From: an uncultured Pseudomonadota bacterium
GTDB taxonomy: Bacteria > Myxococcota_A > Polyangia > Fen-1088
DNA: 64,000 nucleotides
Reading direction: 5' to 3'
NCBI GenBank assembly: GCA_963725905.1
Contig: CAVSAG010000002.1
Coordinates: 1,140,514-1,204,513 of the forward strand
The notes below the pieces were generated by a model. It had not been told where the DNA came from. It was given only the letters and a program-made list of their open reading frames with translations, and did no database searches. The position numbers and the translations under genes were made by a program. Position 1 is the first letter of the stretch. Every line of letters starts with the position of its first letter. Positions 1-64,000 of this stretch are shown piece by piece.

Positions 1-398
1 ATTCGAGCCGCGGTGGTCTGGTGAACAACGTCAGCTACAGCGACATCTGCATGCGCGGCGTGGCCAACCCGATCTTCCTGACACCGACCTATTCGACGGC
101 CACCGGCAGCGACATTCCGCACTACACGAACATCTCCTTCTCGAACATCCACGTCCTGACGGGTGGAAACTCGCCGACCGTGACGCTCAATGGGTATAGC
201 TCGTCGTACATCAACAGCGTCACGCTCGACAACGTCGTCTTCGACCCGACGCCGAAGGTGACGGCGTCGTACACCAACGTGACGCTCGGGCCGGGGGCCG
301 TCAGCTTCACGCCCTCGGGGACCGGCGTCACCGTCACCAACAAAGTCTCCGGGACGTCGACGCCGAACCCCTGCACCAACAAGTGGGTGACGTTCTAG
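1..398 (+). CDS. Glycoside hydrolase family 28 (polygalacturonase-like), C-terminal fragment; 5' end lies outside the window
   Basis: The frame is open from nt 3 (SSRGGLVNNVSY..). The last ~130 aa align colinearly with the C-terminus of the complete GH28 paralog at 4972..6540 (..LTPTYSTATG.., ..VTVTNKVSGTSTPN.C..WVTF stop). Confidence 0.8.
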   Translation, partial: SSRGGLVNNVSYSDICMRGVANPIFLTPTYSTATGSDIPHYTNISFSNIHVLTGGNSPTVTLNGYSSSYINSVTLDNVVFDPTPKVTASYTNVTLGPGAVSFTPSGTGVTVTNKVSGTSTPNPCTNKWVTF

Positions 399-404
399 CC
401 GCTC

Positions 405-1973
405 TCAGTCGCCGGCCGGCGCGAACGTGAACGGGTAGGAGACCATCGCCAGTCCGCCGTGCTCAGGCGCCGGGAACTCCCAGCGCTTGATGGCGTTGAC
501 GACGCACGCTTCGACGGCGACAGCCTTCAACGTCGAGCTCTGGACGACAGCCGCCAGGACCCGACCGGAGGGTGCGATCGTGAACTGCGTGACGAGGCGT
601 CCCTCGAGCGACGGGCGTTTGGTGAGCGCGTCCTGGTAACAGAATCTGACCTCATTGAGGTGGCGGCGGACGATGCGGCGGATGATCTCCTTGTCCAGGT
701 TCCCCTGGACGTGCCCGATTCCCGGGATCGCGTCGGGGCCGTGCGGCTTGTGGGTGGCCAGATCGCCGATTCCGTGTCCCCACCCGTAGTCCCGGCCACC
801 GCCGCCGCCCATGCGGCCGATCGTGTGGAGCGGGCCGCCGCCGCCGATCGTTCCCTCACCCTCGCCGCCGCCGCCGCGCCCGGTTCCGAAGATGCCTATG
901 CCGCCGGCGCCCCAGCCCGGACCGATGTTGGAGGCGATCAGGTTCCCGAGGACGTCGTGTGCCTCGGAGCCCAGCGCCGAGCGGTCGGAGAAGACGTCGT
1001 CCAGCGCGCTCGAGCGCGGGCCGTCGAGGACGGCCAGCAGCGTGCTGTCGTGAATCCGCGCAGCGGCCGCGCGCGCGTCCTGCGGTGGCGCCGTTCCCTT
1101 GATCGCGAGGCGCCGGTTGGCGTCGCGTGGCGCCTTGCGATCGCCGGCCTGGCCCGATGGCTTGGCTGCCGCCGGCGCGCCGCTGCCGCCGGCGGCCTCG
1201 TGCATCGATTTGGCGCTGTCAATCGCCGGCGTGGCGATCTCGACGGGGATCGTCAGCGCACGTGCGAGGCGCCCGGAGCCGTCGATCATGTCGAGGGAGA
1301 GAGCGCGCGGGTCGGCGGGGATGAGGTGAACGATCAGCATGAGGAGGCCGATCGCCAGCGCCACAGCGAGCAGGTACTTGCCGTTTTCGCGCCAGTCGCT
1401 CGGCAGACGCGGGCGCGGCACGGCCGCCGCTGGCTCGGCGGGGTGGATGTCGAACGAAACCTCGCCGCAGGGGACGTGGAGGCGGCTTCCTGGCGGCAGC
1501 GCGAGCGGTGCCTCGGCGCGCCCCGCGTCCGGCCCCAGCGCCAGCGCCTGCAGCTCGGTCAGCAAGCGTGGGCGCATCGCCGCGCTCAGGTTGAGGACGA
1601 ACCCACCGGGCGCCGGCTCGAGGAAGACGTGACGGCGCGGTCCGGGCGGCGCGCCGGTGTCGGGGAGCCAGGCCGGGTTCACCGGCGCGTCGGCGCCGCG
1701 CGCGTCGCCGATGGCGAACGCTCGCGATTCGTCGGCGCGCAGCAGCCGGCTCGCCAGGGTGACGCCGCGAAAGCGGGCTTCGACGAGCAGGGCCGGCGCG
1801 GCGAGCCGCAACGGCGCGGGGGCGGCCGGCGCCGTCGGCGTGGCGTCGACGTTGGCGTCCGGATCACCGGCGGCGAACGGGTCGAGCGCGGGCGACGGTG
1901 GCGGGGTGAGCGGGCCTCGAGGCGGGGGGCCAAGGGGCCGGCCAGGTGTCCGACGTTGATCGGCGGGTTGCAT
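405..1973 (-). CDS. Single-pass membrane protein with C-terminal TonB-C / AgmX-PglI-type domain
   Basis: ATG at 1973 is preceded by AGGAGG. It has a central TM (YLLAVALAIGLLMLIVHLI) and a Gly-rich linker. The C-terminal ~90 aa (..IRRIVRRHLNEVRFCYQ..GRLVTQFTIAPSGRV..AIKRWEFP..) are typical of the TonB C-terminal fold. Confidence 0.75.
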   Translation of the reverse strand: MQPADQRRTPGRPLGPPPRGPLTPPPSPALDPFAAGDPDANVDATPTAPAAPAPLRLAAPALLVEARFRGVTLASRLLRADESRAFAIGDARGADAPVNPAWLPDTGAPPGPRRHVFLEPAPGGFVLNLSAAMRPRLLTELQALALGPDAGRAEAPLALPPGSRLHVPCGEVSFDIHPAEPAAAVPRPRLPSDWRENGKYLLAVALAIGLLMLIVHLIPADPRALSLDMIDGSGRLARALTIPVEIATPAIDSAKSMHEAAGGSGAPAAAKPSGQAGDRKAPRDANRRLAIKGTAPPQDARAAAARIHDSTLLAVLDGPRSSALDDVFSDRSALGSEAHDVLGNLIASNIGPGWGAGGIGIFGTGRGGGGEGEGTIGGGGPLHTIGRMGGGGGRDYGWGHGIGDLATHKPHGPDAIPGIGHVQGNLDKEIIRRIVRRHLNEVRFCYQDALTKRPSLEGRLVTQFTIAPSGRVLAAVVQSSTLKAVAVEACVVNAIKRWEFPAPEHGGLAMVSYPFTFAPAGD

Positions 1974-2060
1974 CGTGTCCTCCTGGATCGAAGGACACGC
2001 CGCCAGCGCCACGGTTCCGCGAGAACTTTTTCCGCGCGTCGGTGTCGCGCGCGACGCGCG

Positions 2061-2708
2061 CTACTGGAAGTCTTGCACCGCGGTGACCTGACCGTTAACG
2101 GTGGCGATCCCGCAGGCGACCATCGTGTAGGTGGTGTTGGTCATGTTGATGAAGTGGCCGTGCGTCTCGTAGCAGCTTCCGCCGCAGGGATTGGTCGGCG
2201 GCGGCCCCTCGTTGAACATCTGCTGCAGGCAGCCGCTCACCACCTGCGTCTCCGATTGCCAGCCCGGACACTCGTCCTGCGCGAACCCCTCGGGCTTGCA
2301 GAGCCCGGACATGAACCCGGCATGCGCGCCGTTGGCCGGATCGTACGCCGAGTCCATGTTCGCGCAGTCCTCGCCGGCGTTCCAGCGGGTGAGCGGCGGC
2401 AGGCAGACGCAGGCGCGGAACTGGTTCACGCGCGCGACGCAGTCGGCGTAATAGTCACCGGTGTTGGGCGCCGTCGGCATACAGGTGTAGTCGGGCGTGC
2501 AGCCGGAGGTCCCGCCCGCGCCCGTCGTGCCGCCGCTGCCGGGCGCGCCGCCTGCGCCCGTCGTGCCGCCGCTGCCGGGCGCGCCGTCGGTCCCGTTGGC
2601 GCCGCCGGTCGCCGACGCTCCGCCGCTGCCGCTCCCCGAGCCCGGTCCGGCGGCGGTGCCGCAGGCGGCGGTGACGACGACCAGTCCGACCCAGAGCCCG
2701 CGCCTCAC
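2061..2708 (-). CDS. Lipoprotein with CAP/SCP/PR-1-like domain
   Basis: GTG start and lipobox VVTAAC, then a Gly/Ser/Thr/Ala linker. ..VNQFRA..LPPLTRW.. and ..HGHFINMTNTTYTMVACG.. resemble CAP-domain signature blocks. Confidence 0.65.
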   Translation of the reverse strand: MRRGLWVGLVVVTAACGTAAGPGSGSGSGGASATGGANGTDGAPGSGGTTGAGGAPGSGGTTGAGGTSGCTPDYTCMPTAPNTGDYYADCVARVNQFRACVCLPPLTRWNAGEDCANMDSAYDPANGAHAGFMSGLCKPEGFAQDECPGWQSETQVVSGCLQQMFNEGPPPTNPCGGSCYETHGHFINMTNTTYTMVACGIATVNGQVTAVQDFQ

Positions 2709-2757
2709 ACGCTCGAGGATAGCACGCGCGTGACGGGAGCTCGTCGCGTGGCCGGCG

Positions 2758-4212
2758 CTACCCGGGGTTCCCGCTGCTGTCGCAGGTGTAGTACTGCTTG
2801 TACGTCCCGTCGGCGCCGGTCACGTTCCCTTTGTACGCGCAGGTCGGGCGGCAGCAGTCCTGCATCGTCGTCGTCGTGTAGCCCGACGAGAAGCCCTTGC
2901 CGTTCGCCGAGTTCATGTCGACCGCCGTTGGATTGGCCGCCGGCAGCCCTTGCGAGTTCAGCTTGCAGCCGGTGACGCGCGTCAGGTTGGCCGGGCACTC
3001 GATCCGCTTGGCCATCACGTTCCAGTTGAGGTGGTAGAGGTTCTGCACCTGGTTCGTCTCCTCGCAGGAGACCTGGGTCGAGCTCTGCACGGAGGCGTTC
3101 CCGGCCTTGATCATCTGGCAGTCGCTCGCGATCGCGTCCTGGCAGGACATCGTGGCGATGGATGACGACGTGTACATGTTGTTGTTCGCGCACTGGCTGA
3201 CCGTCAGCGCGCGGATGCCGCCGTTGTTTGGCTGGCCGATGCTCGGGTAAGTCGTGTACTGCGCGTTGCAGCCGGCGGTGTTGGCCCCCTCGCCGCCGCT
3301 CCCCATGAAGATGTCGAAGTTCTTGCCGCCGCCGGCGCCGGTGTTGAACGCCTGGACGATCATCGGCTTCGGGGTCGCCACGCCGCTCACGTTGTCGCGC
3401 GGCGAGGTGAAGATCAGCTGATAGCACTGGCAGCAGGCGTTGCCCCCCGACTCCGTATCGAGGCCGCCCGTGTCCTTGTCGTGGCCGACGACGCCGTAGA
3501 CGAACTGCGGGTTCGTCGGCGACATGAAGTCGTCGGTCTCGGCGACCTTGAACTCGGGGCTGAACACCATGTCGCGCGTGCACATGAACGCCGGGCCGCC
3601 GTTGCAGCCGCTGCCGACCGTGTCGCCGGTGGCGGGCCCGTTGATCTTGTAAGTGGGGCAGGCGGGGCACGAGCCGCCGCAATCGACGCCGGTCTCGTTT
3701 TGGTTCTGCATGTTGTCGCTGCAGGTCCCCGGCGTCGTCGCGCCGCCAGTTCCGGACGCGCCAGCTGCGCCGCCTGACGATCGACCGTTGGCGCCGCCGG
3801 TGGCGGTCCCGCCCGTTCCGCCCTTGGCGCCGCCCGTCCCCGCGCCGGCCGCGCCGCCGGTCCCGCTTCCGGCGGCTCCGCCGGTCGCGCCGCCGGTTCC
3901 CGTGCCGCCGCTCCCCCCCTTGGCGCCGCCGGTTCCGCTGCCGCCGCTTCCACCCGTGGCGGTCCCGCCGGTTCCACCGCGCCCCGTGGTGCCGCCACTC
4001 GAGCTGTTGCCGCCGGTGCCGCCGCTGGCGTTGTTGCCGCCGGTGCCAGTCGAGCCACCGCTGGCGCTGCTGCCGCCCGCGCCGTTGCCGCCCGAGGCGT
4101 TGCTGCCGCCACTGCCGGAAATGTTGTCGCTGCTCGAGCCGGCGCAGCTGGTCAGGGCGGCCGCGAATACAACTGTCGCGACGAGCCCAATTAAGCGAAT
4201 CCGATTTTCCAT
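2758..4212 (-). CDS. Lipoprotein with GH45-like endoglucanase (double-psi beta-barrel) domain, apparently circularly permuted
   Basis: Lipobox ALTSC and a ~150 aa G/S/T/A linker. ..GGNACCQCYQLIFTS..MIVQAFNTGAGGGKNFDIFMGSGG.. and ..IECPANLTRVTGC.. are colinear with fungal GH45 (CCACYELTF..MVVQSTSTGG..HFDLNIPGGG..QCPAELVARTGC). The YWDCCKPSC-type motif (TTMQDCCRPTCAY) sits at the C-terminus. Confidence 0.75.
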   Translation of the reverse strand: MENRIRLIGLVATVVFAAALTSCAGSSSDNISGSGGSNASGGNGAGGSSASGGSTGTGGNNASGGTGGNSSSGGTTGRGGTGGTATGGSGGSGTGGAKGGSGGTGTGGATGGAAGSGTGGAAGAGTGGAKGGTGGTATGGANGRSSGGAAGASGTGGATTPGTCSDNMQNQNETGVDCGGSCPACPTYKINGPATGDTVGSGCNGGPAFMCTRDMVFSPEFKVAETDDFMSPTNPQFVYGVVGHDKDTGGLDTESGGNACCQCYQLIFTSPRDNVSGVATPKPMIVQAFNTGAGGGKNFDIFMGSGGEGANTAGCNAQYTTYPSIGQPNNGGIRALTVSQCANNNMYTSSSIATMSCQDAIASDCQMIKAGNASVQSSTQVSCEETNQVQNLYHLNWNVMAKRIECPANLTRVTGCKLNSQGLPAANPTAVDMNSANGKGFSSGYTTTTMQDCCRPTCAYKGNVTGADGTYKQYYTCDSSGNPG

Positions 4213-4312
4213 GAACTACACCTCTAAACTGTTCGAGGGGAGGGCGACGGGAGTCTAGGCATATTCCGTCGAGGGCGCCAAGATCGATCGGGCCTCTTCG
4301 CGACCTCCACGG

Positions 4313-4831
4313 TTAGGGAAACGCGGGGCAGCCCGTCGTCGAAGAAGTCGTCACGCACGTCCAGTGTGTGTGCGGTCCATCGATCGCGCCGTGCAGCGGT
4401 TCCTCGCAGCAGAGCTGTCCGGTGGTGCAGGCCGGGATGCACTGGCTGGCGTCGGCGCCGCCCGAGCCGGTGCTGCCGCCGGTGGCGCCGCCGTGGCCGC
4501 CCGCGCCGCCACTGCCGCCCGGTCCGCCGCCGCCCGCGCCGCCACTGCCGCCCGGTCCGCCGCCGCCCGCGCCGCCACTGCCGCCCGGCCGGCCGCCGCT
4601 GTCGCTTCCACCGCTTCCGATCCCGCCTGCGCCGCCCGATCCGGAATGGCCCGCGCTCGAGCCACCGGCAGCGCCGCTCGCGCCCGACCGACCCGCGCCG
4701 CCGCCGCCGCTGCCGGTCGTGCCGCCGCCGTCGCTCGTCGAGCTGACGTTGCCGCAGGCGACGAAGGCGACGGGGCCGAGCATCGCCGCGAGCACGCCGA
4801 CCAGACGAAGACGAGACTGATCCGGCATCAT
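4313..4831 (-). CDS. Small lipoprotein: Gly-rich repeat linker plus 6-Cys C-terminal module, function unknown
   Basis: ATGATG start and lipobox AFVAC. It carries an 11-aa perfect repeat (GGSGGAGGGGP x3). C-terminus: ..SQCIPACTTGQLCCEEPLHG..HWTCVTTSSTTGCPAFP. Confidence 0.6.
   Translation of the reverse strand: MMPDQSRLRLVGVLAAMLGPVAFVACGNVSSTSDGGGTTGSGGGGAGRSGASGAAGGSSAGHSGSGGAGGIGSGGSDSGGRPGGSGGAGGGGPGGSGGAGGGGPGGSGGAGGHGGATGGSTGSGGADASQCIPACTTGQLCCEEPLHGAIDGPHTHWTCVTTSSTTGCPAFP
4496..4588 (-). repeat. 33-bp perfect tandem repeat (~2.8 copies) inside the CDS, encoding GGSGGAGGGGP units
   Basis: The anchor CACTG recurs at 4510, 4543 and 4576 with identical flanks. The first mismatches are at 4495 and 4589. 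Confidence 0.85.
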
Positions 4832-4971
4832 CGAACAGCGTACAGCAGATCGGCTGTCACGAGATCGCCTCGTGGCGCCGTCGCGGGTGAGCGGATGTAG
4901 GCGTCATTTTTCCGACGGCGAGCGCCGCGGCGTGAGCCGTTTTTTCGCGGCCGGAAGACCCTTGGGGGAGC

Positions 4972-6540
4972 ATGTCGCGTCGTCCTAGCTTCCTGTTCGT
5001 CTTCCTGATACTCGCGTTCGGCGTTGCAGCGTGCGGCACCAATCAGGGGCCGCCGACCGTCGCGGGGAGCGGCGGCACCGGCATCGGCGGCGGCGGCTCG
5101 AGCGGCGTCGCGGGCGCCGGTATGGCGGGCGCGGCGGGAAGCGCCGCGGGCGGAACCGGGGCCGCGGGCACGGGCACGGCCGGCACGACCGGCGCCGCGG
5201 GGAACGGCGCCGCGGGCGCCGGCGGCGCGGCGGCGGTCGGGAATCCCTGCGCGACGATCGATTCGACGTTGCCGCCCGAGCCGGCGACCCCGCCGGCGTG
5301 CGCGACGCTGATGGCGAGCTTCGCCAGCGTGGCCGGAACGACGCCCAGCGAAGCGAACCTCGACACCTCGCGCATCCAGACGGCGCTCAACGGCTGCGCG
5401 GCCGGGCAAGCGGTCCAGCTCGTGACCAGCGGCGCGAACGATGGCTTCATTATCGGACCGATCCACCTGCCGACGGGCGTGTCGCTCTGGGTCGACACCG
5501 GTGTCACGCTCTACGGCACGCGCGATCCGGTGGTCTACAACCAGGCCGCCGCGCTCATCACGGCGAACGGCGCCAACTCGGGTATCTACGGCCCCGGGAT
5601 CATCGACGGGCAGGGGGGCGAGCCCCAGGTCGGCAACACGATGTCGTCGTGGGACATCAACGGCGCCAACGGCGACAACCCTTCCATCATTCGGACCCAG
5701 GGGGCGACGAACTTCACCCTCTACAAGATCGTGCTGCACAACGCGCCCAAGTTCCACGTCCAGCTCGGCGCGGCCGGCTTCATCGTCTGGGGGATCACCA
5801 TCAAGACGCCGTCGACGACGGTGAACAGCGTGGGGACCAAGCTGACCCCGTCGAGCGCCCACAACACCGACGGCGTCGACCCCGGCGAGTCGGCCAGCAA
5901 CGGCTTCATCGTCAACAACCAGATCAGCGTCGGTGACGATCACATCGCCATCAAGGGCGGCACCAACGTCAACAAGCTCACCATCGCCCACAATCATTTC
6001 GAGGCCGGCCACGGGATGTCGATCGGCAGCGAGACCAACGGCGGCGTCTCCAACGTCACCGTCTGCGATCTCACGATCGACGGCACCAACACTGGCCTCT
6101 CGGGCGGCAGCTCCAACGGCATCCGCATCAAGTCCGACCCGAGCCGCGGGGGGATGGTGCAGAACATCTTCTACGGCGACGTCTGTACGCGCGGGCTCAC
6201 CAACCCCATCATCCTGACGCCCAAGTACTCCACCGCCACGGGGACCGAGTACCCCTGGTACACGGGGATCACCATCCAGAATTTCCGGTCGGTGAGCACC
6301 TCGACGGCGCCGAAGCTCACGCTGCTCGGCTACGACGCCACGCACATGCTGGGGCTGACGCTCGACAACGTCGTCGTCGATGACGTCACCTCGGACAACA
6401 TCAACGCGAGCTACGCCAACATCACGCTCGGGCCGGGGAACGTGAACTTCACCCCGACCGGCACCAGCGTGACGGTGACGAACAAGATCTCCGGGACCTC
6501 GACGCCGAACGACTGCACCAGCAGATGGGTCACGTTCTAG
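4972..6540 (+). CDS. Glycoside hydrolase family 28 (polygalacturonase / pectin hydrolase) lipoprotein
   Basis: Lipobox FGVAAC and a Gly/Ala/Thr linker. GH28 blocks are present: NTDGVDP, GDDHIAIKGG, GHGMSIGSE, GIRIKSD. It is a paralog of the fragment at 1..398. Confidence 0.9.
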   Translation: MSRRPSFLFVFLILAFGVAACGTNQGPPTVAGSGGTGIGGGGSSGVAGAGMAGAAGSAAGGTGAAGTGTAGTTGAAGNGAAGAGGAAAVGNPCATIDSTLPPEPATPPACATLMASFASVAGTTPSEANLDTSRIQTALNGCAAGQAVQLVTSGANDGFIIGPIHLPTGVSLWVDTGVTLYGTRDPVVYNQAAALITANGANSGIYGPGIIDGQGGEPQVGNTMSSWDINGANGDNPSIIRTQGATNFTLYKIVLHNAPKFHVQLGAAGFIVWGITIKTPSTTVNSVGTKLTPSSAHNTDGVDPGESASNGFIVNNQISVGDDHIAIKGGTNVNKLTIAHNHFEAGHGMSIGSETNGGVSNVTVCDLTIDGTNTGLSGGSSNGIRIKSDPSRGGMVQNIFYGDVCTRGLTNPIILTPKYSTATGTEYPWYTGITIQNFRSVSTSTAPKLTLLGYDATHMLGLTLDNVVVDDVTSDNINASYANITLGPGNVNFTPTGTSVTVTNKISGTSTPNDCTSRWVTF

Positions 6541-6648
6541 CGCCCTGCTGGCGCTGAGCCGGAGCCCGTCGCGCCAGATTGGCAGCCCCCGGCGCACCTC
6601 GGCCGTAACTCCCCCCGTCTCTTCGCGGCCGAAGGAGCCGATGCGTCG

Positions 6649-6664
6649 TGGCACCACCGTTGCT
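6649..6664 (+). promoter_or_regulatory. Candidate sigma-54 (-24/-12) promoter
   Basis: TGGCAC-caccg-TTGCT is an exact match to the TGGCAC-N5-TTGCW consensus. It is intergenic, 21 nt upstream of the ATG at 6685. The implied leader is very short (~10 nt), which lowers confidence. Confidence 0.45.
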
Positions 6665-6684
6665 CTCGATGGAGAGCAGTCGGC

Positions 6685-7101
6685 ATGTGGAAGCGAGCCA
6701 TCGGTTTTGGCCTCTTGCTGGTGTTCACCGCTTCGATGGCCCATGGCGCCGATCGGGCGCCGGCCGCCAGGGCGGGCAGCGCCTGCAGCAGGCTCCCCGA
6801 GGGGAAGCGGATCGTGAAGCTCAATCTCAAACCGGAGACGGAGGTCACCGATCTGGTCGCCTGGATCTCGGCGATCACCTGCAAGCAGTTCGTGGTGCCG
6901 GATCTTCCCGCGAGCCACGCCAAGGTGACGATCGTGGCGCCCAGCTTGATCACGCCGCGCGAGGCTTACCGGCTGTTTCTCGAGGCGCTCGACTCGGTCG
7001 GCCTGACAGTCTGCCCGGCCGGCCCGTTCCTGCGGATCATCGAGAGCGGGAAGGCGAAAGGCTCGCCCATCCCCGTCGTCGGGTTCGACGGGCCAGACTA
7101 G
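6685..7101 (+). CDS. Stand-alone secretin N0-domain-like secreted protein (GspD/PilQ N-terminal domain only)
   Basis: Signal peptide MWKRAIGFGLLLVFTASMAHG. ..VKLNLKPETEVTDLVAWISAITCKQFVVPDLPASHAKVTIVAPSLITPREAYRLFLEALDSVGLTV.. matches the secretin N0 domain. The ORF ends after 138 aa with no N1-N3 or secretin core. Confidence 0.65.
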   Translation: MWKRAIGFGLLLVFTASMAHGADRAPAARAGSACSRLPEGKRIVKLNLKPETEVTDLVAWISAITCKQFVVPDLPASHAKVTIVAPSLITPREAYRLFLEALDSVGLTVCPAGPFLRIIESGKAKGSPIPVVGFDGPD

Positions 7102-7229
7102 CGGGTCAGGATCGAGTAGAAGACCATCACCAGGGTCACGAGCCCGCTGCCCGCCACGATGGCGGCGACGAGCTCCAGCCTGCGGCCCCGTCGTGCGCGC
7201 TGCCAGGCAATCGTTTCAGTTTCCGACAC
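7098..7229 (-). CDS. Possible 43-aa single-TM protein (below the ORF-track size cutoff)
   Basis: GTG at 7229 has GGAG 9 nt upstream. It translates to VSETETIAWQRARRGRRLELVAAIVAGSGLVTLVMVFYSILTR. Its stop overlaps the stop of the convergent gene at 6685..7101. There is no homology evidence. Confidence 0.3.
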   Translation of the reverse strand: MSETETIAWQRARRGRRLELVAAIVAGSGLVTLVMVFYSILTR

Positions 7230-7295
7230 GGTGCTTGCTCCGACCCTTTCTCTCGGCGGGTCAGGGAGCTGTCTTGAGCGCGGTGCTCGGCGTCC

Positions 7296-7332
7296 AAAAT
7301 GAAAAAGCCCCGGAAGTCGCCTCCCGGGGCTT
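7296..7332 (-). terminator. Rho-independent terminator of the 7373..7546 gene
   Basis: The minus strand reads AAGCCCCGG-gaggcgactt-CCGGGGCTT-TTTCATTTT. This is a 9-bp GC stem followed by a T-tract, 40 nt after the stop codon. Confidence 0.65.
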
Positions 7333-7372
7333 CTTGAACCGCGATCCGGGAGACCCGGACCAGCGGGATAAA

Positions 7373-7546
7373 CTACTCGGCCTTCTTGTCGTCCGCCTTC
7401 TTGTCGTCCGCCTTCTTGGACTTCTTGGCCTTCTTCTCCTTCTTGGCCGGGGCGTCAGCGGCGGGAGCATCCTCCGCCTTGGCAACGGTCCAGCTGGCGG
7501 GGAGAAGAACGGCGAGGGCGAGGAAGATAACGCGGGTGAGCTTCAT
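7373..7546 (-). CDS. 57-aa secreted Lys-rich protein
   Basis: ATG at 7546 has AAGGAG 7 nt upstream. Signal peptide MKLTRVIFLALAVLLPASWTVAKA, then EDAPAADAPAKKEKKAKKSKKADDKKADDKKAE. The 374-aa ORF in the track is an upstream over-extension of this gene. Confidence 0.6.
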   Translation of the reverse strand: MKLTRVIFLALAVLLPASWTVAKAEDAPAADAPAKKEKKAKKSKKADDKKADDKKAE

Positions 7547-7600
7547 GACTGTCTCCTTGATCGTGTTTGGACGCGAACCGTCCGAGTGCGAGTTGTTGCA

Positions 7601-7616
7601 AGCAGAGGCCGTGCCA
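7601..7616 (-). promoter_or_regulatory. Candidate sigma-54 (-24/-12) promoter
   Basis: The minus strand reads TGGCAC-ggcct-CTGCT, a 10/11 match to TGGCAC-N5-TTGCW. The predicted leader to the ATG at 7546 is ~45 nt and contains the SD. Confidence 0.5.
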
Positions 7617-7740
7617 TCGCGTGCCCCGATCCATGAAGGGGCCAGATCCCTGAAACTCGGGGCGAATTTTCCGAGCCTGGGCGCGATCGCCGGGGGCTGT
7701 GTGGCGCTTTGGTCTGCGCTCCGTGGGACTGTGTAGAACT

Positions 7741-10122
7741 TCACCCCACGCCGGCCGGCTGGCCGGACGAAGGGGGCGACGGCTCGGCCGCAAGGAACGC
7801 AATGGTCGCCGGATCGGCGCGCAGCACATTGATGTAGAGCCAGACGAACGCGATGAAGATGAGCAGCGTCGAATCCTGAAAGTGGCGATCGAGGTCCGGA
7901 TCGAGCGACGCCCAGTAGCCCCCCAGGCAGAGCGCGAGCAGCGGCGCCGCGACCCGGAGGAACGGAATGACGAGCGGGATGCCCTGCACGGTCGGGTCGG
8001 GCGCGGCGGCGCCGGCCGTTGGGTCCGTCCCCTCCCGTGCCTCGCCGGCGTCGGCCAGCAGCGCCAGCAAGAAGACGAAGTGGCTGTAGTAGTTCGAGGG
8101 GTTCGAGATGACCAGCACCAGCGGCATCGCGAGGATCATCGCCTGATGGAGCGGGCGGCGACGCGCCACCCACGCCACGCAGGCGATGCAGACGATCTCG
8201 GCCAGGATGAAGATGACGACCCTGGCCTGCAGAACGGCGCCGGCCGCGTTGTCGGCCCCGGCGATGAGCGCGCGCAGGCTGATTTCGTTGACGCCGACGT
8301 CGCGGTTGAGCAGCGTGACCTTCTGGAACCAGCTCCCCCACGCCTTCGGGGTGTAGAGCGCGGTCGTCAGCAGGACCATGAAGACGACGCAGGCGGCGGC
8401 GCTCACGAGGACGCGCACGGCGGCGCGGTGCTCGCCCAGCCAGGTTCGGAGATCGGGCCGCTTCTTTTCGCGGACCCAGCGCTCGCCGAACGCCCACAGC
8501 GCCGGCAGCGCCACGCCCATGAGCGCCACGACCGGGAAAAAGCGGATGAGGGCGGCCAGGGCCAGGAAGATCCCCGCCGCGGTCCAGCGCTGGCGCTTGA
8601 GCGCCGCCGCGCCCAACCCGAGGTACGCCAGCCAGTCGTGCCGCAACGTTGCGCCGCTCCAGTTGGTGCCGAACATGTAGAGGTCATTGGCGCCGAACAC
8701 CACCATCGCCAACAACATCGGCAGCAGGCCGAACGACCGCCAAAGCGCGACGGCCATCAGCAGGAGCAGCAACGCGTCGACCAGGCCCGTGGCGGTCAGC
8801 AGCCCCTCGGAGGCCGGGGCGTGCGCCATGAGCAGTCGGGCGAAGAAGACCCACACGGGGGTGGCGTTGGCCCCGTGGTCGGTGAGGGTGGAAAGGTATT
8901 CGGGCCCCTGCACATCCTCGAAGAAGTTCATGTCTTTCTTGAACTCTGCCCAGCGCGCGTCGGAGAACCGGGAGCGGACCTCCTGGATCTCATCCTTGAG
9001 CTCGTGCACGCGCCGCACCCGGTGGTCGCCGAGGCTGCGCACCTCCTGCATCCCGATCGAATCGAGAGAACCGCCGCGGCGGTCCTCGGCGTAGGCCAGC
9101 ACGCTCGCCAGGTAGACGCCGTCGTAGCCCAGCTCCTTGAAGTACTTGGCGAACGGCTGGTAGACGCGCAGGTCGTTGGTGTGGACGAACTCGGGCCGGT
9201 TCTCGGCGTGGTTCCAGAACTGCGGCCGGCCGAGGTTGTAGAACGCCGCGAAGGCCATCACGGCGGCGACCGCGAGCGCCGCGCTGACCACCCCGCGGTC
9301 CGCCGGCCAGCGCCGCACGCGAACGCCGATCCGGAGCGCCGCTGCCAGCGCGATCCCGGCGGCGGCCGCGCGAACGAACGCCACCTCGCGGTTGGCCAAC
9401 GGCCATCCCAGCGAGATCGCGTCGACCGCCAGACCGACCGCGCAGAGCGCGACCGCCCCGCCGGCCAGCAGCACCCACAGGCGGGACCGCGCGCGCGTCA
9501 CCAGCAGAAAGAAGGCGAAGGCGACCACCAGATAGAGGAGCGAGGAGCGGACCCAGGCGGCCTGGCTCTCGCCCGCGGCCCGGTGGATGAGCGGCGGCAT
9601 CACCGCCGGCCGCTGCTCGTAGAGCTGCACCTCGGAGACCGAGTAGGCGGAGTCGCCGCCGCGCACGGTGAGCCGGATCCAACGGCCGTGGCCGGAGAGC
9701 TGGTCGGTCCAGCGCTCCCGCAGCCCCGCCTCCGGGCGCGGCCCCGCCGTCCAGAGCGGGACGAAGGTGGAATGGTCCTCGGAGATCGCCAGCGCGTACT
9801 CGTCGTTGTTGTCGCCCTGCAGGTAGGCGGCGGTGATCGAGACGCTGCGGCCGAGATCGAACTCCACGAAGGCGCGATCGGAGGAGAGGATGGCCGCGAC
9901 GGAGGTGTTCCACTCCTCCCCCTCGTACGCGCCAGCCCCGTCGGTGAGGGCGCGCGCGTTGGTGACGCCGCTCGAGGTCGAGGGGCGCTTCCCGGCCAGC
10001 AGATTTTCCTCCGCGTGCGCCGGACGGGCGGCGAGGGTGACGAGCGCCGCTCCGAGCGCGAGCAGCAGCGGCGAGGCGAGACGGCGTAGAGGTGTTGGTA
10101 GGAGGGTGTAGGTGATTGTCAT
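7741..10122 (-). CDS. Polytopic membrane protein with N-terminal periplasmic F5/8 type C (discoidin) domain; possibly GT-C-like
   Basis: After the signal/anchor: ..NLLAGKRPSTSSG..TDG..WNTS..FVEFDLGRSVSITAAYLQGDNNDEYALAISEDHSTF..SEVQLY (discoidin pattern). More than 12 hydrophobic helices follow. The start could be ATG 10122 or GTG 10167. Confidence 0.7.
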   Translation of the reverse strand: MTITYTLLPTPLRRLASPLLLALGAALVTLAARPAHAEENLLAGKRPSTSSGVTNARALTDGAGAYEGEEWNTSVAAILSSDRAFVEFDLGRSVSITAAYLQGDNNDEYALAISEDHSTFVPLWTAGPRPEAGLRERWTDQLSGHGRWIRLTVRGGDSAYSVSEVQLYEQRPAVMPPLIHRAAGESQAAWVRSSLLYLVVAFAFFLLVTRARSRLWVLLAGGAVALCAVGLAVDAISLGWPLANREVAFVRAAAAGIALAAALRIGVRVRRWPADRGVVSAALAVAAVMAFAAFYNLGRPQFWNHAENRPEFVHTNDLRVYQPFAKYFKELGYDGVYLASVLAYAEDRRGGSLDSIGMQEVRSLGDHRVRRVHELKDEIQEVRSRFSDARWAEFKKDMNFFEDVQGPEYLSTLTDHGANATPVWVFFARLLMAHAPASEGLLTATGLVDALLLLLMAVALWRSFGLLPMLLAMVVFGANDLYMFGTNWSGATLRHDWLAYLGLGAAALKRQRWTAAGIFLALAALIRFFPVVALMGVALPALWAFGERWVREKKRPDLRTWLGEHRAAVRVLVSAAACVVFMVLLTTALYTPKAWGSWFQKVTLLNRDVGVNEISLRALIAGADNAAGAVLQARVVIFILAEIVCIACVAWVARRRPLHQAMILAMPLVLVISNPSNYYSHFVFLLALLADAGEAREGTDPTAGAAAPDPTVQGIPLVIPFLRVAAPLLALCLGGYWASLDPDLDRHFQDSTLLIFIAFVWLYINVLRADPATIAFLAAEPSPPSSGQPAGVG

Positions 10123-10446
10123 CGGGGGCCGGTCCTTGCGCCGGCGGTCCCGGCGCGCGGCGCACACTCTACCCCAGAGGGCCGCCGAGGTTGACGTGTA
10201 CGATCGAGGCGAAAATACCGTCGAGGCGAGGCCCTTTCGGGCCTCGGGGCATGGCCCCGGCGCGGAAAAGAATTTTGGGGCGCGGTGCGGGAGCCGTGCT
10301 AGTTTTTTGGAGACTCCTTCGTCTCCGTCCTCGTGGACGCCGCCGGCAACTGTGGTCGGGACGGCCTTCGGTGACCGGAAAATGTTTGAGGGTTCTGCAG
10401 ACGGCAGCTCCGTCGGTCACACTGAAGCAACCAACGAGGAAGAGAA

Positions 10447-10872
10447 ATGGGAACGAGACTCTACGTCGGAAATCTGTCCTACAGCATCACCGAGCTCGAC
10501 CTGCGCGAGCTGTTCGCGCCGCTCGGCACCGTCACTGACGCCAAGATCATCACCGATCGCGAGACGGGTCGTCCGCGTGGGTTTGGCTTCATCGAGATGT
10601 CGACGGATGAGGAGGCCAAGAAGGCGATCGACGAGCTCAACGGCCGCGACGTCCAGGGACGGCAGGTCGCCGTGAAGGAAGCCGAGGATCGGCGCGGCGG
10701 CAGCGGCGGCGGTGGCGGCGGGTACGGCGGTGGCGGCGGTGGCGGTCGCGGCGGTGGCGGCGGATACGGCGGCGGCGGCGGTGGCGGCGGCCGTGGCGGC
10801 GGTGGTGGCGGGTACGGCGGCGGCGGTGGTGGTGGTGGCCGCGGGGGTGGTGGCGGCCGTCAGCGCTGGTAG
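10447..10872 (+). CDS. RRM-type RNA-binding protein with Gly-rich RGG/YGG tail
   Basis: RNP-2 is LYVGNL and RNP-1 is RGFGFIEM. The C-terminal ~55 aa consist of G, R and Y only. An SD (AGGAAGAG) lies upstream. Confidence 0.9.
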   Translation: MGTRLYVGNLSYSITELDLRELFAPLGTVTDAKIITDRETGRPRGFGFIEMSTDEEAKKAIDELNGRDVQGRQVAVKEAEDRRGGSGGGGGGYGGGGGGGRGGGGGYGGGGGGGGRGGGGGGYGGGGGGGGRGGGGGRQRW

Positions 10873-10898
10873 CCCGACCTCAACAACGTTTGCTCGAG

Positions 10899-10931
10899 GA
10901 GCCCGCCCACAAGGCGGGCTTTCTCGTTTTC
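10899..10931 (+). terminator. Rho-independent terminator after the RRM gene
   Basis: GAGCCCGCC-cacaa-GGCGGGCTT followed by TCTCGTTTTC, 27 nt after the stop codon. Confidence 0.7.
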
Positions 10932-10950
10932 TGGGGAGCAAGACGAATTC

Positions 10951-11565
10951 ATGTCCGAGACGCTGCGCCTCTACACCGACTTCGTCTGTCCGTTCTGCTT
11001 CATCGCCGAAGAGAGCTCGGTGCCGCGCCTGCTCCGCGAGTTCGATCTGACGCTCGACTGGCGCGGGTTCGAGCTGCACCCGAACACGCCGCCGGGAGGG
11101 CTTTCGCTGTCGCGTCTTTTTCCCGGGGTCTCGCTGCCGTCGCTGCACGAGCGAACGCGCCGGTTTGCCGCGCGCTTCGACGTCACCAACTTCACGCCCC
11201 CCGACGTCTTGCGGAACACCCGACGCGCGCTGGCGATCGCCGAGCTCGGGCGCGACCTCGGCCGGCTGGAGCCGTTCCGCGCGGCCGCGTTCGAGGCGCA
11301 CTGGCGGCAGGGGAAGAACCTGGAGGACGACGGCGATCTGCGGGCGATCGCGGCCGCGTCGGGGCTGCCGGTCGAAGCAGCGCTCCGCGCCGCCGACGAT
11401 CCCGAGATCCTGGCGCGCGTCGACCAGAAGCAGGACGAGGCACGGGCCGACGGCGTCACCGGCATCCCGACCTTCATCATTGCCGGCGAAGAGGTCGTCG
11501 GCTGCCAGCCGTACGAGGCGCTGGCCGACGCCGCCGAGCGGGCCGGCGTGCCGCGCCGGCGCTAG
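10951..11565 (+). CDS. DsbA-family thiol oxidoreductase (FrnE / HCCA-isomerase-like)
   Basis: N-terminal ..LYTDFVCPFCF.. (a CPxC thioredoxin-fold motif) and C-terminal ..GVTGIPTFIIAGEEVVGCQPYE.. typical of DsbA_FrnE proteins. Confidence 0.85.
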   Translation: MSETLRLYTDFVCPFCFIAEESSVPRLLREFDLTLDWRGFELHPNTPPGGLSLSRLFPGVSLPSLHERTRRFAARFDVTNFTPPDVLRNTRRALAIAELGRDLGRLEPFRAAAFEAHWRQGKNLEDDGDLRAIAAASGLPVEAALRAADDPEILARVDQKQDEARADGVTGIPTFIIAGEEVVGCQPYEALADAAERAGVPRRR

Positions 11566-11567
11566 AA

Positions 11568-13514
11568 CTAGAACCCGGCGCGGCGGAACATCATCCCGTT
11601 CGTCGCGGAGACGTAGAGCGCGTCCTCCGTGCCCCAGACGCCGCCGAGGCGGCCGACGCTCGCGGGCGTGGTCCAGACCGTCGACCAGAAGGCGCCGCCG
11701 AAGTGCAGGAGCTCGCCCGAGTCGGCGCCACCGCCCGTCGCCCAGACGTCGTCCGGTCCACGTCCCCAGATGGCTGTCAGGCCGGCGCTGCCGCCGCTGG
11801 CGACGGCTGTCCAGGCGGCGCCGTCGAAGTGGAGCAACCGCGGCTGGCGCGCGACGGTCACCCAGACGTCGTCGGGGCCGCTCCCCCAGACGGCGCCGAG
11901 ATCGTCGGTGGTCCCGCTCGACGCCACGGTCCAGGCGCTGCCGCCCCAGTGTAGTAACGTCCCCCCGACGCCGGCCGCCCAGATGTCGTCGGCCGCGGCT
12001 CCCCAGACGCCCGTGAGCAGCGCCGCCGTCGGTGTCGCGACCGGGGACCAGACGCTGCCGTCGAAGTGCGCGATCGAGTCGGCGACCGGGCCGACGAGGA
12101 CGCTGATCTGACCCACGGCCCAGACGTCGCTCGGCGCGTTGCACCAGATGGCGTTCATCGACGACGGACCCAGGTTGGGCGCGGCGTTGGAGTCCGGCGC
12201 GTAGATCCCGGCGATGCCCTCGACCGTCCAGAGCGCGCCGTCGAAGTGGGCGATGAACCCGTTCGCGGTGCCCACGCCCAGCGTCGGGCCGACCGCCCAG
12301 ACGTCGTCGGCCGAGAACCCGCACAGCCCGCTGGCGGCTATCGAGGCGTCGCCCGCGTCGTGCGACCAGCGCACGCCGTCCCAGCGGAGCGGCCCACCGG
12401 TCCAGACGTCGTCGTCGGCGCGCGCCCAGACCGCCGCGAGCGGCTCGGTCGTTCCGTCGGTGAGTGGCGTCCAGCTGGCGCCGTCTCCGTGCTCGACCGT
12501 CCCGGCCGGCCCGACGGCCCACAGATCGCTCGCGCCGCTGGCCGAGATCGCCGTCAGGGGGTTGCTGGTGCCCGACGGCACGCTGTTCCAGGCGGCGCCG
12601 TTCCATCGGAACGCACCGCCGGCGTTGCTCGTCGCCCAGACCTCGCCGCCGGCTTCCCCGAGCGCCGCGACGGTGCCGACGATGCTGGTCACCGTGACCA
12701 CGCCCGCGACGTCGTGGAAGATCTGCTGGTCACCCCCGAACCAGACGTCGCCGGCGCCCGCGCTGGCGATCGAGCCGAGGCCGAATCCGCTGCCGGGGAC
12801 GGCGACCGGCGAGAACGCCGTCCCATCCCAGTGCAGGGCGACGGGCATGGTCACGGCCGTCGTCGCTGTCGTCGAATTCTGGGCCGCTCCGACCGCCCAG
12901 ACGTCGTCGGGACCGGAGCCACCGACGGCCGCCAAGGTCAGCCCCACCACGGACGGGCCCGCGCCGCAGCAGGCGACAGCCGACCAGGTCTGTCCGTCCC
13001 AGTGCAAGGTCGCCGCGGCCCCGCTCGCTGTCCCGACGGCCCAGACGTCGTCGGGGCCGCTTCCCCAGATCGAGGAGAGGCGCGCTCCCGCTGCGGCCGG
13101 CGCGGCCAGCGGCGACCAGGCGGCGCCGTCGAAGTGAACGATCGCGCCCGCGTCGCCCACGGCCCAGACGTCGTCGGGACCGCTCCCCCAGATCGCGAAC
13201 AGCGCGCTCGTACCGGCGGGGAAGGTGGTCCAGCCGCGGCCGTCGAAGTGGCGCGCTGTCACCTGCTGGAAGTCGCTCTCGATGATCCAGACGTCGTCGG
13301 GGGCACCGGCCCACACGCCGGCGAACGGCGGATCCGTCAGGCAGAAGTCGCCGGGGGCGACGTCTTCACATTCCGACGGGCCGGCCGCCCCCGGGAGGCG
13401 CGCGTCGGGCTCGCCGCCCTCGAGCGGTGACGCGTCCCGCGGGCTGGCGAGCGTACCGTCGCAGGCGGCGACCGCGATCAGAGCCCAGGGCAGGAATCGC
13501 ACGGTGTGTCCCAT
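11568..13514 (-). CDS. Lipoprotein built from ~14 tandem beta-propeller-like repeats
   Basis: ATG at 13514 and lipobox IAVAAC. A ~45-aa unit with core ..G.GPDDVWAVG..G....(H/W)(F/W)DG..W.. recurs 14 times (e.g. GPDDVWAVGD, GPDDVWAVGT, SADDVWAVGP, GPDDVWATGG). Confidence 0.75.
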   Translation of the reverse strand: MGHTVRFLPWALIAVAACDGTLASPRDASPLEGGEPDARLPGAAGPSECEDVAPGDFCLTDPPFAGVWAGAPDDVWIIESDFQQVTARHFDGRGWTTFPAGTSALFAIWGSGPDDVWAVGDAGAIVHFDGAAWSPLAAPAAAGARLSSIWGSGPDDVWAVGTASGAAATLHWDGQTWSAVACCGAGPSVVGLTLAAVGGSGPDDVWAVGAAQNSTTATTAVTMPVALHWDGTAFSPVAVPGSGFGLGSIASAGAGDVWFGGDQQIFHDVAGVVTVTSIVGTVAALGEAGGEVWATSNAGGAFRWNGAAWNSVPSGTSNPLTAISASGASDLWAVGPAGTVEHGDGASWTPLTDGTTEPLAAVWARADDDVWTGGPLRWDGVRWSHDAGDASIAASGLCGFSADDVWAVGPTLGVGTANGFIAHFDGALWTVEGIAGIYAPDSNAAPNLGPSSMNAIWCNAPSDVWAVGQISVLVGPVADSIAHFDGSVWSPVATPTAALLTGVWGAAADDIWAAGVGGTLLHWGGSAWTVASSGTTDDLGAVWGSGPDDVWVTVARQPRLLHFDGAAWTAVASGGSAGLTAIWGRGPDDVWATGGGADSGELLHFGGAFWSTVWTTPASVGRLGGVWGTEDALYVSATNGMMFRRAGF

Positions 13515-13635
13515 GTTACGACAGCGGGCGCAAAGACCGGCATGCCCGCCGGCAAAAAACCGCTGCCGGGGTTCATCCTTGCATTCATCCAATCTGCAGC
13601 GGATTCTTCAAAAGCAGCCTGATTTGGAGGACCTC

Positions 13636-14724
13636 ATGCGCGCGCCTCGGATGACCGCCGCCCAGAGCAGCTTCGGGTTTTCGTTCGCTCGCCCGCGCGC
13701 GCGCGTCGCGCTGGCGTTGCTGGGCGGGCTCTTCTGCGCGGGCGTCCCCCGTTCCGCCGGTGCGCACATCAAGATGTCGGCCCCGCCGGACTGGATCACG
13801 ACCAACGCGGAGGGCGATCCGCAGAAGATCACCCCGTGCGGCGTCGATTCGACGGTGACCTACACGCCAACGAACACCGTCACGACCGTTCACGCGGGCG
13901 ACAAGGTCACCGTGAGCTGGACGGAGACCGTGCCACACGACGGCCACTTCCGGATCTCGCTGGCGATCAACTCGCGGAGCGAGCTGCTCGATCCCGCGGT
14001 GACGAAGATGAACTCCGATGGGACCGCGGCCCAGGTCGCGATCTCGACCAGCTATCCGGTGCTGGCCGACGATCTGTTCGACCATCTGGCCTCCTCGGTC
14101 TCGCCGGGCAAGGCCTACACCACCACGGTGACCATCCCCAACACGCCGTGCGCGAAGTGCACGCTGCAGCTGCTGCAGTTCATGGCCAACCACCCGCTCG
14201 ACCCGTCGTATTTCTACCATCAGTGCGCCGACCTCACGATCATCGGGAGCGGCGGCGCGCCCGGCTCGGGCGGGACGGCAGGTTCCGCTGGGGCGACCGG
14301 ATCGGGTGGCGCGACGGGCAGCGGTGGGTCGTCGGGAACCACGGGGTCGGGCGGGACGACGGGTTCCGGCGGCGCGACGGCCTCCGGGGGGGCGACCGGC
14401 TCCGGCGGCGCGACGGCATCCGGCGGGGCGACCGGCTCCGGCGGCGCGGTGAGCTCCGGCGGGACGACCGGCTCGGGCGGCGCGTCGGCTTCGGGCGGCA
14501 CGACGGGGTCGGGTGGGGCCAAGGGGTCGGGCGGGGCGACGGGCAGCGGCGGGTCGTCTGGCGCGACGGGCAGCGGTGGGTCGTCCGGCGCCTCCGGCGG
14601 CGGGGATTCGGGCAGCGGCGGATGCAGCTACGCGCCCGGCGGCGCCCCCGCGCCGGCGATCGGGCTCGGTCTCCTGCTCGTCGTGCTGACCGCGCTTCGT
14701 CGCGGCCGGCGCGCCCCGCGATGA
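13636..14724 (+). CDS. LPMO-like (histidine-brace candidate) secreted protein with Gly/Ser/Thr repeat and MYXO-CTERM-type tail
   Basis: GGAGG lies 5 nt upstream of the ATG. Predicted cleavage at ..SAGA/HIKMSAPP.. would leave an N-terminal His. A second His is in ..VPHDGHFRISL.., and ..CAKCTLQLLQFM.. follows. The C-terminus GGCSYAPGG..IGLGLLLVVLTALRRGRRAPR matches the MYXO-CTERM pattern. Confidence 0.7.
   Translation: MRAPRMTAAQSSFGFSFARPRARVALALLGGLFCAGVPRSAGAHIKMSAPPDWITTNAEGDPQKITPCGVDSTVTYTPTNTVTTVHAGDKVTVSWTETVPHDGHFRISLAINSRSELLDPAVTKMNSDGTAAQVAISTSYPVLADDLFDHLASSVSPGKAYTTTVTIPNTPCAKCTLQLLQFMANHPLDPSYFYHQCADLTIIGSGGAPGSGGTAGSAGATGSGGATGSGGSSGTTGSGGTTGSGGATASGGATGSGGATASGGATGSGGAVSSGGTTGSGGASASGGTTGSGGAKGSGGATGSGGSSGATGSGGSSGASGGGDSGSGGCSYAPGGAPAPAIGLGLLLVVLTALRRGRRAPR
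14245..14620 (+). repeat. Degenerate 18-bp (hexapeptide GGxxxS) tandem repeat tract within the CDS
   Basis: [12 protein letters not shown] .. [48 protein letters not shown] .. About 20 units read from the translation; the boundaries are approximate. Confidence 0.6.
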
Positions 14725-15176
14725 CGCACGATTGGCTCGAGAGCATCGCCCGGATGTGCGTGGCCATCGTGGCCGGCGGCCTCATCGGCTGGGATCGCCA
14801 GCGCAGCGGCCGGCCGGCCGGGTTGCGAACCCACATGCTGGTCGCGCTGGGGGCGGCCCTCATCGTCTCGATTGCAGGCGACGGACCCGGCGACGTGAGC
14901 CGCGGCGTTCAGGGAGTGGCGGCGGGCATCGGGTTCCTGTGCGCCGGTGAGATCCTTCACCATGCGAGTGACGGGCACGAGCGGGTGAAGGGACTTACCT
15001 CCGCGGCGTCGCTGTGGGTCACGGCGGCGATCGGGATGGTCGCATCGGTAGGATCCTGGCGGTTAGTCGCGATCGGGACGATCGGAACGCTGATCATCCT
15101 GATCGCGATGCGGCCGGTCGAGCGATTCATCGTGAAGGAGAACGCCGAACCGACCAGCACGTCCGAGCCGAGCTGA
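14721..15176 (+). CDS. MgtC/SapB-family membrane protein
   Basis: ..AIVAGGLIGWDRQRSGRPAGLRTHMLVALGAALI.. and ..AAGIGFLCAGEIL..KGLTSAASLWVTAAIGM.. are MgtC-family blocks. The ATG overlaps the upstream stop (ATGA at 14721-14724). Confidence 0.85.
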   Translation: MTHDWLESIARMCVAIVAGGLIGWDRQRSGRPAGLRTHMLVALGAALIVSIAGDGPGDVSRGVQGVAAGIGFLCAGEILHHASDGHERVKGLTSAASLWVTAAIGMVASVGSWRLVAIGTIGTLIILIAMRPVERFIVKENAEPTSTSEPS

Positions 15177-15203
15177 CGCTCCCGTTCCCTCGGCCGCGAC
15201 GGT

Positions 15204-15809
15204 ATGCTGGCCCCGATGCTGACGAAGCGTTCCCCCACGCGCTGCTTCTGGGCCGGCGAAGATCCGTTGATGGTCGCCTACCACGACGAGGAGTGGGGCC
15301 TCCCGATCCATGACGATCGCCGCTGGTACGAGAAGCTTCTGCTCGACGGGGCGCAGGCGGGGTTGTCGTGGTCGACGATCCTTCACAAGCGCGAGGGCTA
15401 CCGGAAGGCGTTCGCCGGGTTCGATCCGGCCAGGGTCGCGCGCTTCACCGAGCGGGACGTGGCGCGCCTGATGGGGGATCCGGGGATCGTGCGCAACCGG
15501 CTGAAGATCCGCTCGGCCATCGGCAACGCGCGGGCTTTTCTCGCCCTGCAGGCCGAGCACGGCTCGTTCGACGCCTGGATCTGGAAGTTCGTGGGTGGAA
15601 AACCGATCCGCCGGCGCGTTCGCAGCCGGGGCGATGTCCCGGCGCGCACGCCGCTGTCCGACGCACTGTCGGTCGAGCTCCGCAGCCGCGGCTTCAACTT
15701 CGTCGGCTCGACGATCATCTACGCCTTCATGCAAGCGGGCGGGCTGGTCAACGACCACACCGTCCGCTGCTTCCGGCGCGGGGAGGTAGCAGCGCCGGGC
15801 CGCGGTTAG
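15204..15809 (+). CDS. tag: DNA-3-methyladenine glycosylase I
   Basis: ..RCFWAGEDPLMVAYHDEEWGLP..LLLDGAQAGLSWSTILHKRE..FNFVGSTIIYAFMQAGGLVNDH.. is colinear with Tag. The start may be the second ATG at 15216. Confidence 0.9.
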   Translation: MLAPMLTKRSPTRCFWAGEDPLMVAYHDEEWGLPIHDDRRWYEKLLLDGAQAGLSWSTILHKREGYRKAFAGFDPARVARFTERDVARLMGDPGIVRNRLKIRSAIGNARAFLALQAEHGSFDAWIWKFVGGKPIRRRVRSRGDVPARTPLSDALSVELRSRGFNFVGSTIIYAFMQAGGLVNDHTVRCFRRGEVAAPGRG

Positions 15810-15842
15810 GCCAGGCTGCCGCCGCCAGCACCGGAGCCGCGG

Positions 15843-17597
15843 TCAGTGCGTGAGCTTCTGCGAGGAGCAGACGCCGTCGGTGCAGACGCCGGCGGTGCAG
15901 TTGGGCGCGGCCGCCGCGCAGGTGGCGGTCGGCGCGGCGGGGCAATCCCCCGCGAAGACTTGGATGGTGTCGAAGTCGGCCGTGCCGGACCCGAAGTTCT
16001 CGTCCTTGATGACGATGTCGCTGGCCCCGGCGTCCATGGTGAACGACTTGGTGTACCAGGCCCAGTTCCCGTCGGAGGTGACGGTGGTGACGACGTCATT
16101 GTTCGGGTAGCCCGTCGTGTAGCCCTGAAAGCCCATCAGCCAGTGTTCCGATCCGGTGAGGTTCCCCGCGGCGTCGGAGATCTGGATGCCGAGGAACGGG
16201 AAGGTGTCGCCGGTGCCGCGGATCCAGGCCGAGAGGCAGTAGGTCGCCCCGGCGTTCACCGCCGTGCCCGCGTTGGTGTAGACACGCCCGCCCTCGAAGC
16301 TTTCGGTTTCGCGCTGGAACGTGCCGCAGCCGGATGAATCGCTGGCGAGCGTGATCGGGGTGCTGTCGACGGCGTGCCAGGCGCCGGAGCCCGACTCCCA
16401 GGTCTCGGTGAACACCGTCGCCTCGCAGGAGGCGCCGCAGACGTTGCCGCAGGCGCCACAGTTGTTGACGTCGCCGCTGACGCTGTCCTCGCAGCCGTTG
16501 GCCGCGTTGCCGTCGCAGTTCCCGAACCCGCTCGTGCAGGTCGGCGAGCCGCAGACCCCGCCGGTGCAGACACCGGCCGCGTTGTCCAGGCTGCAGGCGG
16601 TGCCGTCCGGGGCGGCCGCGGTCGCGCAGCCGTTGACCGGATCGCAAACGCCGACGCTGCAGGGATCGCTGCTGCCGCAGGTCGGGGCCGTCCCGGTCGT
16701 GCAGACGCCGCCCTGGCAGGTCTCGTCACCGTTGCAGGAGTTGCCGTCCGAGCAGGAGGTGCCGTCGGGGAGCGCCATCAGGCCGCACGAGCCGGTGCTC
16801 GGATCGCACATGCCGGCGACGTGGCAGGCGTCGGGCGCGGCGCAGCTCGCGCCGCCGCCGGGGCAGGAGCAGACGTCGGGTTGCTGGAAGGTGACGTGCG
16901 CGTGGCAGTCGAACTCCTGCGGATCGCAGTCGCTGGTGTTGTAGTCGCAGTGCGGAGGCGTCGGCGTGGTCGGCTTCTTGTCGATCACCACCGCGACGGG
17001 GGGATTGTAGATGGTCGGGCAGTTGTCTTTCCAGTCGGGGACCCCGTCGCCGTCCTGGTCGGCGGCCGACTTCTCGACCCGGAACTTGATGGGGAGGATC
17101 TCGCCGCGGACGACGGGGGTGTAGTGCTTGATGTCCACCTTGAAGAGGTCGGAGACCTTGGCGACCACCGCCAGGTCGGCGGCGCCCAGCTCCTTGTCGT
17201 CCACCAGCACGCGGACGCGGTAGTGGTTGGCCGGGTCGAGCGACTTGGTGTTGTAACGGGCGATGTAGAACTCGCGCCAGGGGTGGCGGCGCACGTCGCG
17301 CTCGTCGCCGGTCAGCGTCGCGACGTTGCTGATCGTGTTGCCGCTGCCGTCGACCTGATCGATGCGGACGGTGGGCGACAACCCGGAATCGAACACGCCA
17401 CCGAAGTGCGACGGCGCGGTCAGGGCGATCGGCGGAAGGAAATAGAAGCCGAGCGTCAGTCCGGAGGTCGACTGCGATCGATTCACGACCAGCGGCTCGG
17501 CCGCGCTCTCCGTCGAGGTCGACGGGTTCATGCAGGCCGTTCCGACTACCATCCCGACCGCAACAGCGAGCAGGGAACGAGAAGAAACATTCTTCAT
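15843..17597 (-). CDS. Lipoprotein with thrombospondin type-3-like Ca-binding repeat, Cys-rich modules and a C-terminal CBM-like beta-sandwich
   Basis: ATG at 17597 has AAGGAG upstream, and the lipobox is VVGTAC. DQDGDGVPDWKDNCP is a TSP3 motif. Repeated ..DGTSCSDGNSCNGDETCQGGVC.. modules follow. C-terminus: ..FTETWESGSGAW..YCLSAWIRG..WAWYTKSF... Confidence 0.7.
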   Translation of the reverse strand: MKNVSSRSLLAVAVGMVVGTACMNPSTSTESAAEPLVVNRSQSTSGLTLGFYFLPPIALTAPSHFGGVFDSGLSPTVRIDQVDGSGNTISNVATLTGDERDVRRHPWREFYIARYNTKSLDPANHYRVRVLVDDKELGAADLAVVAKVSDLFKVDIKHYTPVVRGEILPIKFRVEKSAADQDGDGVPDWKDNCPTIYNPPVAVVIDKKPTTPTPPHCDYNTSDCDPQEFDCHAHVTFQQPDVCSCPGGGASCAAPDACHVAGMCDPSTGSCGLMALPDGTSCSDGNSCNGDETCQGGVCTTGTAPTCGSSDPCSVGVCDPVNGCATAAAPDGTACSLDNAAGVCTGGVCGSPTCTSGFGNCDGNAANGCEDSVSGDVNNCGACGNVCGASCEATVFTETWESGSGAWHAVDSTPITLASDSSGCGTFQRETESFEGGRVYTNAGTAVNAGATYCLSAWIRGTGDTFPFLGIQISDAAGNLTGSEHWLMGFQGYTTGYPNNDVVTTVTSDGNWAWYTKSFTMDAGASDIVIKDENFGSGTADFDTIQVFAGDCPAAPTATCAAAAPNCTAGVCTDGVCSSQKLTH

Positions 17598-17796
17598 GGG
17601 CCTTCTCCTTGCGAGTTCCACGGCTTCAACGACGTTGGGGATCATACGTCAGCCGTAGGAAAATCTACAAGCGAAACGTAATAAATCTTACGTCTTACTA
17701 ATGCATACAAGTTCCGACATGGACGCCCTAACAACGACAGTTCCCTGGCAGAGCTTGAGTGCCAGGCCAGAAGGCAGCGAGAATATTATGAATTCT

Positions 17797-18372
17797 CTAG
17801 CTTGCCGGACCGCGTCCAGGGTCGAGCTTCGCGAGCAGCTCCGTGATCGGCACCCCGGCGGTGTAACGTGCAGCGTTACGGGCGGTCGAAAATGTTCGGG
17901 TCCGCATGCGGTCGATGTAGAGCGTGCCGTTCAAATGATCGATCTCGTGCTGGAGGATCCGCGCGTACCAGCCGCTGGCGGCGATCCTCACCGGCGCGCC
18001 TTGATGATCGAGCGCCTCGACCTCGACCGTGCGCGCCCGCGCGACCACCGCGGCAAATCCTTCGACGCTGAGGCAGCCCTCGAAGAAGTCGACGCTCTCC
18101 TCGCCGAGCGCGAGCCGCGGGTTGGCGATGACGTGGAACGGAACCGGCCGGCGCTCGGTTGCCTCGATCTCCCCGACGTCCTCGATCACCGCGAGCTGCA
18201 GCGGCAGGCCGATCTGCGGCGCCGCCAGGCCGACGCCGGGCGCGTCGCGCATCGTCTCGCGCATCATCTCGATGAGCTGCTGGATCTCGGCGCTGGCGAT
18301 CTCGGCCGCGGTGAGCGGGCGGGCCGGCTCACGCAGGACGGGATCGCCGGCCTGGACGATCTTCAGGTTCAT
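17797..18372 (-). CDS. def: Peptide deformylase
   Basis: All three signature motifs are present: [23 protein letters not shown]. Confidence 0.95.
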
Positions 18373-18401
18373 CCGGGCAGTCTATCCGGATCGCGCTCCG
18401 G

Positions 18402-19835
18402 CTACTTGCTGCAGACCATCGAGAGCGAGGGGGCGAGCGAGCCGACCGCTGACGAATAGTTCGACGGCGGGGTGGTGACGTCGGCGGCGATGACACCGTC
18501 GGCGATGCGCGCGTTGATCGTCGAGGCCGGCGAGTTCGACCAGGTGTCGCCCATCGACGAGGCGCCGAAGCTGGTGTCGACGAAGATCGTCTTGCCGGTC
18601 AGGCTGTGCAGATAGGCGTAGGTCGCGGTCTTGCCGTTGTAGCTGGAGGCCGTCGTGCCGCTGGTAAAGAAACCGCCGCTAATGTTGGCGGCGCCGCTGG
18701 TCCAGGCCATGTCGTAGTTCACGCCGGACATCGCGCCCCAGAAGCTCTGGGTGACGTTGTCGGCGTTCCAGGTCGAGTGGTTGATCGCCACTACCGCGTT
18801 CGGCATGTTCGACTTGATCGCGCAGGTGATGTCGGCCGCCAGTTGGCCGAGCTCCGCGTAGGAGAGCGCCTCCACGGTCGTGCTTGCCGACCCGGGGTTC
18901 ATCCCCGAGGCGTTCGGGTAGTTGACCTGCGTGCTGTCCGTGTACTGGACGAAGTCGCCTTCGAGCAGCCAGACGAGCGGCTTGGTCGGCCAGGCGGCGT
19001 GCGCCTTCTGCGCGTAATAGGCGTAGGCGGCGATGAGCTGCGAACGGTACTTGCGGATCACGTAGGCGCCTCCCGACGCGAGGCTGGCGCCGCCGGTGGT
19101 GTTCTGGTCCGGGAACCCGTTGGCGTGTCCGAGATAGCCAATGAAGTAAGCGTAGAAGACGGGGATCAGGTTGGTGGCGGCGACGTTGTTGGTCAGCCAG
19201 GTGCACCCGCTGCAGCTCGTGATGTTGCCGCTTTGCTGGATCTCCGAGCCGACCCAGTTCGACATGAACTGCAGGTAGCTGTACGAGGCGAGCGAGCCGC
19301 CTGGGTTGTTGGTCCCCCAGGCGAACGCACAGCCGAACGGCTGCTCGTCGAGTGTCGTCGAGCCGCAGTTGCCGGTGGTGGTGGTCCCGCCGGTTCCGGT
19401 GGTGCCTGCCGATCCGCCTTGGCCGGTGGTTCCGCCGGTCGCCTTGGCACCGCCCGTGCCCGTCGTGCCGCCGGTGGGGGTCGTTCCCCCGGTTCCGGTG
19501 GTTCCGCCGGTCGCCTTGGCGCCGCCCGAGCCAGTCGCCCCACCGGTAGCCGGCGTCCCGCCCGAGCCGGTCGCCCCACCGGACGCAGTGATGTTGCCGC
19601 CGCTGCCGGTGGACCCGCCGCTTGCGGTCGCACCGCCGGTGCCGGTCGTTCCGCCGGAGGCGGGTGTGCCTCCTTCGCCGCTGGCGCCGCCGGTGGCCGA
19701 CCCGCCGCCGCTGCCGGGGTCGCCCATGGTGTCGTTGGTGGCGCAGCTGGGGGCGAGCCCGGCGGAGCCGAACAGGGCGAGTAAGAACCAGAAAGCTGCG
19801 GACGGAGAAATCCTAAGCGAACGAGCTGGGGGCAT
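18402..19835 (-). CDS. Lipoprotein with G/T/S/A linker and an unassigned, possibly glycoside-hydrolase-like catalytic domain
   Basis: ATG at 19835 and lipobox GLAPSC. The ~330-aa C-terminal domain is rich in aromatic/Asn/Ser residues, with blocks ..[12 protein letters not shown].., ..[13 protein letters not shown].., ..[11 protein letters not shown].., ..IFVDTSFG... These are loosely reminiscent of GH6 block order, but no family was recognised with confidence. Confidence 0.6.
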
Positions 19836-19940
19836 CGTTACCTCACAGGTGTCGCTACAAATGTCGGAAGGCTCACGGTTCGATCCAAAAATCGCCGCCG
19901 TGCCTTGCACCTCGGCCGCCGGCAGCCTACACCTCCGCAC

Positions 19941-20930
19941 ATGAAGACGCGCACGCTTGGCAAGACGAGCAGCCTGAAGGTCTCCGCGCTCGGCCTCGGC
20001 TGCATGGGGATGAGCGACTTTTACGGGCCGGCCTCGGAGGACGAGGCGATCGCGACGATTCACGAAGCGCTCGATCGTGGCGTCACCTTCCTCGACACGG
20101 CCGACATCTACGGGCCGTTCACCAACGAGCGTCTCGTCGGGCGCGCGCTGCGCGGCCGGCGCGACGCTGTCGTGCTGGCGACCAAGTTCGGCAACGTCCG
20201 CAAGGAGGATGGGACGTTCGTCGGCATCGACGGGAGCCCCGCGTACGTGCGGCAGGCGTGCGACGCCTCGCTCAAGCGGCTCGGCGTCGATCACATCGAT
20301 CTCTACTACCAGCACCGCGTCGACCGGCAGACGCCGATCGAGGAGACGGTCGGCGCGATGGCCGAGCTGGTGCGCGCCGGCAAGGTGCGGCACCTGGGGC
20401 TGTCGGAGGCCTCGTCCGCGACGATCCGGCGCGCGCACGCCACGCACCCGATCACGGCGCTGCAGACCGAGTATTCGCTCTGGACGCGCGACGTGGAGGA
20501 CGAGATCCTGCCGACGGTGCGCGAGCTCGGCATCGGCTTCGTCCCCTACAGCCCGCTCGGACGTGGCTTTCTGACCGGGCGGTTCCGCACGGCGGCCGAC
20601 TTCGCCGAAGGGGACTTCCGGGCGTCGAATCCGCGCATGTCGTCGGAGAACCTGGCCAAGAACGTCGCGCTGGCGGATCGGGTGAAGGAGCTCGCCGCCG
20701 AGAAGCAGGTGACCGCCGGGCAGCTGGCGCTCGGCTGGGTGCTGGCGCAGGGGGACGACATCGTGCCGATCCCGGGGACGACCAAGCGGACCCACCTGGG
20801 CGAGAATCTGGCCTCCGTCGACGTCGCGCTCGACGGCGCCGATCTGGCGCGGCTTGCGGCGGCCTTCCCGAAGAACGTCGCGGCAGGCGAGCGTTACCCC
20901 GAGCGCGGCATGAAGAACGTCAACGTCTGA
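19941..20930 (+). CDS. Aldo/keto reductase
   Basis: ..[56 protein letters not shown].. are AKR family blocks. ATG at 19941. Confidence 0.9.
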
Positions 20931-20949
20931 CCACCTGCGAGGAGACACG

Positions 20950-21768
20950 ATGGCGATTGCGACCGAGACGATCTCGAAGCCCGGGTTCTGCGGCTATCTC
21001 GCGCGCCCGGAGCGCGCCACGGGGCCGCTGCCCGGCATCCTGGTGATCCAGGAGGCCTGGGGCGTCGACGCGCACATCGAGGACGTCACCCGCCGGTTTG
21101 CCGCCGCAGGTTACCTGGCGCTGGCACCCGATCTGTTCGTCGGGGAGGACGGGAAGCGGCCCGCGCCGTTCGCGCGCGAGCGGATGGCCGAGTTGCTCGC
21201 GTTCATGAACGCGGCGCCACCGACCGTGTTCTCTGATCCCGCCGCCCGCGAGGCGGCGCTCGGCAAGCTGCCGGAGGCGGAGCGGGCGCGGGTCGGCGAG
21301 TCGCTCGGCGGCTTGACCACCGTGATGGCGCCGGCGCGGCGCGAGTCGTTGCTCGCCGTCGTGCAGGCGGCTGCGCGCTATCTTCGTGAGGAGCGGGCCG
21401 AGACGCGCGGGCAAAAGCTCGGCATCGTCGGGTTCTGCCTGGGGGGCGGGCTGTCGGCGCTGCTCGCCTGCCGCGATCCGGAGCTGGGCGCGTCGGTCGT
21501 CTTCTACGGCAACGCCCCAGCCAGCGAAGAGATCCCGAAGATTGGCTGTCCGGTGTTGATGTTCCACGGCGGCGCCGACCAGCGGATCGCCGTCCAGGTG
21601 CCGGCCTTCGCCGAGGCGATGAGCGCGGCCGGCAAGCGGTTCGAGCGGATCGTCTACGACGGGGTGGGGCACGCGTTCTTCAACGACGGCCGGCCCCCCT
21701 ACGACGTGACCGCCGCCCGCGACGCCATCGCGCGAACGCTGACATTCTTCAAAGACGCGCTCGCCTGA
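20950..21768 (+). CDS. Dienelactone hydrolase family protein
   Basis: ..PGILVIQEAWGVDAHI..AAAGYLALAPDLF.., the nucleophile elbow GIVGFCLGG, and ..PVLMFHGGADQ..GVGHAFFND... Confidence 0.9.
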   Translation: MAIATETISKPGFCGYLARPERATGPLPGILVIQEAWGVDAHIEDVTRRFAAAGYLALAPDLFVGEDGKRPAPFARERMAELLAFMNAAPPTVFSDPAAREAALGKLPEAERARVGESLGGLTTVMAPARRESLLAVVQAAARYLREERAETRGQKLGIVGFCLGGGLSALLACRDPELGASVVFYGNAPASEEIPKIGCPVLMFHGGADQRIAVQVPAFAEAMSAAGKRFERIVYDGVGHAFFNDGRPPYDVTAARDAIARTLTFFKDALA

Positions 21769-21783
21769 GAGCGCGCGCGTCGG

Positions 21784-23220
21784 TCAACCCGCGACGGCCA
21801 GCTTGGGCAGCGGCGCCTGCTTGGCCAGGAGCTGCACGAGCTCGGGCTTGCACGAGCCGCAGCCGGTGCCGGCCTTGGTGAGATCTCCGAGCGCCTCGAC
21901 GGTGCAGGCGCCGGCGGCGATCGCGTCGCACAGGCGCGACTCGCTGACCTTGTGGCAGGTGCAGATCAGGCGGTCGGCCGGCGCACCGCTGCCAAACTGG
22001 GCGCCCGGGCAGAGCGCCTCCAGCGGATCGGCGGGGAGGGTGTCGCCGCGGTCGTAGATCTGTACCAGGCTGGCGGCCGCCTCGGTGTTGCCGACGAACA
22101 GCGCGCCGACCAGCTTGCCGTCGCGCACGATCATCTTGCGGTAGGCGCCGCGTCGGGTCTCGACGACCTGGATGACCTCGTCGCTCTCCAGCTCCGGCTC
22201 GACGCGCCCCATCGAGGCGACGTCGACGCCGGCCACCTTGAGCCGGGTGTAGAGCTTCGAGCCGCGGTAGCGCGCCGCCGGGTTCGTGCCCGAGAGGATC
22301 TCCGCCAGCACCGCCGCCTGCTCCCAGGCCGGCGTCACGATGCCGTAGGTCTTGGCGGCGTGCTCGGCGCACTCGCCGATCGCGTAGACGCCAGGCGCCT
22401 CCGTGGCCAGCGCATCGTTGACGATGATCCCGCGGTTGATCGGGATGCCGGAGGCGCGGGCCACCTCGACGCGCGGGCGGACGCCGCAGGCGAGCACCAC
22501 CATGTCGGCGGCGAGGGTCTTGCCGTCGTCGAGCCGGACACCCTCGACGAGCAGCTCGCCCACGATCGCCTCGACGGTGCGCGCGGTTCGCACGAAGATT
22601 CCGCAGCGCTCGATCTCGCGCTCGAGCATCTCGCCCCCCAGCTCGTCCAGCTGGACGTTCATCAGCGTCTTGCTGGCGTGGATGACCGTCACGTGCAGGC
22701 CGCGATCGGCCAGCACCTTGGCCGCCTCCAGCCCGAGTAGCCCGCCGCCGAGGACGACGGCGCTGTCGCCGGAGCGTGCGTGGGCGCGCATGCGCGCGCA
22801 GTCATCCATCGTCCGGTAGACGAAGACACCCGGGCGCAGGTCGCCGTCCGGGGTGGTCATCCCTTCGAGCGGCGGCACCAGCGGCTGGCTGCCGGTGGCG
22901 ATCACTGCCGCGTCGTAGCGGTGGCGCGCGCCGTCGGCGGTCTCGATCTGCTTGGCCGCCGTGTCGAGTCGGGTGACGACGGCGCCGTCGTGCAGCCGAA
23001 CGCCGTGCGCCTCGTACCAGCCGCGCGGCTTGGTGACGATCGCCTCGGGCGCCGCCCCGGCCAGCACCTTGCTGAGAAGGATCCGATTGTAGGCGCCGCC
23101 TTTCTCTTCACCGAAGACCACCACCTCGAAACGATGGGTCGCCTTGCGCTCCACCAGCTCGTCGAGCAGGCGGCAGGTGGCCATCCCGTTGCCGACGATC
23201 GCCAGCGTCTTCGTGCGCAC
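21784..23220 (-). CDS. NAD(P)H-dependent electron-transfer subunit of assimilatory nitrate reductase (NirB-N-terminal-like flavoprotein with BFD-type [2Fe-2S] domain; no sirohaem domain)
   Basis: GTG at 23220. FAD/NAD Rossmann motifs are IVGNGMA and VLGGGLLGLE. ..GVYAIGECAEH.. is present. The C-terminus ..CTCHKVSE..C..GTGCGSC.. is a BFD-like motif. The gene starts 2 nt after the stop of the catalytic subunit. Confidence 0.85.
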   Translation of the reverse strand: MRTKTLAIVGNGMATCRLLDELVERKATHRFEVVVFGEEKGGAYNRILLSKVLAGAAPEAIVTKPRGWYEAHGVRLHDGAVVTRLDTAAKQIETADGARHRYDAAVIATGSQPLVPPLEGMTTPDGDLRPGVFVYRTMDDCARMRAHARSGDSAVVLGGGLLGLEAAKVLADRGLHVTVIHASKTLMNVQLDELGGEMLEREIERCGIFVRTARTVEAIVGELLVEGVRLDDGKTLAADMVVLACGVRPRVEVARASGIPINRGIIVNDALATEAPGVYAIGECAEHAAKTYGIVTPAWEQAAVLAEILSGTNPAARYRGSKLYTRLKVAGVDVASMGRVEPELESDEVIQVVETRRGAYRKMIVRDGKLVGALFVGNTEAAASLVQIYDRGDTLPADPLEALCPGAQFGSGAPADRLICTCHKVSESRLCDAIAAGACTVEALGDLTKAGTGCGSCKPELVQLLAKQAPLPKLAVAG

Positions 23221-23222
23221 GG

Positions 23223-25310
23223 CTAGACGGCTCCCGCGACGGCGGTGGCACGCACCGCGCAGACCTTGAACTCGGGCATCCTGCTGGTCGGATCGAGCGC
23301 CGGGATCGTGAGGGTGTTGGCGGCGCTCTTGCCGCCCCAGTGAAACGGCGCGAACAGCGTGTCGGGGCGGATGTCGGGGCTGACCGCGACCGAGAAGGTC
23401 ACGGCGCCACGTCGGCTCTCGACCAGCACCGCGCCCCCGTCGGCGACGCCGAGCTGCGCGGCGAGTCGCGGGTGGAGCTGCAGGCGGGGCGCGGGGCGAA
23501 TGTCGTTGAGCGCGCCCACCCGTCGGGTCTGGGCGCCCGAGTTGTAGTGCTCCTTGTAGCGGCCGGTGGTGAAGAAGAGCGGGTAGGCGGCGTCGGGCAG
23601 CTCGGCGGCGTCGCGGTGGCGCACGGCGTGGAAGCGCGCCTTGCCGTCGGGGAATGCGAACCGGTCGGCGAAGAGGCGCGGCGTGCCCGGATGCTCGGGG
23701 GCAGGGCAGGGCCAGAAGACGCCGTCCTCCGCGCGGATCCTGTCGTAGCTGATGCCGCTGTAGTCGGCGCGTCCGCCGGCCGACGCGCGGGCCAGCTCGG
23801 CGAAGACCTCCTCGGGCGAGCCGAACCGAAAGCGCGCCCCCTCGCCGAGACGCTCGGCGAGCGCGGCGATGATCTCGAGGTCGCTCCAGACGCCGGGCGG
23901 CGGCGGGCGGACGCGGCGCCGGAGGATCACGCGCCCCTCGAGGTTGGTCATCGTGCCGTCCTCCTCCGCCCACTGCGCGATCGGCAGGAACACGTGCGCC
24001 GCGGCGGTGGTCTCGTTGAGGAAGGCGTCGCAGACGACCAGCAGATCGAGCGCGCCGAGCCGCTTGTCGACATGGCGCGCGTTCGGCGAGGCGACCGCGA
24101 GGTTCGAGCCGAACACCAGCAGCGCGCGGATGCCTCCCTCGGGGCCAAGCGCGTCGAGCAGCTCGTAGGCGCTCTTCCCCTTGCCGGGCAGCACCGCCGG
24201 GTCGACCCCCCAGACCCGGGCCACCGCCGCGCGATCCTCGGCGTTCTCGATCAGGCGGTAGCCGGGGAGCTGGTCGGCCTTTTGCCCGTGCTCGCGCCCG
24301 CCCTGTCCGTTCCCCTGGCCGGTGAGGCAGCCGTAGCCGCTGCGCGGCTTGCCGACCTTGCCGAGCGCCAGCATGAGGTTGGTGAAGGCGACGACCGTGT
24401 CGGTCCCCTTCGATTGCTGTTCGGGGCCGCGGCCGGAGAGCAGCATGGCGCTCTCCGCCTCGGCCAGCAGATGGACCGCGCGCCGCTGCTTGTCGATCGG
24501 CACGCCGGTCACGCGCTCGACGTGCGGCGGGTGGATCGCCAGCACCGCCTGGCGCGCGGCCTCGAATCCCACGGTGCGCGCCGCGATGTAGGCCTGGTCG
24601 ACGAGGCCGTCCTCGAGCGCCAGGTGCAGGAGGCCGTTGGCCAGCAGCAGATCGGTCCCCGGCGTCGGCTGCAGGTGCAGCTCGGCGACCCGCGCGGTCT
24701 CCGTCCGCCGCGGATCGACGACGATGAGCGCCCCTTGCGCCCGCTGCGCGGAGATCCACTGCATGAGCGGCGGCATCGTCTCGGCGACGTTCGAGCCCCA
24801 CAGGAGCAGAGCCTTCGTGTCGCCGATGTCGCTCACTGGAAAGGCCAAGCCGCGATCGATCCCGAACGCCCGGTTCTGACCCGCGGCCGCCGAGGCCATG
24901 CAGTAGCGGCCGTTGTAGTCGATGTTCGGCGTGCGCAGCGCGAGGCGCGCGAACTTTCCCAGCAGGTAAGCCTTCTCGTTGGTCAGCGCGCCGCTGCCGA
25001 ACGCCGCCAGCGCCTCGGGCCCGTGCGCGGCGCGGATCGCCGAGAGCCGCCCGGCGACGAGATCGAGCGCCGCCTCCCAGCTGGCCGGTGCGAGACGCCC
25101 GTCGGGGCCGCGGATGAGCGGCGTCGTCACCCGCTCGCGGTGATCCAGCAGCTCGGCCGAGGTGAACCCCTTGATGCACATCTGTCCGCGGTTGACCGGG
25201 AAGGCCTCGTCGGGTCGGACCTCCAGCGCCGGCGTCACGGTCATCCCGCACTGGAACGCGCAGTACGGACAGTGCGTTCGGACCGGGAGCTGGGGGAGTG
25301 AGGCGACCAT
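23223..25310 (-). CDS. Assimilatory nitrate reductase catalytic subunit (molybdopterin oxidoreductase, NasA/NasC type)
   Basis: The N-terminal 4Fe-4S motif is CPYCAFQCG..(27)..C. ..GSGALTNEKAYLLGKFAR.., ..LLLWGSNVAETMPP.. and a C-terminal molybdopterin dinucleotide-binding barrel are present. No signal peptide or TAT motif. Confidence 0.9.
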   Translation of the reverse strand: MVASLPQLPVRTHCPYCAFQCGMTVTPALEVRPDEAFPVNRGQMCIKGFTSAELLDHRERVTTPLIRGPDGRLAPASWEAALDLVAGRLSAIRAAHGPEALAAFGSGALTNEKAYLLGKFARLALRTPNIDYNGRYCMASAAAGQNRAFGIDRGLAFPVSDIGDTKALLLWGSNVAETMPPLMQWISAQRAQGALIVVDPRRTETARVAELHLQPTPGTDLLLANGLLHLALEDGLVDQAYIAARTVGFEAARQAVLAIHPPHVERVTGVPIDKQRRAVHLLAEAESAMLLSGRGPEQQSKGTDTVVAFTNLMLALGKVGKPRSGYGCLTGQGNGQGGREHGQKADQLPGYRLIENAEDRAAVARVWGVDPAVLPGKGKSAYELLDALGPEGGIRALLVFGSNLAVASPNARHVDKRLGALDLLVVCDAFLNETTAAAHVFLPIAQWAEEDGTMTNLEGRVILRRRVRPPPPGVWSDLEIIAALAERLGEGARFRFGSPEEVFAELARASAGGRADYSGISYDRIRAEDGVFWPCPAPEHPGTPRLFADRFAFPDGKARFHAVRHRDAAELPDAAYPLFFTTGRYKEHYNSGAQTRRVGALNDIRPAPRLQLHPRLAAQLGVADGGAVLVESRRGAVTFSVAVSPDIRPDTLFAPFHWGGKSAANTLTIPALDPTSRMPEFKVCAVRATAVAGAV

Positions 25311-25419
25311 CGAGGCGCCGCGAGGCGTCTCTCTTTCAATAGACGGTCTTACGTTTCGGGACTGTTTCGACGTTCCCCGACTTCAGTTAACCACCGTCGG
25401 AGAAATGTCGGGCGCGGAC

Positions 25420-27784
<2,365 letters not shown>

Positions 27785-27817
27785 GCCTCCAAATGTGAGG
27801 CCGATCGGGGGTCCGGC

Positions 27818-28792
27818 CTAGTGGCCGAAGTGCGCGATTGCTGCCACCAGGACGACCGCCGCGGGGACGGCCACCGCCAGCCACCAGGCCCGAGCCCACC
27901 CGGCGGGGACGGCCAGGGCGGCCAGCCGCTCGGTGACGACGGTCGCCGCGGTCGGGACAGGCACCGCCATCGCCATCGCGGGCCGGAAGGCCCAGGCGGC
28001 GAGGTCGGGGCGGCGCGCGATTTCGGCGGTTCCGTGCACGCGGCGGCGCGGGGGACGCGCCTCGACCAGGCGGACGTCGCGGGTCAGCCCCGCGGCGACG
28101 ACGACCGAAGGCAGCGGGTGCCCGCAGGGGGGCGGCAGCCTGGTGGGTGGGAGGCGAACCGGCGGCGGCGTGGTCGCCTCCGTCGGCTGCGCCTTGCCGT
28201 AGGGTTTCGTGCGGGCGCGCGGCTCGTCGTCGAGCGAGACGTCGAGCGCCAGCCGCGGGATGCCGTCGGCGGTGGCCGGGTCGACGGCGATCTTCCGGAT
28301 GGTCCCCGCCGCGGCGACCGCGCCCTCTTCGCCGAGGACGACGTCGACGCCGCCGTCGAGCCGCAGAAAGGGCAGGGTGGCGGTCAGTCGGACGAGCTGC
28401 TCGTCGACGTGCGCCTCGCAGCGGAGGGTCTGGTCGACACCGTTGATGCGCAGCTTGGCAGGCATCACCTGCTTGGTTCGCCCGGTGATCAGGCTCTGGA
28501 TCGCCGCCGCCGCGGCAGGCTTCAGCTCGCCGAAGGCGATCGCCAGCTCGAACCCTCCCGGTGCCGCGGTGACGCGCACGATCTTTCCGGCCACGGGGCG
28601 CGGTCCGTGCGGCAGCAAGAGATCGCATTTGATCTCCGTGCCGATCGGACAGGCCTCCGACGAGACGAGCGACAGACCGCTGGCACTGAGATCGACGCCG
28701 CGTCCGTTGAGACGCCCCTTGCCGTCGATCCGCGCCAGGCAGATCGCCTCGTCGTACGGGATGCGAGGCGAGACCCTCCGCAACTGCGTCAT
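27818..28792 (-). CDS. PilZ-domain protein with C-terminal membrane anchor
   Basis: ATG at 28792 has GAGG upstream. c-di-GMP motifs are RRVSPR (RxxxR) and DLSASGLSL (DxSxxG). A Pro-rich linker is followed by a C-terminal TM (WWLAVAVPAAVVLVAAIAHF). Confidence 0.65.
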   Translation of the reverse strand: MTQLRRVSPRIPYDEAICLARIDGKGRLNGRGVDLSASGLSLVSSEACPIGTEIKCDLLLPHGPRPVAGKIVRVTAAPGGFELAIAFGELKPAAAAAIQSLITGRTKQVMPAKLRINGVDQTLRCEAHVDEQLVRLTATLPFLRLDGGVDVVLGEEGAVAAAGTIRKIAVDPATADGIPRLALDVSLDDEPRARTKPYGKAQPTEATTPPPVRLPPTRLPPPCGHPLPSVVVAAGLTRDVRLVEARPPRRRVHGTAEIARRPDLAAWAFRPAMAMAVPVPTAATVVTERLAALAVPAGWARAWWLAVAVPAAVVLVAAIAHFGH

Positions 28793-28937
28793 GCGACCTC
28801 GAATTGATTGTGTCACGCGCGCCGCGCGATGAAAGACGTAAGCGCGCCCGCAGCGCATTTTTGGCGGATTTCTCGGCACACCGACGGAGATCTGTCCCGA
28901 TCAGCGTCGAGGTCGCTCAAGTAGGGAAGGGTGATCG

Positions 28938-29774
28938 CTACGGCTCGAGTGGAGGCGGCGCCTCCGGCCATGGCGGGAGCGGCGGAAGGCCGAGCGCCTC
29001 GCGGACGAGCGCGAACGACCGTCGGTGAACGGGGCAGGCGCCCAGCTTCTTGAGCGCGCGGGCGTGCGCCCCGACCGGATACCCCTTGTGCTGGGCGAAC
29101 CCGTAGCCGGGATACTCGCCGTCGAGCGCCCGCATGTGCGCGTCGCGCGCGGTCTTGGCCAGGATCGACGCCGCCGCGATCGAGAGGCTCTTGGCGTCGC
29201 CACCCACGATGCGATCCTGCGGCAGCGAGAGGCCCGGTAGCCGGCGGCCGTCGATGAGCAGGTGCTCGGCCGCGGGGGCGAGGGCCGAGATCGCCCGGCG
29301 CATGGCGGAGAGCCCGGCCCAGTAGATGTTGATCCGATCGATCTCGTCGACCTCGGCGAACGCGACCGCCCAGGCGACGGCGCGCTGCTTGATGATCGGC
29401 GCCAGTCGCTCGCGCGTCTCCGCGTCCAGGCGCTTCGAGTCGTCGACCTCCGGAATCCGCGTCCCCGGCGCCAGGATCACCGCCGCGGCGGCGACCGGGC
29501 CGGCCAGCGGGCTCATGCCGGCCTCGTCGACCCCCGCGATCCGGCTGAGGCCGGCGGTCCAGAGCACGGTCTCGTGCCGCAGCATCATCCGCAGGCGTTG
29601 CCCCTCGGCCCGGTTGTCACGCCGGCGGCGGGCGACCGCGTCGAGGATGGCGCGCGCACCGGCGCGCGGATCGGCGCCCAGCTCAGCCGCGATGGATGCC
29701 GGCAGCGGGCGCCCGCGGTCGACGTAGCGGGCGCGCAGCTCCGCGAGAGAGGCCGCAGGCGCCATCCTCGTCAC
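28938..29774 (-). CDS. rnhB: Ribonuclease HII (with ~70-aa N-terminal extension)
   Basis: ..[53 protein letters not shown].. is present. GTG at 29774 overlaps the upstream stop (GTGA). An alternative ATG lies at 29765. Confidence 0.9.
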
Positions 29775-30523
29775 GGCGGCAGGGCGGTGAGGGCGTCGCG
29801 CGCCTCCTGGGCGTGCGTGCCGAGCGGGGCCAGCTCGAGGTACTTGCGGAAGGCGTCGCGCGCCTCGGCCAGCCGACCGCTGTCGTGCTGGACCTTCCCG
29901 ACGACGACGTAGGCGTCGGCGGCGCCAGGATCGGTCCCGATGGCCAGGTGCGCGAGCTCAATCGCCTCGCCCGATCGCCCGGCCCCGAGCGCGGTCTCGG
30001 CCCGCTTGGTGAGCACGCTGGCCGGCTCGGCCGTGGGGGCCTCGACCGGGGATGCGTGCCGGGCGGCTTGCCCGTGGAGCAGCATCGCGACGGCGAAGGC
30101 CACGACTGCGGCGCCCCCGATGACCGCCACGGTGCGCTTGCGGCCCGCGACGGGGGCGCGCGGATCGTAGACCGGACCGGTGGCTGGATCGCCCTCGCGC
30201 GGCTCGAGCGCCTGCTCGCCGTCGACCAGCCAGTGCAGCGTCGACTCCGATAGACCCATCTCCTGCTTGGGCTCGGAGGCCTTCTCTTCCCAGCCCGCCG
30301 CCTCGGCCGGCTTGGTCAGGATCGGCTCCTCGGCGGGCGCCGCTGACGGCGCCGCCTTCTCTGTTTCGTTGGCTTCGTTGGTCTCGTTGGTGGGCTCCTG
30401 CGCGGCCGCGGCCGCGGGTGGCTCCTCGGGGCGCGCCTCGACCGGTGGCCAGGCGGGCTCACTGGCCTCAGCGCCCGTCGTTACCGTCTCTTCAGATGGC
30501 CGCGTGTCGTCCGAGCTCGGCAT
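29771..30523 (-). CDS. Membrane-anchored protein with acidic/Pro-rich N-terminus and a TPR-like C-terminal domain
   Basis: One TM ([19 protein letters not shown]). The C-terminus ..[49 protein letters not shown].. is TPR-like. No clear SD. Confidence 0.55.
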
Positions 30524-30544
30524 AACTGATGGAGCTGAAGACTA

Positions 30545-30562
30545 GTGCATTCTGGAATGCAC
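30545..30562. promoter_or_regulatory. Perfect 8-bp inverted repeat (GTGCATTC-TG-GAATGCAC), candidate operator in a divergent promoter region
   Basis: It lies in the locally AT-richer 94-nt gap between the divergent starts at 30523 (-) and 30618 (+). Confidence 0.35.
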
Positions 30563-30617
30563 GTCAGGAAAATCCCGCAGCGCGTTCGCCAGTTCCCATC
30601 TGTTAACATCGCCGGAG

Positions 30618-31511
30618 ATGGCGATGACCGTCGACGACACCACGCTCGAGCGACAACCGACCATGGAGCCGCCGGCGGCTCCCCGGGGGCCAAGTGCCTA
30701 CCTCCTGGTGATCGCGGGGCCGAGCTTCGGGGAGATGCACCGGCTGCAGGGGAAGCGGGCGGTGATTGGCCGGTCGGACACAGCGGCGATCCGGCTGCTC
30801 GACGACGGAATCTCGCGCGAGCACGCCGCCATCGAGCGCGACGGGGGAAAGAACGTGCTCGTGGATCTCGGTTCCACCAACGGGACCTTCTGCAACGGCG
30901 AGCGGATCAAGCGCCACGAGCTGGTCGACGGTGACAAGATCTCCGTCGGCGCGTCGACCATCTTCAAGTTCACTTACCAGGACCAGGTCGACGAGAGGTA
31001 CCAGAAGCGGCTGTTCGAGTCGGCGCTGCGCGACGGGCTGACGGCGACGTTCAACCGGCGGTACTTCGTCGACCGGCTGAACACCGAGATGCGGTTCGCC
31101 TCCCGCCACGACAAGGCGCTGGCGCTGCTGTTCGTGGACATCGACTACTTCAAGAAGATCAACGACGGGTTCGGGCACCTGGCCGGGGACCGCGTGCTGG
31201 CGGCGGTCGCCCGGGAGCTGACCGCCACCATCCGGGCCGAGGACGTGCTGGCTCGCTACGGCGGCGAGGAGTTCGCCATCATCTGCCGCGAGATCGAGAA
31301 GGAGGGGGCGCTGGCGCTGGGCGAGAGGCTGCGGGCCGCCGTCGAGCGCGCGCGCTTCGAGCACGAGGGGCGGGTCATCCCGGTCACCATCAGCGTCGGC
31401 GCCGCGGTGGCGCACAAGCCGCAGCAGGTCCAGCCGCTGATCGCCGCCGCCGACGCCGCGATGTACGAAGCCAAGCGCGCCGGCCGCAACCGCGTCCAGT
31501 TTCATACCTGA
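30618..31511 (+). CDS. FHA-domain diguanylate cyclase (FHA-GGDEF)
   Basis: FHA: ..VIGRSDTAAIRLLDDGISREHAAI..LGSTNGTFCNGERI... GGDEF: ..FKKINDGFGHLAGD..RYGGEEF.., with an RAED I-site five residues upstream of GGEEF. SD spacing favours ATG 30624 over 30618. Confidence 0.9.
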   Translation: MAMTVDDTTLERQPTMEPPAAPRGPSAYLLVIAGPSFGEMHRLQGKRAVIGRSDTAAIRLLDDGISREHAAIERDGGKNVLVDLGSTNGTFCNGERIKRHELVDGDKISVGASTIFKFTYQDQVDERYQKRLFESALRDGLTATFNRRYFVDRLNTEMRFASRHDKALALLFVDIDYFKKINDGFGHLAGDRVLAAVARELTATIRAEDVLARYGGEEFAIICREIEKEGALALGERLRAAVERARFEHEGRVIPVTISVGAAVAHKPQQVQPLIAAADAAMYEAKRAGRNRVQFHT

Positions 31512-31566
31512 GCAGCGGAACGATCTTTTCGCCTGCGGGCGGGGTCGTTGGTATGGTGACCTCCGG

Positions 31567-33744
31567 ATGACGGGACGTCCTCGTCGCGGGCTCGCGATCT
31601 TCATCGCCACCTTGGGCCTGGTCGCCGCCTTCAGCTGTCGCGAGTCGGCCGGCCTGCACGGCGAAAATGCGCCCGCCAGCAACGTGGGCGCGCCGGCGGC
31701 CGCGGGCGGGTCCGGGGCGCGCCGTGCGCCGCGCGGGCCGGTCTCCGAGGCCGAGGCGCTCAAGCCTCTGCCGAACCTGCCGCCGGCGGATCGGGCGCTG
31801 GTCGTTATCGGGGCCGAGCCGGCTCAGTCGGCGCCGCCGGGCCAACCGGCGCCGCCGGCGCAGCCAGGACAGCCGGCGCAGCCAGGACAGCCGGCGAAGC
31901 CAGGACAGCCGGCGAAGCCAGGACAGCCGGCGAAGCCAGGAGAAGAGCGCTGGGTCGACGCCGAGGCGATCGAATCGGCCGGCTACACGCTGGTCGATCT
32001 CTCGGACAACTGGACTCCGTACATCTTCGCCGAGCAGACCGGCCCCGACGGGCAGCCGCTCCCCAACCGCTATCGGCGGATCTTCGTTGGCCTCGCCAAC
32101 GACCAGCTCGACGAGGACGGCGAGGCGCTCGAGCCGGGCGCCAAGAACTACCTCGAGCTCTACGGCATCTTCCCCTCGCTGTCGGTGCTGCGCGCGCGGT
32201 TCCTCGACGACGACCAGCACCCGTGCCACGACCAGGAGAGCGCCGACGCGCTGGACGCGGTCGAGACGGTCACCTACGTGGCGCCGGCCGACGTCAAGAA
32301 GGACGAGCGCCACCTCCTGCGTCTCCGGACCGAGCTGGAAGAGGCGCGCCGGAAGGCGCACGCGGTGACGCTCGACGATCTGGCGGCGAAGCAGCCGGCG
32401 TTCGCCACCAAGGTGAAGTACGTCGAGAAGCGCGCCGCCGAGAAGCCAGCGATGACCGCGGTCGAGAAGCGCCTCACCTGCGAGGGCCTCCTGGGCGCGC
32501 CGGGCCGTACCGCGCACCACCAGGCCGGCGTCTACGACGACGCCATGCGGATCGCCGTCCGCCGCTTCCAGCAGAAGCACATGATCTACGAGGCCAACTT
32601 CCTGCGCCGCAAGACGGTCGAGGCGCTGTCGCGGTCGCTGCTCGACAACGACTACGACGCGCTGGTGCGGGCCATGCGCGAGCGGGTGGTGTCGGCCGCC
32701 GGGATCCTCGAGGACGGCTCGACGTCGAAGGTGCAGAACCTGGTCGAGGCGGACACCAAGCTCGTGCTCGACCAGCTGGGCCTCGGCGACGCCGCCTCGG
32801 CGCTCGCCTTCTTCAAGCGGCACGGCAAGGATGAGCTCAAGACGCTGCGCGCGGCGGTCAAGCTGCCGGCGCGCCCCGACTACTATTCGCCCGACATGGA
32901 CCTCCAGATCGTCGTAGATCGCGGCGACGTCTGGTACGAGGTCCCGTTCGACGCCCAGGGACACTACAAGCCGCAGCCGCGCAAGAAGTACCCGTCGCTG
33001 ACGCTGTACACGAAGGTGAATGGCAAGCTCCTGGCGCTGGCCCGCTGGCGCACGACCATCGGCGGCTGGCGCGCCGACCAGGCCGCCAACGGCTACGAAT
33101 ACTTCCGCTACAAGGGATCCGACGTCGGCCCGCGCGTGATCCGCCACGTCGTCTCGGGGCCGGTCTGGATCGCGCCGGCCTCGACGCCGATCCGTTCATT
33201 GGTCAAAGGCAAGATCGTCAACGGCAAGTGGATGTCGGTCGTCAACTACGACGAGCTCGGCCCCGGGTACCTCTCGGCCTACGGCCTCATCGCCGGCTAC
33301 TTCGTCGTCCCCGGCCAGAACGGCCGCAACGACTTCGACAACGGCGTGCGCGCGCACGGCTCGTCGGACTACCTGTCGATCTACAGCTCCAACGGCTACT
33401 CGCACGGCTGCCACCGCCTGCCCAACCACCTGGCGATCCGCCTCTACTCCTTCATCCTCAAGCACCGCCACATGAAGGTGTCGGGTGACCAGCCGATGGG
33501 CTTCACGCGCCAGTTCCTCTGGAAGAACACCGTCTACGAGATGCGCATCCCGTCGCGTGGCTACCTCTACGAGCTCGACCCGCCGGTCTCCGTCAACGTC
33601 CTCGAGGGGAACATCATGGGCGACCTCAAGAAGCCGATCCTCGAATACGTCCCCGAGCCCTGGAACAAGTACCCGCCCGGCCCGCCGCCGCCGGCGCCCC
33701 AGAACGGCGACAAGGCCGGAGGAGGCAGCTGTTGCGGCGAGTAG
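31567..33744 (+). CDS. Large lipoprotein, L,D-transpeptidase (YkuD/YcbB-like) family with a PG-binding-like segment
   Basis: Lipobox VAAFSC and a PGQPA(K/Q) repeat. ..YDDAMRIAVRRFQQKHMI.. is PG_binding-like. The catalytic-type motif is ..AHGSSDYLSIYSSNGYSHGCHRL.. (HG..SxGC(H/I)R). Confidence 0.7.
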   Translation: MTGRPRRGLAIFIATLGLVAAFSCRESAGLHGENAPASNVGAPAAAGGSGARRAPRGPVSEAEALKPLPNLPPADRALVVIGAEPAQSAPPGQPAPPAQPGQPAQPGQPAKPGQPAKPGQPAKPGEERWVDAEAIESAGYTLVDLSDNWTPYIFAEQTGPDGQPLPNRYRRIFVGLANDQLDEDGEALEPGAKNYLELYGIFPSLSVLRARFLDDDQHPCHDQESADALDAVETVTYVAPADVKKDERHLLRLRTELEEARRKAHAVTLDDLAAKQPAFATKVKYVEKRAAEKPAMTAVEKRLTCEGLLGAPGRTAHHQAGVYDDAMRIAVRRFQQKHMIYEANFLRRKTVEALSRSLLDNDYDALVRAMRERVVSAAGILEDGSTSKVQNLVEADTKLVLDQLGLGDAASALAFFKRHGKDELKTLRAAVKLPARPDYYSPDMDLQIVVDRGDVWYEVPFDAQGHYKPQPRKKYPSLTLYTKVNGKLLALARWRTTIGGWRADQAANGYEYFRYKGSDVGPRVIRHVVSGPVWIAPASTPIRSLVKGKIVNGKWMSVVNYDELGPGYLSAYGLIAGYFVVPGQNGRNDFDNGVRAHGSSDYLSIYSSNGYSHGCHRLPNHLAIRLYSFILKHRHMKVSGDQPMGFTRQFLWKNTVYEMRIPSRGYLYELDPPVSVNVLEGNIMGDLKKPILEYVPEPWNKYPPGPPPPAPQNGDKAGGGSCCGE
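31864..31935 (+). repeat. 18-bp tandem repeat x4 (CCAGGACAGCCGGCG[C/A]AG) encoding PGQPA(Q/K)
   Basis: Units at 31864, 31882, 31900 and 31918. The last three are identical. Degenerate copies flank the tract. Confidence 0.85.
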
Positions 33745-34211
33745 CTGCACGCTGGTCGGGCGCCGCGATCCTCGCCGGCTTGGTGGCGTTCGCGCTGGCG
33801 CCGTTCGCGCTCTACGCCGCGTCCGACGGCGGCGCCGCGCCCGCGCAGGGCGCCCCGGTCGTCGCACCCCCGCCAGCCGCCCCGCCGTCGGAGACCGTGC
33901 GCATCGTCTTCACCATCGTCCCCAACACCAAGAAGGCGATGGTCTTCTGGGGGAAGAAGCGCCTCGGCATCGTCGCCCCGCACGCGCCGCTCATCGTCAC
34001 CCGCCCGCGCGACTCCGGTCCGCTCGACGTCGTCGTCAAGTCCGACGGCTTCGTCACCGTCCAGACGCGCGCCTACACCTTCGCCGATAGCAAGATCTCC
34101 GTGAAGCTCACCAAGCTCGAGGAGAAGAACACCCTCCTCGGCTACCGCGAGGAGCTCCCTCCCGACGGCGGCGCGCCCCCCGGCGGCGCGCCCGACGGCG
34201 GGTTGCCGTAG
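33732..34211 (+). CDS. Secreted/anchored PEGA-like domain protein
   Basis: TTG start with GGAGG 6 nt upstream; it overlaps the upstream gene by 13 nt. Hydrophobic N-terminus AAILAGLVAFALAPFALYAA. ..VRIVFTIVPNTKKAMVFWGKKRLG..LDVVVKSDGFVTVQTRAY.. fits a PEGA beta-sandwich pattern. Confidence 0.5.
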   Translation: MRRVAARWSGAAILAGLVAFALAPFALYAASDGGAAPAQGAPVVAPPPAAPPSETVRIVFTIVPNTKKAMVFWGKKRLGIVAPHAPLIVTRPRDSGPLDVVVKSDGFVTVQTRAYTFADSKISVKLTKLEEKNTLLGYREELPPDGGAPPGGAPDGGLP

Positions 34212-34249
34212 CGAGGCGCGGGCAGCCTGCCGGTGGTAAGATCACGGGC

Positions 34250-34795
34250 ATGGGGCCGGCGGCCGCAGCACCGTTCGTTTCCGAGGCTGAGTTCCTCAGC
34301 CTGCCGGAGTCGAAGCAGAAGACCGAGCTGGTCGACGGAGAGGTGATCGTGTCGCCAAGCCCTTCGTACTGGCACCAGGAGATCCTGTCGCGGCTGGTGG
34401 GCGCGCTGCGGGGATGGGCTTCTGGTCAGCCTTCGCCGGTCACGGTCGCGCAGGCGCCACTCGACGTTCGTTTCGCGCCTGACCGCATCCTGCAGCCCGA
34501 TGCGATGGTCTTCCTGACGCGCCTGTCGCGCGATCAGCAGGGTCCGATCGATCGAATTCCGGACATCTGCGTCGAGGTTCTGTCGTCCGATCGGGCCTAC
34601 GATCGCATCACCAAGCGTCTGCTCTACGCCGCGGCCGGAGTTCCGGAGTACTGGGTCGTGGACCCCAACGCCTTCGTCGAGCGCTGGACCGGTCCCGGCC
34701 TCACGCGCGAGGAGCTCCTGCGCGAGGTGCTGGTAACGGATCGCCTCTCTGGCTTCTCGCTCGACCTGCCTCCTCTGTTCGCCGACGTCAAATAG
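34250..34795 (+). CDS. Uma2-family (DUF820) restriction-endonuclease-fold protein
   Basis: ..FLSLPESKQKTELVDGEVIVSPSPSYWHQEI..QPDAMVFL..PDICVEVLSS..D...K...YA.AGVPEYWVVDP.. is the typical Uma2 block order. Confidence 0.85.
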   Translation: MGPAAAAPFVSEAEFLSLPESKQKTELVDGEVIVSPSPSYWHQEILSRLVGALRGWASGQPSPVTVAQAPLDVRFAPDRILQPDAMVFLTRLSRDQQGPIDRIPDICVEVLSSDRAYDRITKRLLYAAAGVPEYWVVDPNAFVERWTGPGLTREELLREVLVTDRLSGFSLDLPPLFADVK

Positions 34796-34844
34796 GGAAG
34801 CGACGCCGCTCTCCCACATGGCATCCAGCCGATTCCGCGATGCC

Positions 34845-35321
34845 CTAGCGAACTTGGGCCCGCGCCTCAGAGGTCATAGCTTCGGTCGGCGCCGCTCGTT
34901 GTCGCCGCCCGTCGATGCGTATTAGCCACAAGGCAACGACACTCAAAAAGGCGAATACCGCCAGAGGCGTGAGCACCGCGTTCAGAATCCGTTTTCGGTT
35001 GACCGGAAGAGGCACGCCGTCCGGTTCGAACTCGCTATACATGCGATCGACGATGGGATCGCCCTTCACTGACCAGTACACCGAGAGAACACCCGCTACG
35101 CCTGCGAAGACACCCCCAATCCACCATCTGGTCAAGTTGCTGATCGGCGGCATGACGTGCCCACCCCGGACACAAAATCCCAATAAGGCCAAGTCCGCTA
35201 ACCACACCAAAAGCAGCCCCATGATTAGGTAGTCGCTGCTCGACGACCTTCGAACGCCAAAGCGCTTCCACTTTCGATCGGCGCAGTAGTAGGTGTAGCG
35301 GAGGTTTCTAAAAATGTTCAT
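34845..35321 (-). CDS. 3-TM membrane protein, unknown family (paralog B of a tandem pair)
   Basis: ATG at 35321. MNIFRNLRYTYYCADRKWKRFG.. and three hydrophobic helices. It shares blocks LRY.xYCADRxWxRxG and WSVKG..IVD.MY..FEPDGVPLP.N.KR with 35392..35823. Locally low GC. Confidence 0.6.
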   Translation of the reverse strand: MNIFRNLRYTYYCADRKWKRFGVRRSSSSDYLIMGLLLVWLADLALLGFCVRGGHVMPPISNLTRWWIGGVFAGVAGVLSVYWSVKGDPIVDRMYSEFEPDGVPLPVNRKRILNAVLTPLAVFAFLSVVALWLIRIDGRRQRAAPTEAMTSEARAQVR

Positions 35322-35391
35322 TTGAGAATTCTTCGCGCCACAAGCTGGCCTGTTAGCCGAGGATGTGTTCGACCAGCGGCTCCCTTGCGGA

Positions 35392-35823
35392 TCAGCAGTG
35401 CGCGCTGAAGCACCCAACCCGATGGTACTGCCACGCCGCAACTATCGTTCCCAGCACGACGAAGGTCAGAACTGGCGCAAGGACAGTAGTGAGCACTCGC
35501 TTCCAGTTGATTGGAAGCGGCACACCGTCTGGCTCGAAATCGCGATACATCTGATCGACGATCCGGGCTCCTTTCACGGACCACCATATGGAACCAAGCC
35601 CGCCGATGGCGCCTCCAATGCAACAGAACACCCACTTTGTGATGCCTCGAGGCATGGGCGTGCCGGGACCGCCACGAGCACAGACCCACAACATTCCTAG
35701 GTCGGCAGCCCACAATCCGACCAACGCCAAGATCAAATACGCGGTCCCGGGTGAATTTCGAATGCCGTAGCGTCTCCATCTACGATCGGCGCAGTAGAAG
35801 ACATATCGGAGGTCGCGCAGCAC
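35392..35823 (-). CDS. 3-TM membrane protein, unknown family (paralog A of a tandem pair)
   Basis: GTG at 35823, 7 nt after the stop of the ATPase gene. By eye, roughly half the positions are identical to paralog B. Low GC relative to the flanks. Confidence 0.6.
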   Translation of the reverse strand: MLRDLRYVFYCADRRWRRYGIRNSPGTAYLILALVGLWAADLGMLWVCARGGPGTPMPRGITKWVFCCIGGAIGGLGSIWWSVKGARIVDQMYRDFEPDGVPLPINWKRVLTTVLAPVLTFVVLGTIVAAWQYHRVGCFSAHC

Positions 35824-35830
35824 GCGTCCG

Positions 35831-37009
35831 CTAGTGTAACGCTTCGACGAGATCGAGGACGCCGACTGCGCGGGCGCGGGAGGGATCGTCGAGGAGGTGG
35901 GGCCGCGAGGTTCGGCAGGCGATGAAGGCCGCGTCGAGCGTCTCGGGGCCGTAGAATGACGCCAAAGCGGCGAAGCCGCGCGCGTCGGCGCGGCCGGGGG
36001 CTTCGGTCAGCTTGCACTCGATTGCGGTGAATCGTCCGCCGCGTTCCAAGAGGAGATCGACCTCGTCGCCGGTTCCGGTCCGCCAGAACCAGAGAGGCGG
36101 GCGTTCGCGCGCGACTTGGAATTTGCGAATGACCTGTCCGACCACGAACGTCTCCCAAAGGGCGCCGGCGAGAGGCGAGCGGAGCAAAGTCTTCACGTCG
36201 TCGATGCCGCAGAGGTAGCAGGCGAGGCCGGTGTCCATGAAGTAGAGCTTGGGAGCCTTGACGAGGCGCTTGCCGAGGCTGCGGTGGTAGGGCTCGAGGA
36301 GGTGGATCTGGCCGGAGATCTCCAGGACCGAGAGCCAGGACTTGGCCGTGTTGGGCGCGACTCCCACGTCGCGGGCGAGCTCCGCGTAGGAGAGCAGCTG
36401 ACCGGTGCGCAAGGCGGCGGCGCGGAGAAAGCGATCGAAGTCGCGCAGGTCGCCGACGCCGCGGGCGTTGCGAACGTCCCGTTCGAGGTAGGTACCGAGG
36501 TAGCTGGCGTAGAAGTCGCCGATCCGTTCGAAGTCGCCGGTGTGCAGCTGCGGGTACCCGCCGCGGACCAGCATCTCTAGGTCGCTGAGGCGCGGCTCGG
36601 CCGCCCGCGCCTCGGAGAACGCGAGCGAGCTCATCTCGAGGACGCCGCAACGGCCCGCCAGGCTCTCGGTCACGTTTTGCATGAGCGCGAACGTCTGCGA
36701 GCCGGTGAGCAGGAACCGCCCCGGCCGGCGGTCGGCGTCGATGCGCTTCTTGAGCGGGCGAAACAGAGCCGGGACGTACTGGATCTCGTCGAGGATGACC
36801 GGCTCGCGCAGGCCCGCGAAGAGCTGATCGGGCTGCGTCTCGGCCTGACGGGCGAGGGCAGGGTCGTCGAACGTCAGGTACTCGTGCTTTGGATATTGGT
36901 GCCTCAGCAACGCGGTCTTGCCGACCTGGCGTGGCCCGGTGACCAGGACCGCGGGAAAGGACTTCGCCAGGGCCGCCACGGCCGGCCCCCACTCCCGTGC
37001 AATCCACAT
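35831..37009 (-). CDS. AAA+ ATPase of the AAA_14/DUF4143 type
   Basis: Walker A is VTGPRQVGKT and Walker B-like is VILDEIQ. ..LLTGSQ.. is present. The C-terminus ..LYFMDTGLACYL.. and ..EVDLLLERGGRFTAIECK.. is typical of the DUF4143 nuclease-fold tail. ATG at 37009 (TTG at 37024 is also possible). Confidence 0.85.
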   Translation of the reverse strand: MWIAREWGPAVAALAKSFPAVLVTGPRQVGKTALLRHQYPKHEYLTFDDPALARQAETQPDQLFAGLREPVILDEIQYVPALFRPLKKRIDADRRPGRFLLTGSQTFALMQNVTESLAGRCGVLEMSSLAFSEARAAEPRLSDLEMLVRGGYPQLHTGDFERIGDFYASYLGTYLERDVRNARGVGDLRDFDRFLRAAALRTGQLLSYAELARDVGVAPNTAKSWLSVLEISGQIHLLEPYHRSLGKRLVKAPKLYFMDTGLACYLCGIDDVKTLLRSPLAGALWETFVVGQVIRKFQVARERPPLWFWRTGTGDEVDLLLERGGRFTAIECKLTEAPGRADARGFAALASFYGPETLDAAFIACRTSRPHLLDDPSRARAVGVLDLVEALH

Positions 37010-37019
37010 GCAGTAATTA

Positions 37020-37042
37020 TGCAATTGGAGTGCACAATTGCA
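37020..37042. promoter_or_regulatory. 8-bp inverted repeat TGCAATTG-N7-CAATTGCA, candidate operator
   Basis: It lies in the AT-richer divergent region between the ATPase start (37009, -) and the lipoprotein gene (37163, +). Each arm contains CAATTG. Confidence 0.35.
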
Positions 37043-37162
37043 AAGGTGACCAGACCTGCGATCGGTCGAGCGGACATGGGATGTAACCGCGTACGCTTTT
37101 CGCGCTGTGAAAACCGTGATAAGAGCGGATTTTTCTTAACAAGAACGGAAAGGACGAAACAA

Positions 37163-38023
37163 ATGTCGAAGGGGATCTTGCGACCGGTGATGGGGGGCGT
37201 GGCCGCCGTGCTGGCGGTGACGACCCTGGCCTGGGTGGGGTGCGGCGGCAGCTCGGGGACTGGGCGTCCGGGCTCCACGGGCGGCTCGACCGGCAGCGCC
37301 GGGGCGACGGCGACCGGCACCGGCGGGACGGCGACCGGCACCGGCGGCGCGGCGACGGGAACCGGAGGCGCGGCCGGCGCGACGGCGCTCACCTGCACGG
37401 CGAACCCCACGACGGCGCTCCTCACGAACTTCGGGTCCGCCTCGGGCGACGGCGGCGTGACGGCCGGCGGCCAGTGGGGGACGACCGGGCAGCTGACCGG
37501 CCACACCTTCGGGTATCACGGCATGGTGCTGACCGATGGGGGCGCGCAGGCGTCGATGGTCACGGCCACGATCGATCGCGTGGGAATGGATCTCGAGCTC
37601 AAGGGAATGGTCGCCCCGGGTGACTATTCCGGCGGCGGGATGTCGTTCGACAACTGCGTCAACTCGACGATGTGGACCGGCATTCAGTTCACGATCGGCG
37701 GGACGACGGACGGCTGCAACCTGGCCTTCCAGCTGCAGACGCTGTCGCAGGAGGGGATCTCCAACCATGGGACCTGCCCTGACGGTGCCAGCTGCTACAA
37801 CTTCCCGAACAAGACCATCACCGTGTCGACGACGCCGGCCCCGGTGACGATCCTGTTCAGCGATCTCGAGGGGACCGGGATGCCGGCGACGGCGGCGGCC
37901 TTCGAGATGGAGATGTTCGGGCTGCAGTGGCAGTTCACCTCGGCGGCGCCAGTCGGCGACGGCGGCATTCAGATGGGCTGCAGCCCCGACGTCACGATCA
38001 CCAACGTGTCGTGGGTTCAGTAA
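37163..38023 (+). CDS. Lipoprotein with G/T/A linker and beta-sandwich (CBM-like) domain, function unknown
   Basis: ATG at 37163 with AAGGA upstream; lipobox AWVGC. ..GGQWGTTGQLTGHTFGYHG..GGGMSFDNC..WTGIQFTIGG..FGLQWQF.. suggests a carbohydrate-binding-type fold. The family was not recognised. Confidence 0.6.
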   Translation: MSKGILRPVMGGVAAVLAVTTLAWVGCGGSSGTGRPGSTGGSTGSAGATATGTGGTATGTGGAATGTGGAAGATALTCTANPTTALLTNFGSASGDGGVTAGGQWGTTGQLTGHTFGYHGMVLTDGGAQASMVTATIDRVGMDLELKGMVAPGDYSGGGMSFDNCVNSTMWTGIQFTIGGTTDGCNLAFQLQTLSQEGISNHGTCPDGASCYNFPNKTITVSTTPAPVTILFSDLEGTGMPATAAAFEMEMFGLQWQFTSAAPVGDGGIQMGCSPDVTITNVSWVQ

Positions 38024-38050
38024 GGGAATACTGACGCCGGCCGGGGGCCG

Positions 38051-39484
38051 TCAGGGAGACAGCGTCACCGTCGCGATCGAGCGCGACGGCATGTCGAACG
38101 AGCCCCCGGCGTCGACCGGGCCGAGCGCCGCGTAGCGCTCGGCGGTGCCCGACGATCGAAAGACCGCCGAGGTCGCGCCGGCGAAGGCGCCCGGAGCGAT
38201 CGTCACCTGATGGTCGGCGCCGTCGGTGTTGAGAAGAACCAGCGTCAGCTTGGTCCCGTCGGGCGAAAGGAAAGCCGACGCGGTCACGACAGTCTCGGTC
38301 GAGCTGGTGTCGACGCGCGTCCAGCCGGTGCCGATCCCCTTCGCGAAGTGCTGGACCGCGTAGTAGTCGTCGTTGATGGTGTAGCCGGTGCTCGACACCG
38401 TCACCAGCCCCGACGGCGTCGACTGCGGGACCCAGTAGAGATCCCAGTAGAGGTAGGCCGACACGCCCTCGACCGTCACCGCGTTCTGGATCAGCCAGGC
38501 GGTGTAGAAGGCGTTCTCGTTGTTGGGCCCGTACTCGGTCTGCCAGATCGGCTTGCCGGCCGCCGCCGTCGCCACCGCCGTCATGTTGCCGTCGTACCCG
38601 TTGGGGATCGAATCGGTCCCGCCGTAGAGGTGGTGCGCGACGATGTCCAGATCGTCGAGGTAGCCGGAGGAGGTGATTCCGGCCAGGTACTTCGGGACCT
38701 CGTTCTTGTTGAGACTGTCGTTCTCGGGGCCGGCCAGCTTCGGCATCGGCAGCCCCGGTGTGGCGGCGAGGGCCGTCTTCACCGCGTCGAGCGCCTGGCC
38801 GTAGCCGGCGTTTATGGCGCCCTCCGTCGGATCGAACAGGCAGGTTCCTTCATTGGTCGTCGTGAAGTCGGGCTCGTTCTGGATGCTGATGACGTCGGGG
38901 ACGATGCCGCCCGAGGCGGTCTGGAAGGCCGTGAGGCTCTCGGCCCACCAGGTGCCGAAATCGGCGTAGTCGTAGCCGCCGTTGGTGCCTTTCGTCAGGG
39001 TGCCCCCCGCGTCGTTCAGGCCGTTGCTCTTGAGCGACGGGTACATGGTGGATCCGTCGGCCGACGTCCACGAGGCATAGGGCGGGTTCCACGAGGACAT
39101 GAGGAGGACCGGCGCGTACCCCATCTGGTGGACCGCCTTCACGAACGCGGCCGTTTGCTTGAACGATCCGTTGTTGTCGCCGTTGTTGTCGTACCAGTTC
39201 CCGACCCGCAGGATCTGAATGCCCAGATCGCCGAACAGCGTCTGGAAGAGCTGGGCGCTCATCGGGTTCGCCGTCGCTGAGCCTGCGTAGTAGGCGACCG
39301 CTGCCCCGAACCCGACCATCGTTTGATGCACGGTCGTCGGGTCGACGGTCACCGTGGCCGCCAGCGGCAGCGGCATCCCCAGATCAGGCGGGGGCGCGTT
39401 GCCGCCGCACCCGGCGGGGACCCCCAGCGTCAGAGCGGAAAACAGAAATCCAAGGGTGAAGCGACGTAAGCCAGGTGAAACCAC
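38051..39484 (-). CDS. Glycoside hydrolase family 30 lipoprotein
   Basis: GTG start and lipobox GVPAGC. ..HQTMVGFGAA.., the acid/base block ISIQNEPD, the nucleophile block IWQTEYG, and a C-terminal beta-sandwich. It starts 9 nt downstream of the GH44 gene. Confidence 0.85.
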   Translation of the reverse strand: MVSPGLRRFTLGFLFSALTLGVPAGCGGNAPPPDLGMPLPLAATVTVDPTTVHQTMVGFGAAVAYYAGSATANPMSAQLFQTLFGDLGIQILRVGNWYDNNGDNNGSFKQTAAFVKAVHQMGYAPVLLMSSWNPPYASWTSADGSTMYPSLKSNGLNDAGGTLTKGTNGGYDYADFGTWWAESLTAFQTASGGIVPDVISIQNEPDFTTTNEGTCLFDPTEGAINAGYGQALDAVKTALAATPGLPMPKLAGPENDSLNKNEVPKYLAGITSSGYLDDLDIVAHHLYGGTDSIPNGYDGNMTAVATAAAGKPIWQTEYGPNNENAFYTAWLIQNAVTVEGVSAYLYWDLYWVPQSTPSGLVTVSSTGYTINDDYYAVQHFAKGIGTGWTRVDTSSTETVVTASAFLSPDGTKLTLVLLNTDGADHQVTIAPGAFAGATSAVFRSSGTAERYAALGPVDAGGSFDMPSRSIATVTLSP

Positions 39485-39493
39485 GAACCCCTT

Positions 39494-41773
39494 TCAGCGG
39501 CCGGTGCACACGAACAAGGTCGCCGACATCGGCGGCAAGCGATAATTGATCTGATTGTTGGTGATCTGGGCGTCGGGCAGGGACTGGATCTTGGGCGACG
39601 TTCCGTCGAATGCAAACACCTTCGCCTTGCTGTAGGCGCCCCCCTTGATCGCGATCTTTCCGTTGAAGACCGTGTGCTGCTGCTTGTTGATCACCAGCAC
39701 GGTCAGCGTCCCGGGGTGCTTGGAGTCAGTCGCCGCGAACACCGACGCCTTGTCCTGGTCGGCGGGCGCCGCCGTGACGGCCGTGTCGCCGAACGCGCCG
39801 CCGTTGCCGTCGTAGTTCCGGTAGATCTGGAAGGCAGCCTTGATGTAGTTCGGCAGCTGGCCGTTGCCGGGGCCGTTGCCCCAGTAGTTCGCCATGTAGA
39901 CGCCCTCGCGGCCCAGGATGCCGAGCACGTCGGCCTGCGCCAGCCCGCCCGAGATGTGGGTGGCGCCGCCGAAGTCGTACTCGGTCATGGTCAGCTTGGT
40001 GCCGGGATAGCGGTTGGCGATCTTCTGCTCCAGCCAGGGGACCAGGCGGATCGGCTTCTCGCCGAGATCGCCCGCGATCCAGCTCTTCTCGACGTAGGTC
40101 GGATCCCACAGGCTGCGCGGCGCCTGCACGCGCGCGTCGATCGTCTTCGGCGAGTTGTCGGGGTCGGTGATCCGCTTCGCGCCGCGCGCCTCGGGGTACC
40201 AGTGGACGTCCAGCGCGTGCACCAGACGGTGGTGGTGCTTCTCCTCCAGCTTCTTCATCGACGCCAGGAAGTAGTCGAGGTAGCTGCCGTAGGTCGCGTT
40301 GTGCTCCTTGGAGTCGGGCGCCTCCTGCAGGGTCTTGTACTCGGCCCAGCCGTAGGCCACGGCGCCCAGGACGAACGCGGTCGGGTCGACCTTGAGCAGG
40401 CCGCTGGCGGTCGCCTCGGTGCGCGAGACCATCTCGGCGTAGGTCGTCTTGTCGGGGTGAACGCGCGGGTGCGTGCTGGGCCAAAGGGCGGGCTCGTTGT
40501 CGAGCGAGTAGAACTTGATTCCCCCCTGGGCCGCCTTGCCCAGCTTGCCGACCAGCGTGTTCACGAATTCGTCCTGGTAGACGACGCCGTCGCCGAGATC
40601 GGGCGAGCTGGCGAACGGCCCCGGTTTCTGCGCGACCGACTTGTCCCAGCGCTTGCTGGGGGCCTTGTCGGCCTCGGAGACCGGCCCGCGCTTGTCGGCA
40701 GCGACGTAGTCGATCATCGGGATGGTGGCGATCGACTCCATCCCCGCCTTGCGGTTCTGCATCCCGAAGTCGATGAACTGCGCGCCGGGGACGTTGCAGT
40801 CGGTGTAGCCGAGCACGCTGCAGGGCCAGTCGTCGCTCGAGTGGTTGTAGTCGCTGCCGGCGTTGGAGGCGTTGATCTCCCAGTTGTAGGCGGTCTGCCG
40901 GTTGCCGCCCATCCGGCGCACCGTGGCGCCGACCCCGTCGAACGGCTGCGAGTTGATGCCGTAGACGAACGGGCTGATGGGGCGAATCACCTCTCCGGCC
41001 GCCACGGAGATCGCCAGGTCGCCACCCTCGGTGGGGGGGAGCGCGGCCTGCGCGGCGGCGGCCTTCTTCGCGGCCAGCGCGGACTCCTGCTGGCGCTTGC
41101 GGTCGGCGCCCTGCGTGCTCGGCAGCGAGGAGAAGGGGACCTGCTTGCCGAAGCTCTCCAGCTTCACGCCGCCGATCTCGATCGTCTGCGGGTCGTAGCC
41201 GAGGCGGAAGATGGCGTGCGCCTGGCCGGCGGCGTAGGCGGCCGCCGCCTTGAACCGGACCTCGACCTTCGACCAGCCGGCCGCCCCCTGCACCGGGTAC
41301 TGCACCGACTTGGTGTAGGGCGAGCCGTTGAGCTCGAACACGAACTCCGTCTCGCCGACGCCCCCCTCTTGCGGCGTCTCGGTGCGCAGGAAGAACGTCG
41401 CCAGCATCGCGTCGCCCGACTCGAGGGCGGCGCTGTTCGGCGCCTCGATCTGCACCGCCCACTCGTGCCCCGATCCCTCCTTGATCGTCGCGCGGACGGC
41501 GTCGGTGAACGGCTGGCCGGTCACGGCGATCGGCGCCAGGTCGACCTTCTGCACATCGCCCTGCAGCTTGAACGCCCCGATCCCGGCGCCGCCGAGCAGA
41601 TCGACGCGCGGCAGCCCGGCGACGCGATCCTCGGCGGCCGCGGTCGCCGCCGATGGCGCCGGGGCCGCGGCGGGCGCCCCCGCGGGGGCGGCGGTTCGCA
41701 TGATGCATCCGCTCGCCGAAAGACCGATCCAGACACCGAGAATTACGGGAAAGCCGAGGGGGCTCTTTGACAT
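39494..41773 (-). CDS. Glycoside hydrolase family 44 (endoglucanase/xyloglucanase) lipoprotein with N-terminal CBM-like module
   Basis: ATG at 41773 and lipobox LSASGC. GH44 blocks: RMGGNRQTAYNWE, YSLDNEPALW, LTMTEYDFGG. Confidence 0.85.
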   Translation of the reverse strand: MSKSPLGFPVILGVWIGLSASGCIMRTAAPAGAPAAAPAPSAATAAAEDRVAGLPRVDLLGGAGIGAFKLQGDVQKVDLAPIAVTGQPFTDAVRATIKEGSGHEWAVQIEAPNSAALESGDAMLATFFLRTETPQEGGVGETEFVFELNGSPYTKSVQYPVQGAAGWSKVEVRFKAAAAYAAGQAHAIFRLGYDPQTIEIGGVKLESFGKQVPFSSLPSTQGADRKRQQESALAAKKAAAAQAALPPTEGGDLAISVAAGEVIRPISPFVYGINSQPFDGVGATVRRMGGNRQTAYNWEINASNAGSDYNHSSDDWPCSVLGYTDCNVPGAQFIDFGMQNRKAGMESIATIPMIDYVAADKRGPVSEADKAPSKRWDKSVAQKPGPFASSPDLGDGVVYQDEFVNTLVGKLGKAAQGGIKFYSLDNEPALWPSTHPRVHPDKTTYAEMVSRTEATASGLLKVDPTAFVLGAVAYGWAEYKTLQEAPDSKEHNATYGSYLDYFLASMKKLEEKHHHRLVHALDVHWYPEARGAKRITDPDNSPKTIDARVQAPRSLWDPTYVEKSWIAGDLGEKPIRLVPWLEQKIANRYPGTKLTMTEYDFGGATHISGGLAQADVLGILGREGVYMANYWGNGPGNGQLPNYIKAAFQIYRNYDGNGGAFGDTAVTAAPADQDKASVFAATDSKHPGTLTVLVINKQQHTVFNGKIAIKGGAYSKAKVFAFDGTSPKIQSLPDAQITNNQINYRLPPMSATLFVCTGR

Positions 41774-41861
41774 GCGCGGCAGGTTAGCCAATTCGCCCCC
41801 GCCGGGGAAGCGCGCCCCTTCGGTGATTGCGGGGCGCTGTCCGGTGTTATGGTCCGCGCCC

Positions 41862-44222
41862 ATGAGCCCCCGTCAGAAGGCATTTTCGAAGCTGTCGGTC
41901 GCCGCGGGTCTGGCGGCGCTGGTTTGGTCGGTCGGTGCGGGAGAGGCGGCCGAATCGGCGCCGCCCGCGAACGCGGCCTACCGCAACGCAAAGCTGCCGG
42001 TCGAAAAGCGCGTCGCCGACCTGCTCAAGCGGATGACGCTGGCCGAGAAGGTGGCCCAGCTCGGGAGCGTCAACTGGGACAAGAACGCCATCGACGACCC
42101 GAAGACGCACGAGCTGTCGCCGACGCTGGCGCAAAAGCTGATGCCCGACGGAATCGGCGAGATCACGCGCCCCTCCGACCGCCACGACGCCAAGGGGGCG
42201 ATCGCCTTCGCCAACGCGATCCAGAAGTTCCTCGTCGGCAAGACGCGGCTCGGGATCCCGGCGCTCTCGCACGAGGAGTCGCTGCACGGCTTCGTCGCGC
42301 CGGGAGGTACCAGCTTTCCGCAGGCGATCGGCCTGGCGGCGACGTTCGATCCTGAACTGGTTGAACAGATCTTCACCGTAGCGGCACGGCAGACGCGGGC
42401 GCGCGGCGTGCAACACGTCCTGGCCCCCGTTGTCGACGTCGCGCGCGATCCGCGCTGGGGGCGCATCGAGGAGACCTACGGCGAGGACCCGTATCTCGTG
42501 ACCCGGATGGGCGTGGCCGCGATCCACGGCTTCCAGGGGCGCGGGGCCGCCGGCGCGCCCGTCGACGCGCAGCACGTGCTGGCGACGGCCAAGCACTTCA
42601 CGGGGCACGGGACGCCCGAAGGGGGCCGCAACACGGCGCCGGGCAACTACTCGATGCACGTGCTGCGGGAGGTCTTCTTGCCGCCGTTCGAGGCGGCCGT
42701 CCGCGAGGCGAACGTCGCCAGCGTGATGGCGAGCTACAACGAGGTCGACGGGATCCCCTCGCACGCCAACCACTGGCTCTTGACTGATCTCCTGCGCGGC
42801 GAGTGGAAGTTCCCCGGTCTGGTCGTGTCGGACTACTTCGGCATCATCGAGCTCGAGCGCAAGCACCACGTGGTGGCGACGGCCGCCGAGGCGGGGCGGG
42901 TGGCGCTCGAGGCGGGCGTCGACCTCGAGGTGCCGCAGATCGAAGGGTTCGCCACGCTGGCGGTGGACGTGAAGGCGGGGAAGGTCCCGCAGGCGGCGGT
43001 CGACCGCGCGGTCGCGCGGGTGCTGCGCGCCAAGTTCCTGCTGGGCCTGTTCGAGCACCCCTACGTCGACGCCAATCTGGAAGCGGAGCGCCCGGCCGAT
43101 CGCGCGCTGGCCCGGCGCGCCGCCGACGAGACGATGGTCCTGCTGAAGAACGACCATGACATGCTCCCGCTCGATCCGGCGCGCCTCAAGTCGATCGCCG
43201 TGATCGGCCCGAACGCGGCGGTCACGCGGCTCGGCGGCTACAGCGGGACGCCCGACAAGCCGGTCAGCGTCGTCGACGGGCTGCGCGCGCGGCTCGGCGA
43301 CAAGGTGAAGGTGACGACCGCCCCCGGCTGCGGCCTCACCAAGGGGAACCGCGGCTGGGCGGACGACGTCGTCGAGATGTCCGACCCCGCCGAGGACGCG
43401 CGCCTGACGGCCGAGGCGGCCAAGGTGGCCAAGGTCGCCGACGTCGTGCTGCTGGTCCTCGGCCAGAACGAACAGCTCTCGCGCGAGGGGTGGGCCGACA
43501 ACCACCAGGGGGACCGGACATCGCTCGATCTCCCGGGCAAGCAGATGGAGCTGGCGCGCGCGGTGCTGGCGGCCGGCCGGCCAACGGTGCTGCTGCTCGT
43601 CCACGGCAGCCCGCTGACGATCCCGGAGCTGGCGCAGAAGGTGCCGGCGATCCTCGACGGGTTCTACCTCGGCGAAGAGACCGGCACCGCCGTCGCCGAC
43701 GTGCTGTTCGGCGACGTCAGTCCGGCCGGGCGCCTGCCGGTCAGCACGCCGCGCTCCATCGGGACGATCCCCGCGTACTACGACTACAAGCCGTCGGCGC
43801 GCCGTCTCTACCTGTTCGAGCAGCCGGGGCCGGCCTGGCCGTTCGGCTACGGGCTCTCGTACACGACCTTCAAGTACGACGCCCCGACGGTCACGCCGGC
43901 CAGCATCGCCCCGAACGGGCACGCGACCGCCTCGGTCACCGTCACCAACACCGGCAAGCGCGCCTCCGACGAGGTCGTGCAGCTCTACATCCACGACGTC
44001 GTCAGCTCGGTCACCCGCCCGGTGCAGGAGCTGAAGGGCTTTCGCCGTATCCACCTCGCCCCTGGCGAGTCGAAGAAGGTCGACTTCCCGATCGGCTTCG
44101 ACGAGCTCAGCTTCTACGACGTGAAGATGAAGCGCGTCGTCGAGCCGGGGCGCTTCGAGGTGATGGTCGGCGGTAGCTCCGACAACGTGAAGACAGTGAA
44201 CCTCGACGTCACCGCCCGCTGA
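41862..44222 (+). CDS. bglX: Glycoside hydrolase family 3 beta-glucosidase (periplasmic BglX-like)
   Basis: Signal peptide. ..RMTLAEKVAQL.., ..GIPALSHEESLHG.., ..KHFTGHG.., the nucleophile region GLVVSDY, and a C-terminal Fn3-like ..VQLYIHDVVSSVTRPVQELKGF... Confidence 0.9.
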   Translation: MSPRQKAFSKLSVAAGLAALVWSVGAGEAAESAPPANAAYRNAKLPVEKRVADLLKRMTLAEKVAQLGSVNWDKNAIDDPKTHELSPTLAQKLMPDGIGEITRPSDRHDAKGAIAFANAIQKFLVGKTRLGIPALSHEESLHGFVAPGGTSFPQAIGLAATFDPELVEQIFTVAARQTRARGVQHVLAPVVDVARDPRWGRIEETYGEDPYLVTRMGVAAIHGFQGRGAAGAPVDAQHVLATAKHFTGHGTPEGGRNTAPGNYSMHVLREVFLPPFEAAVREANVASVMASYNEVDGIPSHANHWLLTDLLRGEWKFPGLVVSDYFGIIELERKHHVVATAAEAGRVALEAGVDLEVPQIEGFATLAVDVKAGKVPQAAVDRAVARVLRAKFLLGLFEHPYVDANLEAERPADRALARRAADETMVLLKNDHDMLPLDPARLKSIAVIGPNAAVTRLGGYSGTPDKPVSVVDGLRARLGDKVKVTTAPGCGLTKGNRGWADDVVEMSDPAEDARLTAEAAKVAKVADVVLLVLGQNEQLSREGWADNHQGDRTSLDLPGKQMELARAVLAAGRPTVLLLVHGSPLTIPELAQKVPAILDGFYLGEETGTAVADVLFGDVSPAGRLPVSTPRSIGTIPAYYDYKPSARRLYLFEQPGPAWPFGYGLSYTTFKYDAPTVTPASIAPNGHATASVTVTNTGKRASDEVVQLYIHDVVSSVTRPVQELKGFRRIHLAPGESKKVDFPIGFDELSFYDVKMKRVVEPGRFEVMVGGSSDNVKTVNLDVTAR

Positions 44223-44252
44223 CCGCCCCTGGCTTCTCGCTGACGCTGGTCT

Positions 44253-45614
44253 TTAGGGTCCGCCCGAGACCGGCCAGCCGTTCGCGTCCCAGGCGATCTC
44301 CGAGATGCGCAGGGTGGCGGCGCCGCTCGAGCTCCCCTTGAGCGCGTGATAGATGTTGTAGGTCTTGTTGTTGTAGGTGATGACGGCGTTGTGGCCGGGG
44401 GCGGTCCAACTGGCGTTTCCCTGCACGAGCAGCGTGCCGCCACCAGACATGAGCGACGTGCCGGCCATGTCGGTGTACGGCCCTGTCACAGTCGTCGAGC
44501 GGCCGACGCGGATGTTGTAGTCATACGCGCCGCTGCAGCAGGCGCCCCACGACGAAAACAGATAGTAGTAGCCGCAGCGCTTGAACACCCACCCGCCTTC
44601 GAGGCTCCCCCTGGAGTTCGCTCCGTTGGCGATGGAGTAGAGCATCGTGTCCGCGCGGAGGCCGGTCGAGGCGTCCAGCTTGACCATCTTGAGGCCGCTC
44701 CAGAAGCTCCCGAACTCGAGCCAGGGGGTCCCGGCGTCGTCGACGACGACGTTCGGATCGATCGCGTTCCAGTTGTCGGTCTCCCCGATGTTGGAGCAGA
44801 GCACCTGCCCCTGGTCGGCCCAGCTGCCGCTGTCGAGCGCCGCCCGCGTCGCCTGGCCGATGCACGACACGTTGCTGCCGAACGTCGAGGCCGCGTAATA
44901 GAGGTGATAGACGCCGCCGAAGTACGAGATGTCCGGCGCCCACAGGTTGGTCGCCCCGGTGGCCGTCGCGGCCCAGGAGGGGAGCTGCAGCGGCGTCGCG
45001 GCGTTGTTCCAGGTCGTGAGATTGGTCGACGTCTTGGCGATGAGGCCGGTCGCGGCGAGGTAGATCGTGCTGCCGAGGACGTACGCCGCCGGATCGTGCG
45101 CGCCCAGGCTTCCCGTCAGCGTCAGCGGCTGCGGTGGATTCGAGGCGTCGTAGACCGAGCCCGGGCAGGAGGACGCGCCGCCCACGCCGGGCGCGCCACC
45201 CTGGCCGGTTGCGCCCGCCTGACCCGCCGCGCCGGCAGCACCGGATCCGCCGGTGGCGCCGCTCGTTCCGCCCTTGGCACCGCCCGTCCCCGTCGCCCCG
45301 GCAGCGCCGCCCGTGCCCTTCGCACCTGCCGCGCCGCCGGAACCCGTGGCGCCGCCGGTTGCCGTGGCGCCGCCGGTGGCCGTGTCGCCGCCATTGCCCG
45401 TCGCGCCGCCGCTGGCGTTCGCGCCGCCGCCACCGGTCGTGCCACCGCTGGCATTCGCGCCCCCGGTGCCGGCTGTCGCGCCGCCCGATCCACCTTGGCC
45501 CGTCATGCCGTCGCCCCCCTCGCCGCTGCCGCCAGCGCCGGTGCTGCCCGCCGATTGGCCGCACCCGAGCAACGCGCAGACGCCGAGGAGCGCGATCGTC
45601 GGTCGATTTTTCAT
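44253..45614 (-). CDS. Glycoside hydrolase family 43 (endo-arabinanase-like) lipoprotein
   Basis: Lipobox ALLGC and a linker. ..GAHDPA.., ..LWAPDISYFGGVYHLYYAAS.FGSN.S.IG.., ..NAIDPNVV.DDAGTPWLEFGSFWSG.., ..YYYLFSSWGACC... The ATG overlaps the upstream stop (ATGA at 45611-45614). Confidence 0.9.
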   Translation of the reverse strand: MKNRPTIALLGVCALLGCGQSAGSTGAGGSGEGGDGMTGQGGSGGATAGTGGANASGGTTGGGGANASGGATGNGGDTATGGATATGGATGSGGAAGAKGTGGAAGATGTGGAKGGTSGATGGSGAAGAAGQAGATGQGGAPGVGGASSCPGSVYDASNPPQPLTLTGSLGAHDPAAYVLGSTIYLAATGLIAKTSTNLTTWNNAATPLQLPSWAATATGATNLWAPDISYFGGVYHLYYAASTFGSNVSCIGQATRAALDSGSWADQGQVLCSNIGETDNWNAIDPNVVVDDAGTPWLEFGSFWSGLKMVKLDASTGLRADTMLYSIANGANSRGSLEGGWVFKRCGYYYLFSSWGACCSGAYDYNIRVGRSTTVTGPYTDMAGTSLMSGGGTLLVQGNASWTAPGHNAVITYNNKTYNIYHALKGSSSGAATLRISEIAWDANGWPVSGGP

Positions 45615-47587
45615 GGTCCCGTCCTTACGAAGGTGAAGTCGTCGAGGGTCACCGACTGGTTGGCGCCCGCCGTCGTCGTCACGCCGACCTGGCAGGTGCC
45701 GTTGGTGATCGCGATGCCGGTGATCGACACCTGCGTCCAGCCGGTCATCGCCTTGCTCAGTGCCGCGTCCTTTTCGGCGCCGCCGTAGCCGGAGGCGTAG
45801 AGGTTCGCCGTCGTCTGGCCGCCCGTGCTCTTGACCCAGACGCCGAGCGTGTACGTCCCGTTCGGAAGGCCGGTGACCGCCTGGCTCAGCGTCGCCTGGT
45901 AGGCGGCGGTGTACGAGAGTTGCCAGGCCCAGTTGCCGGTGTGGCCGCCCGAGACGTTGGTGTAGGGGGTGATGCCGCCGCCGGTCGTCGTGCTGGTCTT
46001 CCACCCGGCGGGCTGGGTCATTGCCACGCGGTCGGCCTCGAAGCTGGGGTTGAGCGCGAAGTTGTTGTCGGGTCCGACGCTCCAGGTGCCGGCCGCCGCG
46101 TTGAACGACCACTCGCTCATCGAGGCCATGCTGGGCGTTGTCCCGCTGAACGTCAGCGGACACCACTCGTTGAAGCCGAGGCCGTTGCCGGCGAAATCGC
46201 TCCAGCGGTCGCCCGCGAAGATCACCGTCGTGCCTGACGTACCCTTGACCGTGACGAAGAACCCCGTCTGCGTGACGTGGCTGAAGTCGTTGTCGGTGTT
46301 CCCGATGACACCCTCGGCGCCGTAGGGGCCCATGATGTTGCTCGCGGCGATGTAGTAGCTGTGCGAGGCGTTCCAGCCGTGCAGATCCGACGAGCAGAAG
46401 TAGTACATGCCGTTGTACTTGAACATCGTGTTCCCCTCCCGTCCGGCGCCGCCGAAGATGCGCGTCGCCGCGTCGATGCTCAGCGAATCGGCGGCATGCA
46501 CCGGCGCGACGTAGAGGTTGCTGCGCCCGCTGCTCGACGAGCAGATGAGGTAGGACTTGCCGTCGTCGTCGGTGAAGATCGTCTGGTCGCCCGTCGTCGT
46601 GTTGACGACGTTGGTGATTGCGGCCTGCACGTGATCGAAGGCGAACGTGCCCGTGGGCGTGTCGCTGGTTGCGAAAAGCTCGCCGGTCCCCGCCGGACCA
46701 CCCTGGTACTGCGAGATGAGCACGTACTTCTTGGTGGTGGCGTTGTAGACGACGCCCATCCGGCCGATCCAGGTCGCCGAATCGACGTTGGCGCCGAGGC
46801 TGGCGGTGGTCAGAACGTCGTTCTCGTGCTTCCAGGTGACGAGATCCGTCGACGAGTAGCAGGTGATCGCGGCGAAGCTGGTGTCGCTGTTCTTCTTGGT
46901 GTTGGCGGCGTAGCTGACGGCGCCGTTGTACTTCACCCCGTACCAGTAGTAGGTCCCGTTGAAGGTGAAGACGCCGCCCCCCTGCGAGTAGATCGGCGTC
47001 CCCGAGGTGTCCTTCCAGAAGATGTCGTTGTGAATCAGCGCGCCGGTCGCGGGCGCGCCCGCCGCGCCGCCGGTTCCGGTCGAGCCGCCGCTGCTGGCCC
47101 CGCCGGTGCCGGTCGCGCCCCCGCCGGCCGCGCCCGTCGATCCGCCTTTGCCAGCTCCCGCGCCCGCGGCGCCGCCCGTGCCGGGTGTCCCGCCGCCTCC
47201 ACCCGCCCCGGTCGCGCCACCGCTGGCACCGCCCGTGCCGCCGCCGGAGCCGGTCGCCCCGCCGCTTCCGGTCGCGCTGCCGCCGCTTCCGGTGACGCCG
47301 CCGGTGCTCACACCGGTTCCGCCCGTCCCGTTGGCACCGCCCGTCGCGCTCGCACCTCCCGAGCCCGTATCGCCGCCGGTTCCGGTCGTTCCACCGCTGC
47401 CGGTCGATCCACCTTGGCCGGAGCTTCCGCCCGACTCGCCGCCGCCACCGCTGGCGGTTCCGTCGCCCCCCTGTCCGCCGGTCGTGGTACCCGAGCCACC
47501 GCCGCAGCCGAGCACCGCGACGGCCACCAGCACGGCGGCGCGGGGCAGGGCGGCCGATCGTCTTCCAGCCTGGGGGCGAATGCGCAT
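45611..47587 (-). CDS. Glycoside hydrolase family 43-like five-bladed propeller lipoprotein with C-terminal CBM (CBM4_9/22-like)
   Basis: ATG at 47587 with GGAGG upstream; lipobox VAVLGC. ..FNGTYYWYG.., ..TGDQTIFTDDDGKSYL.., ..REGNTMFKYNGMYYF... C-terminus: ..NPSFE..GW..GHTGNWAWQLS..YTLGVWVKS... Confidence 0.8.
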   Translation of the reverse strand: MRIRPQAGRRSAALPRAAVLVAVAVLGCGGGSGTTTGGQGGDGTASGGGGESGGSSGQGGSTGSGGTTGTGGDTGSGGASATGGANGTGGTGVSTGGVTGSGGSATGSGGATGSGGGTGGASGGATGAGGGGGTPGTGGAAGAGAGKGGSTGAAGGGATGTGGASSGGSTGTGGAAGAPATGALIHNDIFWKDTSGTPIYSQGGGVFTFNGTYYWYGVKYNGAVSYAANTKKNSDTSFAAITCYSSTDLVTWKHENDVLTTASLGANVDSATWIGRMGVVYNATTKKYVLISQYQGGPAGTGELFATSDTPTGTFAFDHVQAAITNVVNTTTGDQTIFTDDDGKSYLICSSSSGRSNLYVAPVHAADSLSIDAATRIFGGAGREGNTMFKYNGMYYFCSSDLHGWNASHSYYIAASNIMGPYGAEGVIGNTDNDFSHVTQTGFFVTVKGTSGTTVIFAGDRWSDFAGNGLGFNEWCPLTFSGTTPSMASMSEWSFNAAAGTWSVGPDNNFALNPSFEADRVAMTQPAGWKTSTTTGGGITPYTNVSGGHTGNWAWQLSYTAAYQATLSQAVTGLPNGTYTLGVWVKSTGGQTTANLYASGYGGAEKDAALSKAMTGWTQVSITGIAITNGTCQVGVTTTAGANQSVTLDDFTFVRTGP

Positions 47588-47706
47588 CAATAGAGCCTCC
47601 AGACGAAGTAAGGGGCGCACTCCACGGATCTGTTGCCGCAGGGCGCCCGAACCGATCAATATTTCGCGCGTTTTGGCCGTTTGTCGCGCCGCGGTAGCAA
47701 GGCGCC

Positions 47707-47742
47707 AATGTCGGCAATGTCGGCAGTATCGGTATGTGTGGT
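47707..47742 (+). repeat. Degenerating 9-bp tandem repeat (AATGTCGGC AATGTCGGC AGTATCGGT ATGTGTGGT)
   Basis: Read directly from the sequence. It lies in the divergent promoter region and runs into the first possible start codon (47734) of the phosphoesterase gene. Confidence 0.6.
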
Positions 47743-48852
47743 CCGGAGCTTGCTGGAGCCGACGGCGTGCGCGGCCGACGATGGCAGGCAACCGCCGGAA
47801 CTTGCGGGATTGCGGTGCGCCCGCGCACCGGCGCCCGTCTCATTCCTGGTCGCTCGTGTCGCGAGCGTTCGGTTTCTTGTCGGACGCTCACCGTCGCGGC
47901 CGCGCTGGCGTCGGTCGCGCTTGCGGTCGGGTGCGGGCTCCCCCCGTCGGTGCAGGCCGCCAATCACTCGCAGAGCGCGCCCAGCTTTACCGTCGTGACC
48001 CTACCCGATACCCAGTACTACACGGCGGCTCATCCGGACATCCTCGACGCGCAGGTCGAGTGGGTGACGCGCGAGCGTGCCTCGCGGCAGATCGCGCTGC
48101 TCCTGCACGAGGGCGACATCGTCGATCGCGACGAACCGATTCAGTGGACGCGCGCCGCAAGCTCCCTGCGTCTGCTCGACGGTGTCGTCCCCTACGTCCT
48201 CGCCTCGGGCAACCACGACTACGCGCTCCGGGGGCACGTCATCACCCGCGACACGCTGCTCGATCGCTACTTCCCGCCCCGGCCGTCGGGGCTCTACGAG
48301 CCGGGGCGGAACGAGAACCGCTTCGAGATCGTCCAGGCGCCGGGCGGTCCGTGGCTGATCCTCTCGCTCGAGTTCGGCCCGCGCGACGGCGTCCTTGCCT
48401 GGGCCGACGGGATTGCCAGGCGCTACGCCGCGCTGCCGGCCATCGTCGTCACCCACGCCTACCTCACCTCGGATGACGAGCGCTTCGATCACCTCGACCA
48501 CCCCGATCAGCTCTGGAACCCGCACCGCTACCTCGACGACCGCGCCGCGGGCAGCGTCAACGACGGCCAGGAGATCTGGGACAAGCTGATCTCGCGCGAC
48601 GACAACATCCTGTTCGTCCTCTGCGGCCACGACCTGGGCGACGGGGTCGGGCGGCTCACCAGCGTGCGCGCCGACGGGACGATCGTTCATCAGATCCTGG
48701 CGAACTACCAGATGCAGGCGCAGGGGGGCGGGGGTTACCTGCGCCTGCTGCAGTTCTCGCCGGTGCAGCGCAGCGTGCGCGTGCGGACCTACTCGCCGTA
48801 CTTCGACGCCTTCAAGACCGATCCGGACAACGACTTCACCCTGGCGTACTGA
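47734..48852 (+). CDS. Calcineurin-like metallophosphoesterase lipoprotein
   Basis: Lipobox LAVGC. Motifs ..VTLPDTQYY.., ..HEGDIVD.., ..ASGNHD.., ..VVTHAY.., ..CGHDLG... The start is uncertain (ATG 47734 or GTG 47815). Confidence 0.8.
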   Translation: MCGPELAGADGVRGRRWQATAGTCGIAVRPRTGARLIPGRSCRERSVSCRTLTVAAALASVALAVGCGLPPSVQAANHSQSAPSFTVVTLPDTQYYTAAHPDILDAQVEWVTRERASRQIALLLHEGDIVDRDEPIQWTRAASSLRLLDGVVPYVLASGNHDYALRGHVITRDTLLDRYFPPRPSGLYEPGRNENRFEIVQAPGGPWLILSLEFGPRDGVLAWADGIARRYAALPAIVVTHAYLTSDDERFDHLDHPDQLWNPHRYLDDRAAGSVNDGQEIWDKLISRDDNILFVLCGHDLGDGVGRLTSVRADGTIVHQILANYQMQAQGGGGYLRLLQFSPVQRSVRVRTYSPYFDAFKTDPDNDFTLAY

Positions 48853-48877
48853 CGCCGACACCCAAAGGAGACGACAG

Positions 48878-49216
48878 ATGAAACGGATGCTGATGGCCCT
48901 GATCCCCGCCGCCCTGATGACGTTCGGAACCATGGCGCTCGCCGCCGACGCGCCCGCCGCCGCACCGGCCGCGAAGCCCGACTGCGCCGACAAGCAGAAG
49001 GCGCTCGACGACGCGAACGCGGCCGTGAAGACCGCCAGCGCCAAGCCCGACCTCACGAGCTGCAAGGACAAGAAGGGCAAGGACAAGACCGACTGCGAGA
49101 AGCCGCTCAAGGACAAGCAGAAGACCGACGCCAAGGACGCCAAGGCCAAGGCCAAGGATGCCAAGACGGCCCTCGACTGCTGCAAGAACCCGAAGAAGAA
49201 GGGCTGCGCCTCGTAG
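48878..49216 (+). CDS. 112-aa secreted Lys/Asp-rich protein with 6 Cys
   Basis: AAAGGAG SD, 25 nt after the phosphoesterase stop. Signal peptide MKRMLMALIPAALMTFGTMALA. The mature part begins ADAPAAAPAAKPDC.. and is K/D/A-rich, ending ..LDCCKNPKKKGCAS. Confidence 0.6.
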   Translation: MKRMLMALIPAALMTFGTMALAADAPAAAPAAKPDCADKQKALDDANAAVKTASAKPDLTSCKDKKGKDKTDCEKPLKDKQKTDAKDAKAKAKDAKTALDCCKNPKKKGCAS

Positions 49217-49335
49217 CCAACCTGGCGACCAAGACCGTGTCGCCGCCGGGCTGAGCAGCGCCGGCGGCGTCACGATGCGACTCCTCGGAGGACGCTTTTC
49301 CGGCTGGAAGGTGGTATCGTAAACGCACTACCTTC

Positions 49336-50061
49336 ATGCCGAACCTTAAGTTTCGCTCGGGTCGTTTCTTCGTCGTTGGTGTCCTCGGTACCGTGGCGGC
49401 CTGGGCCGTCGCCTGCCAGGGACCGCAAGAATTCTTCCGGGACACCGGGAACATCAACACGGGCGCGGGTGGCAACACGTCGTCGACCGGCGGTCAGGGC
49501 CAGGGCGGGTCGACGGCCACCGGCGGCGGCAGCGGCGGCACGATCGTCACCGGCGCCGGCGGCACCTCCTCCGGCGGGACGACGGGCACCGGCGGCTCGG
49601 GCACCGGCGGCGCCGCCACGGGCGGCGTGACGGGCGCTGCGGGTCGCGTGGGGAGCGGCGGCGCGACGGGTGCCGCGGGCACGACGTCGACCGGTGGCGC
49701 AACGGGCGCTGCAGGCCACATCGGCACGGGCGGCGCGACGGGGGCAGCCGGCACGACGGGCGCTGCCGGCACGACAGGCGCGGCCGGACGCATCGGCACG
49801 GGCGGCGTGACGGGCGCAGCCGGGACGACAGGCGCTGCCGGGACTACCGGCGCGGCCGGGACTACCGGCGCGGCCGGCGGCACGGGCGGTGGCGGCACGA
49901 CGGGCACGAACTGCGCCGACACGATCGTGATCAACGGCTACTCCGCGGGTGCTGCGTCAACCTTGCAGCACGTGCACGGAGAACAGGCTACGACAAGTCG
50001 GCGATCTGCGAGAGGGTCATCGACTGCTACGACAAGAACTTACCCTGCGGATCGGCCATGA
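49336..50061 (+). CDS. Lipoprotein with Gly-X-Y periodic region; the 3' part appears frame-disrupted (see findings)
   Basis: Lipobox AWAVAC. After ..[15 protein letters not shown].. the called frame becomes R/S/T junk, while a Cys-rich domain-like sequence continues in another frame to about 50.18-50.22 kb. Confidence 0.55.
49624..49911 (+). repeat. 32 consecutive Gly-X-Y triplets (one interruption) with nested GAAGTT units
   Basis: Translation from G97: [96 protein letters not shown]. Confidence 0.8.
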
Positions 50062-50241
50062 ACTGTGCGCTCAACTGCAACAACATGGGAGCCGGCAACA
50101 ACTCTGGTGGGGCGGATAGCATCGTCACGGCTTGCGTGAACGCGCTCCTCGACCGCCGCCAACTGCGTTCAGCCGTACTAAGCCAATCTCGCCCGAGCGG
50201 GCGCTTGCGCCGCCACGGATGAGCCCGTAACTTTCGGGCCC

Positions 50242-51090
50242 ATGAAAAGCCCCTTCGTCTCTTCGCCGCCCTCGGGCTCCTCGGTTTCGCCGGCGCCGCG
50301 CACGCCGATCTCGATCTGCCGCGCCCGAGCCCGTTCGCCAAGGTCGTGCAGACCGTCGGCCTCACCGACATCACCGTCGACTACAGCAGCCCCGGCGTGA
50401 AGGGCCGCAAGATCTGGGGCGGCGTCGTCCCCTACGATCAGATGTGGCGGGCGGGGGCGAACAACGCCACCAAGCTCACCTTCAGCCGCGACGTCACCTT
50501 CGCCGACAAGCCGGTGCCGGCCGGGACGTACGCCTTCTTCGTCATCCCGACCAAGGGGGCCTGGACGGTCATCCTCAGCAAGAAGGCTGACCAGGCGGGG
50601 ACCGGGCGCGACTACAAGGAGGTGGAGGATCTCCTGCGGGTGAAGGTGACGCCCAAGGCGGCGCCGTTCCGCGAGCGGCTCGCTTACCTGGTCACCGACT
50701 TCACCGACGACAAGGCGTCGCTGGACCTCGAGTGGGAGAAGCTGCGGCTCGCCGATCCCGATTAGCGTCCAGACGTCGGCGCAGGCGCTGGCCAATATCA
50801 ACAACGCCATCGACAACGGCTGGCGGACTTACGCCAATGCCGCGCGCTACATGCTGGAGAACAAGAAGGACTACGACACCGGCATGAAGTATGTCGACCA
50901 GTCGCTGGCGCTGAAAGAGGACTGGTTCAATGTCTGGATCAAGGCGGAGCTGCAGGCGGCGAAGGGTGATCTGAAGGACGCCCGCGTGACCGGCGACCAC
51001 GCCTACGAGCTGGGCAAGAAGTCGCCGATGTTTTTCCTCGAGGGGGAGATCAAGAAGACCCTCGACGAGTGGAAGAAGAAGAAGGGCTAG
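50242..51090 (+). pseudogene. DUF2911-family secreted protein with TPR-like C-terminus, interrupted by at least two 1-nt frame shifts (or sequencing errors)
   Basis: ATG 50242 is out of frame with the signal peptide KPLRLFAALGLLGFAGAAHA and the DUF2911 body (..VVQTVGLTDITVDYSSPGVKGRKIWGGVVPYDQMWRAGAN..). The body stops at 50765 but continues colinearly in the next frame (..PIPISVQTSAQ..WRTYANAARYMLENKKDYD..) to 51090. Confidence 0.6.
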
Positions 51091-51097
51091 ACGAGGG

Positions 51098-52270
51098 CTA
51101 GACGCGCGGCGCGGGGCGGGCGGCGAGGACGCGGCGGTAGATCGCCAGGTAGCGGTCGACCGCCGGCTCGATCCGGTAGCGGCTCTCGGCGAGCCGGCGC
51201 GCGGCGCGCGAGAGCCGGCGGTGCAGATCGGCGTCGCCGAGGATTCGGGCGGCGGCGGCGGCCATCGCTTCGATGTCGCCGAGCGGGCAGAGCGCGCCGA
51301 CCTCGCCGTCGGGGATCACCTCGGGGAGACCGCCGACGGCGGAGGCGACCACCGGCACGCCGCAGGCCATCGCCTCCAGCGCCGCCAGGCCGAAGCTCTC
51401 GGTCTCGCTGGGGAGAAGAAAGAGATCGGCCTCTTGCAGGACCGCGGGGAGGTCGACCCGCTCGCCGAGGAACTCGACGTCGGTGCCGAGGGCGAGGGCG
51501 GCGGCGCGCGCCTCGACCGCCGCGCGGTCGGGACCGTCGCCGATGAGACGGAGTCGGGCAGGGCGGAGGACACGGAGGCGGGCGAACACCTCGACGACGT
51601 CGGCGACGCGCTTGACGGGGCGGAAGTTCGAGACGTGAACGACGATCGGCGTGCCGGGGAGCGGCCGCTCGCCGGGGACCGGGCGGAAGCGATCGGCGTC
51701 GACGAAGTTGGGGACGATCTCGATGTCGACCGTGTCGGGCACGCCCAACGTCTCGTGCGTCGCGCGCGCCAGCCAGGCGGACGGAGTGGTCACCGCGTCG
51801 CTGGAGGCGATCGAGAAGCGGGTGAGCGGCAGGAAGCTCGGATCGCTGCCGACCAGCGTGATGTCGGTGCCGTGCAGGGTCGTCACCAGCCGCGGGGCCG
51901 CCGCCCGGCCGCCGGCGTCGGAGGCCAGGACCTCGCGCGCCAGGTGTGCGCTCACGGCGTGCGGCAGCGCGTAGTGCGCGTGGACGACGTCGAGCTGCTC
52001 GCGGCGTGAGACCTCGACGATCTTCGAGGTGAGCGCCAGTGTGTACTGCGAGTGTTTGAGCTGGGGGTAGGCGGGTGGCGCGACCTTGTGGAAGGCGATG
52101 TTCGGCTGCGTCGGATCGAGGCGCCCGGGGACGTCGTCGCTGAAGAGATGCACGCTGTGCCCGCGGCGCGCCAGCGAGGTGGCGACCTCCGCGGCCACGA
52201 CGCCGCTGCCGCCGAAGGTCGAGAAGCAAACGACGCCGATTCGAAGCCTCGGTGCCGGGGTCTTGCTCAT
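51098..52270 (-). CDS. bshA: N-acetyl-alpha-D-glucosaminyl L-malate synthase (bacillithiol glycosyltransferase)
   Basis: Colinear with Bacillus BshA: ..RIGVVCFSTFGGSGVVA.., ..HAHYALPHAV.., ..TTLHGTDITLVG.DPS.., ..VHVSNFRPVKRV.., ..SETESFGLAALEAMACGVP... The ATG overlaps the bshC stop (ATGA). Confidence 0.9.
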   Translation of the reverse strand: MSKTPAPRLRIGVVCFSTFGGSGVVAAEVATSLARRGHSVHLFSDDVPGRLDPTQPNIAFHKVAPPAYPQLKHSQYTLALTSKIVEVSRREQLDVVHAHYALPHAVSAHLAREVLASDAGGRAAAPRLVTTLHGTDITLVGSDPSFLPLTRFSIASSDAVTTPSAWLARATHETLGVPDTVDIEIVPNFVDADRFRPVPGERPLPGTPIVVHVSNFRPVKRVADVVEVFARLRVLRPARLRLIGDGPDRAAVEARAAALALGTDVEFLGERVDLPAVLQEADLFLLPSETESFGLAALEAMACGVPVVASAVGGLPEVIPDGEVGALCPLGDIEAMAAAAARILGDADLHRRLSRAARRLAESRYRIEPAVDRYLAIYRRVLAARPAPRV

Positions 52271-53922
52271 GGCTCGAGGTCCTGCAGCTTGGTCGGGAAG
52301 GGGTCGCGTTCCAGGCGATCGAAGACCAGGGCCTTGAGTGTGGCCGGCCCGACGCGCCCCGCGAGCGACGGCCAGGCGTAGGCGCGTTCTTGCGGAGAGC
52401 CATCGGGCGCCAGCGCCAGCCGCACGCGCGCGAGGCGGGCGATCGCGGCGCCGTCGCTTTCGGCCAGCTTGCGCCCGTAACGCGCGGTGAGGCGCTGGAG
52501 CGCGCGGGCGACGTGCGCCCGCGTGCGGTCGGCGGCGCGCGCGAGGTTTCGGTCGCGCGGATCGAGCGCGGCGACGGTGGTGGCAATCTGGTCGATGACC
52601 GGCGCGATCTCCCGCGCGATCCGGTCTTTCAGATTCGCCGGGGACGGCGCCCGCGGGGGGAGCGCCGTCGGTCGGCCGGCCACGAGATCTTCGATCGGCG
52701 CCTCGAAGTCGTCGGCCGTGCGGCCGAGCTCGGCCAGACGCCGGCGCGTGTGGGGATCGAGGCAGCGAAACCGCGCGCGCGGAACCACCAGCGGTATCGT
52801 GAGGCCGAAATGGTCGTAGAGCGGGGCGAGCTGCCCGAAGTAGCTGACCTCCGCCGGTCCGCCGACATACGCGGCCGTGGGGAGGATCGTGTCTTGGACG
52901 ATCGGGCGCAGCAGGGCCGAGGTGGAGAAGCGGAGCGGATCGCGCGCCAGCGCGTCCGCGATCTCCGGCGCCGTCCAGCGTGCGTCGCAGCCGGCGAGGC
53001 GCCAGCGGGCCGCGGGCGCCGCCGGGTCGGCGGGGCGTTCCAGCCGGTAGCGGGGTCCCGTCGCGCCGTCGCGGTGGCCGAAGACGAGGGCGCAGCCGGC
53101 ACGGGTCGGGATCTGCTGCTCGAACCCCGCCGCGGTCAACGCCTCGCCCCGCTCCACGAGCCCGCGCTCGATCGCCTCGGCGCCGGCCAGCGCCTTTCGG
53201 TAGACCGGCGCCGCGAGGGCCGCGACCGCCGGGACGCGCGGGTCGAGGACGAGCAGCCCCTCGTCGGCGAACAGCGTCGCGAGGACCCCGGCGAACGCCT
53301 TGGCGATGCCCGCCCCGGCGCGGTAGTGGGCGCGCAGCAGGGCCAGCGTCTCCTCGGCCGCCGGGCCGGCGCCCAGCAGCTCGGCGAGCGCGTCGAGCCG
53401 GGCGTCGATCTCCGGCCCCAGGCGGCGGTGGGCGATCGAGGCGCGCGTCTCCGCCGGCGGCTCGGCGGGCAGCGACAGCTTGACCGGCTTGCCGCCAGGG
53501 CCGGCGATCGTGGCCGAGGCGATCTCGGCGAAGTCGTGGTCCTCCGTCTGCAGCCAGAAGAGCGGCACGCAGCGCACGCCGGCCTCGGCCGCCAGCGCGC
53601 GCGCCACCGCGATCGCCGACGCCGCCTTGTAGAAACCGTAGAGCGGTCCGAGAAAGAGCCCGACCTGCTGGCCGGTGACGACGACCGCGGTGCCGCCTCC
53701 GGCCAGCGCCTCGAGGTTCGCGGCGCGCGCCAGGCTGGGCGCGAGGGCGGCCTGCTGGGCCCCGAGCTCGGTGAGCAGGGCCGGGGCAGGGCGGCGCTCG
53801 GCTGCCGCGCGGGTGCGGGCGATCCGGTCTGCCCCCGATCGAAAGTCGAGCGGGATGAACGTGCGCGAGATCGCCTCGCCGGCGAGATACGAGCTTTCGA
53901 ATGCGCGAGGCACCGGGGGCAT
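52267..53922 (-). CDS. bshC: Bacillithiol biosynthesis cysteine-adding enzyme
   Basis: ..VVVTGQQVGLFLGPLYGFYKAASAI..VPLFWLQTEDHDFAEI.. matches the BshC signature (GGQQ.GL..GPLY...K; FW...EDHD..E). ~550 aa. Confidence 0.9.
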   Translation of the reverse strand: MPPVPRAFESSYLAGEAISRTFIPLDFRSGADRIARTRAAAERRPAPALLTELGAQQAALAPSLARAANLEALAGGGTAVVVTGQQVGLFLGPLYGFYKAASAIAVARALAAEAGVRCVPLFWLQTEDHDFAEIASATIAGPGGKPVKLSLPAEPPAETRASIAHRRLGPEIDARLDALAELLGAGPAAEETLALLRAHYRAGAGIAKAFAGVLATLFADEGLLVLDPRVPAVAALAAPVYRKALAGAEAIERGLVERGEALTAAGFEQQIPTRAGCALVFGHRDGATGPRYRLERPADPAAPAARWRLAGCDARWTAPEIADALARDPLRFSTSALLRPIVQDTILPTAAYVGGPAEVSYFGQLAPLYDHFGLTIPLVVPRARFRCLDPHTRRRLAELGRTADDFEAPIEDLVAGRPTALPPRAPSPANLKDRIAREIAPVIDQIATTVAALDPRDRNLARAADRTRAHVARALQRLTARYGRKLAESDGAAIARLARVRLALAPDGSPQERAYAWPSLAGRVGPATLKALVFDRLERDPFPTKLQDLEP

Positions 53923-53969
53923 CAACTATACTCGCCCGCACCGTCGGCGCCCGTCGCCGCGATCGATCC

Positions 53970-56561
53970 ATGCGTCACCGCACTTTCGCCCGTATCCTTT
54001 CGGCTCTCTTCGCGTCCTGCATCTTCATGGCCTCCCGTCTTGCCCCCGCGGCCGGTCCGCCGGCGCAACCGAACGCCGCGCAGATCGCGCTCGGTCTGCG
54101 CAAGCTGGGCGTCGCCGGAAGTGTCCTCTATGTGGCGGCGCACCCCGACGACGAGAACACCGCGCTGCTCGCCTACCTGGCCAACGGCGCGCAGGTGCGC
54201 ACCGCGTACCTGTCTCTCACGCGCGGCGACGGCGGGCAGAACCTGGTCGGCTCGGAGCAGGGGCCGGCCCTGGGGCTCATTCGCACGCAGGAGCTCCTGG
54301 CCGCGCGCCGCATCGACGGCGCCGAGCAGTTCTTCACTCGCGCCCGAGACTTCGGGTTCTCGAAGAGCCCCGAAGAGACGCTGCGCATCTGGGGGAAGGA
54401 CGAGGTCCTGGCGGACGTCGTCGCGGTGATCCGCAAGTTTCGCCCCGACGTGATCGTGACCCGCTTCTCGCCCGGGCCCGCCGAGACCCACGGCCACCAC
54501 ACGGCCTCGGCGATGCTGGCGCTGGCGGCGTTCCGCGCGGCGGCGGATCCAAATTTTCACCCCGAGCAGCTCACCGGCGGCGTCACCGCCTGGCAGGCGC
54601 GCCGCATCTTCTGGAACCGGTCGTCGTTCTTTCTCAAGCCGACCGACGACCTCAGCGGCGACGTCAAGCTGGACGTCAACGACTACAACCCGCTGCTGGG
54701 CGAGTCGTACGGCGAGATGGCCGCCGACAGCCGCAGCATGCACAAGAGTCAGGGGTTCGGCGTGGCCCGCAACCGCGCGTCGATCGTCGAGTACTTCCAC
54801 CTGCTCGACGCGGCGGACGCGAAAGAGAAGGCTGCCAAGAAGCCACTTGCCGGGATCTTCACGGGGATCAATATCGGCCTCGGGCGCTTCCCGGGGACCA
54901 GCAAGCTGAGAGCGCTCGTCGCGAGGGCCGTCGCCAAGCTGGACGTCGCGGCGCCCTACAAGGTGGTCCCCACGTTGGCGCAGATCGACGCTGCCGTGGC
55001 CGAGATTCCCGACGCCGGGTGGCGTGCCGAGAAGCAGCGGGAGGCGGGTGAGCTCCTGGCCTCCTGTGCGGGGCTGTTCGTCGACGCGACGGCGGCAGGC
55101 TCGCTCGTCGCGCCCGGAGCCTGGATCGACGTGACCGCGACGGCCATCAATCGCTCCCCGATCGCGGTGACGATGAGCGCCCCGAGGTTCCCGTTCCCGC
55201 TGGCGCCCGGCGCCGATGCGGCCAGCGTCAGCGTCGGGGCGACACTCGACGCGCGCGGCGAAGCGGCCCACGCGCAGAGAGAGCTCGCGAGGACGGTCAC
55301 GCTGGCGTTGCCGAAGGATGTGCCGGCCACGACGCCGTACTGGCTGGAGGTGCCGCCCGAGGCGGGCCTTTACCACGCCGATCCGGCGCTGATCGGCCTG
55401 CCCGAGCGGCCGTCTCCGCTCGAGGTCACCTTCACCTTCACGATCGCCGGCCGCAAGGTCACCCTCGCGCGGGCCATCAGCTACAAGTGGACCGATCCGG
55501 TGATGGGCGAGCGCCGCTGCCCGCTGGAGGTGACGCCTGTCGTCTCGGTCTCGCCGTCGACGAACGTGCTCATGTTCGCGGGAGCCGCGCCGCAAATATT
55601 CGAGGTCCGGCTGGTGGCCGGGAAGGCCAAGTCGTCGGGCGTGCTGCGCCCCGAGCTGCCTGCCGGTTGGACCGTGGAGCCGTTGCGCGCGCCGTTCAGC
55701 CTCAACGCCGCCGGCGACGAGAAGACGCTCAGCTTCCGCGTCTTCCCGTCAGCGGGCACCGGGCGCCCGGCTGCGGGCAAGCTGCGCCTCTGGGCCGACG
55801 TCGACGGCGAGCATCTCGCGCGCGGGGTGGTGCGGATCGAGCACTCGCACATCCCGATCCAGACGTACCTCGTCGACGCCGATGTGCGGCTGGAGCCGAT
55901 CGAGCTGGCGCTGGGCGGTACGAAGATTGGATACATCCCCGGACCGGGCGACGAGGTGCCGGCTGCCCTGCGGCGGGTCGGCTACCAGGTCACGTTGCTC
56001 GGCGAAGAGGCGCTGGCCGGCGATTCAGCGGCGTTGCTTCGGTTCGACGCCATCGTCGTGGGCGTGCGTGCCTTCAATACCAGCGACCGGCTGCGTGCCG
56101 CGCACGTGATGCTCATGGAGTACGTGAGGGCGGGCGGCACGCTGGTCGTCCAGTACAACACCAACAACCGACTGGCGCCGCTCATCGCAGAGATCGGCCC
56201 CTGGCCGTTCGAGATCGGGCAGAAGCGCGTCACCGACGAGACCGCGCCCGTCACGTTCGCGCTCGCCGGTCATCCAGCGCTCACCACCCCGAACCGCGTC
56301 GGCCCGCACGACTTCGAGGGATGGATCCAGGAGCGCGGCCTCTACTTCGCCGAGAAGGTCGACGCGCGCTACGAGGCGCCGCTGTCGATGAACGATCCGA
56401 AGGAGCCGGCGCAGGCGGGGAGCCTGCTCTGGGCGCACTACGGCAAGGGGACCTTCGTCTACACCGGGCTGGCGTTCTTCCGGCAGCTCCCCGCCGGCGT
56501 GCCGGGCGCGTACCGCCTGTTCGCCAACCTCCTCGCCGGCGGCCACCCGCGGGCCAAGTGA
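53970..56561 (+). CDS. Large secreted PIG-L/LmbE-family deacetylase with C-terminal ThuA/GATase1-like domain
   Basis: Hydrophobic N-terminus ILSALFASCIFMA. PIG-L motifs: ..VLYVAAHPDDEN.., ..SLTRGDGGQN.., ..HGHHTAS... C-terminus: ..DAIVVGVRAFNTS..GGTLVVQYNT... Confidence 0.85.
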   Translation: MRHRTFARILSALFASCIFMASRLAPAAGPPAQPNAAQIALGLRKLGVAGSVLYVAAHPDDENTALLAYLANGAQVRTAYLSLTRGDGGQNLVGSEQGPALGLIRTQELLAARRIDGAEQFFTRARDFGFSKSPEETLRIWGKDEVLADVVAVIRKFRPDVIVTRFSPGPAETHGHHTASAMLALAAFRAAADPNFHPEQLTGGVTAWQARRIFWNRSSFFLKPTDDLSGDVKLDVNDYNPLLGESYGEMAADSRSMHKSQGFGVARNRASIVEYFHLLDAADAKEKAAKKPLAGIFTGINIGLGRFPGTSKLRALVARAVAKLDVAAPYKVVPTLAQIDAAVAEIPDAGWRAEKQREAGELLASCAGLFVDATAAGSLVAPGAWIDVTATAINRSPIAVTMSAPRFPFPLAPGADAASVSVGATLDARGEAAHAQRELARTVTLALPKDVPATTPYWLEVPPEAGLYHADPALIGLPERPSPLEVTFTFTIAGRKVTLARAISYKWTDPVMGERRCPLEVTPVVSVSPSTNVLMFAGAAPQIFEVRLVAGKAKSSGVLRPELPAGWTVEPLRAPFSLNAAGDEKTLSFRVFPSAGTGRPAAGKLRLWADVDGEHLARGVVRIEHSHIPIQTYLVDADVRLEPIELALGGTKIGYIPGPGDEVPAALRRVGYQVTLLGEEALAGDSAALLRFDAIVVGVRAFNTSDRLRAAHVMLMEYVRAGGTLVVQYNTNNRLAPLIAEIGPWPFEIGQKRVTDETAPVTFALAGHPALTTPNRVGPHDFEGWIQERGLYFAEKVDARYEAPLSMNDPKEPAQAGSLLWAHYGKGTFVYTGLAFFRQLPAGVPGAYRLFANLLAGGHPRAK

Positions 56562-56577
56562 CACGGCCAAGCGGGCA

Positions 56578-56730
56578 ATGACGGCGGGCGACGAGCACGA
56601 CGGAGGTGACCGCGCCGAGCTCGGCGACGCGCCGCCCTTCTTGAGCTGGCGGGCCATCTACCTCATCGTCCTCGGCGCGCTGGCGATCGAGATCGTGCTG
56701 GGCGTGGTGCTGACGGCGGTCGCGCGTTGA
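56578..56730 (+). CDS. Possible 50-aa single-TM protein preceding the symporter (small-subunit-like)
   Basis: It translates to MTAGDEHDGGDRAELGDAPPFLSWRAIYLIVLGALAIEIVLGVVLTAVAR. Its stop overlaps the TTG start of the symporter (TTGA at 56727-56730). It is below the ORF-track size cutoff. Confidence 0.45.
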   Translation: MTAGDEHDGGDRAELGDAPPFLSWRAIYLIVLGALAIEIVLGVVLTAVAR

Positions 56731-58439
56731 GCACGCTCGACTGGGGCGTCCTCGGCGGGACGCTGGCCGCGATCGTCGCCTATGGTCTCTGGAAGACGCG
56801 CGGCCCGTCGAACATGGCCGACTTCGTGCACGGCGGTTACCGGGACCGCTGGCTGACGATCGGCCTCGGGGTGATGGCCACGCAGGCCTCGGCGATCACC
56901 TTCCTCTCGATGCCGGGGCAGGCCTACGAGGACGGCATGCGCTTCGTGCAGTTCTACTTCGGGCTGCCGGTGGCGATGGTGATCCTCTCCGTCGCCTTCA
57001 TCCCGCGCTTTTACCGGTCGCGCGTGCTGACCGCCTACGAGCTGCTCGAAACCCGCTTCGATCTGAAGACCCGGCAACTGGCGGCACTCTTGTTTCTCCT
57101 GCAACGGGGCCTGTCGGCCGGGATCACCATCTACGCGCCGGCCATCGTGCTGTCGAAGGTGCTCGGCTGGCCCCTCAACGCGACCTGTCTCATGATCGGC
57201 GGGCTGGTGATCGTCTACACCGTCGCCGGCGGGACGCGCGCGGTCAGCCAGACGCAGAAGCACCAGATGGTGGTGATGCTGCTGGGGATGGTGGTGGCGT
57301 TCGTGGTCATCGTCCATCGCCTGCCACCCGACCTTTCGCTGCGCCACGCGATCGCCGTCGCCGGCACGCTGGGGAAGATGAACGTGGTCGATCTCTCGCC
57401 CAACCTCGGGAGCCGTTACACGCTCTGGTCGGGGCTGACGGGCGGCTGCTTCCTGGCGATGGCCTACTTCGGGACCGATCAGTCACAGGTGCAGCGCTAT
57501 CTGTCGGGTCGGTCGGTGACCGAGAGCCGGATGGGTCTGCTGTTCAACGCGCTGCTCAAGGTCCCGATGCAGTTCCTCATCCTGCTGGTCGGCGTGATGG
57601 TCCTCGTCTTCTATCAGTTCAACCCGCCGCCGCTGTTCTTCAACGAGGCGGAGCTGGCGCGCGTAGCAAAGACACCGCATGCGGCCGAGCTGCGCACGCT
57701 GGAGGTGGAGCACCGCATCGCCTTCGTCAAGAAACGCGTGGCGGCCAACGGCCTCGCGGCGGCGCTCGACGGCGGGGACGCCGCGGTCATCGAGGCGTCG
57801 CGGGCGCGGCTGCGCGCGGCGGCCGCCGGTTCGGAAGCCATCCGGGAGAAGACCCGGGCGCTGCTGACGGTGGCGCTGCCGCGCGCCGAGACGCACGACG
57901 CCGACTACGTCTTCCTGTCGTTCGTGATGGCCAACCTGCCGCGCGGGGTGATCGGTCTTCTGCTGGCGGTCATCCTCTGCGCGGCGATGTCGTCGACGGC
58001 CAGCGAGCTGACCGCGCTGGGCGGCTGCACGCTGGTCGATTTCTACCGCCGCAGCTTTCGCCCGGAGGCGACCGATGCGCACTACCTGCGGGTCGCCAAG
58101 ATCGCCACCGGCGCCTGGGGACTGGTGGCGGTCGCCTTCGCCGGCTTCGCCTCGTTGATCGACAACCTGATCCAGGCGGTCAACATTCTCGGCTCGCTCT
58201 TCTACGGGACGATCCTGGGGATCTTCCTGGCGGCGTTCTTCACGCGCCGCCTGCGGGCGACGCCGGTGTTCCTCGCCGCGATCGCCTCGGAAGTGCTGGT
58301 GATCGGGATCTGGAAAGGCACGAAGATCGGATTCCTCTGGTTCAACGTGATCGGCTGCCTCGCGGTGCTCGCGCTCTCCTTCGCGCTCAACACCACCCGC
58401 CTCGGGCGAGCTCAAGCATCCCTGGAGATCGGTCGATGA
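56727..58439 (+). CDS. Sodium:solute symporter (SSS/SLC5) family transporter
   Basis: About 13-14 TM helices. ..GVMATQASAITFLSMPGQAY.. and ..TVAGGTRAV.. are typical SSS blocks. 570 aa. Confidence 0.9.
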   Translation: MSTLDWGVLGGTLAAIVAYGLWKTRGPSNMADFVHGGYRDRWLTIGLGVMATQASAITFLSMPGQAYEDGMRFVQFYFGLPVAMVILSVAFIPRFYRSRVLTAYELLETRFDLKTRQLAALLFLLQRGLSAGITIYAPAIVLSKVLGWPLNATCLMIGGLVIVYTVAGGTRAVSQTQKHQMVVMLLGMVVAFVVIVHRLPPDLSLRHAIAVAGTLGKMNVVDLSPNLGSRYTLWSGLTGGCFLAMAYFGTDQSQVQRYLSGRSVTESRMGLLFNALLKVPMQFLILLVGVMVLVFYQFNPPPLFFNEAELARVAKTPHAAELRTLEVEHRIAFVKKRVAANGLAAALDGGDAAVIEASRARLRAAAAGSEAIREKTRALLTVALPRAETHDADYVFLSFVMANLPRGVIGLLLAVILCAAMSSTASELTALGGCTLVDFYRRSFRPEATDAHYLRVAKIATGAWGLVAVAFAGFASLIDNLIQAVNILGSLFYGTILGIFLAAFFTRRLRATPVFLAAIASEVLVIGIWKGTKIGFLWFNVIGCLAVLALSFALNTTRLGRAQASLEIGR

Positions 58440-58449
58440 GGGCAGAGCC

Positions 58450-59820
58450 ATGCGCCGGCGGTCGGCCTTTGTCGGTCTGGGGTGGTTGTTGGTGCTGGGG
58501 GGCTGCGGCGGGGGATCGCCGGGGCATGGCGGCTCGACGGGCGGCAACGGTGGCGCCTCGCTCGCCGGCCGCGGCGGCGCCTCGCCCGGTGGAACCGGCG
58601 GGAGTACCGCCGGGACGGGCGGCGCCGGCGGGTCGGCATCGAAGCGTCCCTGGCCCGACTCGACGGCCAGGACGCTGATCCTCGCCGATCAACTCCCCGA
58701 CGGATTGACCGCGGCGCAACAGCAGTTCGTCGTCGGTCACATGGTCGGCACGCAGAAGCTGACGGTGGCCCAATCGCAACCGCTGCGGGTGCTAGCGCCG
58801 AGCTTCCTGGTGCTGCACTACCACCTGGCGATCTGGCAGTCGGCGCCGTCGGTCAGCTTCATCGTCGACGGGACGAGCTGGGGGAACGACTACCCGACGG
58901 TCACGATGAACGAGAGCTGGTTCTGGCACAACCAGGCGGCGGAGCGCGTGGCAGCCGTCGACGACGGCAAGCTGCTGATGAACATCGGTGACAGCGGCTT
59001 CGCGGCGTACTGGAGGTCGTCGATCCTGGCGCAGATCGCGGCGGGGGACTACGACGGGCTATTCGCCGACTCGGCGGGGCCGGATCTCCTGCAGTGGGAG
59101 GCGCAGAGCCCGGCCGAGCCGCGCCTCACGGGGACCGGCGCGCGCGACACCGCGATCGCCGAGCTCGGCGGCCAGACGTACATCGAGGCGTGGCAGGCGT
59201 TCATGACCGACTTCAACGCGGCGCTGGCCGCCGCCGGGCTTGCGCTGATCCCCAACACCGGGTCGTTCACCACCAGCTGGGACACCACCGACTACAGCCT
59301 GACCGCAGGCGTCTTCGTCGAGGGGTTCGCCGACCCGACGTTCGCGCCGGCCGACTGGCAGCGCTCGATGAACCAGATCCTGGCGCTGGCCGGCCAGCAC
59401 AAGATCGTCATCGCGCAGAACTACCTCGACGCTTCGAGCAACGTCGCCGTGCGGCTCTACTACCTCGCCAACTATCTCCTCATGCGGGGCGATCGCAGCT
59501 ACCTCGACTATTTCGCGGGCGGGCCGCTCGAGTGGTACCCGGAGTGGGACGTGGACCTCGGCGCGCCGGTCAAGACGGGCGCCACCGTCGCCGATCTGGC
59601 GATGGGCGGCGCGTACGAGCGTGAGTTCGCCAATGGCTGGGCGGCGGTCAACCCGACCGCGAGCGCGGTAACGCTGACCTTCCCGTCGACCGCGCGGCTG
59701 GTCATGCCGCAAGGAGGCGGCGCGATCGGCGCCAGCGGCGCCGAGCCGGGCTCGCTCGCCTACGAATCGGCGGCGTCGCTGACGCTGCAGCCGGCGACGG
59801 CGGCGATCGTCCTCAAGTAG
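58450..59820 (+). CDS. Lipoprotein with putative glycoside-hydrolase-like TIM-barrel domain (GHL-type), function unknown
   Basis: Lipobox LVLGGC and a Gly-rich linker. ..FLVLHYHLAIW.., ..DGLFADSAG.., ..FVEGFADP.., ..IVIAQNY.. resemble hypothetical GH-like families. It starts 10 nt after the symporter stop. Confidence 0.55.
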   Translation: MRRRSAFVGLGWLLVLGGCGGGSPGHGGSTGGNGGASLAGRGGASPGGTGGSTAGTGGAGGSASKRPWPDSTARTLILADQLPDGLTAAQQQFVVGHMVGTQKLTVAQSQPLRVLAPSFLVLHYHLAIWQSAPSVSFIVDGTSWGNDYPTVTMNESWFWHNQAAERVAAVDDGKLLMNIGDSGFAAYWRSSILAQIAAGDYDGLFADSAGPDLLQWEAQSPAEPRLTGTGARDTAIAELGGQTYIEAWQAFMTDFNAALAAAGLALIPNTGSFTTSWDTTDYSLTAGVFVEGFADPTFAPADWQRSMNQILALAGQHKIVIAQNYLDASSNVAVRLYYLANYLLMRGDRSYLDYFAGGPLEWYPEWDVDLGAPVKTGATVADLAMGGAYEREFANGWAAVNPTASAVTLTFPSTARLVMPQGGGAIGASGAEPGSLAYESAASLTLQPATAAIVLK

Positions 59821-59825
59821 CGGCG

Positions 59826-60905
59826 CTACTCGAGGACCAGCTCGTCCGGGACGTCGGTGTCGCTGGCGCCGACCGCCTCGTCGTGGACGGTCGCCGGGAC
59901 CGACGTCGTGGGCTCGCAGGGGAGAATCACGTCGTTGTCGCCGGCGTGCAAGGTGATCGTCTGGGTCGCCGTCGCGCAGTCCGAGGTGTAGGCGACCAGG
60001 TTGAACGGCGGGCCGGTCGGCAGCGCCTCGAGCTCGCAGGACTCGCCGTCGGTGAAGCAGCTGTAGCTGCTGGAGCGGTCGCCGTTGGCGAAGACCAGCG
60101 TCGCCGAGACGTCGGCGTGATCCGCGCCCGCGAACGAGATCCGCAGGCGCGCGGTTTCCGCGAGCGGATGGGCGCGACAGGGTGGATCGAGACAGACGGG
60201 CTCGGGATCGCCGGCGGGCGGGATCGAGACCGGCAGCTCCACCGGGGTTGTGCGTCCCGTCGCGAGGACCAACATCTGGGTGGGCCCGTCGGGTAAGTCG
60301 ACAGCGAAGCGGCAGTTGTCGTCTACCTCGGCCGTCGCTAGGTCGTGGCCCACCACCTCCGTATCGGTCGGGCGCAGCGAGACCCGATCGTAGGGACAGG
60401 CCTCGCCGAGCGGGAATCCGATCGCGCCGCGCAGGACCGGCAGGGGATCGAGGGTGGCCTCGACGCCGTCGGCGGGTGCCGTCACCGAGCGCAATGTCGT
60501 CGGGCGCAGGTTCGGGCCGTCGAACGTCAGATCGTAGCTCCGCCCGAACACGAGCCCCGGGATCTCGAACGCGCCATCCTGGACGCGGATCCGGCGCCCG
60601 CGTTCGCGCTTTCCCGTCAGCGATGCGCGAACGCCGATGGCGGCACCTTCCGGACCCCGCGCCCGCCCGCGAATGGTCGCGGGCCCGCTCGTCTTGTCCA
60701 GGAGCTCGCGCAGCGTGGGCCCGGACCAGGCCCGGCGCGCGGGCGGTGACGGCGCGCTCGGACCGGCCGGCGGCCGCGTCGGGGCCTCGGACTCGGCCTC
60801 CTCCGGCTCGGGAGGCGGTGCCAGGCGGCGATGGTGTCGGGTGCCCTTCACCGCGAAGAGGAGCAGCGCCACCACCACGATGCCGAGAGCGACGAACAAC
60901 CGCAT
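59826..60905 (-). CDS. N-terminally anchored Pro-rich/Cys-containing protein, function unknown
   Basis: TM MRLFVALGIVVVALLLFAV and a Pro-rich linker. ..IRGRARGPEGAAIGVRASL.. is reminiscent of carboxypeptidase-regulatory-like beta-sandwiches. Coding-like composition. Confidence 0.5.
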   Translation of the reverse strand: MRLFVALGIVVVALLLFAVKGTRHHRRLAPPPEPEEAESEAPTRPPAGPSAPSPPARRAWSGPTLRELLDKTSGPATIRGRARGPEGAAIGVRASLTGKRERGRRIRVQDGAFEIPGLVFGRSYDLTFDGPNLRPTTLRSVTAPADGVEATLDPLPVLRGAIGFPLGEACPYDRVSLRPTDTEVVGHDLATAEVDDNCRFAVDLPDGPTQMLVLATGRTTPVELPVSIPPAGDPEPVCLDPPCRAHPLAETARLRISFAGADHADVSATLVFANGDRSSSYSCFTDGESCELEALPTGPPFNLVAYTSDCATATQTITLHAGDNDVILPCEPTTSVPATVHDEAVGASDTDVPDELVLE

Positions 60906-60956
60906 CCTGATCCAGGGACACCGGATCTGGCCGCGGGTTCCACCGCTCCGAGTTGC

Positions 60957-61766
60957 CTAACGCGCTGTCCAGCCGCCGTCGATCATCAGCGTCGTGCCGG
61001 TGATCATCGAGGCGGCGGGTGAGCAGAGAAAGACGACGGCGGCGGCGACGTCGGGCGGTTCGCCGACGCGGCCGAGCGGGATGCGGGCCAGCAGATCGCG
61101 GCGAAAGTCTTCGTCCTGCAGCCATTTGACCGTGCCGGGCGTGCGGATGAAGGTCGGCGCGACGGCGTTGACGTTGATGCCGTGCGCCGCCCACTCGATG
61201 GCCAGGCACTTGGTCAGGTGGGCGATGGCCGCCTTGGTCATGCAGTAGACCGACTCGGTTGGCAGCGCGACGAAGCCGGCCTGAGAGCTCAGGTTGACGA
61301 TGCGCCCGCCGTGGCCGCCGGCGATCATCGCGCGCCCGACGGCCTGGCTGACGAAGAACGTTCCCTTGAGGTTGACCGCCAGCGTGGCGTCGAAGTCGGT
61401 CTCGGTCACCGCGATGGCCGGGTTGGGCGGGCCGATGCCAGCGTTGTTCACCAGGATGTCCAGGCGGCCGAAGTGGTGGACTGCTTCCGCCACGGCCGGA
61501 GCGATCTCGGCGGGGCGCGCGACGTTCATCTGCAGCGGCAGCGCCCGGCGGCCGAGCGCGCGGATCGCCTCGGCGACGTCGCCACCCGTGCCCGCGTCGC
61601 GGAAGCCCAGCGCCACGTCGGCGCCGGCGCGCGCCAGGGCCAGCGCGCAGGCCCGGCCGATCCCGCGCGCGGCCCCCGTCACGAGCGCGATCCGCCCGGC
61701 CACGTCGAAGGCGGGCGTGGCGTCGGAGGGGGCGGGAGAGATCGTCGAAGTCGGGGTCTCGTTCAT
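60957..61766 (-). CDS. Short-chain dehydrogenase/reductase (FabG-like)
   Basis: ATG at 61766. TGAARGIG cofactor motif, NNAG, catalytic S..YxxxK (SVYCMTKAA), and ..PGTVKW... Confidence 0.9.
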   Translation of the reverse strand: MNETPTSTISPAPSDATPAFDVAGRIALVTGAARGIGRACALALARAGADVALGFRDAGTGGDVAEAIRALGRRALPLQMNVARPAEIAPAVAEAVHHFGRLDILVNNAGIGPPNPAIAVTETDFDATLAVNLKGTFFVSQAVGRAMIAGGHGGRIVNLSSQAGFVALPTESVYCMTKAAIAHLTKCLAIEWAAHGINVNAVAPTFIRTPGTVKWLQDEDFRRDLLARIPLGRVGEPPDVAAAVVFLCSPAASMITGTTLMIDGGWTAR

Positions 61767-61863
61767 ACGGCCACGGTAGCGCGTAACCGGCGTTCGCGGG
61801 CGGCGTAGGACCCGGTGAAACTCACCGGGCCAGGTGGCCCTCGACCCAAACCAGGAGAGAGAC

Positions 61864-62109
61864 ATGAGCATCAAAGGAGCAATGATCGCCGCCTCGGTGG
61901 CCGGGCTGTTCGCGATGGGCGCCTCGGGCGTCGCCTCCGCGAAGAAGGGCGACGACGTGATGTGCAGCGGCGTCAACGCCTGCAAGGGGCAGAGCGCCTG
62001 CAAGGGCGGCGACAACGCCTGCAAGGGAAAGAACGGCTGCAAGGGGCAGGGGAACATGAAGATGAGCAAGGCCGACTGCGAGGCCAAGGGCGGAAAGGCC
62101 GTCAAGTAG
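61864..62109 (+). CDS. Candidate RiPP precursor: 81-aa signal-peptide protein with 6-Cys CKG-repeat core (bufferin-like, 6-Cys type)
   Basis: AGGAGA lies 6 nt upstream of the ATG. MSIKGAMIAASVAGLFAMGASGVASA / KKGDDVMCSGVNACKGQSACKGGDNACKGKNGCKGQGNMKMSKADCEAKGGKAVK. It is immediately upstream of the DUF692 and DUF2063 genes. Confidence 0.7.
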   Translation: MSIKGAMIAASVAGLFAMGASGVASAKKGDDVMCSGVNACKGQSACKGGDNACKGKNGCKGQGNMKMSKADCEAKGGKAVK

Positions 62110-62168
62110 CGCGGGCCGAGACCGGCGGCGCCTGGGCGCGTCGCCGGTCGTGCCACCCGGGGGATCGG

Positions 62169-63011
62169 ATGACCACGTTGTTCCCAAATCTCGGGCGCGG
62201 GCTGGGGTTGCGGCGCGAGCACTACCAACAGGTCGTCGAGGCACGCCCGGCGGTCGACTGGTTCGAGGTGATCACGGAGAACTTCATGGTCGCCGGCGGG
62301 AATCCGCGGCGGGTGCTGGAGGCCGTGCGCGAGGACTACCCGATCGTGCTGCACGGCGTGTCGCTCTCGATCGGCTCGACGGACCCACTCGACGAGGCGT
62401 ATCTGGACGGGGTCGACGCGCTGGCGCGCGCCGTCGAGCCGGCCTGGATCTCCGACCACCTGTCATGGGGAACCGCCCACGGGGTGAACGCGCACGATCT
62501 GTTGCCGCTGCCGTACACCGAGGAGGCTCTCGCGCACGTCGCGCGCCGGGTGGCGCGCGTGCAGGAGCGACTCGGGCGCCGCATCCTGCTGGAGAACCCG
62601 TCCAGCTATCTCCAGCTCGACGGCGACATGACCGAGTGCGAGTTTCTGGCGGAGCTCGCGCGGCGCGCCGACTGCGGCATCCTGCTGGACGTCAACAACG
62701 TCTTCGTCAGCGCGCACAATCACGGCTGGGACGCGGGGGCTTACCTGGCGGCGCTCCCCGCCGCGCGCGTCGGTCAGATTCACCTGGCCGGTCACTCCGC
62801 GGACGGCGAGCTCTTGATCGACACGCACGACGGTTACGTCTGCGACGGTGTCTGGCGGCTCTACGGCGAGGCGATCGCGCGCTTCGGGGCGGTTGCGACG
62901 ATGATCGAGTGGGACGCCGACGTGCCGGCGTTCGAGGAGCTGGAACGGGAGCTGGGGCGGGCGGCGGCCTGCGCGCGGGCGGCGCTCGGGGAGGCGCGCG
63001 ATGCGGCCTAG
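62169..63011 (+). CDS. DUF692 / MNIO-family (MbnB/BufB-like multinuclear non-haem iron oxidase) enzyme
   Basis: ..GLGLRREHY..VDWFEVITENFM..YPIVLHGVSLSIGSTDPLD..WISDHLSWG..HDLLPLPYTEEA..ILLENPSSY.. is the canonical DUF692 block order. Confidence 0.9.
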   Translation: MTTLFPNLGRGLGLRREHYQQVVEARPAVDWFEVITENFMVAGGNPRRVLEAVREDYPIVLHGVSLSIGSTDPLDEAYLDGVDALARAVEPAWISDHLSWGTAHGVNAHDLLPLPYTEEALAHVARRVARVQERLGRRILLENPSSYLQLDGDMTECEFLAELARRADCGILLDVNNVFVSAHNHGWDAGAYLAALPAARVGQIHLAGHSADGELLIDTHDGYVCDGVWRLYGEAIARFGAVATMIEWDADVPAFEELERELGRAAACARAALGEARDAA

Positions 63012-63813
63012 CGGGCCACAGCTGGCGTCGATCCAGGCGGCGTTGCTGGCGCGGATCACGGGGCAGAGCCTCGGAGTGCCGGCCCATGACCTGGCGGCGC
63101 TGGTCCGGGGCGACGCGCGCGGCGGCGCCGAGCGCCGACTGGAGCTGTACGCGTCGATGTATCGCGCGCGCCTCGTCGAGGCGCTGGAGTCGCAGTTTCC
63201 CCGGCTGGCGCGGCGTCTCGGCAGCGAGGCGTTCGCCGCTCTCTGCGGTGATTACGCGGGCGACGTGCCGTCGCGCCACCCGTCGCTGCGCGAGCTCGGG
63301 CGCGCGCTTCCGGCGTGGCTGGCGGCAAAGCGGCCCGAGCGGCCGGAGCGCCCGGTCTTGGCCGCGCTCGCCGCGCTCGAGTGGGCGCGCCTCGATCTCC
63401 ACGACCAGGCCGACGAACCGGTGATGACCCTGGAGGCGCTGGCGGCGGTTTCGCCGGAAGACTTCGCCGCGCTGCCGCTGCGGCTGATCGCGGCGCATCG
63501 TTTCGTCGAGGTCGACGGTGGGACCGAGGCGCTGTGGGACACGCTCGGCCCGGAGACCGAGGAGCCCCCGCGAGACCCTGACGCCTTGGCCGGCACCGCG
63601 GCGACGCTGCTGATCTGGCGCCAGGGGATCGCCGTCTATCACCGCGCCCTGGAGTCGTCCGAGCGCGCCGCGCTCGAACGCGCGGCCCGGGGCGTCCCCT
63701 TCGGCCTCGTCTGCGACAGCCTTTCGGCGGCCGGCGACGCAGAGACAGCCGCGGCGCGGGCGTTCGCCTGGCTGTCGACCTGGCTCGCCGACGGCCTCCT
63801 CGCCGTCACCTGA
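63001..63813 (+). CDS. DUF2063-family partner protein (MbnC/BufC-like)
   Basis: It overlaps the DUF692 gene by 11 nt. ..RLELYASMYRARLVEALESQFPRLARRLGSEAFAALCGDYAGDVPSRHPSLRELGRALPAWL.. matches the DUF2063 N-terminal pattern. Confidence 0.8.
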   Translation: MRPSGPQLASIQAALLARITGQSLGVPAHDLAALVRGDARGGAERRLELYASMYRARLVEALESQFPRLARRLGSEAFAALCGDYAGDVPSRHPSLRELGRALPAWLAAKRPERPERPVLAALAALEWARLDLHDQADEPVMTLEALAAVSPEDFAALPLRLIAAHRFVEVDGGTEALWDTLGPETEEPPRDPDALAGTAATLLIWRQGIAVYHRALESSERAALERAARGVPFGLVCDSLSAAGDAETAAARAFAWLSTWLADGLLAVT

Positions 63814-63923
63814 GCGCTCCGGGCGCCGTGCTCTGGCCGCCGGATGCCGTACAATCGGTCATCACGGCGTTCGTCGGCCACATCCGCTTTGGGGGGCAGA
63901 GCCGTCGCCGCGCGGTCGCGCGG

Positions 63924-64000
63924 ATGCTCGCGGCGCTCGCCGGCGTCTGCCTGCTGGCGCTGGCGGGGCCGGCGCGCGCGGCTGACGATCCCTTCACGCC
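63924..64000 (+). CDS. Start of a secreted protein (truncated by the window end)
   Basis: ATG at 63924, then MLAALAGVCLLALAGPARA/ADDPFT.. (signal-peptide-like). Only 25 codons are visible. Confidence 0.3.
   Translation, partial: MLAALAGVCLLALAGPARAADDPFT

Follow-up and report, generated by a model that had tools for sequence, protein, structure and literature searches.

The locus described here is very probably a bufA2-bufB2-bufC2 operon, that is a bufferin cluster of the Buf2 type (a 'Cys-Lys' captophorin cluster) from an uncultured member of the Polyangia (Myxococcota), as judged from protein families and gene order. Bufferins are small secreted Cys-rich peptides that an iron enzyme converts into periplasmic copper-binding molecules. 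As a bacterial defence against copper they have been recognised only recently, although they are very widespread, and they form the largest group of RiPPs made by MNIO enzymes. The operon was found in a stretch of 64,000 nucleotides (the window), and the following features were located:

61782..61808, + strand: putative SigF-type ECF-sigma promoter, CGTAACC-N15-CGTAG (from motif conservation)
61864..62109, + strand: bufA2, 81-aa bufferin-2 precursor (NF050166, homologues)
61864..61941, + strand: Sec signal peptide, residues 1-26 (by inspection)
61942..62106, + strand: core of the precursor, 55 aa, residues 27-81
62120..62149, + strand: 12-bp GC-rich stem-loop in the bufA2-bufB spacer, just after the bufA2 stop (from folding)
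62169..63011, + strand: bufB, MNIO (DUF692) bufferin maturase, 280 aa (NF050167, PF05114)
63001..63813, + strand: bufC, DUF2063 partner of the PME1 type, 270 aa (PF09836, 3DEE profile match)
63828 (GTG) or 63924 (ATG) to beyond the end of the window, + strand: downstream signal-peptide ORF
60957..61766, - strand: divergent SDR gene (Pfam)

The MNIO gene directly follows the precursor gene, as the original prediction had it, with a gap after the stop codon of 59 nt and not 60 nt. The predicted 11-nt overlap of the DUF2063 gene with the MNIO gene is present (63001..63813 against 62169..63011) and suggests that bufB and bufC are translationally coupled. None of the three ORFs is disrupted. The 64-kb window holds each buf gene in one copy only, and an Rfam scan of positions 60500-64000 returned no RNA family. 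A tblastn comparison showed the same arrangement, with a BufA2 homologue directly 5' of BufB and BufC directly 3', in about 67 of 80 related loci, which span Polyangia, Myxococcia, Gammaproteobacteria and others. With more than 1000 precursor homologues, (near-)invariant Cys residues and a recurring A-B-C order the cluster is therefore not a chance assembly of genes.

Both the profile-HMM search and the synteny comparison had been set beforehand as possible refutations, and their outcome favours the bufferin reading: Pfam and NCBIfam matches together with conserved synteny back the proposal of an MNIO and a DUF2063 protein that make a periplasmic Cys-derived RiPP of the bufferin kind. The further proposal that the type is uncharacterised is not sustained, since the BufA2 and BufB models are both passed and the Buf2 group has already been described. 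By this family assignment the locus is a further example of a known system and no new kind of cluster, one Buf2 case more from uncultured soil Polyangia among clusters that automated HMMs already classify. The host is myxobacterial as supposed, the relatives being Polyangia MAGs, but this is not unusual because Myxococcota clusters are already catalogued (74 MNIO-PME1 clusters, 41 of these in Polyangia; PMC13097082 Table S3). What is new here is a putative SigF-type promoter conserved before Polyangia bufA2, a sigF-nrsF pair at one related locus (L008) and a BufB clade lacking an Asp next to the catalytic one, additions that leave the working picture of the system unchanged. The family membership of the three proteins, the intact catalytic residues, the conserved gene order and the conserved promoter motif are shown by the sequence comparisons presented below.

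The precursor BufA2

The bufA2 gene has its ATG at 61864, 7 nt downstream of a ribosome-binding site (AGGAGA), and its stop codon ends at 62109. Its translation reads MSIKGAMIAASVAGLFAMGASGVASA up to the predicted signal peptidase cut and KKGDDVMCSGVNACKGQSACKGGDNACKGKNGCKGQGNMKMSKADCEAKGGKAVK after it. Sequence rules applied by inspection place Lys4 in the n-region of the signal peptide, the h-region at residues 5-20 and A24-S25-A26 before K27 at the cleavage site, where A24 is kept in 104, A26 in 115 and K27 in 118 of 121 aligned sequences. The NCBIfam equivalog model NF050166 (Cu_RiPP_BufA2) matched with 74.5 bits against a cut-off of 60, the alignment running over precursor residues 6-79 and positions 2-78 of the 79-position model, and 1097 homologues were collected at E <= 1e-3. 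Pfam gave no match at E <= 0.1, PF10048 included, and a PDB sequence search with the precursor found no solved structure.

The predicted 81-aa ORF with a Sec-type signal and six Cys residues is thus present; the Cys are at positions 34, 40, 46, 53, 59 and 72, the middle four each lying within a C-K-G motif. Every one of the six is retained by 119-121 of 121 aligned sequences, a second alignment (A2) shows no variation at any of them and exactly six Cys occur in 117 of 120 homologues. K41, G42, K60 and G61 vary hardly or not at all, and conservation among the 120 homologues covers the Cys residues together with their C-K-G motifs and AXA at the cleavage site. The C-K-G core had been singled out as unusual; with NF050166 passed it turns out to be the published hallmark of the Buf2, BUF_6/12Cys or 'Cys-Lys' group. 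The BUF_6/12Cys family was named in PMC11626156, and the 'Cys-Lys' precursor group was defined in PMC13097082, where the 5-mer NACKG was tested; two copies of this 5-mer are found in the present precursor. In an AF2 model of only moderate confidence (pLDDT 61), Cys34 belongs to the first beta-strand (31-35), Cys72 to the single helix (69-74), and the Cys loop 36-63 is coil. The modelled placement of Cys34 and Cys72 matches the published description of BufA1 and BufA2, where a disulfide joins the first strand to a short helix (PMC11626156).

The maturase BufB and its partner BufC

BufB matched the NCBIfam model NF050167 (MNIO_BufB) with 378.5 bits against a cut-off of 310 and Pfam PF05114 with 364 bits (E 4e-109), and the HvfB, ApyH, MbnB and ChrH models all stayed under their own cut-offs. 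Ten residues are invariant in 80 BufB orthologues (H62, H97, E142, D174, N177, H205, D218, H220, E247 and D249), and those from H62 to H220 have aligned counterparts in the MbnB chain of PDB entry 7tcr. We take these counterparts to be the MbnB iron ligands H54, H90, E133, D163, N166, H192, D208 and H210, and BufB E247 is presumably the counterpart of the ninth MbnB ligand, E239. BufB D249 corresponds to FonB-Asp249, which acts as the catalytic base (PMC13097082).

Most orthologues continue this site as E[RW]DD; BufB of the window reads E247-W-D249-A250-D251, and position 250 is Ala or Glu in the window, in L003-L008 and in L010. An Asp at the corresponding FonB-Phe250 position is typical of the MNIOs of 'Cys-Lys' captophorins and was proposed to contact the substrate Lys, although FonB-F250 variants are still active (PMC13097082). 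The window BufB therefore lacks the Asp directly after the catalytic Asp that was proposed as Lys reader, a residue that is a proposed specificity determinant and no family-defining feature. A natural clade without it bears on the specificity rule proposed for Cys-Lys MNIOs.

BufC matched Pfam PF09836 with 67.6 bits over residues 12-107. A PDB search with the single sequence gave weak matches only, whereas a profile built from 42 orthologues matched 3DEE (NGO1945, the DUF2063 exemplar) with E 1.5e-4, aligning an N-terminal segment (22-102) and a C-terminal segment (183-254). As deduced from these alignments, BufC has the PME1-type layout of an MNIO-binding N-domain and an RRE-like C-domain. 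Among the NCBIfam models no BufC-specific one matched and no curated cut-off was reached by BufC.

Comparison with characterised systems

The reference Buf2 system is buf2ABC of Caulobacter vibrioides (CCNA_02999-03001; CC2905-CC2907; Leprevost et al. 2024, PMC11626156), which was characterised experimentally whereas the window locus is known from sequence alone. The two share the order of precursor, MNIO and DUF2063 genes with no DoxX gene, a Sec-signal BUF_6/12Cys precursor with six Cys, and a SigF-type promoter (putative here) with an identical -35 element GTAACC and a regulator outside the cluster. They differ in host (Myxococcota, Polyangia here; Alphaproteobacteria there), in the length of the core (55 residues here, 61 in Caulobacter) and in the distance from first to last Cys, which is 38 residues here and 26 in Caulobacter (24 to 50 in the numbering of the paper). 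The -10 element is CGTA after a 15-nt spacer here and CGAA after 16 nt in Caulobacter, and Ala250-Asp251 follow the catalytic Asp here whereas Caulobacter BufB2 has Asp251 (own numbering) directly after it.

The Buf1 or gig operons (bufA1B1C1D1) follow the maturation logic of MNIO and DUF2063 proteins seen at the window locus, and they agree with what is predicted here in Sec export, 5-thiooxazole chemistry, the buffering of copper in the periplasm and, in Caulobacter, control by SigF. In contrast to the six-Cys precursor described here, Buf1 precursors belong to PF10048 (DUF2282) and have four Cys of which two are modified; their operons usually include DoxX and often an adjacent sigF-nrsF pair. 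The 'Cys-Lys' captophorins (PMC13097082) resemble the window locus in their multiple Cys-Lys motifs, with NACKG as in our precursor, and in their MNIO-PME1 architecture. Oxazolin (HvfABC), fontiphorin and gonophorin likewise pair an MNIO with a DUF2063 protein, start from precursors with signal peptides, contain 5-thiooxazoles and are linked to copper, but their precursors are largely helical or unstructured and carry EGKCG repeats ('Lys-Cys', with the Lys before the Cys). Methanobactin (MbnABC) shares the MNIO fold, the set of conserved metal-site residues (H62 to H220 in BufB) and the conversion of Cys in a ribosomal peptide into a copper ligand; it differs by its MbnC partner, by the lack of a Sec signal and by an oxazolone-thioamide product that is secreted to acquire copper.

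Proposed maturation of the product

We infer the chemistry, the choice of modified Cys, the binding of copper and which regulator acts, and modification, export and metal binding are assigned by homology with the one characterised Buf2, that of Caulobacter, and with Buf1. The 81-aa precursor would be made in the cytoplasm, where BufC would hold the BufB iron enzyme on its substrate for oxidation of Cys40, 46, 53 and 59, the four that lie in C-K-G, each being converted to a 5-thiooxazole in a 4-electron step. After Sec export and signal peptidase cleavage behind Ala26, a Cys34-Cys72 disulfide would close a small fold of beta-strand and helix in the periplasm, around the loop with the heterocycles. 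The predicted product, 55 aa long, would carry four 5-thiooxazoles and one disulfide (-18 Da), remain in the periplasm and sequester excess copper; the computed monoisotopic mass of the core is 5479.526 Da unmodified and 5461.385 Da for the predicted mature form. Modified and disulfide Cys were assigned by sequence order only, the CysI-CysVI spacing being different from that of Caulobacter. Mass spectrometry of Caulobacter Buf2 gave -18 Da, each central Cys having lost 4 Da while the two outermost were unmodified, and the peptide absorbs at about 305 nm, is induced by Cu and protects against it (PMC11626156). The 5-thiooxazole is general to MNIO-PME1 clusters (PMC13097082).

Putative promoter, regulator and spacer hairpin

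The putative promoter (-35 GTAACC, -10 CGTA) lies 56 nt upstream of the bufA2 ATG. It is the sole match in the 64-kb window, a count which is in itself not significant against a chance expectation of 0.34. A single exact copy is found at the same place 5' of bufA2 in L001, L003-L009, L011, L013, L014 and L018, while its spacer and flanks are only 55-65% conserved among those loci; in L012 it also stands in front of a DoxX gene. The Caulobacter SigF site GTAACC-N16-CGAA was mapped by 5' RACE upstream of CC2907 (bufA2) (PMC3511200). These data point to a SigF-type role of the motif, and expression of the operon would probably be switched on through GTAACC-N15-CGTAG by an ECF sigma factor of the SigF/NrsF type encoded outside the window.

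At L008 a sigF-nrsF pair adjoins the Buf2 cluster, and GTAACC-N16-CGTAT is found upstream of the sigF-like gene itself. A more modest novel reading, though rather improbable, would have the SigF/NrsF module and its GTAACC promoter move together with Buf2 clusters from phylum to phylum; it goes against the literature, in which sigma/anti-sigma genes are said to accompany Buf1 and not Buf2 clusters. In the window itself no ECF sigma factor was found by tblastn (with an RpoE query) and no NrsF or copper-resistance gene by Pfam scans of about 30 window proteins. The context consists of glycoside hydrolases and housekeeping genes, so that with no copper-homeostasis, sigma or NrsF gene found in the 64 kb by these searches the copper role and the regulator draw no support from the local context. 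A scan of 61500-64000 for sigma-70 promoters and intrinsic terminators returned nothing.

A strong hairpin occupies the same position in the bufA2-bufB spacer of L003-L009, L011 and L013, although its sequence is not the same in those that are more distant. Since it is indistinguishable from shuffled GC-rich sequence (z-score -0.78, not significant in GC-rich DNA; no U-tract), only its positional conservation argues for it. It may act as a partial terminator or as an mRNA-stabilising element that raises the ratio of precursor to enzyme.

Alternative readings

The same Buf2-type thiooxazole machinery could serve a role other than copper buffering, against Cd, Au, Hg or Zn or in oxidant/hypochlorite defence under a SigF-type regulon. 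We consider this unlikely, though it has some footing: the SigF regulon of Caulobacter responds to chromate, dichromate and cadmium (PMC3511200), SigF/NrsF homologues are reported to govern hypochlorite responses in other bacteria, MerC-Buf2 fusions hint that some bufferins serve other metals (PMC12452194), the window holds no copper gene and BufB of this clade differs at position 250. Against it, Cu induces both characterised bufferins, Fe, Zn and Mn do not, and each of the two gives protection from Cu (PMC11626156), the MNIO-PME1 products oxazolin, fontiphorin, bulbicupramide and gonophorin are grouped as Cu-associated (PMC13097082) and the BufA2 core is highly similar to the family consensus.

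It is also rather improbable that the Polyangia subclade with the window is a functionally diverged Buf2, as its four C-K-G motifs, Ala250 with the Asp shifted to 251, lack of DoxX and giant DUF3857/transglutaminase-like neighbour might be taken to indicate. If so, departures from the Caulobacter paradigm would be expected in how the substrate is recognised, in the specificity for metals or oxidants, or in a partnership with the giant protein downstream.

Very unlikely is an unmodified Cys-rich periplasmic thiolate metal binder, or a cryptic or inactive cluster with incidental DUF692/DUF2063 adjacency. Sizeable fractions of bufferin precursor genes indeed have no adjacent MNIO gene (PMC12452194), and the core bears a weak likeness (E 0.006) to the structural-zinc Cys loop of medium-chain alcohol dehydrogenases; the A-B-C order is nevertheless kept over wide phylogenetic distance, and the intact ORFs, invariant catalytic residues, 11-nt bufB/bufC overlap and conserved promoter speak against this reading.

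A methanobactin-like secreted chalkophore for copper acquisition, with oxazolone/thioamide groups, is barely credible: BufB belongs to the MNIO superfamily of MbnB (PF05114; PDB matches to MbnB with E 1e-9 to 1e-12), but it scores 71.9 bits with the MbnB model against a cut-off of 325, its partner is DUF2063/PME1 rather than MbnC, the precursor consists of a Sec signal and a foldable core of 55 aa and is no short peptide of leader and core, neither an exporter gene nor one for a TonB-dependent receptor lies next to the cluster, and MNIO-PME1 products absorb at about 305 nm and were assigned as 5-thiooxazoles and not oxazolone-thioamides (PMC13097082). An oxazolin/HvfABC-type or Buf1 (DUF2282)-type cluster is just as implausible and is refuted at the level of curated HMM thresholds, for although HvfB is the second-best enzyme model, HvfC is the sole NCBIfam match of the partner and a few precursor homologues carry a precomputed PF10048 match, HvfB (266.5 bits, cut-off 360) and HvfC (45.8 bits, cut-off 142) remain under threshold while BufB is over its own, and the precursor has no PF10048 match, six conserved Cys rather than four and no EGKCG repeat, its Lys standing after the Cys and not before.

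Neighbouring genes

The lack of a DoxX gene as fourth member was borne out by tblastn of the 64-kb window with four Pfam-confirmed or DoxX-like proteins from relatives, and none lies directly downstream past position 64000 on the L001 contig. This lack is not unusual, since no more than 8 of 80 relatives have a DoxX gene less than 6 kb away and the buf2 operon of Caulobacter likewise 'lacks a bufD1-like gene', DoxX being dispensable for Buf1 modification (PMC11626156). The divergent SDR gene is present at 60957..61766 as described, but as a feature of the cluster it fails: it is absent from the next relatives L007 and L008, and, like the downstream giant gene, it is restricted to the five closest relatives, L003-L006 and L009, so that both were rejected as cluster members and the SDR gene was regarded as local synteny. 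The next ORF encodes a signal-peptide protein as predicted, with its start at 63924 (ATG) or 63828 (GTG). Past position 64000 the L001 contig shows a giant DUF3857/transglutaminase-like protein downstream of bufC, and several relatives have such a giant secreted protein on the same strand, 15-110 nt downstream.

A Buf2-type operon in a Polyangia genome

The bufferin genes of the window lie in the order A-B-C between a divergent gene and an ORF that runs off the window:

60957..61766, minus strand, short-chain dehydrogenase (SDR) gene, divergent from bufA2
61782..61808, putative SigF-type promoter CGTAACC-N15-CGTAG, in the 97-nt SDR/bufA2 divergent spacer
61864..62109, plus strand, bufA2 precursor ORF of 81 codons, with an ATG start and AGGAGA in front; sequence MSIKGAMIAASVAGLFAMGASGVASA and, after the predicted cut, KKGDDVMCSGVNACKGQSACKGGDNACKGKNGCKGQGNMKMSKADCEAKGGKAVK
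62120..62149, GC-rich 12-bp hairpin directly 3' of the bufA2 stop codon
62169..63011, plus strand, bufB, 280 codons, 59 nt past the bufA2 ORF
63001..63813, plus strand, bufC, 270 codons, overlapping bufB by 11 nt
starting at 63828 or 63924, plus strand, signal-peptide ORF downstream of bufC, running off the window

All the features listed in the original prediction, a precursor with six Cys and C-K-G motifs, DUF692 and DUF2063 genes and a divergent SDR gene, were confirmed, and profile searches bore out both enzyme assignments: the bufB product matches Pfam PF05114 (MbnB_TglH_ChrH, the MNIO family) with an E-value of 4e-109 and the bufC product PF09836 (DUF2063) with 67.6 bits. A Pfam search of the precursor gave no match. 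Against NCBIfam, BufA2 scores 74.5 bits with the equivalog NF050166 ('BufA2 family periplasmic bufferin-type metallophore', cut-off 60), covering the model nearly fully, and BufB scores 378.5 bits with NF050167 ('MNIO family bufferin maturase', cut-off 310). As far as sequence models can assign a family, we consider these two decisive for precursor and enzyme. BufB was rejected as HvfB (266.5 bits, cut-off 360), ApyH (105.9 bits, cut-off 400), MbnB (71.9 bits, cut-off 325) and ChrH (34.5 bits, cut-off 600). The best NCBIfam match of BufC is HvfC, at 45.8 bits under a cut-off of 142. Searching 42 BufC orthologues against NCBIfam returned HvfC only, plus an unrelated radical-SAM model in one of them, and their best HvfC E-value (5e-19) was not much stronger than the sub-threshold 6e-12 of the window protein, so that a BufC-specific model apparently does not exist. 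A profile of these orthologues matches PDB 3DEE (NGO1945; E 1.5e-4) over segments 22-102 (N-terminal) and 183-254 (C-terminal), the structure used as exemplar of the DUF2063 'PME1' partner in PMC13097082. Because bufB and bufC overlap by 11 nt and a GGAGG-like site lies upstream, their translation may be coupled, which is consistent with both proteins acting together.

Bufferins were defined by Leprevost et al. 2024 (PMC11626156) from two Caulobacter operons, buf1ABCD with a four-Cys DUF2282 precursor and buf2ABC, whose precursor has a Sec signal and six Cys; from this BufA2 the BUF_6/12Cys cluster was established, which ranks second in size among MNIO-associated precursors. A survey of the MNIO landscape (PMC12452194) puts Buf2 precursors in the thousands, 51-367 aa long and 90% of them with six Cys, and the products of all clusters of the MNIO-PME1 type (an MNIO with a DUF2063-type partner) have been termed 'captophorins', with a DUF2282, a Lys-Cys and a Cys-Lys precursor group (PMC13097082). 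From its sequence we assign the window cluster to the known Buf2 bufferins, which curated HMMs and published surveys, Polyangia included, already cover. The claim of a bufferin thus stands, that of an uncharacterised type does not, and every point that had been flagged as unusual lies within the described family (PMC11626156, PMC12452194, PMC13097082). The CKG core falls in the Cys-Lys group, of which the 5-mer NACKG, present in the window BufA2, was tested (PMC13097082). A missing DoxX gene is no oddity, since buf2ABC 'lacks a bufD1-like gene', and for Buf1 modification and function DoxX is dispensable, BufB1 and BufC1 being necessary and sufficient in vitro (PMC11626156); of MNIO-PME1 clusters, 67.8% contain DoxX and 14.1% NrsF (PMC13097082). 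Nor is the myxobacterial host exceptional, with 74 Myxococcota clusters listed, 41 of them in Polyangia (PMC13097082).

The precursor and its predicted fold

BufA2 begins with a Sec signal of classical form (Lys4, a hydrophobic stretch at 5-20, and A-S-A ahead of the predicted cut), followed by a Lys/Gly-rich core of 55 residues with six Cys, the central four each within C-K-G (NACKG, SACKG, NACKG, NGCKG). We found 1097 homologues at E <= 1e-3, mostly metagenomic proteins without a name, 81-90 aa long. Across 121 aligned sequences the six Cys, G36, N38, K41, G42, G55, N57, K60, G61, G63 and the A-x-A cleavage site with its following K are invariant or nearly so. The residue after the second central Cys (position 47) may be H, K or A and that after the third (position 54) A or K, with K54 in 25 of the 121; C-K-G at all four central Cys therefore belongs to a minority and is not a new motif. 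The published fold of BufA1 and BufA2 combines a sheet of two strands with a short helix, which a disulfide ties to the first strand (PMC11626156). An AlphaFold2 model from 66 sequences, of moderate confidence (pLDDT 61), appears to agree with it, placing Cys34 in the first strand (31-35), Cys72 in the sole helix (69-74) and the Cys loop 36-63 in coil. Residues 10-57 also faintly resemble the structural-zinc Cys loop of medium-chain alcohol dehydrogenases and carbonyl reductases (GDxVxCxGxNxCxxCxxC...; PDB 3wnq and 4c4o, E 0.006; TIGR02818, E 0.037), which may be convergence or chance.

The BufB active site

Alignment with the MbnB chain of 7tcr paired MbnB/BufB residues H54/H62, H90/H97, E133/E142, D163/D174, N166/N177, H192/H205, D208/D218 and H210/H220, eight positions that we take to be iron ligands, with BufB E247 (MbnB E239) presumably the ninth, the numbering having been counted for H54 only. 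These eight residues, E247 and Asp249 are invariant in 80 BufB orthologues, so far as an alignment can tell an intact active site. Asp249 is the counterpart of FonB-Asp249, the proposed catalytic base of the MNIO FonB (PMC13097082). In MNIOs of 'Cys-Lys' precursors an Asp follows directly and was modelled touching the substrate Lys (PMC13097082), and most BufB orthologues indeed read E[RW]DD. The window clade differs: residues 247-251 of the window BufB are EWDAD (62907-62921), with Ala250 after the catalytic Asp, and the relatives' loci L003-L008 and L010 share EWD followed by Ala or Glu. In the window and L003-L006 the Asp is displaced to 251.

Genomic neighbourhood

Synteny also favoured the cluster, tblastn of the window proteins recovering A-B-C as the gene order at about 67 of 80 loci around BufB orthologues, from Polyangia, Kofleriaceae, Myxococcaceae, Methylococcaceae, Coxiellaceae, Binatia and others. 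The nearest are Polyangia MAGs, BufB being 95% identical over the best aligned segment in L009 (MFD06714.bin.2.117) and 83-86% identical in L003-L006. Among the 80, the SDR gene, one of the points flagged as unusual, and the large gene downstream are confined to L003-L006 and L009 (L004 lacking the latter), and tblastn found neither in L007 and L008; kept in the nearest relatives only, they are neighbours by descent and not components of the cluster. The downstream gene, on the same strand and starting 15-110 nt after bufC, encodes a secreted protein of very large size that combines DUF3857, a transglutaminase-like core and TPR. L003, L006 and L009 have the gene, L005 has part of it and L004, L007 and L008 lack it; its product has at least 1410 aa in L009 (L009:7672 onward, the locus ending inside the gene). 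Window 63828-64000 continues in L001:10828-16144, where a frameshift leaves two ORFs of together about 1770 aa; the start codon of the window ORF is uncertain because the frame of its 5' end differs from L009. L001, an ENA contig with an identical BufC protein, is 94% identical to window 52994-64000 (11 kb) with 203 gap positions, and several of its genes are fragmented (a symporter of 570 aa, for instance, is annotated with 170 aa), which looks like indel errors of long-read assembly.

DoxX lies within 6 kb of the cluster in 8 of the 80 loci (Pfam-confirmed for L007 and L021), directly 3' of bufC in L007. tblastn found no DoxX gene in the 64-kb window and Pfam scans of about 30 window proteins no copper gene; the window's other genes encode glycoside hydrolases, BshC, a PIG-L-domain protein, a solute symporter and housekeeping functions. 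The secreted glycoside hydrolases (4972-6540 and 38051-47791: GH28, GH30 C-domain, GH44, GH3 with an Fn3-like domain, GH43) fit a polysaccharide-degrading Polyangia lifestyle. At 52267-56561 a minus-strand gene of the BshC family (bacillithiol synthase-like) adjoins the gene for a protein of 886 aa whose PIG-L domain is of the GlcNAc deacetylase, BshB-like kind; this pair, 5-10 kb from the bufferin operon, may represent a low-molecular-weight-thiol pathway. Pro-rich repetitive ORFs (PPEPVAPP-like; 14220-14522, 45253-45636, 49494-49934), opposite to or overlapping other candidate genes, are either true genes or GC-rich frame artefacts. Genes for a PilZ-domain protein and an FHA-GGDEF diguanylate cyclase (27818-28879 and 30618-31511), a few kb apart, belong to c-di-GMP signalling, unrelated to the bufferin operon.

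Regulation of bufA2

A new point of this analysis is the proposed regulation of Polyangia bufA2. The promoter motif CGTAACC-N15-CGTAG has one match in the whole window, not significant alone since 0.34 are expected by chance. L001, L003-L009, L011, L013, L014 and L018 each carry the exact motif a single time, in the corresponding position upstream of bufA2; in this set BufB identity goes down to about 63% and the 15-nt spacer and flanks are just 55-65% conserved. In Caulobacter, 5' RACE located the SigF site GTAACC-N16-CGAA upstream of both CC2907 (bufA2) and CC3254 (bufA1) (PMC3511200). Most economically, the window bufA2 would be driven, as in Caulobacter, by an ECF system of the SigF/NrsF type whose genes lie elsewhere in the genome. 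In L012 a DoxX gene (3596..4078) has the motif in front of it (L012:3534-3560) and a second copy just behind it (L012:4074-4100); between this second copy and bufA2 (5670) stands a 522-aa minus-strand ORF, as if promoter and operon had been parted by an insertion.

Sigma and anti-sigma genes are said to accompany Buf1 and not Buf2 clusters (PMC12452194). Judged by its gene content L008 is a counter-example: directly after bufC of this Buf2 cluster come genes for an ECF sigma factor (Sigma70_r2/r4_2) and an NrsF-family anti-sigma factor (PF06532, 47.4 bits) (L008:7873-9360, minus strand), with GTAACC-N16-CGTAT upstream of the sigma gene. Together with the promoter conservation and the Ala250 clade, this is a minor but usable side observation.

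The energy of the bufA2-bufB hairpin is no different from that of shuffled sequence (z -0.78), no U-tract was found at it, and an Rfam scan of the buf region gave zero matches. Nine relatives have a strong hairpin at the equivalent position, unrelated in sequence in the distant ones. Speculatively, it may tune the precursor:enzyme ratio.

Proposed maturation

In Caulobacter Buf2, the mass change is -18 Da with absorbance at about 305 nm; CysI and CysVI carry no modification and are probably joined by a disulfide, and the central Cys lose 4.03 Da each (PMC11626156). Copper, and not Fe, Zn or Mn, induces both buf operons, each of which aids growth in copper stress (PMC11626156). Our analysis shows the identity of the three proteins, an intact active site and conservation of operon and promoter motif; the following steps are drawn by homology. 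BufC would dock the precursor core on BufB, which would turn Cys40, 46, 53 and 59 into 5-thiooxazoles by one 4-electron oxidation each, an assignment by order only because the published Caulobacter numbering implies a shorter CysI-CysVI span. The peptide would be exported by Sec, cut by signal peptidase after Ala26 and closed in the periplasm by a Cys34-Cys72 disulfide, and the 55-aa product would chelate Cu(I)/Cu(II) via its thiooxazoles. The weak points of this scheme are the copper specificity, which is putative, and the Ala250 substitution of the window clade. The predicted mature product has a computed monoisotopic mass of 5461.385 Da, against 5479.526 Da unmodified.
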